From Prorocentrum cordatum (Eukaryota): a stretch of DNA of 64,000 nucleotides. The notes under the pieces are model-generated. The model did no database searches, was not told the origin of the DNA, and was given only the letters and a program-made list of their open reading frames with translations. How positions within the stretch are numbered: position 1 is the first letter of the stretch; every line of letters begins with the position of its first letter. The stretch lies in assembly GCA_963575745.1 (NCBI GenBank), contig CAUYUJ010000118.1, forward strand, positions 1 through 64,000, given 5' to 3'. A program made the position numbers and the translations under genes. This document shows, one piece after another, positions 1-64,000 of this stretch.

Positions 1-197
1 GCGGGAGCGCCGGTTCTGTTAGGACGGCGGCTTTCGGCGGCGAGCAAAAACACCAGCCCTGAGCTAAAAAGGAGAAAGTCTCTAGCAGGAGCGTCGTTGT
101 TGTTGGAGGGCCGGCTTTGACCGCCTCGGCGAGAGCGCCACGGCGCCTGTAACGGGTCCAAAAATAATAACTGTTTAGCAATTAACAGTCAAGTAAT

Positions 198-199
198 TC

Positions 200-242
<43 letters not shown>

Positions 243-378
243 CACAACAACAACTACTACACGACTACTATAACTACAAAAACACCAACACAACATCAAA
301 CAACACAACAACAACAGCAGAGAACAAAAAAATATATATAATAATATATATATATATATATATATAAAACTAATAAAA

Positions 379-432
<54 letters not shown>

Positions 433-481
433 AAAAAAAAAAAAAAAAAAAAAAAAAACCAAAAACGCCGACAACAGCAAC
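198..481. repeat. (CAA)n / (TA)n / poly-A low-complexity tract
   Basis: Directly visible simple repeats. Confidence 0.95.
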
Positions 482-819
482 AATCATTATAAGATTGTTC
501 GCTCTTACTTGCCCGCGTGTCATTCAAAACGAGTCCCCCATACCCGCGATACCCACCCTTTTTGTCTTCGATCACACCCCCTTTGGGGGAATTATTTTGC
601 TTGGCGGGGGGCGGCGGGCTTACACAGGCGGGCAAACCTGAACGGGCGGACAATCCTTCGTGGGCGTACATGTGCCCGCCATTGGAATTGGTATGGGCCC
701 TGCAAGAAGAGGAGGGGGAGAACGAGGGAGAATGGGCGGAAGGGGGGGGAGGGACGAAGGAAAAGGGAAAACGCCAAGAGAGAAGGAGCGAAGGGTTGGG
801 CGGTTGATTAGAGGCAGAA

Positions 820-857
<38 letters not shown>

Positions 858-2725
858 GGGAAAAAAAGGAGAGAGAGAGAGAGGGGAGAAAGAGAGAGAG
901 AGAGAGAGAAAACAACAAAACGGCAACAACAAAAAGGGAGGGAGGAGGCAGGAGAGGGAGGAGAGAGAGGAGGGAGAGGGGATAGGGCAGAGAGGCATAA
1001 GGATGAGTGAAGAGGAGAGAGAGAGAGAAGGGAGGAGAGGAGGGAGGAGGGAGGAGGGAGAGGGAGGATGAGCAGGAAGGTAAGAGTGTGAACGTTCGAG
1101 GAAGTCCTCGGCGAAAGCGCCGTTCCTGAAGGAAGTCTCGGGCGGGAGCCCACGACGGGCGGGCGATCCCCTGACGGGCGGGTCGGGCGGGTGGGACATT
1201 CAAGCGGGATGCCTGAGTATGGCGAGGGCGCGATTACAAAGTAAATTGTGACGGCGCCCTTGGCGCAGCGTGTTTCCTGAGCGTCGAAAGCGCGATTTCT
1301 GAATAAATCGCATGGAAGTCACAGGCGAGACTGCAATTCCTGAATAAAATGTGAAGGGTTCTCTGGCGGGAGCGGGGGACTTGATTAAATTGCGAAGAAG
1401 TTGTGATTCAATTGCAAGGAAGTCTCAAGCGGGAGCGCCGTTCCTGAGTAAACTGTGAGGAAGTCTCGGATGGGACAGGGGTCCTAACTGAATTGCGAGG
1501 ACGGCACAGGCGGGAGCACCGATCTGAAGTAAATCGCAAGGAAGTCTCAAGAACGGCCTTGTGGGGCCACCAGGCTGCAGGGCGAAGGTTCGCAGTTTCC
1601 TGTACCAGTTGCAGTTTCCAGTTTCCACTGTTACAGTTATGCTTACTACTGCTTACTAATCCTTGTTGATGGACCACGCAAGGGGGGGAGGCCCAAAACA
1701 CACATTTTTACCAGGCCCTGAGCGTGTGCTCCACGCAGATCGGCGAGGTCAGGATCCAAAAACACACGGGATTGGCCACATTTCTGAAATCCGGTGGCAC
1801 CCCTCACGCAGATCGGCGGGGTCAGGGTCCAAAAACACACGAGATTTGCCACATGTCCGACATTCGGCGGCACTCCTCATGCAGATCGGCGGGGTCAAGG
1901 TGCAAAAAACACCAGGGATTTGCCACATGTCTGAAATTCGGTGGCACCCCTCACGCAGATCGGCGGGGTCTGGGTCCAAAAACACACGGGATTTGCCACA
2001 TTTCCGAAATTCGGTGGCACCCCTCACGCAGATCGGCAGGGTCATGGTCCGGAAACATAAGTAATTTGCCACATTCCTCAAATTCGGCGGCACCCCTCAC
2101 GCAGATCGGCGGTGTAAGGGCCGAAAAACACAACAAGGATTTGCCACATTTTGAAAAATTCGGTGGCAGCCGTAACGCAGACCGGCAGGGTCAGGGTCCA
2201 AAAACAAAAGGGATTTGCCACATTCCTCAAATTCGGCAACATCCCTCACGCAGATCGGCATGGTGAGGGTCCATAAACACAGGGGATGTGCCACATTTCT
2301 GAAATCCGGTGGCACCCCTCACGCAGATCCGTAGGGTCAGGGTGCAAAAACACAGAAAGGATTTGCCACAGTTTTGAAATTCGGTGGCAACCGCAAAGCA
2401 GATCCGTAGGGTCAGGGTCGAAAAAACAAACAGGTCCCGACACTGCTTCACGGCGGCGCCCAGACCTCATGCTCTCGCTTTTGCATATCCCATTATCCGC
2501 GACGGGGGGCCGGCGGCATGGGGGGAAGCCCTTACGGATTTGGAGGAAATCTCAGGCGGGAGCCGTTGCTTTTGTAATCCTGGGGGCCAGGGGCCCAGTT
2601 GGAGCACCAAGATTTCCCGTCAAAAAACAGGGTGCCAGCGTCGAGGAGCACACTTTGATTGAGAAAAAAACAGCACGCACCGGTGAGGGGGGATCAACAA
2701 TAATTATTCTTCATAAGTGAGAACT
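482..2725. mobile_element. Non-coding interspersed element, family A copy 1, between (CAA)n tracts
   Basis: Left ~130 bp (TAAGAyTGTTCGCTCTT...TCTTCGATC...TTGGGG) and right ~200 bp (GGCGGGAGCCGTTG...GGGGGnTCAACAATAATT) are shared with 5969-6968 and 7053-8457; the interior differs. Confidence 0.7.
1724..2430. repeat. ~73-bp tandem minisatellite, ~10 copies
   Basis: CACGCAGATCGG...GATTTGCCACAT...AAATTCGGTGGCACCCCT recurs near 1732, 1805, 1878, 1952, 2025, 2098, 2174, 2247, 2320, 2394. Confidence 0.9.
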
Positions 2726-2726
2726 C

Positions 2727-2767
<41 letters not shown>

Positions 2768-2768
<1 letters not shown>

Positions 2769-3790
2769 CACTTTACCCGAACGCTCAGTGTTTTCACCAG
2801 TGCCAGGGTTTTCATGCGACGCCAGCCAATACCCCCACTTTGTGGGGGGGCAGTGCAAGCTCTACCAAATATCCACACGACTCTTCGCCACCACCCACAC
2901 CCAGCTTCCCGCCCTATGACGTTCGGACACTTCACTTCGTGGCCTGCGGACGACCGTGGCTACTACACTGGCGTGGAGTACACACCCACAGAAGTTGTTA
3001 AGCCTACGTTCGTACACCCACAGAAGTTGTTAAGCCTTGTTAACCCACAGAAGAGCGTGCGAAAGTAGCTCGCGCGAGCTCATGTAACATAAATGTTGGA
3101 AAACCATTGTTTTTTTTAGGATTCGGACAGCGCGCGCGGGTGGAAATTTTGAAAAGTCGTGCAGGTGTTTTTCGAGGACCTACGGTGCGATTCGTGTGAT
3201 TTTATGATGCTCGGTGCTAAAATTCTTAAGAACCCAATGGTTTTTGGAGATTTCGGCGTGCGCGCGCGAAGAAAAAACGAATGTGTCCCGCATGGTATTA
3301 TTTGACAGGGATGATGGCCCTGGCAGGTGCGCAACCGTTGTCGCAGAAGTTCGAAAAAGTTGCTCGCAAAAGCCCGTTTGACAGAAATGTTTAAAAAGTG
3401 TGGGTTTTCCTACGAATCCGCAAGAGCGCGCGGGATGAGATTTTGACATTTTTTTGTTGAAAAACCATTGGTTTTTTGATGTTTTTATGTTGAAATCGCT
3501 CCGATCACTAAGCTTTTGGAAGGATTTCGTCTTGCGCGCGCGAATGTCCACTTTACCTTATTTTTTGCAAGGGATTCTTGAAATTTGATTATATTAGAAC
3601 AAGAAATGTCATTTTATAGTGTTTTTTGCAAGGGAAAGCGGGGGGGAACAAAACAACCGGATCTTGATCACATCGAATTACCTGAGGCTTCCTCACGAAA
3701 ATGATGAACATGTAGCTGCGGCCTAGGCGCGGCGGGGGGGGCGTGCACCAGGGGGCCCAACAATAATTATTCTTTAGAATTAATAATGTT
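2768..3790. mobile_element. Non-coding element, family B copy 1, between (CAA)n tracts
   Basis: Near-identical to 3818-4715 apart from ~125 extra bases around 3000-3125; ends GGGCCCAACAATAATTATTCTTTAGAATTAATAATGTT-(CAA)n. Confidence 0.75.
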
Positions 3791-3817
3791 CAACAACAAC
3801 AACAACAACAACAACAA

Positions 3818-4715
3818 TCACTTTACCCGAACGCTCAGTGTTCTCACCAGTGCCAGGGTTTTCATGCGACGCCAGCCAATACCCCCACTTTGTGGGGGGG
3901 CAGTGCAAGCTCTACCAAATATCCACACGACTCTTCGCCACCACCCACACCCAGCTTCCCGCCCTATGACGTTCGGACACTTCACTTCGTGGCCTGCGGA
4001 CGACCGTGGCTACTACACTGGCGTGGAGTACACACCCACAGAAGTTGTTAGGACAGCGCGCGCGGGTAGAAATTTTGAAAAGTCGTGCAGGTGTTTTTCG
4101 AGGACCTACGGTGCGATTCGTGTGATTTTATGATGCGCGGTGCTAAAATTCTTAAGAAGCCCAATGGTTTTTGGAGATTTCGGCGTGCGCGCGCGAAGAA
4201 AAAACGAATGTGTCCCGCATGGTATTATTTGACAGGGATGATGGCCCTGGCAGGTGCGCAACCGTTGTCGCAGAAGTTCGAAAAAGTTGCTCGCAAAAGC
4301 CCGTTTGACAGAAATGTTTAAAAAGTGTTGGGTTTCCTACGAATCCGCAAGAGCGCGCGGGATGAGATTTTGACATTTTTTGTTGAAAACCATTAGTTTT
4401 TTGATGTTTTTATGTTGAAATCGTTCCGAACACTAAGCTTTTGGAAGGATTTCGTCTTGCGCGCGCGAATGTCCACTTTACCTTATTTTTTGCAAGGGAT
4501 TCTTGAAATTTGATTATATTAGAACAAGAAATGTCATTTTATAGTGTTTTTTGCAAGGGAAAGCGGATTACAACAAAACAACCGGATCTTGATCACATCG
4601 AATTACCTGAGGCTTCCTCACGAAAATGATGAAAATGTAGCTGCGGCCTAGGCGGCGCAGGGGGGCCGTGCACCAGGGGCCCCAACAATAATTATTCTTT
4701 AGAATTAATAATGTT
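3818..4715. mobile_element. Non-coding element, family B copy 2
   Basis: Tandem near-identical copy of 2768-3790 with the same termini. Confidence 0.75.
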
Positions 4716-4743
4716 CAACAACAACAACAACAACAACAACAAC

Positions 4744-5502
4744 GTCGCGGCGCACACCGCGGCGTGTGCCCTCTCACCCACCCCCGGGTAAAAGGGTTCG
4801 CGCTCTCGGTGTGCCGACGACTCTCCCGGCCCCGGGCATCTCCCACTGGTGCAAGCATTCGCGCGCCTGGCGTGCCGACGACTCTCCCAGCCCCGGCAGG
4901 TCCGCACTTGCAGTACGGCGGCGGCGCGAACTGGGAAACCTGGGCATGCCTAGGACTCCTTAGGAATCCCTAGGAGTCCATGGGATTCCTTAAAGATCCC
5001 TGGAATTCCTGAGGAATCCCAAGCCATCCCCAGGAAGCCAATGAAATTCATACGTATCCCTAGGAGCCCTGAGGAACCCGAAGGAGTCCTAAGGAATCCT
5101 TAGGACTCATTAGGAATCCTTGGGAATCCTTGGGAACCCCTAGGAGTCATAAAAGGAATCCGAAGGAATCCCCAGCACTCTTTAGGGATCCCTTGGACTC
5201 CTCAGGATTCCCTTGGACTTTTAAGGAATCCCGAGGACTCTTAAAGAACCCCTGGGACTCAAGAAATCCTGAAGCATCCGTTTTGGGGGAATCCTCTGAA
5301 ACCTGGGGGATCCCAAAAACTCCTCAGGGATTCCGAAGTATCCCTGTGTATCTTACAGATGTATACGTGTACGTACGCAAATACATACATGTATGCATAT
5401 ATACACATGTATATGTATGTATGTGTGTATGCATGTATATGAATGTACGTACATATAAGTGTATGTATAAAAAGGAAGTGTGCATATGGATGCGCACATG
5501 CG

Positions 5503-5533
<31 letters not shown>

Positions 5534-5870
5534 CATACATACATACATACATACATACATACATACATGCATACATGTGTGTATGTACATATCGCGATGC
5601 ATGTATAAATACGTGTATACATATAGGTGAACACATATATGGTATGTATAAATGTATACCGTGATTCTACATACTAACAAATGATTACACATGTACAACG
5701 CGCACCCCCCGTGTGCCGACGCCCGCCCCGGCCCCGGTGGCCTGGTCGGGGGCCACGACCCAGTGCAGGTACCCGTCCCAGCCCCGGGGGGGGAGCTAAG
5801 CTCCGCCAGCTCCAAGTTTTCCATTTACCAAGAATGATAAAATATCATTTTCCAAAAAAAAACAAGATCT
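4744..5870. mobile_element. Non-coding element, family C, between (CAA)n tracts
   Basis: Bounded by (CAA)n; internal ~10-bp (TAGGAATCC-like) repeats and a (CATA)/(TA) microsatellite; G-run followed by an AT-rich right end like families A and B. Single copy here. Confidence 0.45.
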
Positions 5871-5968
5871 CAACAACAAGCTGGGGCCGGGACGGTCGTC
5901 GCAACGAACAACAACAACAACAAACACAACCACAATCACAACGACAACAACAACAACAACAACAACAA

Positions 5969-6968
5969 TAATTTTAAGACAGTTCGCCCTTATATGCTCG
6001 AGTGCCCAATAACGCGTATTTCCCAAACCCTCGATACCCGACCTCTTCGTTTTCGATCGAACCTCTTTTGGGGGGTATACTTTTCTTCCCTGCAGGCCGG
6101 GCCCCGGCAAGCGGCGGGGCGGCCGCGGACCGTCGGCCTGGCAAGCGGCAGCACTGATCGGCGGGGCGGCCGCGGACCGTCGACCCGACCCCAAGAGGGA
6201 CGGACAGGGGACCGACCACGACGACGACGACGACCACGACGTCGAAGACGACGGCGACGACGACGACGACGGCGACGACGAGCGAAAGCGAGAGCGAGAG
6301 AGAACGACAGCAGGGCCACGAAGGGCACGAAGTAGGCCACGAAGGGCGACAGCGATGACACGACGGGAATGCGTATGGGGCCACGAAGAGCGCGAACGAG
6401 CTGGGCCACGAAGTGCAGAGAATACGGGGCCACAGCACGCAACTATGGGGCCACTGAGGGTAGAAACTGCGCCACGTAGGACAGTGAGGGGGACACAAGT
6501 GGCGACAGCGGGGCCGCGAAGGGCATGCACATGGGGCCACATAGGGCGCGACTCCTGGGTGCCTGGGTGTCGGGAGCGCGGCGATTGGGCAAATTGCAAG
6601 CAATTCCAACGCAAGGCCCTCCTTCAGTAAGTTGCAAGCAAGTCTCCAGCGAGAGCGCGACTCCAGAGCGACGGGAGAACGATTCTTAATAAATTGTAAG
6701 GAAGTCCCAAGCGAGAGCACGATTCCTGGATAAAATGCGAGGAAGTCTCGGGCGGGAGCGGGGGTCCTGGCTAAATTGTAAGGAAGTCTCAGGCGGGAGC
6801 CGTTGTCGTTGTAACCCGGGGGCCAGGGGCCCTGTTTGAGCAGGAAGACTTTCCCTGTCAGAAAACTTGGCGCGAGCGTCGATGGGGCACACTTTGATGG
6901 AGAAAAAACAACATGCACCGGTGATGGGGGGCTCAACAATAATTACTCTTCTACTAAAATGGGAATAC
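5969..6968. mobile_element. Family A copy 2
   Basis: Shared left and right termini with 482-2725; different interior (GGGCCACG repeats). Confidence 0.7.
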
Positions 6969-7001
6969 CACAACAACAACAACTACAACAACAACAACAA
7001 T

Positions 7002-7052
<51 letters not shown>

Positions 7053-7054
<2 letters not shown>

Positions 7055-8457
7055 TTATTTTAAGACTGTTCGCTCTTGTCTGCTCGCGTGTCATTCGATA
7101 TGCACATCCCAAACCCTGGACACCCGCCTCTTCGTCTTCGATCGCACCCCCGCTTGGGGAGTGTACTCATTCCCTGCCCCGCGCGGTTGGCGAAGCCCTT
7201 GAAAACGAAGGGCAACCCGCAACGGGGGAGAACGAGGACGAAGGGATCGGAGGAAGAGAGGGGAGGGGCAAGAAGGAGGGAAGACGATGATCTGCGCTGC
7301 GAGCGGCGATTCAACTTGAGCCGTGGTATGCGCCAGCCACTCCAACACAGGTTAACAATAAGTTTCGCCACGGGCGTCGCCATAAACAGCGCCGCGCACC
7401 ACCCCCTTGAAAGAGCACATCGTGGACACCCCCACCGGGGGGGCGCACAGCTGCGAACTGGCGTCAGAAACAAATTTCGTGGAACCCTGACAAGAAGCGG
7501 ACGTTGGGAGAGTGGGGCGGAAGGATAAAGAGAACTGCAACCGCGTCGAAAAAGGCGCGGGGTCGTGGAGTGGATCGGCATGGAGTGGCCAAGAGTAGGG
7601 TCTCAGGAGGAGGAGCGGCAAGGAGTGGAGAAGTGGAACCGGGAGGAGGGCGGAGGAGCGGGGGGCGCACGGAGGAATCTGGAGGAAGGACTGGGCATAA
7701 TTTGGGAGAAATGCGGAATGCGAGCGGGAAGGGGCGGAGATTGCCTGGGTGGGATGGGGCGGTCTGGGGAGGAGCGGGCGGAATGCGAAGAACTGCGGAA
7801 TAGCACAATGGAGTACGAACGACATGGAAATGACGATAACGGCAAAGAGCAGGGCAGACTGGGAAAGAACGTTGAAAAGTGGGGGCAGGTGGATACGAGC
7901 GGAGACTTGTGCGGAAACAAAGCGCGGGGGGATTGGAAGGCACCCGAAAGCCTCCTATGTCCTCTGGGAGCCTCGGAATGGCCCCGATGACCACCGAGCA
8001 GTTCCAGAGGCTCCGAAAACCTGCGGGAACGCCCCGGGGGCCTCGTCAAGGGAGGCCTTCAATTCGAAGCCTGCAAGGGAACCTGAGCCAGTGGAACACG
8101 CGCCTCAAAGGCCGGCAAACTGGGCCCCGGCAAGCGGCGGCCGCGATCCGAGGTAACTGCATCCAGCAATCGGCGGCCGCGATCCGGGGTAACTGCATCC
8201 AGCAAGCGGGAGCCGCGATCCGGTGGTACATTGCAAGGAGGTCCCAAGCGAGAGCGCGATTCGTCAATAAATTGTGAGGAAGTATCCGGCGGGAGCCGTT
8301 GTTGTTGTAAACCGGGGGACAACGACACAATTTGACCCTCAAGACTTTCCCTGATCAAAAACAGGGTGCGAGCCCCGGGACGGGCACTTGAATCGAAAAA
8401 ACACTGTACACTGGACGGGGGGGGATCAACAATAATTGTTCTTCAGAAATGAGAGTT
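7053..8457. mobile_element. Family A copy 3
   Basis: Shared termini with the other A copies; different purine-rich interior. Confidence 0.7.
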
Positions 8458-8557
8458 CAACAACAACAACAACAATAACAACAACCATAAAAACAACAAC
8501 AACAACAACAACAACAACCACAACAACAACAGCAACAGCAACAGCGACAGCAACAGC

Positions 8558-8606
<49 letters not shown>

Positions 8607-8631
8607 GCAACAGCAGCAGCAACACCAACTA

Positions 8632-8683
<52 letters not shown>

Positions 8684-8777
8684 GGCAGCAGCATCAGCAG
8701 CAGCAGCAGCCGCAACGAAATCCTCGTCAGCATCACCAACATCAACCTTAGCATCATCGCCATCATCATCATTATTG

Positions 8778-8810
<33 letters not shown>

Positions 8811-9082
8811 CCATCATCATCAACAACAACGTCATCGACAGCATCATCATCACCACCACCACCATCATCATCCCTATCATCAGCAGCAGAATCATCAGCA
8901 GCAGCATCAGCATCATCATCAGCATCATCATCAACACCACAACCAACACCACCACCACCATCATCATCATCAGCAGCAGCAGCAGTAACGTCATCATCAT
9001 CAACAGCATCGTCATCATCATCATCATCATCAGTATCATCTCCACCATCATCCTCAGCCGCAGCATCATCATCATCACCACC

Positions 9083-9129
<47 letters not shown>

Positions 9130-9995
9130 GGTCATCACCATCATCATCATCGTCGTCATCGTCGTCATCATCATCAGCATGATCATCATCATAATCATCA
9201 TCATCGCCATTGTCGTCGTCGTTATAGTCAGTAGCATCAGCATCAGTATCATCATGGACAGCAGCAGCAGCCGCATTATCATAATATTCCCCATCCCCGT
9301 CCTCATCATCAGCAGCATCATCAGCATCATCAGAATTAAGCAGCAGCAGCAGCATCATTAGCAACAGTACCACCTTCGTCATCATCCTCATCATCATCAG
9401 GTACGGCAGCATCATCGTCATCATCAGCATCAGCATCAGCATCAGCACCATCATCGTCGTCATCATCAGCATCAGCATCACTACGACCACCATCACAACA
9501 ATCAACATTACCATCATCAGCATCAGAAGTATCAGACTCGTTCGATTCTTATTCGGCCAAGTATCGCCATCATAATCGGCATCATCATCCTCGTCATGAG
9601 TCTCAACATAATCGTAGTCGCCGTCGTCCTCGCCGTCGTCGTCGAGGTCATCGTCATAAGCATCATCAGCACCATCAGCAGCATCAACGTCATCTTCATC
9701 TCCGTCGCAACCATCACCATCGACGTCTTCGCTGTAATCTTCATATTCACCAAGTCACTACCATCGTCGTCGACCACGATATCGTCATTATCATGGTCAT
9801 CCTCATCAACGCCATCACTCCTCCACTTCTTCCACATGGAACCCTCCTGGGAGGCGGAGAGGGTATGTCTCCAGATGGCCCCCAGCTGAGCGCGAAATGC
9901 TGCACACTCCCTTGTAATCCTCCTCCTCCTCCTTCCTCCTCCTCCTCCTCCTCCTCCTCCTCCTCCTCCTCCTCCTCCTCCTCCTCCTCCTCCCT
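8458..9995. repeat. Compound trinucleotide tract (CAA)->(CAG/CAT)->(CGT)->(CCT)
   Basis: Directly visible; explains the poly-T/S/D/M ORFs. Confidence 0.95.
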
Positions 9996-10133
9996 CCATC
10001 CCCATCCTCCCCCCCTCTTCACCTCACTCTTCGCTTCTCTCTCGCCAGCGGGCCCGCCCCGCCGCGCCGCGGGCCAGTGGCCCGCGGCCCGGCCCCGAGG
10101 CGCTGCGGCCCCCGAGGCGAGCGGGCCGCCGCG

Positions 10134-10265
10134 CGCTCGGCCAGCGGCGCTCGGCCAGCGGCCGGCGGGCGGCGACGCTCGGCCGCGGCCAGCGGCGCTC
10201 GGCCAGCGGCGCTCGGCCAGCGGCGCTCGGCCAGCGGCGCTCGGCCAGGGGGCACTCGGCCCGCT
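10134..10265. repeat. 14-bp GC-rich tandem repeat (GCGCTCGGCCAGCG)
   Basis: Several adjacent copies visible. Confidence 0.85.
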
Positions 10266-11097
10266 GCCAGCGCCAGGCCGCCGCGGCCGCGGCGAGGCGG
10301 CCGAGAGCGCGGGCCCGCGGCCGCGGCGGAGCGCCCCGCCCGGAGCGCCCAGCCCGGGGAGAGCAGCCCGCCGCGGGCCACGGCCGGCCCCCGGGAGCCC
10401 GACGTCGGGCCGCCGTCGCCCGGCCTCGTGCCCCACGGGGGGGCCATCTCGCGAGGCTGCCGTTTGTTGGGCGGCGTCGGGTCTCAGTGGTCCGCGGCGC
10501 CCGGAGCGCCGGGAGAGAACGGCCCGCAGCGGGCCCTGGCCGGTGGCCGGAGGAGGTCGACATCCAACGTACTGCAAGAAGCCGAGTCGAGGGTTCTTCG
10601 CCGTGTTCCGCCTCGGGAGGCCCTCGCCGGCCCCTGGGGGCCGTCGGAAAAGGGCTGCGATGCGCCAGAGACAGCTTCGCTGGAGCTCAGGGGCATCCTG
10701 AACAGGGACCGACCGTCCTGGCACTCCTATAGGTCTACCACGAAATTCTCTTAGAGAAACAGGATGTTGTGAAAAAGGAGGTTCTGAACAGAACCTGTGT
10801 TCTTCTTAGAACATAAAGCCCAGTAGTTCGTTGTACAAATCGCAGGCAGACACGTTAGACAATAAGATGCTGTGCAAGCCGCAAAGGTTCTGAGAACTTT
10901 ACCTGGTGGGCGCATAGGCAGGCCAGGGCGACTCGCCAGCGCTTGAGCATCTGCCTGCCTTCCCCGAGCGCACAGGCTCAAGCCGTCACGCGGCCACGGC
11001 CCGCTGCGCCCCCGCGAACCGGGCCTCGCCGACGCTGCCATCGCCGCTGCCAGTGCCAGCAGTGCAGAAGCCGGCCAGGCTGCCACTCCAGAAGGAA

Positions 11098-11204
11098 TTG
11101 GCGGCGCGCACAGGGGGGTAGGGGGAGGGGGGAAGGCTTCTTAGAAGCAGCATCCTTCTGAGAAGCCTTCCCCCCTCCCCCAACCCCCCTCTGCGCGCCG
11201 CCAA
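11098..11204. mobile_element. 107-bp foldback MITE with 5-bp TSD
   Basis: ~50-bp arms TTGGCGGCGCGCA...GAAGGCTTCTyAGAAG are near-perfect inverted repeats; AGGAA on both flanks (11093-97, 11205-09). Confidence 0.85.
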
Positions 11205-11839
11205 AGGAACCAGCTGCATCGACAGAAGCACTCAGACCCAGCGCGGGTTTCTTGGATCTGCGTTCGGGTTCCTATGACAGCGCCTCTGGCGCCGCCCACG
11301 GCGCGTTCCACGCGCCATGGGCGGAAGGCCTCTGCCCAGGTCCAAGAAATCCGTGCGGAACTCCCGAAGTTTATGTCTACGTCGCGTTCTTTCCTCTGTG
11401 GACACTCGGCTGCGGCGCTGGCCACCCTCCTAGGCGACGAGGAGCTGCGCGAAGTCGACGCCCATCTCTGGGGACAGCTGGAGCCGCACCTACGAACGGC
11501 AATGTCAGGGGGTGCTTGCTCAAGAGAGGAAACATAGAGCCCAAACCGGCGATACATCGCCGACTGGTCGGCGATAAGTCCCCGAGAGCGACTCCGCCCG
11601 TCCTGGGGAGGGCCGTGCCATCGAGCTCCGATGAGCAATGAAAAAGCGACTCGGGGACGATACATCCCCCCGTGAGCCTCTCCCCCCGCAAGGTTGCCGC
11701 ACGACTCTCGGATCATAACTCGGCTCTCTTGCGGCCGATCGGGACGATCCTGGCACCCATTGGAACGCTGCTGACGAGGAGCAGGTGACGGAAACCACCC
11801 CAGGTCCCCAAAAAACTCGAGCCCGGGCCCCTCGTGAGC

Positions 11840-11992
11840 CTGGTCCACCGTGGGCTCGGCGCCGCCGAACTCGGCGAACCCGAAGGGGCCCTCCACGCGC
11901 CCGTCCACCAGCGCGGCGCAGGAGCTCGCCTCCCAGTCGAACTCGACGTGCAGCCGCAGGCGCTCGCTCAGCCCGGACGTCGCGGCGCCCTC
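11840..11992 (-). CDS. Exon of spliced gene (EGAATSGLSERLRLHVEFDWEASSCAALVDGRVEGPFGFAEFGGAEPTVDQ); last exon I can place
   Basis: AG|G acceptor, CAG|GC donor, 51 codons, strongly GC3-biased, phase 0 consistent with the upstream exon; the HVEFDW...LVDG pattern suggests a ConA-like beta-sandwich (inference). Confidence 0.8.
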
Positions 11993-12739
11993 CTGACACA
12001 GCTGGGACGAGAAGGAGAAGGACGGGGAAAAGAGCTGGAAATGCAGGGGCTGATGGCGACGAGAAGGCTCACGTGGTGGGTTCGAGCCTGGCTCGAAGGA
12101 CAGTCCAACCCTAACACCACTCCAGCCCCCCGACGCGCCTGAGCCCTTTCCTGGCCCTTCCAGGGCCCCAGCGCCCTCCTAACACAGTTGGGACGAGAAG
12201 GATGAGGACGAGGAAGAGAGCTAGCAATGCAGAGGCTGATGGCAACGAGAAGGCTCACACGGTGGGTTCGAGCCTGGATCGAAGGACAGTCCAACCCCAA
12301 CATCACTCCAGCCCCCCGGTGCGCTGGAGCCCTCTTCTGACCCTCTCAGGGCCCCGGGAGGCCGCTGCCCTGAGGACCCGCTCCCCTGACCCTGAGATCG
12401 GACGCTGCGAAAAAGCTGCAACATCGCGAAACAACACGACAGGAGCCCTAGACTCGCTCTTTCTGCGACATGTTTCGAGCTGGATTGATCAATGATGGTG
12501 CTAGGATCCCATTCGGGGATGGACAGAACCCCCTTTAGTAAAACGTAGTTTAGTGAAAACGACCTCGGGCCCACACCTGGCGTGCGCAAGCCTGAAAAAA
12601 AGGCCGCGGCGCCCTCTCGAGAACCGAAAACGGACAAAATTCGCTGATCGACGTGTCAGGGTGGGGAGTCTGTCCAACCCCGACCCAAACCGAGCGAAGA
12701 CGCCCAGTATATGAAAGATGGCAACGCCTGGATCTCAGG

Positions 12740-12932
12740 TCGGGAGCGGCCAAGAGGGGGGTGTCCAAGAGGGGGGGGTGCAAATCATGACCGGCGGCAT
12801 GTGCGCGGCCCAGCGGGGGGGCCAGGGACGTAATGAAATAAGAAGAGGCGCCATGAAATCTGAGGAAACATCATGGCCCCCGCCACGAAATCCACCCCCC
12901 CTAGTCATCACCCCCCTCTTTTCCGCTCCCGA
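12740..12932. mobile_element. MITE (~193 bp), 5-bp TSD TCAGG
   Basis: TIRs TCGGGAGCGGCCAAGAGGGGGG / CCCCCCTCTTTTCCGCTCCCGA; TCAGG at 12735-39 and 12933-37. Confidence 0.85.
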
Positions 12933-13163
12933 TCAGGGGAGAGACCGCTCGCACCATGCCAGTCCCGACCGGCGCACATCCGGCGCCTTCCCTGTTGGAG
13001 GCACAAGCCCCCGACGCCTCGACCACTGCACCGGGACCGGCCCTGCCCTCCGCGCCGTCCCTCGGCGACCCCGAGCCCCGGCGAAGAGGCCGCCGAAGGC
13101 CCCAAGACTTGCGGAAAACCTGCCGCCGTGCTTCTTGCCGTCTGGGCTGGGGGCGCGCTTGCG

Positions 13164-13361
13164 TCGGGAGCGGCAAAGAGGGGGGCGTCAAAGAGGGGGG
13201 GGTGCAAATCGTGGCCAGCGGCGTGTGCGCGGCCCAGCGGAGGGGCCAGGGAGGTAATGAACTGAGAAGAGGCGCCATGAAATCTGAGGAAAAATCGTGG
13301 CCCGCGCCATGATATCCACCCCCCCCCCCCCAGTCATCACCCCCCTCTTTCCCGCCCCCGA
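13164..13361. mobile_element. MITE, same family, 5-bp TSD TTGCG
   Basis: Homologous to 12740-12932; TTGCG at 13159-63 and 13362-66. Confidence 0.85.
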
Positions 13362-13377
13362 TTGCGCCCTGCCCCTC

Positions 13378-13574
13378 CTGACGGGGGCCCTCCGCCGGGG
13401 CGCCAGCGCCCAGGGGCCACGCGCGCTGCCGGTAGGCCCACGCGCTGGCCTTGCCGGCGCACCGGACCACGTCGCGCACGGAGGCGCGCAGGGAGCCCGG
13501 GCGGTGCACGGCGGCGCCCGCGGCGGCGGCGTGCTCGGCGTCGTGGGCGGTGGGCATGCCAGGGGGCGCACAGC
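13378..13574 (-). CDS. Exon of spliced gene (CAPPGMPTAHDAEHAAAAG...RQRAWPLGAGAPAEGPRQ)
   Basis: AG|G acceptor, phase 1 start matches the upstream exon, CAG|GA donor, 2+65x3 nt, GC3-rich. Confidence 0.75.
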
Positions 13575-15456
13575 CTGGGAGGGCGCCGGAGGAGGAGGAG
13601 GAGGAGGAGGAGGAGGGGGAGGAGGAGGAGGAGGAGGAGGAGGGAGGAGGAGGAGAGGAGGAGGAGGAGGAGGAGGAGGAGGAGGGTGAGGAGGAGGAGG
13701 AGGAGGGGGAGGACATAGAGGCCTCCCAGATGCCAAGCGGGGTCTGCCAAATGGGCGGGCACAGCCTGGACAAGCACAGAGAGGCCGAGCACAGCCTGGG
13801 CAGCAGAGGCCGAGCGCTCCCCCTGGGCAAGACAAGCAAAGGGAGGGGCCAGGCACCGGGCCCGGGCACGGGGTCTACCAACAGCAGTACAGGCCGAGCA
13901 CAGCCCGAACAAGACGGGAGGCCTCTCAAAGGGGGTCCGAGTACATGGGGTCGGAGGATCGCGCCGCATCGACGATAAATCAACCATGCATCGGCGATGC
14001 ATCGACGACGCCGGCGTGGAGACCATCGGGTTCCACATGGAGCCGCATCGCCGATGCATCTGCGATGCGCGCACAGCCCGGGGGGCGCACGGCCTGGGAG
14101 GCCGCCGGCTGCGCAGACATGCTCGCAGCGTGAACAGGTCGGAGCGGAAGCTTTGGCCGTTTGCGGCCTCCAGGGGCTCTCGCTGGCCAGCGGCATCTCG
14201 GGATGGCAACATTTACTTGACTGAGGCTTTCGGCGGAAGCAACAGGCAACAACGCTGAGGGCACGCCGCCAAATATGATGTGTTGCAACGTCTGCGATAG
14301 AAACAACGACAAAGCAGTGAAAGAGAAAGATTTCTGGTTCCGCGCTGGGATCCTCAAAAACGACTCAGGATCAAAAGCAGGCTCTGGGGAAAGGGTCAGA
14401 ACTTACGGAGAGGGGGGGGGGGCGTGCTGAAAAAACGAGACAGCGCATCTCTGGTCAGCGATCTTGGCCAAGCCAAGCCTGGGCCCAGGGATCAGTGCAT
14501 GCACCCTCCTGGCCCAGGCAGGAAGGAGTAGACCATCAGATCCAGCCAGGCAGGCAGGAGTAGACCATCAGATCCAGGCGTTGCGCTCTTCTTCACACTG
14601 GGCATTTTCGCCATGTCTCGGGCCCCGGGACCCTCAAAGGTCGACCCGGCTCGGAAAACGCCCCAGCAAGACAGGGCCCAGGGCTCTGGTGGCGAGGTCC
14701 CAGGCGCAGCCGTAGGGCCTCCCGCGCGCGGGGTCCCCCCCCTGGGTGGCTCGGCCGCGGGCGGAGCCGCACACCCTCTGGGCGCAGAGGGCACCACGCC
14801 TCCGGGGAAGCCACGACGTGCCCAGGCGTCCGGCGCCCCGGCTTGCTCGAGAGAACGGGCCCCGGACCGAACTCCCATCACATCGGGGCGCTGCGATTGT
14901 CCGCGCTGCTGCGATCGTCTCGCAGCGTCGGATCCTCAGGGCCTGCGCACGGCCCACCGGCAGGAGGGCGTATGGGCACCGATCCTGGAAGGGTCGGCCC
15001 GGCCAGGGCACTGCAGGGGATACCTCCTCCTCCTCCTCCTCCTCCTCCTCCTCCTCCTCCTCCTCCTCCTCCTCCTCCCCCTCCCCTCCCTCCCTCCTCC
15101 TCCTCCTCCTCCTCCTCCTCCTCCCCTCCTCCTCCTCCCCTCCCCTCCCCTCCTCCTCCTCCTCCTTCCTCCTCCTCCTCCTCTCCTCCTCCTCCTCCTC
15201 CTCCTCCTCCTCCTTCTCCCGTGCAGGTTTGCGGCTGGCGTCTCCCAGATGACCAGAGGGCAGCCCCAGGGAGAAGAGCGGCTGCTCCGGCACAGCGGTA
15301 TCCTCAAGGGGTCCAGGGGAACACACAAATACATCGGCACAGATCCAATGACTCCCCCTCATGCCTGTGGCAGGTCTCCAGGATGCTCCTCTTCGCCTCC
15401 AGCTCACACACCCTCCCGCATTCTCATGAAAGTCCGTGCGTCTGCAGAGCCCTCCT

Positions 15457-15668
15457 AGATGGGGTCCGTGTAGATGGGGTCGGAGGATCGCGGCGCATCG
15501 CCGATGTATCGCTGATGCATCGGCGATGCATCGCCGATGTATCGACGACGTCGGCGGCACATCGGTGACCTCAGCGCGGAGAAACTCGGGCCCCACATCG
15601 AGCCGCACCGGCGATGCCTCGGCGATGCGGCGTAGTCCTCCGACCCCCTCTGCTCTGACCCCCCCTCT
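15457..15668. mobile_element. Palindromic TIR-like element
   Basis: GGGGTCGGAGGA...TCCTCCGACCCC arms with internal CATCGCCGATG palindromes; partial copy at ~13931-14065; no clear TSD. Confidence 0.5.
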
Positions 15669-15792
15669 CTTCCAGACCTGGAGTCTGTGCTCGCGCCGAG
15701 GATAGGGGGCCAGATAGGGGGCCAGATGCGAACCATACCCCTACCCCCCACGATTTCTGAGGGCGAGGGTGGGGTTCACTTCGCTCGGAAGC

Positions 15793-15997
15793 CGAGGTCC
15801 ACCAGGCTGAGGCCCACCCCGCGGCCCGGGCGCCCGGGCGCGCCGCGGCACAGCACGTCCAGCTGCAGTAGCCGCGGCGTGACGTGCGCCCCCAGGTCCC
15901 AGGCGCAGCCGTAGGGCCCCCCGCGCGCGGGGTCCCCCCCCGGGTGGCTCGGCCGCGGGCCGAGCGGCACGCCCTCCAGGCGCAGAGGGCACCACGC
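15793..15997 (-). CDS. Exon of spliced gene (AWCPLRLEGVPLG...GPYGCAWDLGAHVTPRLLQLDVLCRG...GLSLVDL)
   Basis: AG|G acceptor, G|GC donor, 68 codons +1, GC3-rich, phases match both neighbours. Confidence 0.8.
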
Positions 15998-16384
15998 CTC
16001 TCGAGGATCCTCAGAGGCCCTGTGCTCCTCCTCCTCCTCAGCCTCTTCCTCCTCCTCCTCCTCCTCCTCCTCCTCCTCCCCTCCTCCTCCTCCTCCTCCT
16101 CCTCCTCCTCCTCTCCTCCTCCTCCTCCTCCTCCTCCTCCTCTCCTCCTCCTCCTCCTCCTCCTCCTCCTCCTCCTCCTCCTCCTCCTCCTCCTCCTCCT
16201 CCTCCTCCTCCTCCTACCTCCTCCTCCTCCTCTCCTCCCCTCCTCCTCCTCCTCCTCCTCCTCCTCCTCCCTCCCCTCCTCCTCCTCCTCCTCCTCTCTC
16301 CTCCCCTCCTCCCCTCTCCTCCTCCCTCTCATGCCTCCTCCACCTCCTCCTCCTCATCCTCCTCCGCCTCAGATCGCCCTCCTC

Positions 16385-16640
16385 CTCAGAACGTGTGTTG
16401 GCGCCAACGTGTGCTTGTCCATCGAAGCCCTTGGATACGACGCAGGCGATGCAATGCTCTACCGGCCGGGCTAGGCGGGATAAACACACACATAGGGCTA
16501 ACGCCTCAGATCGCAGGAAATCCTCAGAACGTGTGTTGGCGCCAACGTGTGCTTGTCCATCGAAGCCCTTGGATACGACGCAGGCGATGCAATGCTCTAC
16601 CGGCCGGGCTAGGCGGGATAAACACACACATAGGGCTAAC
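16385..16640. repeat. Recent 138-bp-period tandem duplication
   Basis: ~118-bp segment (CTCAGAACGTGTGTTGG...ATAGGGCTAAC) repeated apparently identically at 16385 and 16523. Confidence 0.9.
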
Positions 16641-17397
16641 ACACGTCCCGAGGATCATCGAGCCTCCCTGGGGAAGCCAAGACATGCCCAGACGTCCGGC
16701 GCCCCGACTTGCTCGAGGAACGGGCCCCGGACCGAACGCCAATCACATCGGGGCGCTGCGATGTTGTCACAACGGGCGCTGTTGCCCGGCTTCGGGCCAT
16801 GGGACCCTCACAGATCGACCGGGTTCGAAAAATGACGCAGAAAGATGGGGATTGGGACTCCAGGCGTGATTTTTCGCGCGATGTCGCGAGTGGGCACCAC
16901 GCCTGTGAGGAAGCAGAGACATACGCAGGGTGGAGCTAAAAAAGCTGACCCGACCAGGACGAACAATGTGACGAATGTCGCGAAACTGGAGGAGGAGTAG
17001 GAGGAGGAGGGGGAGGAGGAGGGGAAGGAGGAGGAGGAGGAGGAGTAGTAGGAGGAGGAGGAGGACGAGGAGCTCGAGACCTTGAGATCCACGCTGAACA
17101 TCCACATTGCTCGTCCGCAGAAAAGCTTCTCAGGTCTCATGGCCCTATCATGAGGGGAAAAAACACACAGACACAATTAATCGTCCACTCCCAGGAGAAT
17201 ATGGGAAAATATGGGAAGTGTGGGGGACGACAAGAAGCCAGAAAATATAAGAAAATATGGTGAATTCATTCCCTACCTAGGCTCTGCCTAGAGGGTTCTT
17301 ACTTTGTTTGCTTAAAGGGGCCGGGCAGTGTAAAACGCCCCGGGCGGTTCCCCCAGTCCCCGCCCCGCGGTTCCCCCAGTTGCGCCCCCTGGGTTCC

Positions 17398-17950
17398 CCT
17401 AGCTTAGCTTAGCTTAGCTTACCTTAGCTTCGCTTAGCTCAGCTAAGCTTAGCTTAGTTTAGGATACCTGAGCGTAGCCTAGCCTAGCTTAGCTTAGCTT
17501 AGCTTAGCTTATCTCATCTTAGCTTAGCTTAGTTTAGTTTATATTAGCTGAGCTTAGCTGAGCTTAGCTTAGCTTATATCATATTAGCTTAGCTTAGCTT
17601 AGCTTAGCTTAGCGTATCTTAGCTGAGCTTAGCTGAGCTTAGCTTAGCTTAGCTTATATCAGATTAGCTTAGCTTACTGTTCTTAGCTTAGCTCAGCTTT
17701 GCTTAGCTTAGCTTAGCTTAGCTTGGCTTGGCTTAGCTTAGCTTAGCTTAGCTTAGTCTAGCCTGGCTGTAGTTTAGCTTAGCTTAGCTTACCTTACCTT
17801 AGCTTAGCGCAGCGCGGCATAGCGCAGCGCAGCATTAGCACAGCATAGCATAGCATAGCATAGCCATGCATAGCATAGCATAGCATAGCTCAGCATAGCA
17901 CAGGCATAGCATAGCATAGCATAGCGCAGCATAGCATAGCACAGCATAGA
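17398..17950. repeat. Pentanucleotide satellite (CTTAG)n grading into (CATAG)n
   Basis: Directly visible; switch near 17805. Confidence 0.95.
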
Positions 17951-18778
17951 TGCTGGTGTAGATGTAAATGTAGCTGTCGGTGTACATGTAGATGTTGCTT
18001 TCCTACATGCTCCAACTCCTAGGTAGGGTCGCACTGTGATAATTTGTGCGTATTTATTTGTGTGTCCCAGGGCCCCTTCACCCCAGGCCACACATCTGGC
18101 GTCTCGAGTGACGGGCCCCCGATCGACCACTTCCCCAGGGCCAGCTTTCTCATCGCGACTCGTTTTTGACGGCCCCGAGGCCCCGTAGAGGCCCCGAGGG
18201 GCCGAAAGCAGTGGGAAAAAAACACGCGAGGACGCTGAAAACGGTCCTGGCCAGAGTGCTGGGGGGATGCAGCCATGGCGAAGAGGGCCTCCCAGGGGGG
18301 CCGAGAAGACGAGCACGAGGAACTGTCCATCGCTCGGACGTCCACTCCCTGTGCATTTTTCGATCTCGTGCGTGTATTGCTTCGCAAGATTAGGAGAATT
18401 TTGTCTTCCCCCCCCACTTCCCATATTTTCCCATATTTTCTAGGGGATCGACGATTAATTGTATCTGCGTGTTTTTGTTATCCTCCTGAGTTTCCTCGCC
18501 CGAGCCTCGGAGCCAGGCGGCCCCACCCACGCCTCCGGCAGCCGGCGCACCGAGGGTCCAGTGATCTAGGTGCTCGCTCTGGGGACCTCCTGGTAAGACG
18601 AAGTGAGGACGAGGGTAACATCGGATGAGGACGAGGATAAGCAGATGCCCCCCCAGGGGCATCAGAAGGCATCCAGAGCCCCAGAGTGGCCGCCAAGAAC
18701 TCCCCTGCGGGCTCCCCAGCCAGGGGCGCCAGCGTCCATCTGCACGGGCACCCCCTGCAAATCCAACGCAACGGGTTG

Positions 18779-18974
18779 CGGCGAGCGAGGGGGGGAAATA
18801 AGAGGAGAAGGCCTGCTCAGGAGGCGGCAGGGCTTCTCAGAAGCCCTCGCGCCTTCTGAGAGGGTTTGTTCTGGGTTCGGGGCAGGCTTGGAAAACTCCT
18901 CGCAAGGCCGGGGGACTTCCGAGTCTTCTGAGACGGCCCGTACCTTCTCACTTCCCCCCCTCGCTCGCCGCCGA
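18779..18974. mobile_element. MITE-like element related to the 11098 foldback
   Basis: TIRs GCGGCGAGCGAGGGGGGGAA / TTCCCCCCCTCGCTCGCCGC and internal CTTCTCAGAAG motifs; TSD not evident. Confidence 0.6.
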
Positions 18975-19134
18975 TCCATGGACCAGAGAACAAACGACGC
19001 TACCCCACCTACGGCCCCACGGGGCTCAGCGTACACCAGGAGATCTGGCGTGGGTTTTTGCGCGGTATGCGCCATGGCCCCCCATGGGCTGCAGCGCAAC
19101 ATCGAGGGCCGTAGGTGGGGTGGTGTTTTTTGTT

Positions 19135-20670
19135 CCCACCCATGTGGTGTTGGGTCCTCGTTTTGAAGAGACGGTCCCCGCGTTCCTCCTCCCTCCTCCC
19201 TCCCTCCCCCTCCCCCTCCTCCCTTCTCCCCCTCCCCCCTGCGTTTCACCCACACAGTGCAGCGCTTCGTGGCCCCATAGGGAGCTACACCGAAGCCCCC
19301 AGTGGGACCGTCCGCATGCATCCCAGAAACCCAATTTGGCACAGCCCTCACACGTTTCGTGGCCCCATAGGGAGCTCCAGCGAAGGCCCCAGTGCCACCG
19401 TCCGCATGCGTCCCGAAAACCCTATTTGGCATACCCCTCACACGTTTCGTGGCCCCATAGGGAGCTCCACCGAAGCCCCCAGTGCCACCGCCCGCATGCG
19501 TCCCGAAAACCCAATTTGGCACACCCCTCACACGTGCCGTGGCCCCATAGGGAGCTCCACCGAAGCCCCCAGTGGGACCGCCCGCATGCGTCCCGAAAAC
19601 CCAATTTGGCACACACCCTCGCACGTTTCGTGGCCCCATGGGGAGCTCCACCGAAGCCCCCAGTGGGATCGCCCGCATGCGTCCCGAAAACCCAAATTTG
19701 GTATACCCCTCACACGCTTCGTGGCCCCATAGGGAGCTCCACCGACGGCCGCAGTGCTACCGCCCGCATGCGTCCCGAAAACCCAATTTGGCACACCCCT
19801 CACAAGCTTCGTGGCCCCATAGGGAGCTCCACCGAAGGCCCCAGTGCTACCGCATGCGTCCCGAAAGCCCAATTTGGCACACCCCTCACACGTGTCGTGG
19901 CCCCATAGGGAGCTCCACCGAAGGCCCCAGTGCCACCGCCCGCATGCGTCCCCCACACCCATTTCGGCACACCCCTCACACGCGTCGTGGTCCCATAGGG
20001 AGCTCCACCGAAGGTCCCCGTGCTACCGCCCGCACGCGTTTCCCCTCCCCCCCCACCCCAGTACAGCGCTTCGTGGCCCCATAAGGAGCTCCACCGACGG
20101 CCACAGTGCTACCGCCCGCATGCGTCCCGAAAACCCAATTTGGCACACCCCTCACACGTTTCGTGGCCCGCATGCGTCCCGAAAACCCAATTTGGCACAC
20201 CCCTCACACGTGTCGTGGCCCCATAGGGAGCTCCACCAAAGCCCCTTGTAACCCAATTTGGCACACCCCTCACACGCGTCGTGGCCCCATAGGGAGCTCC
20301 ACCGAAGGCCCCAGTGCCACCGCCCGCATGCGTCCCCCACACCCATTTCGGCACACCCCTCACACGATTCGTGATCCCATAGGGAGCTCCACCGAAGGCC
20401 CCCGTGCTACCGCCCGCACGCGTTCCCCCCCCCCAGTACAGCGCTTCGTGGCCCCATAGTGAGCTCCACCGAAGGTTCCAGGTCTGCCCACCAGTACAGC
20501 TTGTTTCGTGACCCCATAGGGAGCTCCACCGAAGGCCCCAGTGCTACCGCCCGCATGCGTTCCCTCCCACCCAGTGCAGCGCTTCGTGGCCCCATAGGAA
20601 GCTCCACCGAAGAAGATGTTCACAATTGCAACACCCACAACTGCATATTGTTGGGTCCTTCGCCAGGATA
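19135..20670. mobile_element. Interspersed element carrying a 90-bp tandem array
   Basis: GGCCCCATAGGGAGCTCCACCGAAG every 90 bp (19271, 19361, 19451, 19541...); same termini and array at 38059-39330. Confidence 0.75.
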
Positions 20671-21595
20671 TTTTGTTTGGTCGACTGCGGACCTCCTGGT
20701 AAGACGAAGTCAGGACGAGCATAAAATCGGGTTACAATGAATCCAGAATCTCTGAGATCTGGCAGCTCTGGAGGATGTCTGGGGAGCGACGGCCTGCTCA
20801 GAGCGTTCCAGAACACTCTGCGAGCGCCCCGGAACGCGCTGGAACGGACTTATCCTCGTCCTAGCCCCCTCCGACCGGGAGCCACTCGCTCCAATCAAGC
20901 GTCGCTGCTGCGACGAGCGTCGGTCGACCTGAGTGGAATTTGAGTCGAACTTGAATGGAGCTGGAAATGACCTAAACCAGTCGACCTAGAATCGAACAGA
21001 TAGGTTATGTACGTGGGGCGCAGGAAGGTCCCCGATAAAAGACGGCCAGGGGATTTGAACTGGATGGACCTCGAGAAAATCGGTCAAGGAGAGGGGATGA
21101 GGGCAAATCCACCCAAAATCGGTCCCCAAACCCCTACCGTGGTCCATTTGGTGCAGTTCTTCACCCGGGATCCGTTTCTGACAGTCCCGAATACCGAAAA
21201 CTGCCCCAAGACGCCCAGAAAGAACCCAGAACCTTTGACCTCGCTACTCCTCCTCCTCCTCCTCCTCCTTGCTGGACGGACCCAGTGCTGGGCCACCTCA
21301 GACCCCTGGCTCCCGGTCCCCAAAACGAACATCTAACGATAAGTGAGCATCGCTTATCCGGCCCCCATCCGCAACGGCGTGGCCTTGAACCTGCTGGCCC
21401 GCTTACCCCTCCAGGCGGGGATATAGGCTGTTTCCTTCGGGCTCCGAGGGGTACGTCCCCAAGTGGGTCGCTGATATGGTGGGGTTCTGGATGGGGAGGG
21501 ATAGGGGACAGGGGTCGGTAAAACGATACCGAGATGAGGTGGCCGCGGGCGCCCCTCGCCGCGGTCCCGCCCGCGCAGGGCTCCAGGCGGGGCGC

Positions 21596-21679
21596 CTGCA
21601 GGCAGTGCGAGAAACGCAGGAGCGACAGCAGGAGCGGCGGCTCCGGGCAGGGCGCCGCGCGTCGCCGCCGGGCCAGCCC
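21596..21679 (-). CDS. Exon of spliced gene (GLARRRRAAPCPEPPLLLSLLRFSHCLQ)
   Basis: AG|G acceptor, CAG|GC donor, 28 codons; an alternative in-frame GT donor at 21530 cannot be excluded. Confidence 0.7.
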
Positions 21680-21754
21680 CTCGAGTTGGAGCGCCCGACG
21701 TGGGTGCAGAGAAAAAACGAAACAAGTCAAGCCTGTATGCCTGCAAGGCGGCGC

Positions 21755-23240
21755 CTCCTCCTCCTCCTCCTCCTCCTCCTCCTCCTCCTCCCCCTCCTCC
21801 TCCTCCTCCTCCTCCTCCCTCCTCCTCCTCCCCTCCTCCTCCTCCCTCCCCCTGCTCTCTGCTCTGCTCCCTGTTCTCTCCTCCTCCTCCTCCTCCTCCT
21901 CCTCCTCCCCCCTCCTCCTCCTCCTCTCCTCTCCTCCTCCTCCCTCCTCCTCTCCTCTCCTCTTCCGCTCCTCCTCCTTTTCCTCTTCCTTCTCCTCCTC
22001 CTCCTCCTCCTCCTCCTCTCCTCCTCCTCTCCTCCTCCCCCTCCCTCCTCCTCCCTCCTCTCTCCTCCTCCTCCTCCTCCTCCTCCTCCTCCTCCTCCTC
22101 CGCATCTTCATGTTGTTACTATTAGTATTCATGTTATCAGTTTAATGTGTATAATTATTGTTCTTAGTATTATTAGTAGTATTAGTATTATGAGTGTTGG
22201 TAGTATTAGTATTAGTAGTATGATTATTAGTGTTGTTATTGCTATTCTTATTATTCCTACTACTGGTAGTATTAAGTGTTTTATTCGTCGTATGTGTATG
22301 ATTAATAGTTGTAGTAGTATCAATCTGTTTTTTTTTTGAAAATAAACATAATAATAATAGTATGGTTAATACTATCAATAATAATATATTGCGTATCAAT
22401 AATATGCTCATTATTAATATGTTTCTTCCAAGTCTTATAATCAGTGTTAGTCTTCTTCTTTTTACGATTGCCATTATTATACTTTGATTTTTTATTATTA
22501 TGAGCAGTATTAGAAAATATTCTTCTTTTTATTGCTCATAGTATTAATATTAGCCTGACTCCTTTCATGATTCGACTTCGTAGTGTTATTCTTATTATTG
22601 TTATTATGAATATCATTATTACCAGTATTGATATTATCATTATTAATGGTATGATGCTCCTTACTATTGTTTTATCATTACCATTACTCTTCTTGTTATC
22701 AGTTATATTATCATTAGCACAACTGCTATTACTACTCTTAAGATAATTATGATTATTATTATTATTATTATCATTATTATGTTTCTTCTTAATATTACTA
22801 GTACCGTTCCTCTTCTAATCCGTAGTATTACTCTTCGTAGTACGAGTATCATTAGTATGCTTAATATTAGTACTCGTATTCTCAGCAGTCTTATTGTTAT
22901 TACTATTCTTCTGTCTTATTATTACTATTACCAGTATTATTCGTATTATCTGTATGCTTATTCGTATTATTATTACTCTTTTGCTTCTTGTTATTTTCCT
23001 TATCCTTATCCTTTTCCTTCTCCTTCTCCTTCTTCTTCTTATTCCTCTTCTTCTTCCTCCTCCTATCATCATCACAATCATGTTCATCATCATCATCATC
23101 ATCAGCAGCATCATTATCATGCTCATCATCATCAGCATCATCATAAGCAGCAGTATCATCACCATCAGCAGCATCATCGTCATTAGCAGCAGCATCATCA
23201 TCAGCATCATCAGCATCAGAATCAGCATCAGCATCAGCAT
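21755..23240. repeat. (CCT)n, then AT-rich degenerate (TAT/TAG/CTT)n, then (CAT/CAG)n
   Basis: Directly visible low complexity. Confidence 0.95.
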
Positions 23241-23462
23241 CAACACAACAACAGAGAGCCGCGCCCAGACGGCGCATCGGCAGGAAATGTGCACATGCAT
23301 ACGTGGAAAATGTCACTGGGCCTCGGCCGGCAACCACTTGCAAGCTTTGCGCAAATGGCGCGCGAGGGTACGCAGCAACACTCCGTCTGAAGAGGGTGGG
23401 GGGGGCGGGGAGGGGACAGGGAGGAGGGAGGCGAATGAGCAGAGCGAGGGAACTCATCGCAG

Positions 23463-26400
23463 TCACACTGACTGTTTACAATACTCTTTAACAACTGCAT
23501 CCCATTCCCTTGGAGGAGAATTCAATAATATCTGCAGGCGGTCGGGGTCGTCTCCTGCGACTCTCAGCGCGCGGGCGTGCATGTAACTGGTCCATTGCAA
23601 GCGCGGTCTGCCTCGATTCTTCAGGGACCGCCATTCCCGCGGCATTAGGGAGTGCGCCTCGCCTGGCTGGAACACCATTGCTTTCGGCAACGATTGCGAA
23701 GGTGCCCTTGCTAATTTACCGCAATATTTAAGCTGCCTCTCCAATAGTATAGTTGACAATGGAGGAGATTGTGCTTCAAGCAGGACGCGTTGATTGCTGA
23801 AGAAAGATAGGAATGCCGGTTGGATCTTCAGTACTCTGCGGTAGCATTTGGCTTGAAATCCATCCAGTCTGTTCTTGTCTGCTTGCAATAATACACAAGA
23901 TTCCAATCCGTACAATAATTTGGAGAAGACGCAGGCTTGCAGTACTCGTAGCTTGTGCTGCTTGGTCATGTTTGCGTGGTTCCACACAGCACATAATTTG
24001 TCAAATGCTCCTTTTGCTTCTCCGAGGCGGCGCGTTATTTCAGCCTTGGGCCGACCATCTGCGCTTAAGAGGCCACCAAGATAAACAACGTCGTCTTTAG
24101 ATTGGATTTCTTCTCCATTCGGCCCCAAAACCGTAGCATGCGATCTGATTTTCAGTAATAATGTTTTGCCAGCGTTCAGGTCGAGCCCAAAAGTTTTCCC
24201 AATGTTTGACACGATATGAAAATGCCTCTGAAGTGACTCCGGACACTGTGCCACGAGCAGCGTGTCGTCGGCGTAGAGCACGTCATTAGTAACCACATAC
24301 GGCTTATTCTTGGAGATGCCCGGCTGCGCGTGGAAGTCCTTGTCGACGGCCTCGAGAAGCACCGACATAACGATTACGAACAGATAAGGAGATAAAGGAC
24401 AACCTTGTGCAATTCCAGCTGGTTGACACTTTTGCGATGATGTTGTTGCCCCATCTGTGACGACAAACTTGCGCGCCTTGTAGATCGCGGCAATCATGTT
24501 CAGCATGGCGGGTGGTACTTGGAAGTGGCGGAGTGCGAACAGTAGCCCCGCTGGTCTGATACGATCAAAAGCTTTGCTCCAGTCTAGTAACAGCAGGAAC
24601 AGTTTACCATTTTTGTCCTCCAGTGCAGCGTCAATGAGTCTTCGCACTAAGAATAGTGCGTCGCCGGTGCCCCGGGCAGGCCGGAATCCATATTGAGATT
24701 CTCGTAGTTTTTCTTCAGCGCCTCCAGTCTTGAGTCGGTGTAAAATTATACTGGCCAAAACTTTATAGCCCACCGCTAACAGGGATATGGGCCTATAGTT
24801 GGATGGCTCGGAGGTGTCGCCTTTTTTGAATATTGATACAACCGAAGCTTCTCGCCAATGCGCTGGCATGTCTTTCTGCCGCCAACAATCGTCACACAGC
24901 TGTCTTAATATCTCTAGGGCCGCGCTGTTCCTCCATAGCGCGTGCCATAGATCAGGGGGTACTCTATCATTCCCGGCCGCTTTCTGCACCTTCAAGCGTT
25001 TGACTGCTCGTCGAACCTCTTCCAAATTGATGCTGCCAACGTCGATGGGTAAGAAGCTGCTGTCCTCCGCTAGGTTGGGAAGCTGTTCTGCCTCATGACA
25101 TAATTTCCATTGTTCTTTTTCCAGATAGTTTGCCATCGTTTCGGCTCGCTCCTCTGCGCCAACTAGATTACCCTGGGTATCCCGTAGACGTCCATATTTC
25201 ATCGGCCGCCCTTTCCGGAGTGATCGAATAGCTTGCCATCCGTTTTGTGTTATTGCTTCTTCCAGCCACGCTTTCCTGTCGGCCCGTGCCGAAAGTTGTA
25301 TCTGCTTGTTGAGGCCTTTCATGACTTTTGCATCCGCCCCGGCATTTCTACGGCGATTCCGCTCTTCGATAAGATGTAGCGTTCTCGTTGTAATCCACGG
25401 CCGGCGCTTCTGCACGGAGATGGTTGGCAGAACATGTTGTGCAGATCCCAGCATGCATGTAGCCACGGATTTTGCCCTGGACTCCAGATCTGTACATGGC
25501 GGATTGCTTTCCCAATTGCGAACAAAGGCATCAGCGTATTTATCTGCGATGTCCTTGTTTTGTAGTGTCGTCAGATCTGCTGTGGCTGTTCTTGCTGAGC
25601 GTTCCTTTTTGGGGATGTCTACGTCGAGGTCCACTATCTGCACGAAGTGATGCGATTGGAGCGCCCTCCACCGATCGCTCCAGATAGCCGTGACGCTGCT
25701 GAACCAACTTCGCTCAACTACGACATGGTCCAATTGTTCGAACCGACCTGGTTGTACTGGTTCTGCTGGATGGGTGCCCAGATCGCGGTAAGTTGCTTTA
25801 GCTTCGAGTCCTGCGTCGAAAAATGTATTCGCAACGCACGCTTCCAGGGCACCACACAATTCCAATAGTAATTCTCGGTTTGACGTTGGCTCCCACTTCC
25901 CGGTAAGATTCTCGAAAGGATTAGGTCCTATGACTTCCCTTTCTCCGGCACGTCGTCGCAGAAGCCTCGCGTTGAAGTCCCCCAGCAGGACGGTTGGCCC
26001 ATAAGATTTGCATCTGGTGGCGAATGCCGTCAGATCGGTGAAAAAATCGTGCCGGATATCATACGGATGCTCGTTGGTCCAAGCGTATACGGTAATCAAC
26101 GTAAGAATTCCACCAGATACCCGGAGCCGAATGCTGGCCATTCTGTTGTCCTTTTGTAGGTAACCTTTGACAGCGTGTCTCATCCAAGGTGCCACTACGA
26201 ACCCGACTCCTGCATATTCTCTGCTGTCGTGCTCCGTCCCAGAAAGAATAAATAAGTATCCCTCGTGTTCCAAAATCTGTGACCCACGGCAATGTGTCTC
26301 TTGAAGACACAACACACCGATATTTAATTCTGACATGTGCTTCATTATCTCGTACAACTTGTGTGGCTTCTCCGGGCTGATGCCTTCGACATTCCAGGAG

Positions 26401-26492
26401 GCAATTCGTCCACACAGTACTGGCGAACATGGAAATGTTACCCATTTGCCCGTACTCGTCGTACTTATAGTGCCGATGCGCCGTCGTATTTC
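23463..26492 (-). CDS. LINE ORF2: AP endonuclease + reverse transcriptase (no RNase H)
   Basis: APE motifs SWNVEG, LCLQET, GVGF, GDFNA, LDH, SHH; RT motifs KAAGND, YRPISL, QYGFR, DWSKAFD, QGCPLSP, YADD, YLG; C-terminal RGRPRLQW typical of RTE. Frame is open 45 codons upstream of the listed 26357 start. Confidence 0.97.
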   Translation of the reverse strand, partial: EIRRRIGTISTTSTGKWVTFPCSPVLCGRIASWNVEGISPEKPHKLYEIMKHMSELNIGVLCLQETHCRGSQILEHEGYLFILSGTEHDSREYAGVGFVVAPWMRHAVKGYLQKDNRMASIRLRVSGGILTLITVYAWTNEHPYDIRHDFFTDLTAFATRCKSYGPTVLLGDFNARLLRRRAGEREVIGPNPFENLTGKWEPTSNRELLLELCGALEACVANTFFDAGLEAKATYRDLGTHPAEPVQPGRFEQLDHVVVERSWFSSVTAIWSDRWRALQSHHFVQIVDLDVDIPKKERSARTATADLTTLQNKDIADKYADAFVRNWESNPPCTDLESRAKSVATCMLGSAQHVLPTISVQKRRPWITTRTLHLIEERNRRRNAGADAKVMKGLNKQIQLSARADRKAWLEEAITQNGWQAIRSLRKGRPMKYGRLRDTQGNLVGAEERAETMANYLEKEQWKLCHEAEQLPNLAEDSSFLPIDVGSINLEEVRRAVKRLKVQKAAGNDRVPPDLWHALWRNSAALEILRQLCDDCWRQKDMPAHWREASVVSIFKKGDTSEPSNYRPISLLAVGYKVLASIILHRLKTGGAEEKLRESQYGFRPARGTGDALFLVRRLIDAALEDKNGKLFLLLLDWSKAFDRIRPAGLLFALRHFQVPPAMLNMIAAIYKARKFVVTDGATTSSQKCQPAGIAQGCPLSPYLFVIVMSVLLEAVDKDFHAQPGISKNKPYVVTNDVLYADDTLLVAQCPESLQRHFHIVSNIGKTFGLDLNAGKTLLLKIRSHATVLGPNGEEIQSKDDVVYLGGLLSADGRPKAEITRRLGEAKGAFDKLCAVWNHANMTKQHKLRVLQACVFSKLLYGLESCVLLQADKNRLDGFQAKCYRRVLKIQPAFLSFFSNQRVLLEAQSPPLSTILLERQLKYCGKLARAPSQSLPKAMVFQPGEAHSLMPREWRSLKNRGRPRLQWTSYMHARALRVAGDDPDRLQILLNSPPREWDAVVKEYCKQSV

Positions 26493-27115
26493 CTAGTGGT
26501 TGCCCTTCTTTCCCTTGCCGCTGCCTTTAGCACGCTGGAGGGCCCCATTAGCGCGATCGGTGAGGTCAGACACCTCCGGGCTGTTTGTAAGATCGCCCCA
26601 ACCAGCCCATGCTCCACACCACGTAACCTGGAGAGCGGACCCGGCGACAAGTACGTGACACACAGGTTCTTTGGCTACTTTGAGCTTCTGTTCCAGAGTA
26701 TCCACACGTACCTCGCTTTTGGAATAACCCCATCCCAAGAATGTCTTACGCAAGCTGAACAAGAAGCTCTCTGGGACCCTTTTTTCCAAAGGTTGGTCTG
26801 GACGCGTCCAAATCACATTTCCTTGATGTTTCAATTGAGCTTTCCCCAGGACTGTGACGAACGTGTCCCGGGCACTGGCCGTGTCAAACTTTGCGAAGAA
26901 GATCTGCTGGAACGCGTCGCCTTTGATGAAGGTCTCCTTAGGCTCCGGAGCTCCGAAATGAGCTCCGAAATGAAGCGCCTGTTCATTGATCCATGCAGAC
27001 GCGTCGCGCAAGGTATCGAAGTTACCCAATCCACCAATGACAGCATTGCACTCATACTGCTTGTTCGTGGTGAGTTCCGCCATTTGGCGCTCGATCTCAT
27101 TGAGTTTCGCCTCAA
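26493..27115 (-). CDS. LINE ORF1 C-terminal part (coiled coil + RRM-like)
   Basis: VEAKLNEIERQMAEL coiled coil, then AVIGGL...FFAKFDT...IWTRPDQP; directly upstream of ORF2. Confidence 0.75.
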
Positions 27116-27133
27116 CAGCATCAGCATGATCAT

Positions 27134-27171
<38 letters not shown>

Positions 27172-27175
27172 CCAG

Positions 27176-27234
<59 letters not shown>

Positions 27235-28884
27235 GTTTCCTCCTCCTCCGTTTCTTCCTCCTGCGCCGCCCCCTCCCTCTTCCTTTCGTCCTTTTGCGTT
27301 TCCTCCCCCCTCTTCCCCCTCTTCCTCCCGAACTCCAAAACTTGGCACGATACCCAACAGCAAACGATGTCCAAAACCAACGGCGGTCACCGGTGCGTAG
27401 GCGGCCTAGTGTATCAAAGGCGTCCGTGGCGACGCCGACAGCGAATCCTGTTCAAAATGGACCAGCACTGCTGTCGGTATTCGCACCCATTGCTTCCGTA
27501 CGAAGTTCGGTCGTGCCGATCGAACAGGATGATCGGAACCAAGGCACGATCGGGTCGCACTTGTTTCAATTATATGATGCATGCTGGCCAGCCTGGCCCC
27601 CTACCGATATTGTTCTAGTCATATGTAAAGTGGTGTACGTATACACACATACGTACATATGTATATATACATATGTATACTTGTGTGCGTGAGTGTGCGA
27701 AGCAACCTCCGTGATGCAACGTTTATGTATATGGACGGAGGAAGGTTGTGCAATTTTTGTGGTGCATCGTATGTCGTTGCCATCTACATGGTGAAATCTA
27801 CCATGTGCAATGAATGTTGTTACATATATACATATATATATATATGGTGCAACTGACTGTGCCTCCCGCGCGCGCAACCTATTCCCATGCTCGCACAAGC
27901 CTCACACCCACCCACCCGCAACCTGGTTCGCCCCGTGCGGCGGCGATTGCGATGGCTGCTTGGCGCTGGTTGGTGCATCGCTGCGGCCGCGCTAACGTGC
28001 GCCCGCTTGCGCGCAAAGCGGCCAGGTATTCTGGCACGACCGACACGGCCACGGTGGCCCCGACCGCTGGGAAATTTCCAGCGCGTCTCGCAGGCCGCGG
28101 TGACGCACGGGCACATCAGTGCGAGTCGGCAACTCGGGCGGGGACGGCTTCATGGCGACGTCGACACCAGCAGACACGATGATGATAGCAGCGGTGCTGG
28201 TGACCATGACGACTGACGACTGACGACGGCACCGATGCTGATCACACGTGCGCGGGTGGCCCGCACGGCATTATTTAACAGGGACCGCGCCCGCCGCCCC
28301 CCCAGCACGCGCGCCAGGGCGTTCGAATGATCGACACGCGCGCGCGAGAGGCACGTTCGATAGCATTCGATGACACTGTTGGAAAACCAATAGTTGCGCA
28401 AAGAATTCGCAACAGCGCCAACGCTGGCTTTTTTGGAGGGGTTTTGCAGAGTCACGTTACGAAACCATTGCGCGGCACATGCTCTCGAAGCACCCGATTT
28501 TGAAATGCTGGCGATAGCTGCTGTTCCTGAGTGTCTTCGACACGCGCGCGCGCGACGACGCGCGCGCGCGACGACGCGCGCGCGCGTGCACTTCGCCAGG
28601 TTTCACGCAATGGTTCTTGCGACAGCACGCGAGCAAGAGTGTTCGACTGATTCCGAAACGCACGCGCGAAGAGCACTCCGAGGTGATTTCGTGGTCCATC
28701 CGCGGCCGCAGGGAGGTCCCGACCGCTTCCCTGGGCGTGGACTCTCGCCCCGAGCCCATTCCTGATGGCCCCTGGGGCGCGAAAGCAACCCCCGGGGACC
28801 GAAGCCTCTGAAGAAGCACTGGCGTAGCCGAAAAAACCTTATGAGGTCTGGGCTTCCCTCCAGACCCGCTTGCTCCACGGCGGC

Positions 28885-28989
28885 CTCGAGCAGCCCAGAC
28901 ACCCTCCGGCCGGATGCGCCCCCAGCGGTCTGCAGGGCGGCCAGGTCGGCCGCGGGCAAGAAGAGGCAAAGGCGCTCGACGGCGAGGTC
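28885..28989 (-). CDS. Exon of spliced gene (DLAVERLCLFLPAADLAALQTAGGASGRRVSGLLE), F-box-like
   Basis: AG|G acceptor, GAG|GC donor, 35 codons; leucine spacing resembles an F-box motif (inference). Confidence 0.78.
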
Positions 28990-29166
28990 CTCAGAGGAGC
29001 CCAAAACAAAACTGCACACATAGGAACGCAACAACTTGTAGGAACTCTGCGCGGAATTCGCGGACTGCCGCCGGCCAGGCCCCGGCGCCGACCCGGGAAA
29101 GCCACTCGGAGCTCCGAGAAGATGGAAGTTTATGCCATTCTTTGAAAAGAGGCAGACGCTCTCGAC

Positions 29167-29266
29167 GGTCGTCGTCGTCGCCGTCGTCGTCGTCCGTCGT
29201 CGTCAGCCGTCGTCCGTCGTCCGTCGTCCGTCGTCGTCGATCGTCGTCATCGTCGTCGTCGGCCAC

Positions 29267-29312
<46 letters not shown>

Positions 29313-30796
29313 CGTCGTCGTCGTCGTCGTCGTCGTCGTCCGTCGTCGTAGTCGTCGTCGTGCAACGTTCGTCGTCCGTCGTCATCGTCGTCGTCGTCCT
29401 CGTGGTCGTCGTCGCCATCGTCGTCGTCGTCGTCCGCCGTCGTCGTCCGTCGTCGTTATCGTCGTCGTCCGTCGTCCGTCGTCTGTCGTCCGTCGTCGTC
29501 GTCGTCATGGTCGTCGTCCGTCGTCGTCGTCGTCGTCCGTCGTCGCCGTGGTCGTCGTCCGTCGTCGTCGTCGTCGTCGTCCGTCGTCGTCGTCATCGTC
29601 GTCGTCGCCGTCGTCGTCGCCGTCGTCGTCGTCGTCGGTGTCGGCGTCGTCGTGGTCATCGTCGTCCGCCGTCGTGGTCGCCGTCGTCATCGTCCGTCGT
29701 TCGTCGTCGTCCGTCGTCCGTCGTCGTCGCCGTCGTCGTCCGTCGTCGTCGGCGTCGTCGTCGTCGTCCGTCGCCGTCGTCTTCGTCCTCCGTCGTGCGC
29801 CGTCCGCTGTCGCCGTCGTCGTTGTCGTCATCGTCGTCGTCGTCCGTCGTCCGTCGTCGTCGTCGTCGTCCGACGTCGTCGTCGCCCGTCGTCCGTCGTC
29901 CGTCGTGCGTCGACGTCGTCATCATCGTCGTCATCGTTCCCCGTCGTCGTCATCGTCGTCCGTCGCCGTCGTCCGTCGTCCGTCATCGTCGTCGTCGTCG
30001 TCGCCCATCGTCGTCGTCGTCGGTCGACGTCGTCGCCACCGTCGTCGGCGTCCGCCGTCGTCGCTGTCGTGCTCGTCGTCGTCGCCGTCGTCCACAGTCG
30101 TCGTCGCCGTCGTCGTCGCCATCGTCGTCTTCGCCCATCGTCCGTCGTCGTCGCCGTCGTCGTCCGCCGTCGTCGTCGCCGTCGTGGCCGTCATCGGCCG
30201 TCGTCGTCGTCCGTCGTCCGCCGTCCGCCGTCGTCGTCGTCGTCCGTCGTCATCGTCGTCGTCGTCCGTCGTTGTCGTCGTCCGTCGTCCGTCGTCCCTC
30301 GTCGTCGTCGTCGTCCGTCGTCGTCGTCGCCCGTCGTCCGTCGTCCGTCGTCCGTTGACGTCGTCGTCATCGTCGTCGTCGCCCGTCGACGTCGTCGTCG
30401 TCCGTCGACGTCGTCGTCGTCGACGTCCGCCGTCACCGCCGTCGTCGTCGTTGGTCACCGTCGTCCATGGTCCGTCGTCGTCGCCGCCGTCGTCGGCGTC
30501 GTCGTCGTCGTCGTCGTCGGCCGTCGTCGTCGTCGTTGACGTCCGTCGTCGTCGTCGTCCGTGGTCCGTCGTCCGTCGTCCGTCGTCCGTCGTCCGTCGT
30601 CCGTCGTCGCCGCCGTCGTCGTCGTCGTGGTCGTCGTCATCGTCATCGTCGTCGTCTTCGTCGTCGTCCGCCGTCGTCCGTCGTCCGTCGACAAGCGTCC
30701 GTCATCGTCGTCATCGTCGTCGCCCATCGTCGTCGTCGTCGTCGCCATCGTCGTCGTCGTCGTCGTCGTCCGTCGTCGTCTCCCGTCGTCCGTCGT

Positions 30797-30838
<42 letters not shown>

Positions 30839-30868
30839 GCCGTCGTCGTCGTCGTCGTCGTCGTCGTC

Positions 30869-30899
<31 letters not shown>

Positions 30900-31355
30900 C
30901 GTCGTCGTCGTCCGTCGACATCGTCGTTGTCCGTCGTCGTCGTCTGTCGTCGGCGTCGCCGTCGCCGTCCATCGTCGTCGTCATCGTCGTCGGCCGTCGT
31001 CGTCCGTCGTCCGTCGTCCGACGCCAGTCGTCGCCGTCGTCGTCGTCGTCCGTCGTCCGTCGCCCGTCGTCGCCGTCCGTCGTCCGTCGTCGTCCCCAGT
31101 CGTCGTCGTCGTCGTCGTCGTCGTCGTAGTCGTTGTCGTCGTCGTCGTGTACAGTCGTCGTCGTCATCGTCGTCGCCCGTCGTCGTCGTCGTCGTCGTCA
31201 TCGCCGTCGTCGTCGTCGTCATCGTCATCGTCGTCCGCCGTTGTTCGTCGTCGTCGTCGTCCGTCGTCGTCTTCCGTTTTCCTTCGTCGTCACCGTCGTC
31301 GTCCGTCGTCGTCGTCGTCGTCGTCGTCGGCCGTCGTCGTCGCCGTCGTCGTCGT

Positions 31356-31387
<32 letters not shown>

Positions 31388-31515
31388 CGTCGTCGCCGTG
31401 GTCGTCGTCGTCCGTCGTCCGACGTCCGTCGTTCGTCATCGTTGTCGTCGTCGTCGTCGTCGACGTCCAGGTCGTCGTCATCGTCCTCGTCGCCTGTCGT
31501 CCGTCGTCCAACGTC

Positions 31516-31546
<31 letters not shown>

Positions 31547-34500
31547 ATCGGAGTCGTCGTCGTCCGTCCTCGTCGTCCATCGTCGCTTCGTCGTCGTCGT
31601 CCGTCGTCGTCGTCGTCGTCCGACGTCGTCGTCGTTGTCGTCGTCTTCCGTCGTCGCCGTCGTCGTCGACGTAGTCGTTGACGTCGTCGTCGTCCGTCGT
31701 CGTCGTCGTTGTCGCCGTCGTCGTCGTCATCGTCGTCGTCCGTCGCCGTCGTCGTCGACGTCGTCGTCGTCGTCCATCGTCGTCGTCGTCCATCACAGTC
31801 GTCTTCCGGCGTCGTCGTCCGTCGTCATCGTTTTCGACGTCGCCGTCGTCCTCCGTCGTCGTCGCCATCAGCGTCCGTCGTTGTCGTCGTCGTCCATCGT
31901 CGTCGTCGTCTGTCGTCCGTCGTCGTCGTCGTCGTCGTCGTCCGTCGTCGTCATCGCTGTCGTCGTCTGTCGTCGTCGTCGCCCATCGTCCGTCATCGTC
32001 GCCGTCGTCCGTCATCGTCGTCGTCGTCGGCATCTTCGTCGTCCGTCGTCGTCGTCGTCAGCCGTCGTCGTCGACGTCCGTCATCGTCCGCCGTCGTCGT
32101 CGTCGTCCGCCGTCGTCGTCGTCGTCGCTGTCGTGCGTCGTCGCCGTCGTCGTCATCCATTGTCCTCCGTCGTCGTCGTCATCGTCGTCCATCGTCGTCG
32201 TCGTCGTCGTCGTCCGTCGTCGTCGTTGTCGTCCGTCGTCGTCGTCGGCATCGGCGTCGTCCGTCGTCGGCGTCGTCGTCATCGTCGTCCACCGTCGTCG
32301 GCGTCGACGTCGTCATCGTCGTCCATCGTCGTCATTGTGGTGCGTCGTCGTCGTCGTCGTCGTCCGTCGTCCTCCGTCGTCGTCGTCATCGTCGTCCACC
32401 GTCCTCGTCGTCGTCGTCGTCGTCCGTCGTCGTCGAAGTCCTCCGTCGTAGTCGTCTGCGTCGGCGTCGGCGTCGTCCGTCGTCGTCGTCGTCGTCATCG
32501 TCGTCCACCATCGTCGGCGTCGACGTCGTCATCGTCGTCCGTCGTCGTCGTTGTCGTGCGTCGTCGTCGTCGTCCATTGTCCTCCGTCGTCGTCGTCATC
32601 GTCGTCCATCGTCGTCGTCGTCGTCGTCCTTTGTCGTCGTTGTCGTCCGTCGTCGTCGTCGGCGTCGGCGTCGTCCGTCGTCGTCGTCGTCGTCGTCATC
32701 GTCGTCCACCGTCGTCGGCGTCGACATCGTCATCGTCGTCCGTCGTCGTCGTTGTCGTGCGTCGTCGTCGTCGTCGTTGCCCATTGTCCTCCGTCGTCGT
32801 CGTCATCGTCGTTCATCGTCGTCATCGTCGTCGTCGTCCGTCGTCGTCGTTGTCGTCCGCCGTCGGCGTCGGCGTCGGCGTCGTCCGTCGTCGTCGTCGT
32901 CGTCATCGTCGTCCACCGTCGTCGGCGTCGACGTCGTCATCGTCGTCCGTTGTCGTCGTTGTCGTGCGTCGTCGTCGTCGTTGTCCATTGTCCTCCGTCG
33001 TCGTCGTCATCGTCGTCCATCGTCGTCGTCGTCGTCCGTCGACGTCGTTGTCGTCCGTCGTCGGCGTCGGCGTCGGCGTCGTCCGTCGTCGTCGTCGGCG
33101 TCGACGACGTCATCGCCGTCCGTCGTCGTCGTCGTCGTGCGTCGTCGTCGTCGTCGTTGGCCATTGTCCTCCGTCGTCGTCGTCATCGTCGTCCATCGTC
33201 GTCGTCGTCGTCGTCGTCCGTCGTCGTCGTTGTCGTCCGTCGTCGGCGTCGGCGTCGGCGTCGTCCGTCGTCGTCGTCGTCGTCGTCATCGTCGTCGTCG
33301 GCGTCGACGTCGTCATCGTCGTCCATCGTCGTCGTCGTAATGCGCCGTCGTCGTCGTCGTTGCCCATTGTCCTCCGTCGTCGTCGTCATCGTCGTCCATC
33401 GTCGTCGTCGTCATCGTCGTCGTCGTCCGTCGTCGTCGTTGTCGTCCGTCGTCGGCGTCGGCGTCGGCGTCGTCCGTCGTCCGTCGTCGCCGTCACCGTC
33501 GTCCACCGTCGTCGGCGTCGACGTCGTCATCGTCGTCCGTCGTCGTCGTTGTCGTGCGTCGTCGTCGTCGGTGTCCATTGTCCTCCGTCGTCGTCGTCAT
33601 CGTCGTCCATCGTCGTCGTCGTCGTCGTCGTCGTCCGTCGTCGTCGTTGTCGTCCGTCGTCGGCGTCGGTGTCGGCGTCGTCCGTCGCCGTCGTCGTCGT
33701 CATCGTCGTCCACCGTCGTCGGCGTCGTCATCGTCATCGTCGTCCACCGTCGTCGGCGTCGTGCGTCCTCGTCGCCGTCGTCGTCCATTGTCCTCCGTCG
33801 TCGTCGTCATCGTCGTCCATCGTCGTCGTCGTCGTCGTCGTCGTCCGTGTCGTCGTTGTCGTCCGTCGTCGGCGTCGGCGTCGGCGTCGTCCGTCGTCGT
33901 CGTCGTCGTCGTCATCGTCGTCCACCGTCGTCGACGTCGACGTCGTCATCGTCGTCCGTCGTCGGCGTTGTCGTGCGGCGTCGTCGTCGTCGTCCATTGT
34001 CCTCCGTCGTCGTCGTCATCGTCGTTCGTCCATCGTAGTCGTCGTCGTCGTCGTCGTCGTCCGTCGTCGTCGTTGTCGTCCGTCGTCGGCGTCGGCGTCG
34101 GCGTCGTCCGTCGTCGTCGTCGTCATCGTCGTCGTCGGCGTCGACGTCGTTATCGTCGTCCGTCGTCGTCGTTGTCGTGCGTCGTCGTCGTCGTCGTCGT
34201 CCATTGTCCTCCGTCGTCGTCGTCATCGTCGTCCATCGTCGTCGTCGCCGTCGTCGTCGTCGTCCGTCGTCGTCGTCGTCGTCCGTCGTCGGCGTCGGCG
34301 TCGGCGTCGTCCGTCGTCGTCGTCGTCGTCATCGTCGTCCACCGGAGTCGGCGTCGACGTCGTCATCGTCGTCCGTCGTCGTCGTCGTCGTGTGTCGTCG
34401 TCGTCGTCGTCCATTGTCCTCCGTCGTCGTCGTCATCGTCGTCCGTCGTCGTCGTCGTCGTCGTCGTCCGTCGTCGTCGTTGTCGTCCGTCGTCGGCGTC

Positions 34501-35776
34501 GGCGTCGGCGTCGTCCGTCGTCGTCGTCGTCGTCATCGTCGTGCACCGTCGTCGGCGTCGACATCGTCATCGTCGTCCGTCGTCGTCGTTGTCGTGCGTC
34601 GTCGTCGACGTCGTTGTCCATTGTCCTCCGTCGTCGTCGTCATCGTCGTCCATCGTCGTCGTCGTCGTCGTCCGCCGTCGTCGTTGTCGTCCGTCGTCGG
34701 CATCGGCGTCGGCGTCGTCCGTCGTCGTCGTCGTCGTCATCGTCGTCCACCGTCGTCGGCGTCGTCGTCGTCGTCGTCGTCCGTCGTCGTCGTCGTCGTG
34801 CGTCGTCGTCGTCGACGTCCATTGTCCTCCGTCGTCGTCGTCATCGTCGTCCATCGTCGTCGTCGTCGTCGTCGTCGGCCGTCGTCGTCGTTGTCGTCCG
34901 TCGTCGGCGTCGGCGTCGGCGTCATCCGTCGTCGTCGTCGTCATCACCGTCGTCCACCGTCGTCGGCGTCGACGTCGTCATCGTCGTCCGTCGTCGTCGT
35001 TGTCGTGCGTCGTCGTCGTGGTCGTCGTAGACCATGGTCCTCCGTCGTCGTCGTCATCGTCGTCCATCGTCGTCGTCGTCGTCGTCGTCGTCCGTCGTCG
35101 TCCTTGTCGTCCGTCGCCGGCGTCGGCGTCGGCGTCGTCCGTCGTCGTCGTCGTCGTCATCGTCGTCCACCGTCGTCGGCGTCGACGTCGTCATCGTCGT
35201 CCGTCGTCGTCGTTGTCGTGCGTCGTCGTCGTCCGTCGTCGTCGTCGTCGTCGTCCGTCGTCGTCGTCGTCGTCCGTCGTCGGCGTCGGCGTCGGCGTCG
35301 GCCGTCGTAATCGTCATCGTCGTCGTCGTCCGTCGTCGTCGTCGTCGTCGTCCGTCGTCGGCGTCGGCGTCGGCGTCATCCGTCGTCGTCGTCGTCATCG
35401 TCGTCCACCGTCGTCGGCGTCGACGTCGTCATCGTCGTCCGTCGTTGTCGTGCGCCGTCGTCGTGGTCGTCGTCGTCGTCCGTCGTCGTCGTCCGTCGTC
35501 GATATCGTCGTCATCGTCGTCCACCGTCGTCGTCGTCGTCGTCGTCATCGTCACCGTCGTCCGTCGTCGTCGTCGCGTCGTCGTCGTCGTCCGTCGTCGT
35601 CATCCACCGTCGTCGTCGTCATCGTCGTCGTCGTCGTCCGTCGTCGTCGTCCGCCGTCGTCGTCGTCGTCGTCGTCGTCGTCCGTCGTCGTCGTCCGCCG
35701 TCGTCGTCGTCCGTCGTCGTCGTCGTCCGTCGTCGTCGTCCGTCGTCGTCGTCATCGTCGTCCGTCGTCCGTCGTC
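29167..35776. repeat. 6.6-kb degenerate (GTC)n satellite with ~208-bp higher-order repeat
   Basis: Directly visible; marker CCATTGTCCTCC recurs mostly every ~205-210 bp from 32157 to 35032. Confidence 0.95.
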
Positions 35777-35800
35777 ACCGGCGGCTGCGGCGGAGAGGTC

Positions 35801-35944
35801 CTCCAGGCGGGCGGCGGGCTCCGCACGATCCGCGGCGGCGGGCTCCGCCGCGGGGCCGCTCTGCAGCCGCCGCAGCTGCTCCTCCAGGCGCAGCAGCTCC
35901 TGCACGTGCTCGTCCAGCTCCGCCTGCAGCGCCTCCTCGGCGAC
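35801..35944 (-). CDS. Exon of spliced gene (VAEEALQAELDEHVQELLRLEEQLRRLQSG...AARLE), coiled coil
   Basis: AG|G acceptor, GAG|GA donor, 48 codons, nearly all GC3. Confidence 0.8.
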
Positions 35945-35954
35945 CTCTCACAAA

Positions 35955-36115
35955 TGAAGGGGCCCCAGGACACACAAATAAATACACACAAATAAAAATA
36001 TTCCCCATAGTTTCGCATATTTTCTGGGTTTTTGTCTTCCCTCCCACTTCCCATATGTTCCCATATTTTTCTGGGAGTGGAGGATTAATTGTGTCTGTGT
36101 TTTTTTTCCCTCCTG
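35955..36115. mobile_element. Short interspersed element (TGAAGGGGCCC...CCCTCCTGA family)
   Basis: Both ends recur in reverse orientation at ~17148-17270 and 18040-18080 (bracketing the CTTAG satellite); right end also at 18400-18489. Confidence 0.6.
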
Positions 36116-37019
36116 AACAAACCCCGACCGCGGGAAAAGGCTGTGCGCCACACAGAAGGGCGCACTAATCCCACCAGCCCTCTGGGCGTAGGTGGTCCAG
36201 AGAGGCTCTTCTTCAAACCCCCCCTCCCTCCGCTTCGAGGAGGGGTTTATCACTGTTCCCTTTTGGTAAACACCCCCTTCCCCAGGCGACCGGCAGCCAG
36301 CCAGGAACAATGAGGACCCCATGACGACCCCCCCCAAACAATCCTTGTCAAGAAACAACACGGACACACGCTCTGCCTCCAAATTCGGAGCCTGCGCAAC
36401 CCACCCGATGCGGGCACCCCCCCACGATCCCTGTCAAAAAATAGAAAGTACTGCATGGGGCAAAGCCCGAAGTCATGTTCGCAAGGCCCCCGAGCACTTT
36501 GTACTGTTTTTTGACAGGGACGGCGGGAGTGTCAGCATATTGCCTGCTGCGCGCAGGGCTACCATCCCTGACAAAAAAAATACAAAGTGCGCCTCGCGAC
36601 TAAATCTGGATCATGCGCGGCCACCCCGCGATCACTGCCAAGTGGTTTTTGACAGGGACGGCGGGGGTAGTGGCGTATGACCTGCTGCGCGCCGTCCCAC
36701 CAGATACAATGATGGGCATTAATTTTCGACAAGGATGGTGGGGCCCGACATGTTTCCCGATGTGTGATGCCACATGCGTAGGCGCACCTGACACACTCTG
36801 TCTGCACGTGCCCCGAACGTGGCGCACCTGGCGCGGCTGGAGTATACGGCACACCTGACGTACGCGGAGGCACGTGGCGCATCTGGCGCACCAGGCGTGC
36901 CAGGCACGCTCGGGCCCCAGGGATGCCTGGCGCGCGTGGCGCGCCTGGTACGCGTGGCGCACCTCGGCCCAGCGTCGCGCACATAGGCTCGGCTTTGGTT
37001 CAAAGAGAGCTCCAGATAG

Positions 37020-37375
37020 CCGCCAGAGAAGCCTGAGAGAGCCCCAAGACGGCCCCAAGAGGGCCCAAGATGGCTCCAAGAGTGCTCCAAGAGGGGTCCA
37101 AGAGACGATGCTAGGCACACTAGAGGGGCAAGGCTAATTGAAGTTCCCCACTTCTTTAATGGATGTCCTCCAATATGGCTCCAAGAGCGTCCCAAAGCCT
37201 CCCAGGAGCGCCCCAAGAGGGCCCAAAGAGGCGCCAAGGAGGCCCCAAGAGGCGCCCAAGAGGCCTCCAAGAGGCTCCCTAGAGACCCCCAAGAGGCCAC
37301 AAGAGGCCCCCCGAGGTATGCAGGAGGCCCCCAGGACCGCCAAGAGGCCCCCAAGACGCCCCAAGAAGACCCCAA
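37020..37375. repeat. ~11-bp degenerate tandem repeat (CCAAGAG core)
   Basis: Directly visible. Confidence 0.85.
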
Positions 37376-37686
37376 GCTCATCATTGTCCTCCTCCTCCTC
37401 CTCCTCCTCCTCCTCCTCCTCCTCCTCCACCTCCTCCTCCTCCTCCTCCTCCTCCTCCTCCTCCTCATATTCCTCCCCCTCATCCTCCTCCTCCTCATCA
37501 TCATCCTCCTCCTCTTCCTTCTCCTCCTCCTCCTCCTCCACCTCCTCCTCCTCCTCCTCCTCCTTATCTCCCTCATCCCCCTCGTCTTTCCTCTCCGCCT
37601 TTCCTCACTCGGCAGATCCGCGAAGGCGCATACGATTCGCTCATGGGTCTGCGCAGGCTGATCCAAGACTTCAGTTTGACGGCTTC

Positions 37687-37738
37687 CCTGGCTCTTGATC
37701 CTGCATACTCCTCCGCTTCCCTGATCAAGGCAACTCGC
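37687..37738 (-). CDS. Candidate upstream exon (RVALIREAEEYAGSRAR)
   Basis: AG|G acceptor, helical-looking peptide, phase-compatible; donor uncertain. Confidence 0.4.
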
Positions 37739-37906
37739 CTGGGCATCGTTTGTGGATAGTCTGGTGGGGATGCGCGAAGCGTCAAGAACCCAATGCTTTT
37801 ACGGGATGCACATCACAGAAACCACGATGCATATCACTGAGCGCTTATCAATGGAACGCCTTTGTGTGGACCCCGCTGGCCGGGTCTATGAGACCTCGTC
37901 CTCCTC

Positions 37907-38020
37907 CTCGGCGGTCCGCACCGCCGCAGCAGCGGACGGGAGGACGCCAACGTCCACACTTGCACCGACCCTGGCCACACAGACATGATCGCGTCGTACG
38001 GCTTGTGGCCGTTCTCGGCC
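37907..38020 (-). CDS. Candidate upstream exon (AENGHKPYDAIMSVWP...)
   Basis: AG|G acceptor, GC3-rich start, phase 2; 3' boundary uncertain. Confidence 0.45.
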
Positions 38021-38058
38021 CTCCAGCGTCGCCGAAAAATACCGACGGTATGTCTTTT

Positions 38059-39330
38059 CCCACCCATCCTGTGGTGTTGAGTCCTCGTTTTAAAAAAACA
38101 TTACCCCGTGTTCCTTCCTCCCTTCCTTCCCCAACTCATCCTCCTCTCCTCCTCCTCTCCCTCCTCCTCTCCCTCCTCCTCCTCCTCCTCCTCCTCCTCC
38201 TCCTCCTTCCTCCTCCTCTTCCTCCTCCTCCTCCTCCTCCTCCTCTTCCTCCTCCTCCTCCTCCTCCTCCTCCTCCTCCTCCTCCTCCCCATCCTTCGTC
38301 CTCCCATCCTCCCGCTGCCCTTCCCCTCCTCCCACCCCTGCCTCTGCCCTCCGCAAGTCCTCATCATCATCATCATCATCATCATCAGCAGCAGCATCAT
38401 CAGCATCATCAGCATCATCATCAGCAACATCATCAGCATCATCAGCATCATCATCATCACTGACGCCATCATCGTTATCATCACCGCCATCTTCCACATC
38501 ATCACCACCGCAATCATCGGCATCGTGCCTCTGCTCTCCGCATGTGCACCATGTCGGCACACCCTTCACGCGTTTCGTGGCCACATAGGGAGCTCCACCA
38601 AAGGCCCCAGTGGCTGCGTTCACATGCGTCCCGCGCCCATTTCGGCACACACCCCACATGGTTCATGACCCCATACGGAGCTCCACCGAAGGCCCCAGTG
38701 GATCCGTTCACATGCGTCCCGCGCCCATTTCAGGACACCCCTCACACGGTTCGTGGCCCCATCGGGAACTCCACCGAAGGCCTCAGTGGCAACATTCACA
38801 TGCGTCCCATTTCGGAACACCCCTCACACTGTTCGTGGATAGAGAGCTCTACCGAAGGCCGCGGGTCACTTCGGCACACCCCTCACACGGTTCGTGGCCC
38901 CATAGGGAGCTCCACCGAAGGCCCCAGTGGGCCCCAGTGGCTGCGCTCACATGCGTCCCGCGCCCATTTCGGCACACACCTCACACAGTTCGTGGCCCAA
39001 CACGGAGCTCCACCGAAGGCCCCAGCGGCAGGGTCCGCATGGCGTACCCGCGCCCGATTCGGCAAACCCCTCACACGTCTCGTGGCCCAACACGGAGCTC
39101 CACTGAAGGCCCCAGCGGCAGAGCCTGCATGGCGCACCTGCACCCGATTCGGCACACCCCTCACACGGTTCGTGGCACCAAAGGGAGCTCCACCGAAGGC
39201 CCCAGCGGCAGGGCCCACATGGCGTACCCGCACCCGATTCGGCACACCCCTCGTTCCTCCCTTCCTGCTTCTTCTCACTTGCCTCGCGGTACCCGCAGTT
39301 TCATGTGGTTGGGCCCTTCGCCAGGATGAT
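38059..39330. mobile_element. Second copy of the 90-bp-array element
   Basis: Left end CCCACCCAT..GTGGTGTTGrGTCCTCGTTTT and right end TTGGGyCCTTCGCCAGGAT match 19135-20670; (CCT)/(CAT) tract, then array. Confidence 0.75.
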
Positions 39331-39412
39331 TCATAGTTTTCGGCCTGGCGTCTGGGGACCCTCACCAGGACCCCGCACCGTGCAAAAGCGATTCGGGACG
39401 AAAAATCGGTCC

Positions 39413-39468
39413 CTGCGAAGGAGGTTCCACGCCGTGAAGCAGTCGTGGCGTCGGGCGTCCGGGCACAC
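39413..39468 (-). CDS. Candidate upstream exon (VCPDARRHDCFTAW...)
   Basis: AG|G acceptor; donor ambiguous (GA after TG, or GG after AG). Confidence 0.45.
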
Positions 39469-39543
39469 CTATCCTGGCCGAGCCATCCTGGGCCAGAGGT
39501 CGGTGCATACGCCCTCCAGCCGTGGCCAGGAAGGCCCATGCAC

Positions 39544-39599
39544 CGATCCTGGGCCCAGGATCGAGCGGCGACGGTCGGCGCAGGTGTGCAGTCGACGCC
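39544..39599 (-). CDS. Candidate upstream exon (RRLHTCADRRRSILGPGS)
   Basis: AG|G acceptor, G|GT donor; the 75-bp intron is bracketed by CCAGGATmG|GTG direct repeats; start codon of the gene not found. Confidence 0.45.
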
Positions 39600-39759
39600 C
39601 TCAGATGTGGAGGCGGCGGCGCCAGCTCTGCCGGCGCAGGGCTCGGCATTCATCCCATCGGGCGGCACCAACGCTATTGTGCTTAAGTTTCGGAGGAACT
39701 CGTGTCTGCCGCGTCGCGCCGCCACTCGCATCGAACCCGCGGCGACTTCACGTCGAACA

Positions 39760-40372
39760 TACACCTACATATGCGGATTCATTTACATATATCTAAGCAT
39801 ATGCATAGGCATATACATGTATATATGTACCAGTAAATACACGTATTCTGATAGCTTGTTTCCATCTATATAAACATGTACATATACCTATAAACATACA
39901 TACACACATACACATACATAAATTTACACGTATATTTCAATATAGCATGATGGTGAACATGGACCTACACACAAACGTAGACCTGCACATATAAAAATAC
40001 ATGTACAAAAGAATATACATAAACGAAAACATGCACACACATATACATAAATACATACATCTGTATATACATGTACGCATGCACATGCACATGCACGTGC
40101 ACGTATCTGTACATATGCATATACATACGTACACATCTACATATACGTATGCGTATACGTGTGCACGTACGTTTACATATACATATACATAATGAATACC
40201 ATTGATGTAAGCATACAGATGTACATATACATACACCGATACATATACCTATAAGTAGCCAAATGCATATAAATGTACATATACATATACATGTATATAA
40301 GCATACACTCATACATGTGGGTATACATGTGCATATACACATTCGCATACAAACACACATAGCTATACCTGT

Positions 40373-40411
<39 letters not shown>

Positions 40412-40840
40412 TGTGCGTATACCTATACATATGCACATACATCTACAAAAAAACAGAGGCGGACATTTCCATATGCACTATGCACATCTGCATACACAAA
40501 CACATATACCTACTCATACACAGCTACATAAACACATGTATGACAATACATAGACCCATACACATACACGTCGACAAATGCACATGCATATACATGTACT
40601 TTGACCTCTGTATATGCAGGTGCCTGTTGCAATTACATATGCAGGACCATTATGCTATACAGAGAGATATATATATACACACATACATACACACATACAA
40701 ATACATACATATACACACATGCATAGGTGCATATACATACAGACGCACATATGCACATACACATTCATACAAACACATACACACACACACATGCACACAA
40801 ATACACACACACACACATACACACACACACATACACGCAG
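39760..40840. repeat. Degenerate (CA/TA/CATA)n alternating purine-pyrimidine tract
   Basis: Directly visible. Confidence 0.95.
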
Positions 40841-42184
40841 TCTCTGTTTGGGGTCCCGCTCCAGTATCAGATGGACAATATCTGTCAATATCAGCCACGT
40901 AATGTCAAATTCTGCCAACAACCACGAACTGCGACTGTTTACGAACACATGCAGACGCACGCTGGTATTGAACCTTCAATCCACATCATGCCAATCGCAC
41001 ACAACCAGCGGCTGACGCAATCGCCGAGCTACAAAATCCGGGGGCAGCGGTGTGTGCGTGCACGCATTAAGATAGTATTAAACCGGAAAATCAAACATAT
41101 TATTCCCCTGCTAAGACTACAGTATTTGATAGTACCTCGAACTGCTCTTATGCATCTGCCTTGAAGCACTCCTTTTTGACATGCATGCGCACGCATGCGG
41201 AGATCTAGCAACAACATCATGTATGCAAGGAGCCTTGTGCAAGCTCCAAGAGACCAACCGCGCGCTTGAATCATGAACGAACTTTCATCCAGAAGGCCGA
41301 ACAACAAACCAAGCAAATGAATGAGCGAGAGGAGTTCCACCACGCAAAGACCTATGACATGTGGCTGCAACACCATCAGTTTCAGTGAGGAAAGCCTGCA
41401 TCACTGGCTGCACTACCCTTTCTCTGAGCAAACTTTGGATGGTCGAGCTCCAAGCGAAGGCCAAGCTCTTCAAGACCAAGAAGGCCAAGCAAACATCCAT
41501 TCCCGGTGACTGACGTTACTGACAAATCGAGCTACCTCGTCTGGTACGGCCTTTTCCCAACAATCCTGGTACTTCTCATCGTGCACCTGGATTGCGAAAT
41601 GGCGGAATGTCACCCGCTGAAGATTCACGATGTCGCCTGACACAGACCGTTGGCAAAGGGCGACTCCGGGTTCTGTAGAATCGCACGTCGTGATCGGAAA
41701 TGCCAATGCGCAAGCTGAGAGATGCTCCACCGTCCACCATGCATCTAGTCAAAATGTAATGGACGTCGCAATTCGGAGCTATAAATGATAACCGCATTGG
41801 AAGCCACACCTGTGGCTAGTCAGTGTTGAAGGGCATCGCCACCATAGAAAACCTTGCTGGGTAAGCGCTGGCACCTTCAGGCAATTCAACGGTCTGACAA
41901 GCACCAAGGAAAAAGATGTTTGGAAGCCACCAGCACATCGTCGATAAATCAGAGTAGCAGCGAGGGAAGGTACAACGCTGGCGGTAATACACCGGCCGCA
42001 AGCGCAAGTTGAGAGACCACGAATGCACAACAGCTGCCTGTTCCTGCCCATTTCCCATGCTCAGATTCTCGCATTCAATTTTGCACAGTCGATCTGGCTA
42101 GTGATTGGCAACACATTTGGTAAATGTGTAAGCAATTGCATAGCTGTTTTGCACTATATGCAAATTGCTGGTGCGACATCACTG

Positions 42185-43270
42185 CACCACTGCCCCCAGG
42201 CCCCATGGCCGCTGGCCAATGGCCCTATCAGGCGTCCAGCCTCCTGCCCCTGGGTTCCAGCTCGCAGCTGCAGCGTAAAGATTCCTCTGCCAGAGTCACA
42301 TTCAATAAAGGCACCCCTTCCCCCACGACGCAGCAGGCCACCCGCCTCCAGCCCCTGGGCTTCAGCTCCCAGTTCCCAGCTGCAACGTAGAGACAAGCCT
42401 GCCAGAATCAGATTCTACAACTGCGCCGATCCGGGCCCCTCGCCTCTGGCTTCATCAGGCCCCGACCTCCTGCCCTTGGATTCCAGCTCCCAGCAGCAAG
42501 CGCACAGGCTACCTTGCCAGAAATCAAGTTCTAGAACTGCACCCCTCCAGGCTCCTGGCCTCTGGCTCCATTAGGCCCCTGGCATCCTGCCCATGGGACC
42601 TAGCTCCCAGCTGCAGCTGTCATATGTTACAACTGCACCTCTCCGGGCCCCTGGCCTCTGGCTCCAGCCCCGGCCTCCTGCCCCCTGGGCCCCAGCTCCC
42701 AGCGGCAGCACAGAGGTGACCCTTCCAGAGTCAGATTCTGCACCTGCACCGTCCAGGCCCCTGGCATCTGGCCTCCTGCCCCTGGGCTCCAGCTCCCCGC
42801 TGCAGCCTACAGATTACCCTGCTAGCCACAATCACACTCTATGACCCCTGGCCCCTGGCTTCTGGTTACATTAAGCACCTGGCCTCCTGCCCCTGGGTTC
42901 CGACTTCTAAGTGCAGCGCACATTCTATAACTACACCCCGCGCCAGTTTTCCCCGGGCTCCCTGGCCTCCTGCCCGTAGGCTGCAAGCCGCACACCTCCG
43001 ATATTACCACCCTGCCTCTGGCACACTCGGTAACGGCACGTTTGCCCCTTGGCCCTTGGCTGCTGGCCCCATATCAGGCCCCTGGCCTCCTGCCCCTGTT
43101 CCAGCTGCAGCGTAGAGGTTACCCCCCGCCTGGCCTCTGGCTCCATCAAGCCCCCCAGCCTGCTGCCCCCAGGTTCCAGCTCCCAGCAGTCGCTAGCTGC
43201 CAGCTGCAGCGCACAAATTACCCAGATTCTACAAGATTGACCTTTGGCCTCTCAGGCCCGTCGCCTCTGG
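42185..43270. repeat. Degenerate ~110-120-bp tandem repeat
   Basis: Recurring GGCCTCCTGCCCCTGGGyTCCAGCTCCCAGCTGCAGCG and CCAGArTCAGATTCT motifs. Confidence 0.75.
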
Positions 43271-44695
43271 CGGCGGCAGAGGCGTAGACTTTAAATTTCT
43301 TATTGAAATGCCTGCAAGACAATTTGACTGGTTACATGCCCTTACTTCTATATAAACCTTGTGGCGCTTATTGTGGGGAGCATGATATGGGGAAATGGCA
43401 GATATTTGTTTCCAACACATCCTTTGTGAGCAAAACTGCGTTTTCCCTGACAAGTGTCCTCAGCTACGTAAAAGCATTGTGGGACCTGTTGTGGGAAATA
43501 GGGCATGGTGATATGGGAAAGAATTACTAATCAAAATGTCTCAGTGAGCATTTTACCTATTCATGGCTATGCTTATATGGAAGCATTGTGAGGCCTGTCG
43601 ATGGGAGTAGGCTGCGGGAATTTCACTGAGAATTACTTATGGAATTTCCTCAGCAAGAATTTGATTTCTCAGATTGCCTCACTTGTGTAGGAATCACTGT
43701 GGGGCCTGTCGTGCGGAGTAGGCTTTTGGATTATGGCGGGGATGTATCAGAGGGGATGTGTCAGAGGGGGCGTAGAAAAAGAGATGCAGCAAGGGGGGGT
43801 GAATCAGAGGCGGTGTCAGGCGAGGCGCGCAGGGCGTGAGAAGAGGAAAGGAAGCAAGGAAGGAAGAAAAGGAGAAAGGAAAAGGAAGTAAAAGTAAGGA
43901 GGGAAGGGGGAGGGAGAGGGGAAAGCCAGGGGAATTTGATGGGGAAGGGAAGCGTAGGCCGGGATGAGAATAGAAGGGGAGGAAACAAAGAAAGGAAAGA
44001 AGGAAGAGGATTCTTCATCAGACATCTACCAGCTCTTCAGGAAGTCGGGAATACTAAAAGTCTGTATGTTTCAAACTGTTTGACATACTTTGATGTCAGA
44101 CGCTGGTTCGTTTAGAAACAAACCTGAGCAATAAAGCAAGCATTAGACAATTTTTCGCATCCTTCCAATATGAAACGAAACCAACAAATTCAAAACTGAA
44201 TGAACATCCCCACTAGGAAGCACCTGGACCAATTACTCGGAAACCCATCAAGTGAAGGCAAGGAATGGCATGTATGATTACTACACTCTTCGCATATTTG
44301 GAACGAGCATCGGTCAACACAGTCGAGTTTACGTACGCAGGCGCACCATGGACGCTGAGCCTCGCACTCGACCTCTGATCGCCTGGGTCCGAAGGCAACT
44401 CCACATTTGTTGACCCAACTATGGTGTAGGGTATGAATGTCTGGATGATTCCCAATACAGAGCTTGCGATGATAAGCTTCTTACTTATTCTGCAGTAATT
44501 AGACACGTGGGCCAGCCCCGTAGTCATATGAGCATAGGGGCCTAAGCTTGGAAAGCGAAAAGTTCATGGCAATGTTTACGTAGCACAGGTTCCGCAGCAA
44601 AGAGCAAATATTGCTTTGCAAAGATTAGCAATTAGCAACTACCACGCTGCGAAGCTCTCATTGCAAAGCTTGCACAGCACAGATTGCATAGCAAA

Positions 44696-45828
44696 CTGGG
44701 AGCCGGCGGTATGCCGTCAATCTTGGTTACCGCCGGGAACTCGTAGAGTTTCCTTGCCACATACATGAACGGGATGCGGGCGCGGCAATCTCGCATCCCG
44801 CGCGCGCGGGGGTGCGGTTTCATGGGGAGGACGTGGGGGAGAAGAAGGAGTGAGGAGGAGAAGGAGGTGGAGGAGGCTGAGGAAGAGAAGGAGAAGGAGG
44901 AGAAAGCAGAAGGAGAAGGAGGGGGAGGAGGAAGAGAAGGATGACGAGCAGGAAAGGGATGGGTGGAGGGGAAAAAGGGGGGCGATGATGATGAGGAGGA
45001 GAAAAAGAAGGCCGAGGAGGAGAAGGAGGAATTCTATTCAGAAAAGCACATCATTTCTGGCAAAATATTCACAGTGCGAAAAGTTTTACAGTCGTAGCGA
45101 TGGTTGCGATCCGACTTCAGACGCCTCGATACCGTAGGCGAATGCACCTGGTTACCTTCAGTTTCGACAAGTGTTTTTTTTTATATTATTTTTTATTTTT
45201 TTTTCAGGCCCCTACCTACCGATCGTATGAAGTACGAAAGAACTATCATTATCCCTGAAAAATTAGCAAAGTACAAATAGCTGTTTCGTTGCAGCTCATG
45301 TAGCAGACCGAGTTCAGGCACCTAGATACTTGAACTAGCGCGCCTCTGGATTTTCTTTCAAGTGCTCTGCCGAACAGCACAGCCCTGTAGCTCATCTGCA
45401 GTTCTTTAAGAAAATATGCATCCCTAGCTCTGGTAGCAGACCGAGATACTTCAGACTAGCGCGCCTGATGATTCTAGATAGATTAGGTGTGCCTGTCAGC
45501 TCTGTAGCTCTTCTACAGCTCGGGTTAAGTTCAGAAAACCGACAGCACCTGCCAACAAAACACTCAACAACCGCTCCCGCCTGAGAGCTTTTTGACAGTA
45601 ATATGTACCCGACCGACATGATATCAAGATGGCGAGCAGAAATAAGATCGAATATGGGGGGGCAAACAATTAGAGCTCTAACGAATTGTCCAATTTCGAA
45701 AACATAATTTTCAGCCGACCAAAATTATGCCAAATTTCCGTTGAGATTTTTCGGGCCAACTAGCACCCCAGCGCGCCGGAATTACTCTTTAGCTTCGCCG
45801 CTTCGCTCTCAGGGAAGCTCTACAAGTC
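44696..45828 (-). mobile_element. Diverged stem-loop unit (Helitron/Helentron-like non-autonomous element)
   Basis: CTGGGAGCCGGCGGTA...TACCGCCGG hairpin, then ACTCGTAGAGTTTCC; inverted GGAAGCTCTACAAGT near 45813; partial 177-bp repeats inside. Confidence 0.55.
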
Positions 45829-46134
45829 AAATTGGACAGCACTGACTGCATAGCAAATATTACATAGCAAGGATTGCATCTACATAGCCTGTGAATCAGG
45901 ATTCCCGTAGTCAGCTCAGCCTTGGCACCTGAGGAGCTACCTTAAGTCTACGCACCTAAGCCAGCCCAGCCCACATAGCCGGTGCACCCCAGCCCACAAA
46001 GCCTGCGCATCAGCATTTCCCTAAATCCTACGTACCTAAGCCAACCCAACCCACATAGCCTGTGGCTCAGGACTGGGAGCCGGCGGTAAACCGTCAACCA
46101 GGTGTTTTGCGGTTTGCGGTCCGACCACAGGGCC

Positions 46135-46730
46135 CTACAAGGGCGGTCGGGTTGGTGCAGCCATCCCCTGTGGGCTGGATGTACCCTGAAAAACGTGATA
46201 CTCTTGAAGTATCTTGCAAGCAGAGCGGGCAATTCTCGAAGCGGCCTCAAGCTCACACTGAGTAACCGTCGCATCGGGAAGCAGGCCAAAAGCCTCCTCC
46301 GCCAACGGACGGGTAAACGTGTGCAGGCAATCACTAACCCCTTCCGCAGATTGCTCACTGATGAACTCACCGTCTAGCCACCATCCTCCCCCAGCACCTG
46401 CACTGCTAACGCCACCGTCGTACGCACCACGGATTGCGATCAATGTTTCAGTATTGTTTATATGTTGTTGAATGCTTCTGCACCTCGATTGTAATGGTAG
46501 ATGTCTGATTTCCCAAGTCAGTCGGTCGGCGCGGTCATTGCCTCCACGATAGTGATGACGCCACATGTCATACCCTGTGGCTGGGCCCTGCAGCTTAAAA
46601 TTTCGACAGGCGTCGTCTAACAGATCAATAACCTCCCCCACCTGCGATCGGTATATATTGTTGTTGCAATTTCACCTTCCCCTCATCCAGTTGGTTATCA
46701 GCATGGAGTCGCCCAACAGCTCCATCGCAA
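46135..46730 (-). pseudogene. RNase H domain, permuted motif order
   Basis: MELLGDS (GDS at 46713-05) ... HHYRGGNDRAD ... RGAYDGG..GAGGGW ... TVTQCELEAA; one in-frame TGA. Confidence 0.85.
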
Positions 46731-46866
46731 CTCCCACCTCGTCGCTCGAAGCGGACCTCATTTTCAAAGTTTGCTGCGAGGCGCCTGACAATACGATCAA
46801 GCGCCGCCTGTGTATACTGATTGTCCTCCTCCTCCTCCTCCTCTGTGTATCTGACCTCCCTCCTCC

Positions 46867-49800
46867 TTAAAGATAAAGCCCTCCGTCATATGTGAAATGC
46901 CCGCCGCCACACAGTCGGGCCGTAGCAAACTCGCGAAGACCACGTTCACTCCAGTCGAGATGGTGCCACCAGTTCACACCAGCAGCCTGCACAAATAGGA
47001 AGTCCCACGGCCTGTAGCCTGTAGGTAACCTCCTCCCTGTTAGTCTGGTTATCTCCGTCCTCCTCCCACTTGCAGTAATCATAGCCTCCCTCCTCTCCGT
47101 CCACTCCCCCAATCCATGCGGCATCGCAACACGTGAAACAACAAAGGGCCTTGACACGTCATCCGACACAGGCGGTGCTGGTGTCGGAGCCTCCCCAGGC
47201 CGGGTGGTCGAGAGCCTCTGTCGTTGGCCCCGCACCGTCTCACGGAAGATTCTCGCACGCTGACGCCGATTGGTATGTGCCTCCTCCCCCGACGCACGCG
47301 CTAACATAGGTGCACACGTATGCATACAGGCGAACGATGCCACATCCTTTGCCCAGTCAAACTGCTTTCTGAAAAATCTGTGGACCAATGATTGGAGGCC
47401 GCACCTAGCAAAGTGTTGGCGACCATAGCGCAGCCGCCTCTGAGTATACACAGTCCAATCCTCACTCGCCTTCTTACGAAGACCACCAATGATCGCCAGC
47501 AGTTGACCCTCCCACGCATATAACTTCTGAATAGTTCCCTCATCCGCCGTCATACCTTCACATGTATACAAAACAACGCACTGCAACCGTGCAATGTAAC
47601 GCATAAAACGATCACGCATAGGTAACTGTCTACAGCGATAGAACTGTACATCACACATCCACGCACGCCTGGCACGCTGTAAATGACAAAGTAGATCCCG
47701 ATGCTCACTCCAGTCATCAAAGAGTTCCACTCCCAGAGCCGACATCTGTCGAAGACGTGGCAGGACCAACTCCTCACCATACTCAGGGACCGACACACGA
47801 AGCTCGGTATCAGAACAGCGAGGCCAGCCTCCACACAAGAGGTATCCAAGCGATGAGGGTTTCCACCGCAGGCCCGCCTGAGCCAACGGCACCGTCAGCA
47901 TAGACATCATCTCCCGAAGTTCGTCCAGGGACCGTGCACATACATACAAGTTGTCCGCCCACAGAGCATGCGCAATCCTCCTCCTACCTCCTCTCAAGGA
48001 GGTCTCCAATTCATAACCATAGTCGTTCTCCTCCCACTGCCGTACCACCTTCTCCCAAAGATACACCGAGACAGCCTTGAACAAGAATGGGCTCTCCACT
48101 CCTCCCGTGCGGATACTCCTATCCCAAGACACCCAATCCGTCCACCGCACACCTTCAAAGGACATCTGACACACGGTCTCATGCATAGGCTCCAAGAGGG
48201 CAAATATGAGCTCCGAGGGGAACCCCAATGAAACCGGACTGTTATACGCCAACGTCAACGTCACATGGTCGAAGCACTGTAGTACGTCTGCACTCCCAAG
48301 ATATAATGATTCCCCTTTGCCCCAGAGACACGCGTGCTGTGAGAGCCTCTTTAGTACCGCCGTGATTTCACGTGGTTTCCTACCTGCTGCAAAGCCGAAC
48401 AAGCACGTATGAGGTCGGAGCTTTGTCAAATCTTCCTCCGCAGCTGTACCATTTGGACATAAGAGGTATGAGGCATATTGTTCTAGTGTCGTTGAGTTGG
48501 GTCATTTGGGGGCTCTTCGGGATCAGAGTGGCAAGGAATTTTCTCCAGCACTGCGGCGTGAGATTCTCCCGACAGGCCAGGCGCTGAAAGAAGTCACGCA
48601 CACGGCGCACACACGCCCAAGGAAGCAACTTGAGCATTTCGGGCGACACGTCATCGCATGACGCTGCTCCTCCCCTCTTGAGTCGTGCACGAGCTCGCAA
48701 CACAAGGGACATGCGAATGTCTAGCGTCCGATGCGAGGCCGCTGCTGCACACCTCGCCGTCTCCAACGTCTGTACACTAGCCCTGCGAGCCTCCTCGCAT
48801 TGGATAGTGGCACAAGCAAACCGTCCGATCTCCACCTCCCACTCCTCCAAGTCCTCAGATCTATGGACTGGCCGCCGACACAATCGCCGTATTGATGAAT
48901 TCGCCTTCACAAGTGGGTGCTCCCACCGCCTGAACGCACTGTGTCGTCACATCCTCCACTTCCTCCCACTCCTCCATGTCCTCCATCATAGTCTCCGTAC
49001 TGTCCGTGCTGTTACCCTCCTCCTCCACCACGGTCCTAAGCTGACGCGCCACACGAGGATGGGAACGGCTGACCAGCTCCCAGCCCTCCTCGGGCGTCGC
49101 GGCAGCAGACCTGACAGGAATTGTCCCGCATGTGGTGAAAGCAATCTCCGCCTCCCGAGCGTAAGCCTGAGGATCCTCTGGAGCCCAGTGGACCAAATTG
49201 GAGGCCCTCGTCGCCTTCGGCTTCTGCCTGCGTACACCCGTCGGAGCACATGGTAACGCGGCATGTAACAGAGCATGATCCGATACCGCAGTCAGCGCCG
49301 TCGCCCCCAGTGGTTGGATGAATTTAACCCCCACCTCCGACTGTGCACCGGGTAACCAATATAGTCCAAGACACTGGGAGCCCCAAGACCGGACAGGATC
49401 CAAGTAGGCCTCCTGGGTCCAAATGTGTTGGCCATCACAATGCTCCACCTCCCACAGAACTGAAGAAGCGCCTCCTTCATTGCCTCCCTCCTCCTCCAAC
49501 GAACACGTGAAGCCCCACCCGAGTAGACCCGAGTTGATTCCAGCAATCCCTCCCCCGTAAGTTGTAGACCGTTACAGCTCGTATCTGGCGACAGCTCCAC
49601 GTTGGCATCCGTGAGCAACACCACCTTCTTGGGCCTCCTAGGGTACCTGTGGAAATACTTCTCGAGGCCCTCATTCATATTATATATAATGTTCTGAAAC
49701 TTCTCATTCGTAATACCCTCAGCATTGGGCAAATAGCATGAAACAACCGTGACCGTCGTAAATCCTATGGCAACGTAACCTTTCCCTTTGAACGTAGCAA

Positions 49801-50038
49801 GGCGGTGCTTCCGCCAATTATCCTTATACAGGATGGCAACCTTGCGGGAGCTGTCAAAAATCGTGCGAATAGCACCTTCACCCGAACCTGACAGCTCAGA
49901 ACGATGATCCCAAAGATTTTGACACTCTTGTACCCCCAGGAGTGTCACATCCGCCCCTTTCATCGCACTAAGTATTGTGTGGATAGTAAGTTGTCCTCTC
50001 CGTCGTAGGTTCCACGAGCCTAGACGGACCTCTCGTCG
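46867..50038 (-). pseudogene. ORF2 APE + RT, frameshifted
   Basis: APE: GSWNL, GVQEC, YLP, TDAN, LDYI, SDH; RT: AASCDD, TRTICL, FGF, DVLQCFD, RTGGVESP, WADN, ALG. Confidence 0.9.
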
Positions 50039-51095
50039 TCACGGCGCTGATAGTCGCGCCTTGAGGCCTGCAATGTCCAAATTCGGCTCATATGATTTAA
50101 TCTCGTCCCGAATCGTCCATCCCTCCTGCGCATGCGGCCCTGGCTGAAATATCATGACAATCTGACCTGCATTCTGCGCCTCACTGGATGCACGCGCCCA
50201 CACATATGTTTGTCCCAGACCACTGCCCAGCACTGAGCGCATGATGGTTCCGTTCCTGCACACCTGAGCCCATACAGCATGACACTGGCCTGAAGCTTGA
50301 CCATGTACAATCTCCCATGGGGCGACCTCCACAGACACCCGAATATTGGCCGCCTCGGGCCACGGGAGTCTATTGATATCATCACTCGCAAGGGCTAGAT
50401 TAGATAACAGTGACCGTCTAAGTGCCCACAACTTCTGTCCTGGAGTACCTTTCTTGAAATAGATTCTCAAACGCCCATATCCGAAGTACTCCCTACCCGA
50501 GTTTGCGTTCGTCGTCGCCTCCTCGTCGATACAATTGCACCACTCTCCAGACTGAATGATGCGTTGTTTCATTGAGTTGAGCCGGGTCGTCAGGACATCC
50601 TGGGCCATCATCTGACGGGATCTCAACCCATGGTTGTTCCAATTAGTAACCCACCCCTTGCACTCAACAAAACTTGGCTCCCACTAAAAGTTGAAACGCC
50701 CTGGAGCTATGCCTGACCCCTAGTTTGAAGCCGCTGGCGCTCTAGTGGACGTCTCTGATGCCGTCCCGTCGCTGCCAACAATATATATATATATAAAGGA
50801 AAAAAACAAGAAAGGTCTCCAGATCAGCTTGCCTACGCGAGAGAGCCTGCATATCATGATTGAAAGATTTTCGGACGGCATCCACCTTACTGTCAACCGC
50901 TGTAATTGCCGTTTTGACCGTCTCGATTTTCCCGTCAACTGCTGTGAGAACGGCCGCCGTCACACTCTGCGTTTGTTGTGCCATCATTCTCTGAAGCTCA
51001 CTCAACAGATTTGCTGATCCCGGCTGCTCCTCCTCCCTCATCCGTTTACGTTCAGTCTCAGTCTCTGCCATCGCCACATCACTCGACCCCGCCAT
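50039..51095 (-). pseudogene. ORF1 (coiled coil + RRM-like), disrupted by a T/(TA)n run near 50780-50810
   Basis: Heptad segment VDGKIETVKTAITAVDSKVDAV; position upstream of APE. Confidence 0.65.
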
Positions 51096-51204
51096 TGCAG
51101 CTGATGGTGGGTAACCGAAACCACTCGACTCCACACTCGGAGGCAGCCTCCGACTTTCCCACGAAGGGCTGGGTTGTGAATCCCACGCCGTGATGGACGT
51201 GTAC

Positions 51205-51640
51205 AACAGGCAATGAAACGCGTACTCTGACAATCAATAAATACGAACTCCAAACAGTCAATGAAAGTGTACTCCGACAGTCAGTGGATGAGTACTCCCA
51301 CCGTCAATGAAGTGTACTCCGACAATCAATGAGTCTGTACTCCCACAATCAATGAATGCGTACTCCGACAATCAATGAAGCGTGTACTGCAACAGTCAAT
51401 GAAGTGTGTACTCCAACAAACAATGAAAGAATACAAAGTGCAGCCTCTCAACGAAGACGTACCCCGACAGTCAGTGAATGTGTACTCCGACCACAATGAA
51501 TGCAAACTCCGACAATCAATGATGTGTACTTCGACAATCAATGAACGTGCACACCGTCAATCAATGAAGCGTGTACTCTGACAATCAATGAAGTGTGTGC
51601 TCTGACAATCAATGAATCTGCTCGCCGACAATCAATGAGC
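51205..51640. repeat. ~23-bp tandem monomers in the LINE 5' UTR
   Basis: GTGTACTCCGACAATCAATGAA-like unit repeated well over a dozen times. Confidence 0.9.
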
Positions 51641-51769
51641 ACGTACGATACACAGGCCGTGTACGGTAATGAGAACCAAACAAAGCAGCACGGCACAATG
51701 CCGCTCGAGACGAGAGCCCCAAACGGGAGCCCCCAGCCGCCAGACCCCCGAGGAGGGAGGCAACCAGGT

Positions 51770-51888
51770 TTTTTGCGGTTTGCGGTCCGACCAGGAGGCC
51801 CTACAAGGACGGTCGGGTTGGTGCAGCCACACCCTGTGGGTTGGATGTACCCTGAAAAACGTGATACTCATTGAGTATCTTGCAAGCA
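51770..51888 (-). mobile_element. Short 3' fragment of the same LINE family in tandem
   Basis: Closely matches 46104-46222 and follows the duplicated CAACCAGGT. Confidence 0.85.
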
Positions 51889-52290
51889 ATGAATTATCAA
51901 TTAACAATTATGAATCTCTTGTCATCCTCGAACGAGGCAGAGAAAAGTAAGACCTCATGCAATGAATTACCAATTATCAGTTGTAAATCCGAACCCGGGA
52001 CCCTCGCAGAGCTCTGGAGAGACCAGATCAGTTCCCAGATAACAGGAGAAGTTGATATAAGTCTGAAAACTGAAGGAATGTTTTTTTCGGGTTTTACAGA
52101 ACGTTGGTTCCTCCTAGTCTTTTAATCCGAAAAATGGAGCTAGAGCCCTGGAAATTTCACCGTCGAATGCGCCATGATTCACTACGGAGAATAAAAATCT
52201 GGATTCCCGAAGCGAATTTCAAAATCTCTCACAATCTCCGATAAACCGACCCAAGTGTCACACATTGTCCGCCCGGGCCGGCTGGGTCAA

Positions 52291-53755
52291 CTGGGCGCCG
52301 GCGGTAAACCGTCAACCTTTCTTACCGCCGGGGGACTCGTAGAGCTTCCTGACCATATATTATGTCCAAAGAATTAGCAGAGAACGAAGAGTTTTTCAGC
52401 CCGAGCGCTGATAGCAGACTGATCTCAGGCGTCTAGTGATATCCCATTGCTGTGCTGAACAGTTCTATAGCTCATCTGCAGCGTGTAGAAATACCATTAG
52501 GGAGAAAATAGCAGAGTACAAATCCGTGTTTGGCGTCTGCGCTCACAGACCAAAACCAAGCGTCTAGATGCTTCGCGCCTCATGATGTCCTTCTGATTTT
52601 TCGGCCGAAGAGCTCTCGAGCTGCTCTGCAGCTCGAGTTCAGTGAAGAAATTCACCATCATTTGGGAAAAAATGTCCGTCGAATACGAATAGTTTTGTGA
52701 ATCTAGCTCGGGTAGCAGACCGAGTTCAGACCGCTCGATGCAACAGACGAACACGCCCAATGCTTCTGCATCAGTTTCTGTGCGTACCAGCTCTGTAGCT
52801 CTCCTACAGCCCGAATTCAATACAGAAAATAGACAACATCTGTCAAGATGACTCCAAGAATACGAATAGTTTTGCGGACCTAGCCCGAGTAGCAGACCCA
52901 GTTCAGACCTCTGGATGCAACAGACGAACGGGCCAGATGATTCCGAATCAGTTTCTGTGCGCATCAGCTCTGTAGCTCTCCTAAAGCCCGAGTTACGTGC
53001 GAAAACGGACAGCACCCCTCAAGATGACTCGAACGATACGAATAGCTTCGCGGACCTAGCTCGAGTAGCAGACCGAGTTCAGACCTCTGGATGCAACAGA
53101 CGAACGCGCCTGATCATTCTGCATCGGTTTCTGTGCGCATCAACTCTGTAGCTCTCCTAGAGCTCGAGTTAAGTACAGAAAACCGACAGTCCCTGTCGAG
53201 ATGACCCGAGCGATACGAATAGTTTTGCGGACCTAGCTCGGGTGGCAGACCGATTTCAGACCTCTGCATGCGACGGCGGACGCGCCTGATGTCTCCGAAT
53301 CGGTTTCTGCAATTACCAGCCCTGTAGCCCCCCTACAGCCCGAGTTAAGTACAGAAAACCAACAGCACCTCTCAAGATGACTCGAACAATACGAATAGTT
53401 TCGCGGACCTAGCTCGGGCAGCAGACCGAGCTCAGACCTCTGGTTGCAACAGACGAACGCGCCTGATGATTCTGAATCGGTTTCTGTAAGTATCAGCTCT
53501 GTAGCTCTCCTACAGCTCGAGTTAAGTACAAAAAACCGACAACGCATGTCAAGATGACCCCAAACGGCCGATCCCGCCCGTGTGCTTTTTGGCAGTAATA
53601 TCTACCCGATCGGGCTGAGATTAAGACGGCGAGCGGGAATAATATCGAATATCACGGGAAAAATACTAGAGCTCAAACGAATGGTTGAATTTCGAGAACA
53701 AAATTTTCAACCGACCAAAAGTCAGCAAAAGGTCCGTCGAGATTTTTCTTGCCAG
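52291..53755 (-). mobile_element. Stem-loop unit with ~177-bp internal tandem repeats
   Basis: Hairpin 52298-52331; CAGACCTCTG marker at 52904, 53080, 53257, 53433; homologous to units at 55954, 57305, 60738. Confidence 0.75.
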
Positions 53756-53783
53756 CTGGGCGCCGGCGGTAAACCGTCAACCT

Positions 53784-55953
53784 CTCTTTTTTTTTGCGGT
53801 TTGCGGTCCGCCACTAGAATCCGAATCCGAATCGGCGGAGCAGTGCAACTGAGCCCCCACCATCTTAGGCCGCAGCAGAGCGCACGCCACCTTAGCAGCA
53901 GCTCTCGTCAGGGCAGCGCAGGCAGCTAGTTCACAGCAGGTTACCGTGCTACCAGGAGGCAAGCTCATCGCCTCCTCGGCCACATCGTGCCAATGGAAGC
54001 TGTGCGAGCTGGTGCAGGAGGAAGAGGAGGAGGAGGAGGAGGAGGAGATGGGAAAATCAACCTGCACGCTGGAACCCCTACCTACAACGCCAATCTGAAG
54101 CCACCACCCACCTCCACATCCTTCATTACTGACACCCCCATCGAATGCACCACGGAGAGCAGTCTTACGAGTACTGAGGAACTTATCATATGCAAACCAG
54201 CGAGTAATAGTTTGGCCACCTCTGGCCTCCCACGACAATTATCCGCACGCTCATTACCCTCACGAAAGAAATGCTTATACAGATTCTGTCCCGATGCAGG
54301 TGAGGTCAGTCCCCATCCAGACAGCATCGATACCGTATTTTGTAGTGTTCCCACCAGTCGTACATACTGCTTGTTGCGAATCTGCCACTCACCACACATC
54401 CAGTTTACAACAGTCTTACTATCTCCCAAGATCTCCATCACAAGACGCTCAATATTCTCACACCTCCACTCCGTTTCATTCTCATAATTAGCGGCAATAC
54501 GTTTGCTCATCCTCTCATTTATCTCTCTCTCCTCCTCCTCCTCCGCCTTCACATGTCTCACACCAGGCGGCCTGGGTAGAACAAACAAGTCGAACAAATG
54601 TTGCATGCCAATCACAGTCAGCAAATGCTTGCAGTATTTCTCACGGGACCCAGCGGAACTGTCGAACGAGAGGTACCACTCGCAACCAAAGAAATCGCAC
54701 AAGCACCAGTCCCACACAGTATGTCCACGGGGAGGGCCGCCCATGTTCATGCGTGTGAGCTGCTTCCTATCTTTTACAGGCAATGCTAGAATACATATGT
54801 CACGATGTTCCGTCCACTTCCCCCTTCCATGTAACATGGCCAGCCTAGATATCATCCATTCCCGTGACATGTCCGACTCCTCAGGTATGGCAGGCTGATC
54901 ATCTGGTGTCCGCCGGCGACAGCCACTCGACATCTGGGATATCTGAGATACATGATATGATTGAGAAGACGCCGCCGCCGCCATCGCCCGAGTTTTCCCC
55001 TGACGCCGATTTGGTACCGTCTCCCCCTCCTCCTCCTCTGTGTGTGTTGTGTATCTCCTCATACGAATACTTGCAGCAACTGAGACATCCTTAGCCCAAT
55101 CCCAACAACGAAATATCCATATCTGCACCGCACTTCGGAATCCAAGCCCAGCAAAACTCTGCCGTCCCGCTTTGTATCGCCTACGTTGAAACTCAGACCA
55201 GCCTTCAGTTCTCCGCTTGCGTATACCTGACATTATAGCTAGACATCTGCCTTCAAAATAGTGAACAGCAGCAATGGTAGAATAGTCGGGCGTTCTGCCC
55301 TCACAGTTGAATAATAATGCAGCAATCACTTTAGCTTGATAGCGAGTAAATCTTTCAGCCAAGTCAATCCCAGAGCAGCGGTAATACGCGATTTCCCCAA
55401 AGAACATCCTCTGGGCTTTCTGGAGCATGGCCTCTGAGTCCGAGTGGTCCTTCCAGGTCTCCTCCAGAGTGGCTCCCAGGATCTCAAACGCTTGAACACG
55501 CGGTAGGACCACTTCTCGGGTCCCAAGAGCGGCGTCACTAGACGGCACCAGCACACGGATATCCTGCTCAGGGGACGGCGGGATGCCAGGCGGCGCACCA
55601 AAGTAAATATACATCAAAGATTTCGGCTTCCAGGTCATTCCTGCACTCATCAGCGGGATACTCATGTCACGCACCATCAACTCAAGGTCAGTGCGGGTCC
55701 TCGCATACAACAAAAGATTATCTGCCCAGAAACTGTGGGTCATACGCTCACCGTTGAACATGCGCTCATCATTTTCCAATTTGATACCGTACTGCGTTTC
55801 TTGCCTCCATCTGTCGATGACATCTCTCCAGAGTACAATAGAAACTGCCAGAAAAATCATTGGTCCCTCTACTCCTCCCGTTCGAATAGATTTGTCCCAA
55901 TAGACCGCTGACGATGCCTCGATTCCCTCGAAGCTGGCCACGCACTGATTATT
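53784..55953 (-). mobile_element. 5'-truncated RT-RNase H LINE inserted in the hairpin loop
   Basis: RTGGVEGP, FWADN, EILGDS, FREGNERAD, then frameshift to RGAFDGG...TVTCCELAA; the two hairpin halves flank it with ACCT on both sides. Confidence 0.92.
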
Positions 55954-58900
55954 ACCTTTCTTACCGCCGGGGGACTGGTAGAGCTTCCTGACCATATATG
56001 ATGCCCAAAGAATTAGCAGAGAACGAAGAGTTTTCCAGCCCGAGCGCTGATAGCAGACTGATCTCAGGCGTCTAGTGATATCCCATTGCTGTGCTGAACA
56101 GTTCTATAGCTCATCTGCAGCGTGTTTGGCGTCTGCGCTCACAACAGACCCAAACCAAGCGTCTAGATGCGTCGCGCCTCATGATGTCCTTCTGATTTTT
56201 CGGCCGAAGCTCTCTCGAGCTGCTCTGCAGCTCGAGTTCAGCGAAGAAATTCACCATCATTTGGAAAAAAATTGTCGGTCGAATACGAACAGTTTTGTGA
56301 ACCTAGCTCGGGTAGCAGACCGAGTTCAGACCGCTCGATGCAACAGACGAACGCTCGCAATGCTTCTGCATCCGTTTCTGTGCGCACCAGCTCTGTAGCT
56401 CTCCTACAGCCCGAATTCAATTCAGAAAATGGACAACATCTGTCAAGATGACTCGAAGAATACGAATAGTTTTGCGAACCTAGCCCGAGTAGCAGACCCA
56501 GCTCAGACCTCTGGATGCAACAGACGAACGGGCCTGATGATTCCGAATCAGTTTCTGTGCGTATGAGCTCTGTAGCTCTCCTACAGCCCGAGTTACGTGC
56601 GAAAACGGACAGCACCTCTCAAGATGACTCGAATGATACGAATAGCTTCGCGGACCTAGCTCGAGTAGCAGGCCGAGTTCAGACCTCTGGATGCGACAGA
56701 CAAACGCGCCTGATTATTATGCATCGGTTGCTGTAAGCATCAGCTCTGTAGCTCCCCTAGAGCTCGAGTTAAGTACAGAAAACCGACAGTCCCTGTCGAG
56801 ATGACCCGAGCGATACGAATAGTTTTGCGGACCTAGCTCGGGTAGCAGACCGAATCAGACCTCTGCATGCGACAGGCGGACGCGCCTGATGTCTCCGAAT
56901 CGGTTTCTGCAATTACCAGCCCTGTAGCCCCCTACAGCCCAAGTTAAGTACAGAAAACCGACAGCACCTCTCAAGATGACTCTAACAATACGAATAGCTT
57001 CGCGGACCTAGCTCGGGCAGTAGACCGAGTTCAGACCTCTGGATGCAACAGACGAACGCGCCTGATGATTCTGAATCGGTTTCTGTAAGTATCAGCTCTT
57101 GTAGCTCTCCTACAGCTCGAGTTAATTACAAAAAACGACAACGCATGTCAAGATGACCCCAAACGGCCGATCCCGCCCGTGTGCTTTTTGGCAGTAATAT
57201 CTACCCGATCGAGCTGAGATTAAGACGGCGAGCGGGAATAAGATCGAATATCACGGGAAAAAATACTAGAGCTCAAACGAATGGTTGAATTTCGAAAACA
57301 AAATTGGGCGCCGGCGGTAAACGGGGGGACTCGTAGAGCTTCCTGACCATATATTATGTGCGAAGAATTAGCAGAGAACCAATAGTTTTTCAGCCCGAGC
57401 GCTGATAGCCGACTGATCTCAGGCGTCTAGATACAATTCGCTATTGCCCCTGGTAGTTCCCTTCGCATTGCTGTGCTGAACAGTTCTACAGCTCATCTGC
57501 AGCGTGTAGAACCAAGAAAAACAGTACCATTAGGGAGAAAGTAATAGAGTACGAATCGTGTTTGGCGTCTGCCCTCACAACAGACCCAAACCAAGCGTCT
57601 AGTGGCTTCGCGCCTCATGATCTCCTTCTAATTTTTCGGCCCAAAAGCTCTCGAGCTGCTCTGCAGCTCGAGCTCAGTGAAGAAATTCACCACCATTTGG
57701 AAAAAATATCGGTCGAATACGCACAGCTTCGCGAACCTAGCTCGGGTAGCAGACCGAGTTCAGACCTCTCGGTGCAACAGACGAACGCACCTGATGCTTC
57801 TGGATCGGTTTCTGTGCGCATCAGCTCTGTAGCTCTCCTACAGCCCGAGTTCAATACAGAAAATGGACAACACCTCTCAAGATGACCGGAAGAATACGAA
57901 TAGTTTCGCGAACCGAGTTCAGACCTCTGGATGCAACAGACGATACCGGCCTGATGATTCCAAATCAGATTCTGTGCGCATCAGCTCTGTAGCTCTCCTA
58001 AAGCCCGAGTTACGTGCAAAAACCGACAGCACCTCTCAAGATGACTCGAACGATACGACTAGTTTCGCAGACCTAGCTCGAGTAGCAGACCGAGTTCAGA
58101 CCTCTGGATGCGACAGACGAACGCGCCTGATTATTCTGCATCGGTTTCTGTGGGTACCAGCTCTGTAGCTCCACTCGAGCTCGAGTTAAGTACAGAAAAC
58201 CGACAGTCCCTGTCACGATGACTCGAGCGATACGAATATTTCCGCGAACCTGCTCGAGTAGCAGACTGAGTTCAGACCTCTGCATGCAAAAGGCGGACGC
58301 GCCTGATGTATCTGAATCAGTCTGTAATTACCAGCCCTGTAGCCACCCAACAGCCCGAACTAAGTACAGAAAACCCACAGCACCTCTCAAGATGACTCGA
58401 ACGACACGAATAGTTTCGCGGACCTAGCTCAAGCAGCGGACCGAGTTCAGATCTCTGGATGCAACATACGAACGCGCCTGATGATTCTGAATCGAGTACG
58501 TGTGCGTACCAGCTCTGTAGCTCCCCTAGAGCTCGAGTTAAGTACAGAAAACCGACGACGCGCGTGTCAAGATGACCCCGAACGGCCGATCCCGCCCGTG
58601 TGCTTTTTGGCAGCAATATCTACCCGATCGACCTGAGATTAAGACGGCGAGCGGGAATAAGATCGAATATCACAGGAAAAAATACTAAGGAGCTCTAACG
58701 AATTGATGAATTTCAATAACAAAATTTTCAACCAACCAAAAGTCAGCAAAAGGTCCGTCGAGATGTTTCTTGCCAACTAGCTCTCCAGCGCCCCGGAATT
58801 ACTCTTAAGCTTCCAGCAACTAGATAAGGGAAGCTCTACGAGTTATTTTCAACCGACCAGAAGTCATCAAAAGGTCCGTCGAGATTTTTCTTGCCAACTA

Positions 58901-59100
58901 GCTCTCCAGCGCCCCGGAATTACTCTTAAGCTTCCAGCAATTAGCTAGGGGAAGCTCTACGAGTTACTAGCTCTCCAGCGCCCCGGAATTACTCTTAAGC
59001 TTCCAGCAACTAGCTACGGGAAGCTCTACGAGTTACTAGCTGCGCCCCGCGCCGGAATTCCTCTAGCTCATCGACGCCGAAGAGCTCTACGAGGTACTAC
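55954..59100 (-). mobile_element. Two further tandem stem-loop units (junction near 57305, hairpin partly deleted there)
   Basis: Collinear with 52291-53755; right end carries repeated GAAGCTCTACGAGTT, the inverted copy of the left-end ACTCGTAGAGCTTC. Confidence 0.75.
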
Positions 59101-59208
59101 AGGTGCGGAAAATACCGGTTCTCAAAACGAATCTTCAAATCTCTCAGAAAGTTCGCCCAACCGGCCCTAAGTTCACACTTGAAACCGGCGGTAAACCGTC
59201 AACCAGGT

Positions 59209-59712
59209 TTTTTGAGTTTGAGTCAGGGCGCGGACAGCTGTGACAGCTGAGCCCTAAGACTCCCAAGCGGAGCACAGGGTAGCTAGAGAAGGCACCTCTT
59301 ATCATCACACTGCCGAGCCACTGAGGCATAGGCATCGGAATAGGATGCAGGAACAAGGAAAAGGATGCAGCACAACATGTGAGAATGCAAAGGTGTTGGA
59401 ACAGGTTAGAGAATGGTGTAAGAGCTGGTTGAAACGCTACCCAAAACGTGTTCCACGGCCATATAAAGCCGTTTTACTGCATTGATCAAAGCAACAGCCG
59501 ATCAGCAGCATATCCTTCCACAGACCGCCCTCCAACGAAGAAACCGTGGAGGCCGACTAGTTCATGTTTACGTTGTATATCACAGGCGAAGCAGAGTAAA
59601 AAGTAAAGTTGAAGTCTTGAACTCGTAGACCTCTTTTCTTGCCAAGCGCTCCTCGGAAGTGAAGGAAGCTTAAGCCAGAGCCAAACAACTCTAAAAAATC
59701 GGCCCCATACAA
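59209..59712 (-). mobile_element. Unrelated ~500-bp insert at the same hairpin-loop site, probably a LINE 3' fragment
   Basis: Follows CCGGCGGTAAACCGTCAACCAGGT; minus-strand tail CTCAAACTCAAAAA; only faint RNase H-like remnant; right boundary approximate. Confidence 0.55.
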
Positions 59713-62218
59713 ATATTTTTGCGGACCTAGCTCGAGTAGCAGACACTGTTCAGAGCTCTAGATGCTTCAGCCGAACGCCCTTGATCATTCTGGATCCGCT
59801 TCTGTGCGCATCAGCTCTGTAGCTGTGCTACAGCTCGAGTTAAGTGCAGAATACCGACAGCGCCTCTAAAGAGACCTTCAGAAATACGAATAGTGTTGTG
59901 GACCTAGCTCGAGTAGCAGAACGAGTTCAGGCCTCTCGATGCAACAGACGACGGCGCCCGGTAATACTGAATCGGTTTATGTGCGCACCAGCTCTGTAGC
60001 TACTCTAAATCTTGAGTTGAGTACAGAAAACCGACATCACTGGTCAAACTGGCTCAAAGAATACAACAAGTTTTACGGACCTAGCTCGAGTAGCAGACCG
60101 AGCTCAGACCTCTCGATGCAGCAGAAGAACGCGCCTGATGATTCTGAATCAGTTTCTGTGGGTATCAGCTCTGTAGCTCTCCGAAATCTCGAGTTAAGTA
60201 CAGAAAATCGTGAACGCGTGTCAAGATGACTCGGAACACAGTCGGTTCCTCCAAGTGTGTTGATAGTAATACTGCACCTACGGACCTGAGAATTTGACTG
60301 GCAGACGCGGCATAATCCACTACAGGTGCGAAAAATCTGCTTCTCTAAATGAATTGTCAACTTGGTAGCGTCCGAAACCCTGAGAGCAAAGACAACTGGG
60401 AGCCGGCGGTAAACCGTCAACCAGGTTACCGCCGGGAGCCTCGTAGAGCTCTTTTCTCGCACGGCGCTGCTTGGAACACGTGGGGGGGAGCTCTCTCATA
60501 CGCGAGCTAAAAACTCGAAAAAATATGTTTTTAAAAATAACCCCCAAGGACGGTTCCGCCAAGTGTTTTGATAGTTGTACTGTAGCTGCGGACCTGAGAA
60601 TTTCACTGGTAGACGCGGCACAACCCACTACAAGTGCGAAAAAAGACCAGTTCTCAAAACGAATGTTCAAATCTCTCACAAAGTTCGTCCAACCAACCCA
60701 AAGTTCGCACATTGTCCGTCGGGGCCGGGTCGGCTAACTGGGCGCCGGCGGTAAACCGTCAACCTTTCTTAGCGCCGGGGGACTCGTAGAGCTTCCTGAC
60801 CATATATTATGTCCAAAGAATTTGAAGAGAACGAATAGTTTTTCAGCCCGAGCGCTGATAGCTGACTGATCTCAGGCGTCTAAGGATATCCCATTGCTGT
60901 GCTGAACAGTTCTATAGCTCATCTGCAGCGTGTAGGAAAAAATCAAGGAGAAAATACCAGAGTACAAATCCGTGTTTGGCGTCTGCGCTCACAACAGACC
61001 CAAACCAAGCGTCTAGATGCTTCGCGCCTCACGATGTCCTTCTGAATTTTCGGCCGAAGAGCTCTCGAGCTGCTCTGCAGCTCGAGATCAGTAAAGAAAT
61101 TCACCATCATTTGGAAAAAATGGTCGGTCAAATACGAATAGTTTTGTGAACCTAGCTCGGGTAGCAGACCGAGTTCAGACCTCTCGATGCAACAGACGAA
61201 CGCTGCCAATGCTTCTGCATCACTTTCTGTGCGCACCAGCTCTGTAGCTCTCCTACAGCCCGAATTCAATACAGAAAATGGACAACATCTGTCAAGATGA
61301 CTCGGAAAATACGAACAGTTTTGCGGACCTAGCCCGAGTAGCAGACCCAATTCAGACCTCTAGATGCAACAGACGAGCGGGCCTGATGATTCTGAATCAG
61401 TTTCTGTGCGCATCAGCTCTGTAGCTGTGCTACAGCCCGAGTTACGTGCCAAAACGAACAGCACCTCTCAAGATGACTCGAACGAGACGAATAGTTTCGC
61501 TCACCTAGCTCGAGTAGCAGACCGAGTTCAGACCTCTTGATGCAATAGACGGACGCGCCTGATTATTCTGCATCGGTTTCTGTGCGCATCAGCTCTGTAG
61601 CTCCCCTAGAGCTCGAGTTAAGTACAGAAAACCAACAGTCCCTGTCGATGACCGAGCGATACGAATAGTTTTGGGGACCTAGCTCGAGTAGCAAACCGAT
61701 TTCAGACCTCTGCATGCGACAGGCGGACGCGCCTGATGTCTCGGAATCGGTTCCTGCAATTACCAGCCCTGTAGCCTCCCTACAGCCCGAGTTAAGTCCA
61801 CAGAAAACCGACAGCACCTCTCAGATGACTCGAGCAATACGAATAGTTTCGCGGATCTAGCTCGGGCAGCAGACGGAGTTCAGACCTCTAGATGCAACAG
61901 ACGAACGCGCCTGATGATTTTCTGTAAGTATCAGCTCTGTAGCTCTCCTACAGCTCGAGTTAAGTACAAAAAACCGACAACGCCTGTCAAGATGACTCGA
62001 AACGGCCAAATCCCGCCGCAACGCTTTGTGGCAGTAAAAGGTACCCGATCGGGCTGAGATCAAGACGGCGAGCGGGAATAAGATCGAATATGGTGGGAAA
62101 AAATACTACAGGTCCAACGAATGGTTCAATTTCGAAAACAAAATTTTCAACCGACCAAAAGTCACCAAAAGGTCCATCGAGATTTTTCTTGCCAACTAGC
62201 TCTCCACCGCCCCGGAAC
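59713..62218 (-). mobile_element. Partial and complete stem-loop units with empty hairpins at 60403-35 and 60745-78
   Basis: Same 177-bp repeats and termini. Confidence 0.75.
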
Positions 62219-62244
62219 TGGCGCCGGCGGTGAACCGTCAACCT

Positions 62245-64000
62245 GGTCTGCGGTCTGCGGGGCCCGATTCGAGCCCCCTTAGGGGGCAGGGCCAGCGGTA
62301 GGATTACCTACAGGCAACCTAAGCACTAACAGCGGAGCTGTGCGATATACAAGTCAGCGTAGCTGTGCATATATGATACAACAGCGTAGCTGCACAGGAA
62401 TATACACACATCAAGAAACAGTGGGGCTACGCATGTATCTTACAACAGCGGAGCTATGCAGATATTATACACAAACAGTCACCTGCCAAGTTGTACGTGT
62501 ATACACATCTCGGCAATGCCATTGAGAAGAGAATGTGCAGCTGCCAACTCAGCCTGTGTGATCGTGCAATGGCTAGGGATCATGAAACCTCTGCGGCCAA
62601 CTCCAGGGTGCCATCCACCCTGCACAAGTCCAGGGGGAAGCTGGTGAGGAGGAAGAGAGGGAACAAGATAAACATCAATAACCCAGCCACACGAGGTGCC
62701 ACGCTCACACCGCCCACCGTCAAAAGCTCCTCTAAGTGCACGAACAATATAATGACCCGATCTAATATGATAAAGAGTGTTATGATTCCAACGAACATCA
62801 GAAGTTACTTTACCCTCACGTGCAAGATGTGTCTCATAGTCCGCCTCATCGTTGCCCTCCCTATACACCCATTTCCACATATCCCTTCCCACTTCAGCCG
62901 TGACAAGATGATGGTCCTCACTCATTCTGTGGAGGCGGTTCTGCATACCCTTGATCGTGCGGCGGTATACTTCATTATGACAGCGATATCTTCCATTAAG
63001 CCAGCGCACAACACACTGGCTATCCCCACGGAGCTCCAAGCCATATCAACCCCCTTCCCCACGCCAAGTGGTTTCATCATCATTTATCGCGGCCAGTCGT
63101 TTCGCCACCCGTTCATTTTCCCGTCGTTGCTGCTCCTCAGACTTCTCCTCCCCCTTCTCCTCCTGCTTGAACTCACCCGTGAAGGGATCCCGAAGAAGGC
63201 AGAACTCGAGAAGATCATCCAAGTCCAGGGCGGCCAGGGTACCCACCAGGAAAGAACGCCAGCCAGTTTCATGCCAGACCATCGTGCGATCCCAATGAAC
63301 CCCGCGCGTGTGCTCGAAGACCTCGAACCAAGGCCTGAGTCCCGTCAAGACTCGATGACGACAGGTTCTAGTAAACCTTCGGCCCCCAGGGAGAGCTCTA
63401 ACATGTACGTCGCGCTGCTCAGTCCACTCCCCCGACGCGTGCATCATCGTCAAGGCGCTCTGCATACTGGCAGTGGGCAATCCTCCTTCCTCCTCCCGTG
63501 CATAGGTACGGCGTACCCGCTTACGAACAGGCTCATGTACATGTTGTGAATCGTGATGCTCATATGCCGTGTTCTCCGATATACGTCTGCGAACTGATCT
63601 ACTTTCCAAGGAAGATGCGCTCTGTGCCTTTCTCCTACACGAACTGTTGAGCTGTCTGGCATTCGGGGTAGGCGAGGGAACCGATAACTCCAAGAAACGC
63701 TGCGAACCACCAAAAATATCAGGATCTCGTGGCTCATGATAAAGAATGCCCTGACTGAGTGCGTCCTCATCCACCCGACTATGTTCCTCATGGATTGTGC
63801 TCACAACATGTTTGGCGAAGAGCCACTGGCGATGAAGGGCGAGCTGGACCATCGAAGGCTTACGGGCCCACTTCAATAAGCGACGGCCACCCTTAATCCT
63901 CCTGCCCCAGTACTCTCCCCAGGACTCCGTGATCTTCTTTTTGAGACGTCTCATGGTGGACAAGAAGTTGCCTTCAGCTGCATGTATCTGTTGGAGACTA
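62245..64000 (-). mobile_element. 3' part of a third divergent LINE of the RNase H family, running out of the window
   Basis: Begins at the hairpin loop GAACCGTCAACCT; tail CCGCAGACCGCAGA; post-RT region 63046-63963 shares motifs with the other two copies (GEWTE.R, KRLAA...E..W). Confidence 0.88.
62479..63039 (-). CDS. RNase H domain, permuted motif order, uninterrupted
   Basis: ELRGDS ... WVYREGNDEAD ... RGAFDGG...SCGW ... TITQAELAAA. Confidence 0.88.
   Translation of the reverse strand: MELRGDSQCVVRWLNGRYRCHNEVYRRTIKGMQNRLHRMSEDHHLVTAEVGRDMWKWVYREGNDEADYETHLAREGKVTSDVRWNHNTLYHIRSGHYIVRALRGAFDGGRCERGTSCGWVIDVYLVPSLPPHQLPPGLVQGGWHPGVGRRGFMIPSHCTITQAELAAAHSLLNGIAEMCIHVQLGR

Follow-up and report, generated by a model that had tools for sequence, protein, structure and literature searches.

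A LINE lineage with an APE-type endonuclease that probably inserts at the dyad center of a palindromic module in an abundant repeat

The question raised by this locus is whether the retroelements that interrupt copies of a short palindrome have a fixed insertion point within it, and what feature of the palindrome they might read. In the window (the whole 64-kb stretch of DNA that was analyzed), we found nine copies of a palindromic module, of which four are empty, one carries a 20-bp deletion and four are filled. We consider it probable, with good confidence, that a LINE lineage with an APE-type endonuclease inserts site- and orientation-specifically at the dyad center of this conserved module, which belongs to an abundant tandem/composite repeat; the site-specificity in this reading is based on the one 64-kb window. 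The copies that hold no insertion are the following:

44703..44736, plus strand: empty hairpin, variant, with a left arm ending in T, the loop GCCGTCAATCTTGG and a DNA fold of -11.4 kcal/mol
52298..52331, plus strand: empty hairpin with a 10-bp stem and the loop ACCGTCAACCTTTC, heading host unit A
57311..57322, plus strand: deletion hairpin with 20 bp lost, so that CCGGCGGTAAAC abuts GGGGGGACTCG and only the left arm is matched
60403..60435, plus strand: empty hairpin of the AGG form, with a 12-bp stem, one bulge and an 8-nt loop (RNA fold z -2.9)
60745..60778, plus strand: empty hairpin of the TTTC form with a single mismatch in an arm, heading host unit D

The module is a compact palindrome of 33-34 bp with the arms CCGGCGGTAA and TTACCGCCGG, and direct reading places ACCGTCAACC within the loop. 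The string CCGTCAACC occurs seven times, always on the plus strand, against an expectation of 0.95 (0 of 100 shuffles reached seven), and the arm CCGGCGGTAA, with at most one mismatch allowed, has 15 occurrences in the window versus 4.2 expected. The initial annotation had listed empty hairpins at 52298 and 60403 with variants at 44703 and 60745, all of which can be read in the sequence; its tally of four empty and four filled sites is accurate as far as it goes and lacks the deletion form at 57311-57322. The palindrome that it described likewise stands, but its loop was drawn too long: in the AGG/TGG form, the stem reaches into it by pairing of AAACC with GGTT, leaving GTCAACC(A/T) as the loop proper and placing the insertion point 3 nt into the 3′ side of the stem. 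Rfam gave no match at E values up to 1 over positions 44000-64000, and scans for Rfam families and tRNAs yielded nothing meaningful in either the window or related loci; therefore, the module is not a known small-RNA gene or ribozyme.

The module heads a very abundant repeat of ~1.45 kb with 177-bp subrepeats, of which two copies are pertinent here:

44739..45827, plus strand: short host-repeat copy with the inverted 15-mers ACTCGTAGAGTTTCC and GGAAGCTCTACAAGT at its ends
52332..53762, plus strand: host unit A, ~1.45 kb, beginning with GGGACTCGTAGAGCTTCC and holding five 177-bp subrepeats at 52681-53563

The inverted 15-bp motif is paired at 44739 (plus) and 45813 (minus) in the short copy, whose stretch 45423-45827 resembles the unit ends, and again at 57329/58829, with the hairpin lying outside the left motif. 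The symmetry extends beyond the module, as the unit-end motif GGAAGCTCTACGAGT meets ACTCGTAGAGCTTCC of the next unit in a longer palindrome with the insertion site at its center. Units A, B and D meet the next module at differing points. We saw no flanking duplication, transposase or coding capacity in the host repeat. The earlier description of the hairpin as the terminal stem-loop of another repeat holds as far as the abundant repeat is concerned, while a transposon terminus is at most a possible reading, with no duplication, coding capacity or class found. By definition, Helitrons have TC at the 5′ end and CTRR at the 3′ end, carry a hairpin that precedes the 3′ end by 10-12 nt, and insert between an A and a T. 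As a Helitron, the host repeat was rejected: CTRR is absent at a fixed distance after the hairpin on either strand, and conserved sequence continues through CTCGTAGAGC. Its Helitron-like traits are confined to the head-to-tail arrays and central tandem repeats.

Each of the four filled modules is interrupted by a minus-strand retroelement, the 3′ end of which abuts the loop at one shared nucleotide. Together with a tandem fragment (L1'), these make up five insertions:

46080..46103, plus strand: left half of the hairpin filled by L1, comprising arm, loop and AGGT, with 46095-46103 reading CAACCAGGT
46104..51760, minus strand: LINE L1, a full coding span with frameshifts and with profile and Pfam matches
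51761..51769, plus strand: right duplication copy of L1, CAACCAGGT, matching 46095-46103
51770..51888, minus strand: fragment L1', a 119-bp, 5′-truncated 3′ piece of an L1-like LINE with a tblastn match
53763..53788, plus strand: left half of the hairpin filled by L2, with 53780-53788 reading ACCTCTCTT, the left duplication copy
53789..55953, minus strand: LINE L2, 5′-truncated inside the RT (profile positions 611-1190)
55954..55970, plus strand: right duplication copy of L2, ACCTTTCTT, then TTACCGCCGG, with the right arm at 55961-55970
59185..59207, plus strand: left half of the hairpin filled by L3, located by arm and pattern matches and by reading
about 59208..59619, minus strand: L3, a non-coding retroelement-like insert with the tail ACTCAA ACTCAA and an A-run
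62224..62247, plus strand: left half of the hairpin filled by L4, with the arm CCGGCGGTGA and a loop ending in TGGT
62248..64000, minus strand: LINE L4, running off the window, with an RNase H-like domain at 62482-63045 and the C-terminal part of the RT at 63049-63999

All five (L1, L1', L2, L4 and the non-coding L3) occupy an identical position in the module in one orientation. Accordingly, reading of the L1-L4 junctions bears out the earlier claim of four different insertions at one hairpin point, as it does the fifth, tandem fragment (51770) in a duplicated target, where CAACCAGGT at 51761-51769 copies 46095-46103, and the presence of both hairpin halves (left, 53763-53788; right arm, 55961-55970) around the element previously placed at 53784-55953. 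The L1 domains are arranged as APE (49295-50038), linker (48383-48946), RT (46870-48501) and RNase H-like (46138-46671), with 23-bp tandem repeats in its 5′ region (51206-51638) and a duplicated heptamer, ACCGCAA ACCGCAA, followed by AACA in its 3′ tail. L1' shares 91% identity with the 3′ end of the element at 46104 (46095-46222); it was inserted earlier at this very point and now lies downstream of L1. L2 (36% identical to L1 over 436 amino acids) has the same duplicated heptamer as L1 plus an A-run, seen as a T-run on the plus strand, and one contig extends 342 nt beyond its truncation point. The L4 tail is GACCGCA GACCGCA GA with the A-run absent; its protein is 26-29% identical to those of L1 and L2, a 1564-nt contig covers 62220-63783, and its site is also found in the empty form, in that contigs of the two sequencing runs X3 (33) and X4 (9) read on into the right arm. 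At L3, the target has lost its right arm and host sequence restarts at AACTCGTAGA (59620); with no protein or profile match, this retroelement-like insert would be a LINE by its tail alone. Several frameshifts interrupt L1 and a stop interrupts L4.

Given that the L1, L2 and L4 proteins share only 26-36% identity with each other, and that no nucleotide alignment of at least 200 bp at an E value of 1e-10 or better links the three, they are independent events of different families. The insertions bear the marks of target-primed reverse transcription, namely, A-run or short tandem tails, 5′ truncation (L2, L1') and target-site duplications of 9 bp for L1 (CAACCAGGT at 46095-46103 and 51761-51769) and L2 (ACCTCTCTT at 53780-53788 versus ACCTTTCTT at 55954-55962, 8/9 identical). 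Only two elements show their 5′ junctions: L4 continues past the end of the window, and at L3 and L1' no right arm is present. The duplicated 9 bp span the stretch from mid-loop to the insertion point. These duplications lie inside the module and, therefore, the half-hairpin beside each LINE is target and not LINE.

To characterize the proteins, we built a profile from 16 relatives. It matches exonuclease III/APE (E about 1e-10, positions 3-236), RNase H (E 1.9e-11), R2 (E about 1e-30) and, as the closest solved relative, human L1 ORF2p (E 7e-37, EN and RT, positions 4-683). The endonuclease consensus features the motifs QE, GDxN, IDYI and SDHxPV, and the ORF of L1 at 49295-50038 matches profile positions 4-211 (E 5e-27), while RT profile matches extend to L1, L2 and L4. 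In the RT, WADN replaces the usual xADD, and the order of the RNase H-like motifs is permuted. Judged from these profile matches and catalytic motifs, the inserted coding elements are LINEs with a predicted APE-type endonuclease, in agreement with the initial annotation. The family is far from the Pfam models, with weak scores (RVT_1, 20-34 bits; APE, E 0.0024). A word-indexed protein search with the RT ORF gave no match at E 0.001 or better, the protein atlas returned generic RT clusters only, and single-sequence PDB searches found nothing, the profile alone giving matches. Protein and profile searches recovered no copies of the LINE clade elsewhere in the 64 kb.

Outside the window, a 20-nt target pattern was found at three loci in genome contigs: one chance match in a Clostridia MAG and two real ones in a marine Nitrospinota MAG, where misbinned eukaryotic contigs hold 30 modules. 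In this second organism, 29 modules are whole and unoccupied, one is missing the right arm and none has a LINE; the LINE profile, too, found no match in that MAG. Sequence upstream of the module is constant there, leaving a 5′-truncating retroposon as the identity of the host repeat unsupported in this organism. In 33 module copies from the two organisms, conservation of the loop GTCAACC is 90% or higher, and the stem varies by paired changes: pair 5-35 is GC in 15 and CG in 8 copies, and pair 6-34 is AU in 15, GC in 7 and CG in 2. Stem cells are paired in 84.6% of cases versus 25-55% with the partner slid, and there are 21 double changes versus 10.5 +/- 2.5 in shuffles (0/500 as high). These compensatory changes show a constraint on the host repeat and not on the LINE. 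A 19-nt LINE-tail pattern matched 10 loci in metagenome contigs, all by chance and none from this LINE, and viral contigs had no match for the tail and target patterns. Contig depths suggest that a small share of modules is occupied genome-wide, depth not being copy number, and the window may be an unrepresentative cluster of filled modules.

Taken together, 5/5 insertions in the window are at the target, alongside four empty targets here and 29 intact ones elsewhere. We propose that the endonuclease of the element would nick the plus strand immediately 3′ of the loop, following ...CAACC(A/T)GGT or ...CAACCTYTCTT, and that the freed 3′-OH would serve as primer for copying the LINE RNA, starting at the tail of this RNA, which is A-rich or a short tandem heptamer. 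A cut in the opposite strand about 9 bp off, inside the loop, would yield the 9-bp duplication from mid-loop into the stem, and 5′ truncation and small target deletions would then follow, as in other LINEs. We infer both the order of the nicks and the role of the element's own endonuclease as the cutter; the target specificity was presumably inherited from the common ancestor of the families. The module likely serves as a multicopy, dispensable landing site, as is usual for such elements, and targets in multicopy sequence are described for LINEs in general terms in PMC4640811. Insertion might also, as the initial annotation supposed, disable the host repeat or let the LINE travel with it.

What the machinery reads at this site is a separate matter. 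One possibility, which we hold tentatively and regard as the less likely course, is homing by structure, whereby the extruded hairpin or cruciform would be recognized instead of the duplex and both nicks would be made in or beside the single-stranded loop. The conserved loop on a stem with compensatory changes in the 33 copies is consistent with this, as is the position of the site at the center of the longer GGAAGCTCTACGAGT/ACTCGTAGAGCTTCC palindrome. Nevertheless, the covariation constrains the host repeat rather than the LINE, all filled sites have one arm type, and the second organism, with its other stems, has no LINE at all. Furthermore, R1 and TRAS, which are APE-type site-specific LINEs, read duplex sequence. 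A precedent for structure reading is provided by a bacterial DGR, which needs such a target, one in which the sequence of the stem is free and that of the loop is specific (PMC3240598). A more particular version, that the LINE ribonucleoprotein recognizes the extruded hairpin by the conserved 7-8-nt loop on a free-sequence stem and cuts both strands there, seems to us somewhat less likely again. Under structure reading, the heptamer tail ACCGCAA of the LINE RNA, which is like the loop-side ACCGTCAA, may be bound by the same surface.

It is improbable that the cut is made by a foreign enzyme that mobilizes or replicates the host repeat, with the LINEs using the existing 3′-OH independently of their endonuclease. 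Nicking enzymes of rolling-circle elements do use a conserved loop on a covarying stem, and very different LINE families share the identical nucleotide; but the host repeat yielded no such enzyme and no coding capacity, the regularity of the 9-bp duplications and the strict orientation are as expected if a LINE endonuclease cuts both strands, the family retains a conserved APE domain, and an unrelated LINE in the same window (23466-26492) is not located at a module. Slightly more improbable still is that the half-hairpin (GGTTGACGGTTTACCGCCGG) is the 3′ end of the LINE itself, either as a shared LINE/SINE-type tail or by 3′ transduction, with the host units as non-autonomous partners. In LINE polarity, the module does sit on the 3′ side of the unit, the junctions of units A, B and D with the following module vary in position in a manner resembling 5′ truncation, and the L1 and L2 tails can pair with the flanking half-hairpin in predicted RNA folds, although the z-scores of tail plus flank (-0.2 to -1.1) are not significant. 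Against this, in-module duplications flank L1 and L2, the other half-hairpin lies at the 5′ end of L2 and runs on into host unit B, an A-run lies between LINE and half-hairpin, empty modules far outnumber LINEs and, in the second organism, the sequence that precedes the module does not vary; the initial annotation had named such a 3′ end as grounds for refutation, and the target-site duplications and empty sites contradict it. Finally, the spread of a single insertion by array duplication or gene conversion, or coincidence by chance, is scarcely credible: duplication within the tandem host array is evident, but the elements are unlike one another in sequence, length and tail as well as in protein (26-36% identity), and the chance expectation is about 7e-4 per event (9 sites of ~3 nt in one orientation, of 20,000 x 2 positions).

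Returning to the preferred reading of an APE-type LINE lineage inserting at the dyad center of the module, its wider interest stems from the role of site-specific LINEs as natural models for gene insertion that is RNA-templated and programmable, and from the small number of APE-type target specificities known so far. The sharing of one target by at least three deeply diverged families implies long-term co-existence with a satellite-like repeat as the landing pad. The palindrome is compact, with a conserved loop and a covarying stem, and, therefore, the reading of DNA structure by a eukaryotic LINE is testable on a small substrate. Such reading, if true, would make this the first eukaryotic LINE with structure-specific homing and a counterpart of the hairpin-dependent DGR and class C group II intron targets. 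In the open-access literature searched, we found no report of a LINE targeting a hairpin, palindrome or cruciform, or of a permuted RNase H in LINEs.

Among known systems, class C group II introns depend on a stem-loop in their target DNA. For the DGR target, the structure of the stem matters while its sequence is free, and the role of the loop is sequence-dependent (PMC3240598). These systems, like the present one, combine a hairpin target with target-primed reverse transcription beside it. Unlike the LINE enzymes, theirs are unrelated and prokaryotic and integrate next to the hairpin, not in it, and for this LINE a dependence on structure is no more than a possibility.

PMC4640811 assigns APE-type site-specific LINEs to the Tx1 and R1 clades and counts transposons among the known LINE targets. 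The best solved relative of the present family, human L1 ORF2p (E 7e-37), differs from it in that the elements here have an RNase H-like part, WADN and, probably, a fixed site. Human L1 is not site-specific, has no RNase H and features the motif FADD. The R1 and R2 elements of arthropod rDNA comprise deep lineages at one exact target; their 3′ junctions are precise while their 5′ ends vary, insertions occur in tandem, and the target shows small duplications or deletions. The R2 endonuclease is restriction-like. We see here, likewise, diverged lineages at one target of a multicopy sequence with precise 3′ junctions and tandem insertions, but unlike in R1/R2, the target is not an RNA gene (no Rfam match, E up to 1). 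Tx1L of Xenopus, in the Tx1 clade, is an APE-type LINE with one target sequence inside the DNA transposon Tx1D. The present elements resemble the Tx1L/Tx1D pair as APE-type LINEs inserted in one orientation into a fixed target of a more abundant repeat, with a composite as the result, and the host repeat, like Tx1D, has inverted ends and internal tandem repeats. Unlike in Tx1L, the target is the dyad center of a conserved hairpin with a covarying stem, and it is shared by at least three protein families (26-36% identity) with a WADN RT and permuted RNase H-like motifs. The best reading is thus that the target of this LINE lineage is new, while the site-specific retrotransposon strategy that it exemplifies is already known.

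We found nine copies of a palindromic hairpin module (left arm, loop and right arm), read directly from the DNA between 44.7 and 62.3 kb; the coordinates and description given in the initial annotation hold, and the copy at 57311-57322 adds to its list. The window has seven CCGTCAACC nonamers, every one on the + strand, against an expected 0.95, with 0 of 100 shuffles reaching seven, and the arm CCGGCGGTAA plus its complement occurs 15 times versus 4.2 expected. The modules are either empty (uninterrupted) or filled by a retroelement insertion:

44703-44736: empty intact module, variant
52298-52331: empty intact module
60403-60435: empty intact module
60745-60778: empty intact module
57311-57322: module that lost 20 bp (loop and right arm), CCGGCGGTAAAC joined to GGGGGGACTCG
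after 46103, 53788, ~59207 and 62247: filled modules, broken at an identical point

The previously proposed 10-pair stem holds for the TTTC form (10-bp stem, 14-nt loop), whereas in the AGG/TGG form AAACC pairs with GGTT(T/A), which lengthens the stem to ~12 pairs, one bulge included, and leaves GTCAACC(A/T) as a loop of 8 nt. The deletion at 57311-57322 could stem from slippage across the palindrome or from an insertion that failed and was then repaired.

Every insertion is on the minus strand and has its 3′ end abutting the loop; the domains were assigned with a LINE profile built from 16 full-length relatives, themselves from a search giving 602 matches at E ≤0.001:

46104-51760, minus: L1 (our label, distinct from human L1), all domains per the profile, frameshifted
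51770-51888, minus: L1′, 119-bp 3′ fragment, 91% identical to the end of L1
53789-55953, minus: L2, begins within the reverse transcriptase (RT) per the profile
59208-59619, minus: L3, non-coding, LINE-like tail
62248 to beyond 64000, minus: L4, RT C-terminus and C-terminal domain per the profile
46138-46671, 53780-54238 and 62482-63045, minus: C-terminal RNase H-like regions (family alignment)
46104-46125 (L1), 53789-53812 (L2), 59208-59225 (L3) and 62248-62262 (L4): LINE tails

The best solved relative of the profile is human L1 ORF2p (E 7e-37, endonuclease plus RT), followed by R2 proteins; positions 3-236 of the profile match exonuclease III/APE (E ~1e-10), RNase H is matched at E 1.9e-11, and the consensus retains the APE motifs QE, GDxN, IDYI and SDHxPV. 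By these matches and motifs, the inserted elements are APE-type LINEs, distant from the Pfam models (RVT_1 20-34 bits; endonuclease E 0.0024, in one copy only). The proteins of L1, L2 and L4 are 26-36% identical, and no nucleotide alignment of at least 200 bp was found among them; they therefore represent different families. In the alignment of relatives, RT motif C is WADN, whose A and D vary little or not at all. The C-terminal motifs run D..W, RxxNxxADxL, then DGG, then AE, and only the second half of solved RNase H chains (residues about 70-137) matches, at profile positions 1027-1106; at the motif level, the label of a permuted RNase H thus appears apt. Protein comparison and profile search found no coding similarity for L3, which we infer to be a LINE-type element. 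A 23-bp sequence, ACAGTCAATGAATGTGTACTCCG, is repeated in tandem ~18 times in the 5′ region of L1 (51206-51638).

Each tail has a short unit duplicated in tandem (ACCGCAA x2 in L1, L1′ and L2; GACCGCA x2 in L4; ACTCAA x2 in L3), followed by an A-run in all except L4. The ACCGCAA unit of L1 and L2 is similar to ACCGTCAA on the loop side of the target, and GGCGG, as in the arm, also occurs within the L2 tail. The L1 and L2 tails are predicted to pair with the half-hairpin beside them, but not significantly (fold z -0.2 to -1.1), and the resemblance of tail and target may be coincidence or target mimicry.

L1 is flanked on both sides by CAACCAGGT (46095-46103 and 51761-51769) and L2 by ACCTCTCTT (53780-53788) and ACCTTTCTT (55954-55962), i.e., by 9-bp duplications lying inside the module. 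These duplications would put one of the cuts at the loop's 3′ base, following GGT (or TCTT), and the other inside the loop, ~9 bp further upstream. With L1 lying upstream of L1′, the site has served two insertions; such repeated use of one site occurs with other site-specific LINEs. The best supported account, and probably the right one, is conventional target-primed reverse transcription in which the APE endonuclease is sequence-specific and the lineage has inherited that specificity.

That recognition requires the hairpin or a cruciform is a tentative, rather doubtful, proposal. A parallel for structure-dependent recognition is offered by the DGR target, in which the structure of the stem counts and its sequence does not, the loop being sequence-dependent (PMC3240598).

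The module also occurs beyond the window. The 20-nt left half, as query, hit two contigs of a marine MAG labeled Nitrospinota, and a pattern search of that MAG gave 27 matches on five contigs, four of which (41-45% GC) are evidently repeat DNA of eukaryotic origin; the presence of at least four such contigs is likely binning contamination. These four hold 30 modules, 29 complete and one without the right arm; none of the 30 contains a LINE, and the profile found no LINE protein match in the whole MAG. On one of them (C99, minus strand, ~642), a module ends right after ...CAACCTGGTTT and gives way to unrelated AT-rich sequence, at about the same point as the LINE insertions in the window.

We aligned 33 copies (the four empty window modules and 29 from the MAG), excluding the filled sites (four), the 57311-57322 deletion form, the MAG module that lacks its right arm and two matches that look like chance (window 37684 and MAG contig C58). 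Conservation of the loop, GTCAACC, is 90% or higher, and the stem changes in a compensatory fashion: at pair 5-35, 15 copies have GC and eight have CG; at pair 6-34, 15 have AU, seven GC and two CG. Paired cells amount to 84.6%, versus 25-55% with the partner slid by 1-3 columns, a conservative figure because three window rows with a longer loop are out of register and counted as unpaired. Double changes number 21 versus 10.5 +/- 2.5 in shuffles (0 of 500 as high), although related sequences can exceed shuffles without any structure, and the compensatory changes fall mainly between two arm types, with few independent events. On this comparative evidence, the hairpin is a maintained feature of the host repeat, a result that is silent on how a LINE finds it. 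Modules with CCGG-type arms (loci L011 and L013 and contig C99 of the MAG) are often bracketed by two short sequences resembling direct repeats, with ACTCGAAG or GTCGAG on the upstream side and ACTCGTAGAG on the downstream side; the corresponding pair in the window is ACTGGGAG upstream versus ACTCGTAG downstream. The hairpin could have originated as a tiny palindromic insertion into the end motif of a unit.

The remaining rivals are less likely than target-primed insertion by the LINEs' own endonuclease. It is improbable that an enzyme of the host repeat makes a nick that the LINEs exploit.

The host is a ~1.45-kb repeat, each unit headed by a module:

52332-53762: host unit A
55971-57310: host unit B
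57329-59095: host unit
60779-62223: host unit D

The units are 84-92% alike and contain 176/177-bp subrepeats; no ORF family, Rfam match or tRNA match was found for them. ACTCGTAGAGCTTCC lies directly 3′ of the right arm and its reverse complement is found again at the distal end in two of the units (45813; 58829, 58950 and 59019), with no target duplication visible beside these inverted motifs; a Helitron identity was rejected, as the ends do not fit. In contigs from all four sequencing runs, joints lead straight from this distal motif to the start of the next module (e.g., 58844 to 62217 and 59095 to 60395); the LINE target of the canonical array is therefore the center of a longer imperfect palindrome between units. 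The runs containing the sequence comprise coded organisms and marine, freshwater and estuary metagenomes. Summed contig depth, which is not copy number, reaches 10^4 to 10^5 in host bins of run X1, against about 30-110 for L1, 800-1300 for L2 and 300-370 for L4, and the remaining three runs rank them alike; the conclusion is limited to the host greatly exceeding the LINEs in abundance.

Still less probable is that the half-hairpin is a tail shared by LINEs and SINEs. L2 lies between the left arm and the right arm, the latter running into host unit B (55961-55970 onward), contigs from two runs continue from the L4 site into the right arm (33 in X3 and nine in X4), and empty modules are present in the window and elsewhere. 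Together, the 9-bp duplications, the two arms of L2 and the empty modules establish that the 20-mer is a target and not the LINE's own 3′ end.

Duplication or chance is very improbable: the divergence of the elements excludes one insertion spread by duplication, and a random insertion at the site has a probability of ~7e-4 (nine modules, ~3-nt window, one orientation, 20 kb), so four or five independent insertions there are not chance. All this evidence for specificity comes from one 64-kb window. A different LINE in it (23463-26492, minus strand; 1009-aa open frame; Pfam RVT_1 1.8e-36, endonuclease 9e-11) has no hairpin module at its site (window search, 23466-26492); an AT-rich low-complexity tract (22300-23250) lies downstream of it.

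The window appears to be composed almost wholly of repeats. A 6.6-kb degenerate (GTC)n array (29168-35776; about 2100 units, 75% matches) accounts for the extreme AT skew and long spurious ORFs there. GGCACACCCCTCACACG is common to the arrays of a ~90-bp GC-rich tandem repeat (19263-20435 and 38549-39252), and a related sequence, GGCACCCCTCACGC, ends a 73-bp repeat close to the start of the window (1732-2431).

In the open-access full texts searched, we found no report of a LINE targeting a hairpin, palindrome or cruciform, or of a permuted RNase H in LINEs. Non-LTR elements with specific targets are well known, and the nearest analogy to the LINEs described here is Tx1L, which has its target in Tx1D. 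New in the present case are the target, a conserved hairpin at the center of a palindrome in a satellite-like repeat, its sharing by families only 26-36% identical, and the protein lineage itself.

Follow-up and report, generated by a model that had tools for sequence, protein, structure and literature searches.

The YXDD box of motif C is commonly taken as the hallmark of an active reverse transcriptase (RT). Among LINE retrotransposons, R2 carries a restriction-like endonuclease and is without an RNase H, and an RNase H is borne by the apurinic-type endonuclease (APE) clades I, Tad1, LOA, Ingi, Nimb and others. Site-specific LINEs include R1 and R2 in rDNA and the Tx1-group elements in repeats. 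In nematode belpaoviruses, the change from YXDD to YVDN is reported as a distinguishing feature, present also in an intact element (bioRxiv 10.1101/2021.11.23.469668). Viral RNA-dependent RNA polymerases (RdRps) with an ADN (birnavirus VP1) or a GDN (L proteins of negative-sense single-stranded RNA viruses) motif C are also on record, and the Asn of the birnavirus motif is reported to lower the activity of VP1 (PMC9752661). The D186N mutant of HIV-1 RT has been used to disrupt the binding of metal at the polymerase site (PMC1976467; PMC10415136), so that tolerance of Asn is not a given. Three LINE Environmental Clades (LEC1–3) are described from Tara Oceans metagenomes (PMC5029228).

The 64,000-nucleotide stretch of Prorocentrum cordatum DNA analysed here (the window) contains three copies of a LINE clade with WADN in place of this box. 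The domain set of the WADN clade (ORF1, APE endonuclease, RT, and C-terminal RNase H-like domain) is the same as that of the I, Tad1, LOA, Ingi, and Nimb clades, from which it differs by apparently permuted RNase H motifs and by Asn for the second catalytic Asp. A lineage-wide D-to-N change at the same motif C position is reported for nematode BEL/Pao elements, among them Atlas virus and Tas; those elements, however, belong to an unrelated RT lineage and have LTRs, Gag-Pol(-Env), protease, and integrase, in whose place the WADN clade has an APE-type endonuclease, and Pfam scans of its ORF2-length relatives found no integrase or protease families. The Asn common to the two groups is convergent. 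Birnavirus VP1 and the L proteins likewise have Asn for the last motif C Asp in a working polymerase but, being RdRps, provide a mechanistic analogy only. The WADN clade resembles R1, R2, and the Tx1-group elements in that diverged lineages have repeatedly and independently inserted into a multicopy target at exactly the same position, and is distinguished from them by the target itself, a hairpin loop at a satellite unit boundary. LEC1–3 are reported only from marine environmental sequence, a source akin to that of most relatives of the WADN clade, which might belong to one of them.

Three diverged copies of one LINE clade

The elements and the main parts of the best preserved copy are located as follows.

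46103..51760, minus strand: copy A, full-length and frame-broken, delimited by ORFs, tblastn, and junctions
49292..50038, minus strand: APE-type endonuclease of copy A, from a sub-threshold Pfam Exo_endo_phos match and tblastn with the N-termini of relatives
50039..51095, minus strand: ORF1 of copy A, in two frames, homologous to ORF1 of relative L001 (E 3e-13)
51769..51900, minus strand: short fragment from the 3' end of an A-like element, with 91% identity to 46095-46222
53783..55954, minus strand: copy B, 5'-truncated within the RT just upstream of motif B
62244..64000, minus strand: copy C, with post-core RT, RNase H, and 3' UTR only, its 5' part lying past the window end

Copy A runs from a 5' UTR with 23-nt tandem repeats through ORF1 and ORF2 (APE endonuclease, RT, and RNase H) to the tail GGACCGCAAACCGCAAAA-CA; its coding sequence changes frame at least four times and contains one in-frame stop. 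Its ORF1 consists of a coiled-coil part, which starts from the Met at 51095, and of a C-terminal domain spanning 50683-50042, and is closed by a TGA at 50039-50041, after which ORF2 continues in the same frame. Matches to Exo_endo_phos are weak (E 0.0024, 18.1 bits, for copy A; 5e-5, 23.6 bits, for relative P0031; cut-off, 24.5 bits); the endonuclease motifs QE, ANTF, DYI, and SDH of an apurinic-type domain N-terminal to the RT are all found, the last ones of copy A being in another frame (SDH at 49269-49283). In copy B the reading frame is broken once, in the RNase H region. None of the three window copies is itself intact, each being broken or truncated. Copies A and B share 36% protein identity over 436 aligned residues, and their DNA cannot be aligned except at the 3' ends. 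Copies A, B, and C each represent an old and damaged insertion, from three diverged lineages within the same APE-type LINE clade.

The window also contains an RTE-like element (23463-26492) with an open 1009-aa frame, in which LDWSKAFD, QGCPLSP (24387-24407), and YADD (24264-24275) are read, confirming the canonical motifs assigned to it in the first-pass annotation. With a short ORF2 of APE and RT only, the QG and YADD motifs, and a high Pfam RVT_1 score (126 bits), it fits the RTE clade. In contrast, the WADN elements have an ORF1 and an RNase H, score 25–41 bits for RVT_1, and are at most 22% identical to the RTE-like element; RVT_1 is sub-threshold in three of the seven matching members scanned, and copy B gives no match at all.

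Active-site motifs of the reverse transcriptase

The RT motifs of the two copies that include the core are as follows.

48268..48294, minus strand: motif A of copy A, SADVLQCFD, retaining both the catalytic Asp and the steric gate Ala-Phe
48088..48117, minus strand: motif B of copy A, SIRTGGVESP, with Thr where other RTs have Gln
47950..47961, minus strand: motif C of copy A, WADN, aligned to YADD of R2Bm
55861..55890, minus strand: motif B of copy B, SIRTGGVEGP
55717..55728, minus strand: motif C of copy B, WADN

Both motifs are thus present, as first noted, in each RT-core copy. WADN is encoded by tgg gcg gac aac in copy A (47961-47950) and by tgg gca gat aat in copy B (55728-55717), in which the Ala, Asp, and Asn codons each differ synonymously; the Thr of motif B (48117-48088 and 55890-55861) is ACG in both. 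Because the copies are homologous, a motif common to A and B is inherited, and chance coincidence is not at issue.

The family profile matches the solved structures of R2Bm (PDB ID: 8gh6; E 4e-31) and LINE-1 ORF2p (8uw3; E 6e-27). In the R2Bm alignment, 'vWADNifllA' lies on 'AYADDLVLLA' and 'rqGGvetP' on 'RQGDPLSP', and by profile alignment to the solved R2 and LINE-1 enzymes WADN is assigned to the YxDD position (YADD/FADD) and RTGG to the RQG position. An AlphaFold model (pLDDT, 78.5; RT core mostly 80–97 by 10-residue block) has R2 and L1 as its top Foldseek matches, and its predicted fold aligns in VIA-align with ORF2p (Z 17.1 over 379 residues) and R2 (Z 17.0); in the predicted hairpin, W181 ends one strand and N184 starts the next. 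The fold and motif order are the same as in the LINE-1 ORF2p and R2 RTs (8uw3, 8c8j, 8gh6, and 8ibz), with which the clade has in common the Asp of motif A, the first Asp of motif C, the Phe of the steric gate, the Lys of motif D, and the Leu-Gly of motif E. It differs from them in motif C (WADN versus FADD or YADD) and motif B (R(Q/T)GGvE(S/T)P versus RQG(D/C)PLSP). LINE RT homology in sequence and predicted fold, an APE endonuclease, and the marks of target-primed reverse transcription were all found, and the canonical Y/F-x-D-D box is the only tested APE-type LINE feature that the clade lacks.

Conservation of the motif C asparagine among relatives

A database search gave 602 relatives at E <= 1e-3, and 149 of the best 150 cluster representatives were realigned. 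Among these best 150 of the 602, the fourth motif C position is Asn in 111 of the 122 representatives that cover the motif, the third-position Asp is kept in 119/122, the motif A Asp in 107/107, and Ala76/Phe77 in at least 90%. WADN accounts for 88 of the 122; the clade is not uniform, eight of the 122 representatives having WADD. The Phe of the steric gate, the fingers Lys/Arg motifs, the Lys of motif D, and the Leu-Gly of motif E are all retained. In all five DNA sequences compared (A, B, and L001–L003), the codons vary synonymously (Ala, GCC/GCT/GCG/GCA; Asp, GAC/GAT; Asn, AAC/AAT).

Full-length ORF2 proteins of 1200–1480 aa, occurring as near-identical variants, carry [W/Y]ADN: five 1455-aa relatives, identical at 1449–1454 of 1455 positions, all have YADN; the 1306-, 1299-, and 1263-aa protein families all have WADN, as does P0171 (1480 aa, 45% identical to copy A). 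These intact relatives are gene calls on metagenome or transcriptome contigs, most relatives coming from ENA, Logan, JGI, or GOS contigs. Contigs 90–99% like copy A were seen in one polyA metatranscriptome, a library that may hold DNA.

The frequency of Asn, the synonymous codons, and the Asn of near-identical intact relatives bear out the first-pass proposal of a lineage-level trait rather than random decay; YADD, whose presence in intact relatives would have told against it, was looked for among them and not seen. As to whether the motifs are standard in a described clade, a literature search found no described LINE clade with a D-to-N motif C, whereas the D-to-N change at motif C is already known from the reported nematode BEL/Pao elements (bioRxiv 10.1101/2021.11.23.469668).

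The C-terminal RNase H-like domain

Two of the RNase H-like domains are delimited as follows.

46135..46866, minus strand: RNase H-like domain of copy A, motifs in permuted order
53927..54432, minus strand: RNase H-like domain of copy B, motifs in permuted order

The motifs are LLGDS (46719-46705), RGGNDRAD (46548-46525), YDGGVS (46422-46405), and TVTQCEL (46269-46249) in copy A; ILGDS (54432-54400), REGNERAD (54264-54241), FDGGVS (54145-54128), and TVTCCEL (53947-53927) in copy B; and REGNDEAD (62862-62839) and TITQAEL (62565-62545) in copy C. The order D(GDS), D(RExNxxAD), D(FDGG), E(TxxEL) is the same in 9/9 C-termini. It is not the usual D-E-D-D order of RNase H, the C-terminal half preceding the N-terminal half. 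Consistent with this arrangement, residues 26–95 of the first member match positions 63–120 of the 123 in the RVT_3 profile, and residues 70–137 of PDB RNases H align to family profile positions 18–96, with their N-terminal halves aligning weakly to positions 114–173. By motif order and profile matches, the RNase H of the clade seems to be circularly permuted.

Insertion junctions and the satellite target

The target and its surroundings comprise the following features.

46079..46099, minus strand: target motif GGTTGACGGTTTACCGCCGGC, adjoining the 3' end of copy A
46095..46102, minus strand: 3' copy of the candidate duplication CCTGGTTG, with the 5' copy at 51761-51768
52204..53757, minus strand: satellite unit of ~1.55 kb, with the target at the unit boundary and internal 176-bp tandem repeats
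55954-57305, 57324-58778, and 60651-62197: further satellite copies

Copy A is flanked on both sides by CCTGGTTG, a candidate 8-bp target-site duplication. Copy B sits exactly between CCGGCGGTAAGAAAGG and GGTTGACGG, with CTCTACCAGTCCCCCGGCGGTAA in its 5' flank (55961-55983). The target motif also abuts copy B (53762-53782), copy C (62223-62243), and a fourth short element (59184-59204), and is found at 5/5 element 3' ends within the window; matches in the window number eight, against zero expected, and unoccupied sites lie at 52297, 60402, 60744, and 44702. The elements target the loop of a 10-bp hairpin situated where the 1.55-kb satellite unit has its boundary, and the satellite is abundant, with very high contig depth in three runs. 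No Rfam family matched anywhere in the window. The conserved 3' end of the clade is (CCGCAAA)2 followed by A(n), and self-comparison of the window found no long terminal repeats. The junctions, with 5' truncation, the candidate 8-bp duplication, repeat/A tails, and no LTRs, show target-primed reverse transcription. Since the recognised sequence stays intact downstream, a site can be hit twice; the fragment at 51769..51900 lies at the same target, and copy A was inserted later, just downstream of it.

Alternative explanations

The first-pass annotation had taken WADN and RTGG for a co-evolved pair re-tuning the active site together, possibly with altered fidelity or substrate use, a proposal that we now regard as improbable. 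The two motifs do occur together in both window copies and in the relatives closest to them (P0003, P0004, P0005, P0171, and P0002), other LINEs differ in the residue that follows QG and at the conserved Glu of GGvE, and in the best 150 of 602 relatives an acidic residue occupies position 136 in 93/112, being rarer in WADD (3/7) than in xxDN members (89/102). In the same set, however, the motif B Gln position holds Gln in 78 and Thr in 30 of 112, and of the 107 covering both motifs 72 combine Gln with Asn and just 24 Thr with Asn. On a tree with the RTE-like element of the window as the only outgroup (branch length, 3.42), Thr needs at least four origins on the starred branches, and gathering all Thr rows in one clade, a group named after the tree had been seen, is rejected (lnL 161 lower; p-AU 0.0006). 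The link between Asn and the acidic residue at position 136 amounts to one phylogenetically independent pair. The steric-gate Phe is kept, which makes a switch to rNTPs unlikely and, together with the fingers Lys/Arg motifs, argues against a changed substrate class. On the alignment and tree, the Gln-to-Thr change (RTGG) is apparently a later one, recurrent in several sub-lineages including the one in the window, and not the partner of WADN.

It is very unlikely that the Asn-bearing RT has no catalytic activity and that a canonical RT, such as that of the RTE-like element, copies the elements in trans. D186N is indeed treated as a polymerase-site mutant of HIV-1 RT (PMC1976467) and an intact-looking YADD element lies in the same window (23463-26492), but a dead RT would not keep the other RT motifs, the Asn, and long frames across hundreds of lineages, which are ~1 substitution per site apart, and the clade possesses a conserved 3' end and a target of its own, unrelated to the RTE-like element. 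Hardly credible is pseudogene decay coinciding in two copies, such as G-to-A deamination turning GAY into AAY; one G-to-A transition suffices for D-to-N and both window copies are broken, yet the Asn recurs at the frequency given above and in intact ORFs of 1200–1480 aa, and the residue is constant despite variable third codon positions. The conservation data refute decay, unless the database hits are mis-assembled copies of one locus. Equally remote is a domesticated host gene set in place of a mobile element: strong conservation and the related contigs in an RNA library would agree with it, whereas multiple diverged copies, 5' truncation, the target duplication, the endonuclease, the ORF1, and repeated insertions at one satellite site within 20 kb speak against it.

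Proposed mechanism and implications

We consider it likely that these elements represent a working LINE clade with a selected xADN motif, which inserts by target-primed reverse transcription into a satellite hairpin loop and in which RTGG arose later and recurrently. An element would comprise ORF1, an in-frame TGA, and ORF2 with endonuclease, RT, and RNase H-like domain. The RT would retain the two universal metal ligands, the motif A Asp and the first motif C Asp, and the second motif C position, fixed as Asn (xADN, mostly WADN), would be the normal, selected state of a working enzyme. Insertion at the one precise site in the satellite would produce 5'-truncated copies and duplicate a short stretch of the target, and the Gln-to-Thr change in motif B would have followed in several sub-lineages. 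Beside the directly observed motifs, conservation, intact relatives, and junctions, we infer that the Asn-bearing site itself may catalyse cDNA synthesis, the Asn probably hydrogen-bonding to, or weakly liganding, metal A. A broader proposal, put forward tentatively and with somewhat less than even confidence, is that this is a large, undescribed marine-protist LINE clade combining three linked derived traits: a working RT of two carboxylates and an Asn, a permuted RNase H, and site-specific integration into the satellite hairpin loop together with ORF2 expression via an in-frame UGA.

The clade-wide Asn (111/122 among the best 150 of 602 relatives), the intact near-identical copies, and the clean junctions together suggest that the second motif C carboxylate may be dispensable in vivo in a non-LTR RT, as was seen before in the nematode BEL/Pao elements. 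Annotation rules that call RTs without DD dead would wrongly discard the WADN clade, which is a natural system for the role of the third carboxylate in metal use, speed, and fidelity. Should the Asn enzyme have a distinct metal or fidelity profile, it would provide a natural exception to the rule that D186N is dead, and an Asn-bearing enzyme could then be a new RT scaffold.

Element copies and variant RT motifs

Three copies of one non-LTR retrotransposon family lie on the minus strand at 44–64 kb of the window. Their principal features are as follows.

46103–51760, minus strand: copy A, full length, with 5′ UTR, ORF1, and ORF2 (APE-type endonuclease, RT, and RNase H-like domains)
51206–51638: 5′ UTR repeats of copy A, ~18 copies of a 23-nt tandem repeat
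53783–55954, minus strand: copy B, 5′-truncated immediately upstream of RT motif B
62244–64000, minus strand: copy C, cut by the window end, without the RT core
47961–47950, minus strand: motif C of copy A, WADN (tgg gcg gac aac)
55728–55717, minus strand: motif C of copy B, WADN (tgg gca gat aat)
48117–48088, minus strand: motif B of copy A, SIRTGGVESP
55890–55861, minus strand: motif B of copy B, SIRTGGVEGP

Copies A and B share 36% protein identity, and their DNA is alignable only over the last ~60–130 bases. Copy A is interrupted by one in-frame stop and four or more frame changes. Its ORF1 combines a coiled-coil region with a C-terminal domain that is homologous to ORF1 of a metagenome relative (E-value, 3e-13), and ends in TGA followed by CG (TGA at 50039–50041, minus strand), with ORF2 in the same frame and no ATG nearby. 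The metagenome locus L001 likewise has an ORF1 stop TGA (1662–1664) followed by CG and a same-frame ORF2 with no ATG nearby, so that ORF2 may be reached by UGA readthrough or in a similar way in both elements. Short tandem repeats are also found in the 5′ UTR of L001, without sequence similarity to those of copy A.

Both copies that retain the RT core thus carry WADN and RTGG, as the first-pass annotation had described, together with its observation of canonical motifs in an RTE-like element of the same window. That element (23463–26492, minus strand) has an uninterrupted 1009-aa APE–RT frame (RVT_1, 126 bits) with LDWSKAFD, QGCPLSP, and YADD, and is possibly a recent, intact copy. Elsewhere, very long low-complexity GC-rich arrays (8400–10700, 28600–36200, and other stretches) dominate the first 40 kb, one frame being open for 1496 codons of RRRRPSSSSVVVV-like repeats; a dinoflagellate spliced-leader motif had no match.

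The assignment of these motifs to the RT active site was examined by profile and structural comparison. A PDB search with a single sequence gave no match, and the family profile (43 members) matched R2Bm (PDB ID: 8gh6; E-value, 4e-31), further R2 proteins, and human LINE-1 ORF2p (6e-27), with ‘vWADNifllA’ aligned on ‘AYADDLVLLA’ and ‘rqGGvetP’ on ‘RQGDPLSP’. The RT frame of copy A (544 aa) was modelled with AlphaFold (pLDDT, 78.5; pTM, 0.80; core mostly 80–97 by 10-residue block), and residues 178–181 and 184–189 fall in the paired strands of the motif C hairpin. The model is similar to ORF2p (Z-score, 17.1; root-mean-squared deviation, 3.6 over 379 residues) and to R2 (Z-score, 17.0), and the top Foldseek matches were R2 and L1.

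Conservation of motif C across the clade

A HMMER search of 1.84 billion cluster representatives yielded 602 matches at E ≤ 1e-3 (170 at ≤ 1e-10), and residues were counted in 149 of the best 150 of these 602 after realignment to copy A. Word-indexed protein searches returned 0, 2, and 5 matches, the five being clade members only, with no canonical RNase H. Metagenome contigs, searched with a narrower alignment (A3), gave three loci (L001–L003). Among the best 150 of the 602 matches, motif C is covered in 122 proteins, with Trp at position 1 in 115, Asp at position 3 in 119, and Asn at position 4 in 111; position 4 is otherwise Asp in 8 (all WADD), Ser in 2, and Tyr in 1, and the exact WADN sequence occurs in 88. 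The motif A Asp is retained in 107/107 of the same set, and Ala76, Phe77 (the steric gate), Lys214 of motif D, and the Leu-Gly of motif E are invariant or conserved in at least 90%.

At the DNA level, five sequences (A, B, and L001–L003) use different synonymous codons for Ala, Asp, and Asn, with the residues constant. Young intact relatives were inspected for YADD and read YADN or WADN instead: five 1455-aa proteins that differ pairwise at 1–6 of 1455 residues are all YADN, families of intact 1306-, 1299-, and 1263-aa proteins have WADN throughout, and the 1480-aa protein P0171 (45% identical to copy A) combines SIRTGGVDGP with WADN. The proposal of the first-pass annotation that the substitution is a conserved trait, and not random decay, is therefore upheld by the prevalence of Asn (111/122), the synonymous codon variation, and the intact relatives; WADN is a clade-wide, selected state.

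Three runs marked ‘DNA?’ or ‘?’ and a single polyA metatranscriptome contain contigs 85–99% like A and B. The RNA contigs cover 46112–47876 and 51600–51773 of copy A, not the WADN codons, at which no read-contig difference occurs among the rows listed, a result that speaks neither way. At several frame breaks of the window copies (46736, 46907, and 54238/54239), a single-base difference separates them from other copies, which we take as a supporting detail only. Editing of AAY to GAY in the mRNA was considered and set aside, because new insertions would inherit the edited codon and Asn would not persist.

Motif B and its relation to motif C

The Gln/Thr position of motif B is Gln in 78, Thr in 30, and another residue in 4 of the 112 covering proteins among the best 150 of the 602 matches, RQGG (29), KQGG (25), and RTGG (20) being variants found in that set. 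Where both motifs are covered (n = 107, same set), the combinations are Gln/Asn in 72, Thr/Asn in 24, Gln/Asp in 6, and Thr/Asp in 1. A tree was built from 63 rows, namely 60 database proteins with at least 230 core residues, copies A and B, and the RTE-like element as the outgroup; 89 other proteins were kept out for short coverage. In this tree, A and B are sisters (SH-aLRT, 97) and are nested with the proteins P0003, P0004, and P0005, all Thr/Asn (SH-aLRT, 99). Thr has at least four origins on starred branches, and the WADD rows cluster, with 1–3 changes needed. Forcing all 17 Thr rows together, a group named after the tree had been seen, cost 161 log-likelihood units (p-AU, 0.0006).

The idea that WADN and RTGG form a co-evolved pair is not supported, given the Gln/Asn combination in 72/107 proteins, the at least four origins of Thr, and the rejection of a single Thr clade. 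Based on the motif pair counts and the placement of Thr, WADN is the earlier and nearly universal state in the clade and RTGG is a recurrent later change. A reading of WADD as a reversal would depend on the root of the tree, which, on an outgroup branch of length 3.42, is unsafe.

An acidic residue lies four places after the motif B Gln/Thr in 93 of the 112 covering proteins (among the best 150 of 602); it is the Glu of GGVE in the window copies.

48094–48096: Glu of GGVE, copy A
55867–55869: Glu of GGVE, copy B

This residue is rarer in WADD members (3/7). Raw counts for Asn184 against the acidic position 136 are 89/13 versus 3/4, with only one independent pair on starred branches. As a lead only, the acidic residue could be a candidate compensator for the lost carboxylate.

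RNase H-like domain

The C-terminal domain of ORF2 was located in all three copies and in one metagenome locus.

46135–46866, minus strand: RNase H-like domain, copy A
53927–54432, minus strand: RNase H-like domain, copy B
62545–62862, minus strand: RNase H-like domain, copy C
L003:1400–1973: RNase H-like domain, metagenome locus

Four invariant acidic residues occur in the order GDS, RExNxxAD, FDGG, and TxxEL in 9/9 C-termini; the same order is found in the window copies and L003, and the proteins include P0003, P0005, and P0171. The initial ~95 residues correspond to the C-terminal half of RNase H models (RVT_3 positions 63–120 of 123 in the first member; RVT_3 is matched by 5/9 members), and also align with residues 70–137 of RNase H chains in the PDB (E-values, 2e-6 to 3e-4). 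The later part of the domain aligns weakly to N-terminal halves of RNase H, and a profile of this second half alone (three sequences) gave a chance-level match in the PDB (E-value, 1.3); homology to the N-terminal half is thus drawn from the weak second stretches and the invariant D and E. In a feature search, the domain adjoins the RVT_3 and RNase_H clusters (score, 0.91). From these alignments, the domain is probably a circular permutation of RNase H, with the C-terminal half preceding the N-terminal half. No description of a permuted RNase H in retrotransposons was found in text searches of mainly open-access literature.

Target site and insertion junctions

A 21-base motif, GGTTGACGGTTTACCGCCGGC, occurs eight times on the minus strand (44702, 46079, 52297, 53762, 59184, 60402, 60744, and 62223) versus 0 expected. 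Unoccupied sites read CTCTACGAG-N3-CCCGGCGGTAA-(GAAA or CCT)-GGTTGACGGTTTACCGCCGGC; the sequence itself shows a 10-bp inverted repeat, matched at 10/10 positions, around a 14-nt loop. The 21-base motif lies within the loop and the 3′ arm of this hairpin, whose folding energy does not stand out from that of shuffled sequences (z = −1.67). The motif adjoins every one of the five element 3′ ends (copies A–C, a fourth short element at 59.2 kb, and a 130-bp A-like fragment at 51.8 kb), and the LINE family is therefore site-specific. Copy B is bounded exactly by ...CCGGCGGTAAGAAAGG and GGTTGACGG..., and copy A is flanked by CCTGGTTG at 51761–51768 and 46095–46102. Since copy A stands immediately downstream of the older A-like fragment's tail, the same site has been struck twice. 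The element tails share a heptamer in two copies, with a run of A behind it. The fourth element (~420 bp; 59209–59625, minus strand), with the tail ACTCAAACTCAAAAAA and the same target site, shares no coding similarity with copies A–C; it is either the remnant of another lineage after heavy truncation or a non-autonomous partner.

A ~1.55-kb unit, which contains five to six 176-bp repeats, has the target at its boundary; copies of the unit are listed here.

52204–53757: ~1.55-kb unit
55954–57305: ~1.55-kb unit
57324–58778: ~1.55-kb unit
60651–62197: ~1.55-kb unit

The unit shows very high contig depth in three runs, its summed depth, which does not equal copy number, reaching 262,849 in run X1 versus about 20–120 over copy A. 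In the source organism, the unit makes up a major satellite. Nothing in the window matched Rfam at gathering thresholds, which sets the target apart from known RNA genes.

Predicted activity of the Asn-bearing RT

Insertion at one site by diverged lineages, 5′ truncation, and short duplication would be the expected trace of target-primed reverse transcription by the elements' own RT. Mobilization in trans, with their own RT dead, is formally conceivable, but a dead RT would not remain conserved in this manner. Both universal metal ligands, Asp of motif A and the leading Asp of motif C, are intact, and the second catalytic residue of motif C is a carboxamide. In the working RT that we favor, the Asn would hydrogen-bond to or weakly ligand metal A. 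As to the altered substrate use suggested in the first-pass annotation, a switch of substrate class is made less likely by the conserved Phe gate.

Precedents bear on the tolerance of Asn in both directions. By analogy, the polymerases of birnaviruses (VP1, ADN) and of ss(−)RNA viruses (GDN) are reported to function with Asn at this position, with a reported activity cost for the birnavirus ADN (PMC9752661). In HIV-1 RT, D186N is reported as a means of disrupting metal binding at the polymerase site (PMC1976467; PMC10415136), which counts against easy tolerance. Nematode BEL/Pao elements are described as having YVDN as a lineage trait (bioRxiv 10.1101/2021.11.23.469668), the same D-to-N change as in the LINE clade but in another RT class; the change as such is already known there.

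Range of the clade

Eight short fragments, 48–91% identical to copy A, are labelled Pyramimonas sp. CCMP1952 by EukProt, and almost all other relatives are ENA, Logan, JGI, or GOS contigs; among viral contigs, 47 pattern matches included no relative. Three LINE clades reported by Lescot et al. (2015) are known from Tara Oceans sequence only (PMC5029228). No LINE clade with an xADN motif C was found in text searches of mainly open-access literature, Repbase Reports excluded. The WADN site is real: a conserved, variant active site in a large LINE clade that appears to be undescribed and for which RT activity is predicted.

Follow-up and report, generated by a model that had tools for sequence, protein, structure and literature searches.

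The window analysed here, a stretch of 64,000 nucleotides from Prorocentrum cordatum (contig CAUYUJ010000118.1), carries on its minus strand three copies (A, B, and C; Table 1) of a LINE with an apurinic-type endonuclease (APE) and a reverse transcriptase (RT). In all three, RNase H motifs follow one another in the order GDS..(R)EGN..AD, then RG.(F/Y)DGG..G.GW..T.T..EL.A, and the open reading frame (ORF) stops shortly afterwards, with 22 (C), 38 (A), or 48 (B) residues from the glutamate to the end of the frame, as counted on the translations. The part bearing GDS and AD (half 1) is located 5' of the part bearing DGG and E (half 2) in each copy, and when the whole window was scanned in six frames, the HMMs of both halves hit these three sites and no others (E 1.5e-24 to 4.7e-34 for half 1 and 2.2e-21 to 2.3e-25 for half 2). 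The order GDS, AD, DGG, E had been proposed from the sequence before this work, together with the retention of the four acidic residues in divergent copies; both are borne out in 3/3 copies, which share 31–53% pairwise identity across the domain. The original prediction also held that no DG strand precedes GDS and that no second GDS follows the E helix. Copies A, B, and C have no DG strand upstream of GDS, and neither feature was seen in the copies or in 202 database relatives.

Copies A, B, and C are dead pseudogenes, with stops and frameshifts. The half 1 of copy B ends a 673-aa RT-containing open frame (54085–56103). At copy C, base 63048 of the plus strand is C, not A, in the contigs of the four public runs (4/4) that cover the stretch; the codon is read there as GGA, and the TGA appears to be private to copy C. 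The contigs of these four runs, from four studies, span the stretch with no joints and connect AD, DGG, and AE, and the arrangement is therefore no assembly artefact. The context of copy C upstream of the domain, an acidic run and the KRLAA helix, is also seen in the intact relative P0204.

Table 1. Features of the three LINE copies in the window (all on the minus strand).
Copy	Feature	Position	Strand	Basis
A	Permuted domain	46204-46728	-	motif order
A	Half 1 (GDS..YRGGNDRAD)	46504-46728	-	HMM E 1.5e-27
A	Half 2 (RGAYDGG..GW..CELEA)	46204-46440	-	HMM E 2.2e-21
A	RRLAA, other frame	46772-46786	-	motif
A	GDS	46702-46716	-	motif
A	In-frame TGA inside half 1	46672-46674	-	translation
A	YRGGNDRAD	46525-46551	-	motif
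A	RGAYDGG	46411-46431	-	motif
A	GW	46375-46392	-	motif
A	..CELEA	46243-46272	-	motif
A	Stop after half 2	46135-46137	-	translation
A	RT frame, 544 aa	46870-48501	-	Pfam RVT_1 E 7.2e-6, 26.3 bits (below cut-off, 29.6)
A	In-frame TAA ending RT frame	46867-46869	-	translation
A	Apurinic-type endonuclease-like frame, 248 aa	49295-50038	-	Exo_endo_phos E 0.0024, 18.1 bits (below cut-off, 24.5)
B	Permuted domain	53885-54441	-	motif order
B	Half 1 (GDS..FREGNERAD)	54238-54441	-	HMM E 1.5e-24
B	Half 2 (RGAFDGG..GW..CELAA), different frame	53885-54160	-	HMM E 6.2e-24
B	Frameshift between halves	between 54241 and 54154	-	translation
B	KRIAA	54490-54504	-	motif
B	GDS	54415-54429	-	motif
B	FREGNERAD	54241-54267	-	motif
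B	RGAFDGG	54134-54154	-	motif
B	GW	54098-54115	-	motif
B	..CELAA	53921-53950	-	motif
C	Permuted domain, complete, single open frame, 188 aa	62482-63045	-	whole-domain HMM E 2.3e-61
C	Half 1 (β4..αE, GDS..NDEAD)	62809-63042	-	HMM
C	Half 2 (β1-β3 + αA, DGG..AEL)	62503-62745	-	HMM
C	ORF2 C-terminal part upstream of RNase H, beyond window edge	63049-63999	-	acidic run and conserved KRLAA helix
C	KRLAA	63088-63102	-	motif, same frame as other copy C motifs
C	In-frame TGA immediately upstream of GDS strand	63046-63048	-	translation
C	GDS	63016-63030	-	motif
C	YREGNDEAD	62839-62865	-	motif
C	RGAFDGG	62713-62733	-	motif
C	GW	62677-62694	-	motif
C	TITQAELAA	62539-62565	-	motif
C	Stop	62479-62481	-	translation

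The copies in the window belong to a large family. Among 1.84 billion representatives searched, copy C was matched by 84 representative clusters at E<=1e-3. Both halves were detected in 108 of 202 database relatives (E<=1e-3); half 1 came first in 108/108 of these, and the canonical order was found in none. The other 94 relatives contain a single half and are read as fragments: 87 have half 1 alone, with at most 80 residues beyond it, and seven have half 2 alone, with at most 39 residues ahead of it. The domain is located at the C-terminus of the intact relatives P0021 (1306 aa), P0039 (1455 aa), and P0084 (1299 aa), and P0204, an RT-to-end fragment of 858 aa, likewise ends in it. When canonical RNase H was sought with the half 1 profile, 129 proteins were retrieved at E<=10, and all 120 among the matches listed were members of the permuted family.

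An alignment of 92 proteins (A2), with identities to the window copy down to 19%, includes 47 rows that cover all four catalytic columns. The order GDS, AD, DGG, E holds in 47/47 of these rows, the residues D, D, D, E are kept in 43/47, and AD and DGG are separated by a linker of 30–50 residues (column spacing). Over the non-gap positions of each column, in sequence order, conservation is 62/65 for D (GDS), 86/86 for N, 84/87 for D (AD), 79/81 for D (DGG), and 66/71 for E. The original prediction had taken the retained residues as a sign of selection rather than decay. This holds for the family, where the intact database relatives supply the evidence, and not for the window copies; these are broken, and their own state is therefore no evidence of selection.

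From the endonuclease and RT matches, the host elements are assigned, as a class suggested by sequence similarity, to the APE-type non-LTR retrotransposons (LINEs). Among the full-length relatives, RVT_1 scores above the cut-off in P0021 (34.3 bits) and P0039 (32.3 bits) and below it in P0084 (25.3 bits), and the endonuclease is matched in P0039 only, weakly (Exo_endo_phos E 0.05). A search with the RT region of P0021 recovered P0021 itself and P0204 only, and a phmmer search of P0021 against PDB sequences returned nothing at E<=0.01. A dinoflagellate spliced-leader motif has 0 matches in the window at up to three mismatches, a result still compatible with a dinoflagellate host. The large family of related elements comes from aquatic samples, and two relatives bear the eukprot label 'Pyramimonas sp.'

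Similarity to canonical RNase H was found half by half. Pfam RVT_3 matches half 1 only (profile positions ~54–120 of 123) in 5/10 relatives scanned; it exceeds the curated cut-off in P0101 (28.8 bits) and P0102 (23.0 bits), and falls below it on copy C (15.7 bits, E 0.014). In a search of PDB sequences with the A2 profile, RNase HI chains accounted for 6/7 matches (E 8.4e-7 to 8.9e-4), and the best of them, 4e19_A (E 8.4e-7), was matched in two reversed pieces, profile 137–202 to chain 69–127 and profile 40–114 to chain 134–197. In that search, half 2 alone was only weakly similar to the canonical β1-αA region (9.3 bits at best and 1.3–1.4 in three other alignments shown). Comparison of A2 with the single sequence of E. 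coli RNase HI by hhalign gave half 1 only, at 0.9% probability, and a profile of canonical sequences was needed.

Two such profiles were used, of 29 canonical bacterial RVT_3-type sequences and of 81 E. coli-type RNase HI sequences. In its native order, the family aligned with the first in two reversed pieces, Q4–86 with T63–136 (96.9%, E 1.6e-10) and Q106–167 with T7–58 (26.6%, E 6.9e-4). When the halves were swapped in silico, there was instead a single full-length match, Q7–164 with T1–134 of 142 (127 columns, 98.2%, E 4.7e-14), and the score rose from 64.2 to 83.6. Against the E. coli-type profile, the best native piece reached 38.7% and the swapped order 86.6% across 131 columns. A scan of all rotation points placed the best cut in the linker or just beyond (score ~79, 119 columns); the native order scored 65, and cutting within half 1 gave 38. 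Once re-permuted, each of the four carboxylates aligns with a canonical catalytic residue. Two reversed matches natively and one after re-permutation is the outcome that the original prediction had set for a natural circular permutant, and on this point it was right.

The structure predicted by AlphaFold2 (AF2) with A2 forms a single confident unit (mean pLDDT 91.8, pTM 0.83), in agreement with the earlier expectation that the two halves would belong to one fold. Its elements run β4-αB-αD-β5-αE-linker-β1-β2-β3-αA (E76–82, H85–91, H100–120, E122–124, E132–134, and H137–151, followed by H163–170, E174–188, E191–204, E219–231, and H237–259); three of the strands are long and two short, and the expected helices are there in permuted order. 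In the 263-residue numbering, D83, D144, D184, and E241 lie at or in β4, αE, β1, and αA, respectively. The conserved KRLAA helix corresponds to residues 45–64 of the model, a block with pLDDT 94–96. In an earlier model, made from a shallow alignment of 12 rows, β4 and β5 were unformed and pLDDT was <50 at residues 1–18.

Structural comparison with solved RNase HI recovered half 1 only. The sequential aligner VIA-align gave weak matches of this half to 3u3g_D (Z 4.1), 4e19_A (3.9), and 3aly_B (3.7), and Foldseek matched it to 3aly_A with a probability of 0.96 (rmsd 3.4, 86 columns). For the whole model, the best VIA-align matches were unrelated α/β proteins (Z 5.0–5.8, none above 5.8). The top Foldseek matches in the PDB, PelC and lipoproteins, had an rmsd of ~13 Å and were judged meaningless. 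Such an outcome is to be expected when sequential aligners are given a permutant, and it does not make the fold a new one.

Taken as a whole, the last domain of the LINE ORF2 is very probably a circularly permuted type 1 RNase H of the archaeal-like, Pfam RVT_3-type form. It has the four carboxylates and the family-profile similarity of a type 1 RNase H, and departs from the canonical order β1-β2-β3-αA-β4-αB-αD-β5-αE; since the order DS, AD, DG, AE is found in 3/3 copies and 108/108 relatives, the domain is a permuted variant and not an ordinary member. A natural circular permutation is supported by the order, the conservation, the half-by-half homology, and the confident one-unit model. In the arrangement proposed, the chain would begin at β4 (GDS), continue through αB, αD, β5, and αE (H.YREGN..AD), cross the linker, and then form β1 (RG.FDGG), β2 (G.GW), β3, and αA (T.T.AEL.A), the protein ending ~20–30 residues past αA. 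According to the model, both halves would pack into the usual five-stranded sheet, and D (β1), E (αA), D (β4), and D (αE) would form the usual two-metal site. The predicted activity would free the RNA:DNA hybrid made in target-primed reverse transcription of its RNA template. As for its origin, the domain may go back to a tandem duplication whose outer halves were later lost. We also lean, with less assurance, toward a broader reading: an old and widespread LINE lineage of aquatic eukaryotes carrying an active RNase H1 that is a natural circular permutant, the first of the canonical RNase H enzyme to be characterised, derived by tandem duplication and trimming, and joined to the RT at β4 instead of β1. 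If this is true, the shift of the joining point from β1 to β4 would change the geometry of the coupling between polymerase and nuclease.

An alternative is that the fold is permuted and the nuclease has been lost, the domain having been retained to bind nucleic acid or as a structural part of ORF2p, while a host RNase H removes the RNA. This is how RNA removal is left to the host in elements without the domain; moreover, the RT connection enters the fold at a new point, which could alter access of the hybrid to the site, and the structure-search matches to solved RNase H are weak. However, this is improbable, as the conservation of D, D, D, E and of the invariant asparagine at the identities given above would be hard to explain without catalysis. 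Even less probable is complementation in trans, in which each domain would be built from halves 1 and 2 of two different ORF2p molecules, as a domain-swapped dimer, and not within one chain. The linker is long enough for such an exchange, but its length is conserved, it has predicted structure within it (H163–170), and the AF2 monomer is confident as a single unit. Prediction of the halves as separate chains (76–160 and 168–263; score 0.01, mark 0.34) did not use the alignment and left the partner fold uncertain, and is evidence neither way.

The two halves might also be decaying remnants of two tandem RNases H with no joint fold, the N half gone from the first and the C half from the second. 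Permutants usually arise when a duplicated domain loses parts, and a tandem intermediate must therefore once have existed. Nevertheless, neither half occurs a second time in the 92 aligned proteins (best extra match 5.9 bits) or in the 202 relatives at E<=1e-3, and the double half 1 matches in P0129 and P0198 are adjoining pieces of a single half. The tandem forms named at the outset as fatal to the permutant, with a DG/E half ahead of GDS or a GDS/AD half behind the E helix, occur in 0/202 relatives. The KRLAA helix upstream of GDS was considered as a vestigial duplicated αA and rejected: its similarity to αA has a probability of 0.05–0.09%, and a forced global alignment cuts the score from 60.4 to 48.0. 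With the four catalytic residues conserved and the model forming one unit, this explanation is largely refuted and has slightly less to recommend it than domain swapping. Coincidental motifs, or an artefact of assembly or reading frame in the window, can be given practically no weight: HMM E-values for the three copies range from 1e-21 to 1e-61, 84 independent clusters carry the domain, and the same order is found without joints in the contigs of four runs from four studies, so that this possibility is refuted.

Among known enzymes, the permuted family stands closest to the archaeal-type (RVT_3, PF13456) RNase HI without basic protrusion, which gives its best sequence-profile matches. Solved enzymes of this type are Halobacterium salinarum RNase H1 (4e19/4nyn), Sulfolobus tokodaii RNase HI (2ehg/3aly), LC11-RNase H1 (3u3g), and the N-domain of Rv2228c (3hst). 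Both groups have DG, AE, GDS.lV, and (P)RE.N..AD and lack the basic protrusion. In contrast, the archaeal-type order starts at β1 and ends at αE, whereas in the permuted family β4 comes first, αA comes last, and the linker joins the old termini; the archaeal-type protein is a free-standing enzyme, and the permuted one a C-terminal domain of the LINE ORF2. The RNase H domains of other non-LTR retrotransposons include an archaeal-like form in plant L1 elements, reportedly described by Smyshlyaev et al. in PNAS in 2013. Like the permuted domain, these lie beyond the RT, on the C-terminal side, in an APE-type LINE, have archaeal-like affinity, and are presumed to remove the RNA template; the difference is that their motif order is reportedly canonical, whereas all relatives with two halves are permuted here.

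Full-text literature searches returned no account of a retrotransposon with a permuted RNase H. The RNase H-like superfamily survey of 2014 contains 'permut' 0 times in its main text (PMC3985635), and in PMC13524379 this word stem belongs to statistical permutation tests; PMC6338049 and PMC8262109 had no bearing on the question. CIRPIN, a computational survey of AlphaFold DB cluster representatives, presents a pair of 'ribonuclease H-like domains' that are circular permutants of each other (PNAS 2026, PMC13552848, Fig. 5D; preprint Nov 2025). Its text names no proteins, retrotransposon, catalytic motifs, or family for this pair, which may or may not belong to the LINE family, and reports that its authors' own literature search on circularly permuted ribonucleases gave the RNase T2/BECR case only (PMC13552848). 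The suggestion that the arrangement had not been described thus stands for LINE domains in the literature searched, and is qualified by the one unnamed pair in CIRPIN. Permuted domains have remained unannotated because Pfam sees one half, usually below threshold, and because, over the whole domain, sequential structure search does not rank RNase H first.

RNase H is a standard module of retroelements and has long been used as a model of protein folding and two-metal catalysis. A natural permutant maintained across hundreds of divergent sequences would mean that the fold can accommodate new chain ends between αA and β4 under selection. The family would be a ready system in which folding and RT-nuclease coupling can be compared with those of the canonical order, and the order DS-AD-DG-AE would provide a clean sequence marker by which one lineage of LINEs can be recognised in genomes and metagenomes of plankton.

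Three LINE-like elements lie on the minus strand between 44 and 64 kb of the window, and in all three the terminal domain carries its motifs in the order GDS, (R)(E/G)GN..AD, RGA(F/Y)DGG, G.GW and T(V/I)T..EL.A, which agrees with the original observation that GDS..AD precedes DGG..EL.A. When all six frames of the window were scanned, HMMs of half 1 (b4 to aE, GDS..AD) and half 2 (b1–b3 plus aA, DGG..AE), which canonical RNase H has in the reverse order, matched at exactly these three sites, with per-half E-values of 1e-21 to 1e-34 and half 1 5' of half 2 at each. Pairwise identity among the copies over the domain is 31–53%. All three are pseudogenes: copy A contains an in-frame TGA, an in-frame TAA and a frameshift, copy B a frameshift, and copy C one in-frame TGA (63046–63048). 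In contigs from four public runs of four studies, position 63048 is C, not A, which suggests that this stop is private to copy C; we read the codon in those contigs as GGA. No joints were seen in the contigs of these runs that cover the stretch, and the AD, DGG and AE motifs are bridged by single contigs.

Features of the window (nucleotide positions) and predicted elements of the copy C model (residues of 263; AF2 with the 92-row alignment A2)
Feature	Position	Strand	Remarks
LINE copy A	about 46135–50700	minus	endonuclease-like frame, RT frame, terminal domain
Copy A endonuclease-like frame	49295–50038	minus	Exo_endo_phos E 0.0024, below curated Pfam cut-off
Copy A RT frame	46870–48501	minus	RVT_1 E 7.2e-6, below curated Pfam cut-off
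Copy A terminal domain	46204–46728	minus	
LINE copy B	53780–56103	minus	673-aa frame with RT; terminal domain as in A and C, split by frameshift
LINE copy C	62482 to beyond 63999	minus	extends past window edge
Satellite arrays, 176–177 bp	52681–53563, 56282–58576, 59707–60207, 61131–62002		19 copies of a 153-nt core, 65–100% identity
D7–D10 segment after LINE stop codons	45546–45827, 53543–53757, 61982–62263		~200–300 nt
D7–D10 segment without LINE	57142–57377, 58561–59034		
D13 copy	51761–51888		128 nt, 91% identical to 46095–46222
23-bp tandem repeat	51206–51638		about 18.5 copies; also readable as 45–189 bp periods
(GTC)n microsatellite	29168–35776		6.6 kb, about 2100 units, 75% matches
90-bp tandem repeat	19266–20169, 38930–39252		10.1 and 3.6 copies, 19 kb apart
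73-bp repeat	1732–2429		9.5 copies
Long CAT, CTC, CCT, TAGCT microsatellites	8632–9480, 16025–16370, 21754–22101, 17400–17940		
Model, KRLAA helix	45–64		
Model, b4	76–82		
Model, helices	85–91, 100–120		
Model, short strands	122–124, 132–134		
Model, aE	137–151		
Model, linker helix	163–170		
Model, three long strands	174–188, 191–204, 219–231		
Model, final helix	237–259		

Satellite arrays lie directly 3' of copies B and C and flank copy B on both sides; either the LINEs were inserted within a satellite array or the satellite repeats are part of the LINE 3' ends. The segment shared by the three copies (repeat families D7–D10) may be a common 3' UTR, and its two solo occurrences 5'-truncated insertions. 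The D13 repeat spans the last 88 coding bases of copy A, the stop codon and 40 bases downstream, and looks like a severely 5'-truncated second A-type insertion. The 23-bp repeat separates copy A from the satellite region. Elsewhere, the 73-bp repeat sits near the window start, and the (GTC)n microsatellite accounts for a GC content of about 0.67 and an AT skew of -0.67 to -0.78. DNA runs annotated as marine, freshwater and estuary metagenomes, and as several coded organisms, contain the stretch at high word share; no RNA run is listed among the sequencing runs that contain it, and a dinoflagellate spliced-leader motif was not found in the window with up to 3 mismatches.

The homology of the domain to canonical RNase H was assessed with hhalign, using those 58 of the 92 A2 rows (copy C and database relatives) in which half 1 has 50 residues or more and half 2 has 45 or more. 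One canonical profile comprised 81 E. coli-type RNase HI sequences, and the other 29 bacterial RVT_3-type sequences. For the latter, 201 genomes were searched (44 with a match) and 30 loci obtained; locus L085, from which no open frame was extracted, was left out. Against the RVT_3-type profile, the native order gave two matches in reversed order: query positions 4–86 on profile positions 63–136 (probability 96.9%, E 1.6e-10) and query positions 106–167 on profile positions 7–58 (26.6%, E 6.9e-4). Once the column blocks were swapped, a single match joined query positions 7–164 to profile positions 1–134 of 142 (127 columns, 98.2%, E 4.7e-14, score 83.6), so that the predicted change from split, reversed matches to one full-length match was obtained. 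Against the E. coli-type profile, the native order yielded three pieces (best 38.7%) and the swapped order a single match (131 columns, 86.6%, E 4.4e-6). In the swapped order FDGG, AEL, GDS and N..AD fall on D10, E48, D70 and D134 of E. coli RNase HI. Rotation through 29 cut points gave a score plateau of about 79 (119 columns) for cuts from the aE–b1 linker into the start of b1/b2, with 65 for the native order and 38–52 for cuts within half 1.

Other profile comparisons bear on each half. Pfam RVT_3 matches half 1 only, at profile positions about 54–120 of 123: in copy C (E 0.014), in 4 of the 12 members of the shallow alignment A1, and in 5 of another 10 relatives, two of which, P0101 (28.8 bits) and P0102 (23.0 bits), exceed the 21.6-bit cut-off. 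Among all PDB sequences, the A2 profile had seven matches at E<=10, six of them RNase HI: 4e19_A (8.4e-7), 3u3g_D (2.7e-6), 3aly_A (2.9e-5), 2ehg_A (3.5e-5), 4h8k_A (5.2e-5) and 3hst_B (8.9e-4). Each of the four alignments shown splits into a pair of stretches whose order is reversed; in 4e19, profile 137–202 falls on chain 69–127 (DG..AE) and profile 40–114 on chain 134–197 (GDS..AD). The half-2 stretch alone is weak (9.3 bits for 4e19, 1.3–1.4 bits for the other three).

The same order recurs among database relatives. With copy C (188 aa) as query, 9 of 121 candidates were close relatives (58–72% identity), and HMMER, run exhaustively over 1.84 billion representatives, returned 84 clusters at E<=1e-3 (28 at E<=1e-10, 3 at E<=1e-30). 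Many matches cover query residues 2–181 unbroken and end about 10–25 residues before the protein end, among them those in P0021 (1306 aa) and P0039 (1455 aa), both full-length ORF2 proteins; in P0084 (1299 aa) the match covers half 1, and half 2 comes after. P0204 (858 aa) is a single open frame that begins in the RT, continues across the permuted domain and ends at the C-terminus, and, judged by eye, closely resembles copy C over the domain and the preceding stretch. All 47 A2 rows that span the four catalytic columns have the order GDS, AD, DGG, E, 43 of them with D, D, D, E, and the tail beyond the catalytic E is 7–77 residues. A half-1-only profile matched 129 proteins at E<=10; among the 120 listed is another large subfamily, with contigs 10–140 kb long, in which FFDGG follows N..AD in those of 15 proteins read that extend far enough. 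These database proteins (P0087, P0094–P0136) read IQILGDSNLIVNWMNG..YREWNQEAD..FFDGG..TVTQAEC, and some carry a precomputed RVT_3 label.

Both halves were found at E<=1e-3 in 108 of 202 database proteins, always with half 1 first; half 1 stands alone in 87 (at most 80 residues following) and half 2 in 7 (at most 39 preceding). Because the half HMMs were built from A2, a match to its 91 database rows is automatic in these counts; the other 111 proteins are independent of the models. The absence of a second GDS after the E helix, also claimed originally, extends to the relatives: no second copy of either half was detected in the 92 aligned proteins (best extra match 5.9 bits) or, at E<=1e-3, among the 202, where the sole double matches are adjacent pieces of one half. 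As judged from these comparisons, the permuted order is a family trait and not decay.

With A1, AF2 produced a mediocre model (pLDDT 77.6) in which b4 and b5 were not formed; with A2, copy C read through its TGA reached a mean pLDDT of 91.8 and a pTM of 0.83. D83 is predicted just after b4, D144 within aE, D184 within b1 and E241 early in the last helix, each in the element that carries the same residue in canonical RNase H. As expected for a permutant, sequential structure searches (Foldseek, VIA-align) did not recognize the whole domain. Top Foldseek matches had an rmsd of about 13 Å; 3aly_A matched at 3.4 Å over 86 columns. In VIA-align three RNase HI chains scored Z 3.7–4.1, covering model residues 67–158 only, with unrelated a/b folds at Z 5.0–5.8.

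In full-text literature searches, no account of a retroelement with a permuted RNase H came to light. The word "permut" is absent from the main text of a 2014 survey covering the RNase H-like superfamily (PMC3985635). The 2026 computational survey CIRPIN reports one pair of ribonuclease H-like domains that differ by circular permutation, which could be members of this family; its text names no proteins, and the authors' own literature search for circularly permuted ribonucleases gave only RNase T2/BECR (PMC13552848). That the LINE terminal domain is a naturally permuted RNase H is well supported by the profile comparisons and the predicted model.

Permutants usually arise when a domain is duplicated in tandem and the outer halves are then lost. 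Traces of this route were looked for in the helix before GDS and in extra half copies, and none were found. As a relative of aA, this helix had a probability of 0.05–0.09%, with no detectable relationship, and an alignment forced to pair it with aA scored 48.0, down from 60.4. The four carboxylates and the N of N..AD are near-invariant across A2 sequences down to 19% identity to the window's copy, and on this basis an active RNase H is the most likely identity of the permuted domain. It would degrade the RNA template once the first strand has been synthesized. Through the permutation, the domain joins the rest of ORF2 where b4 starts instead of where b1 starts.
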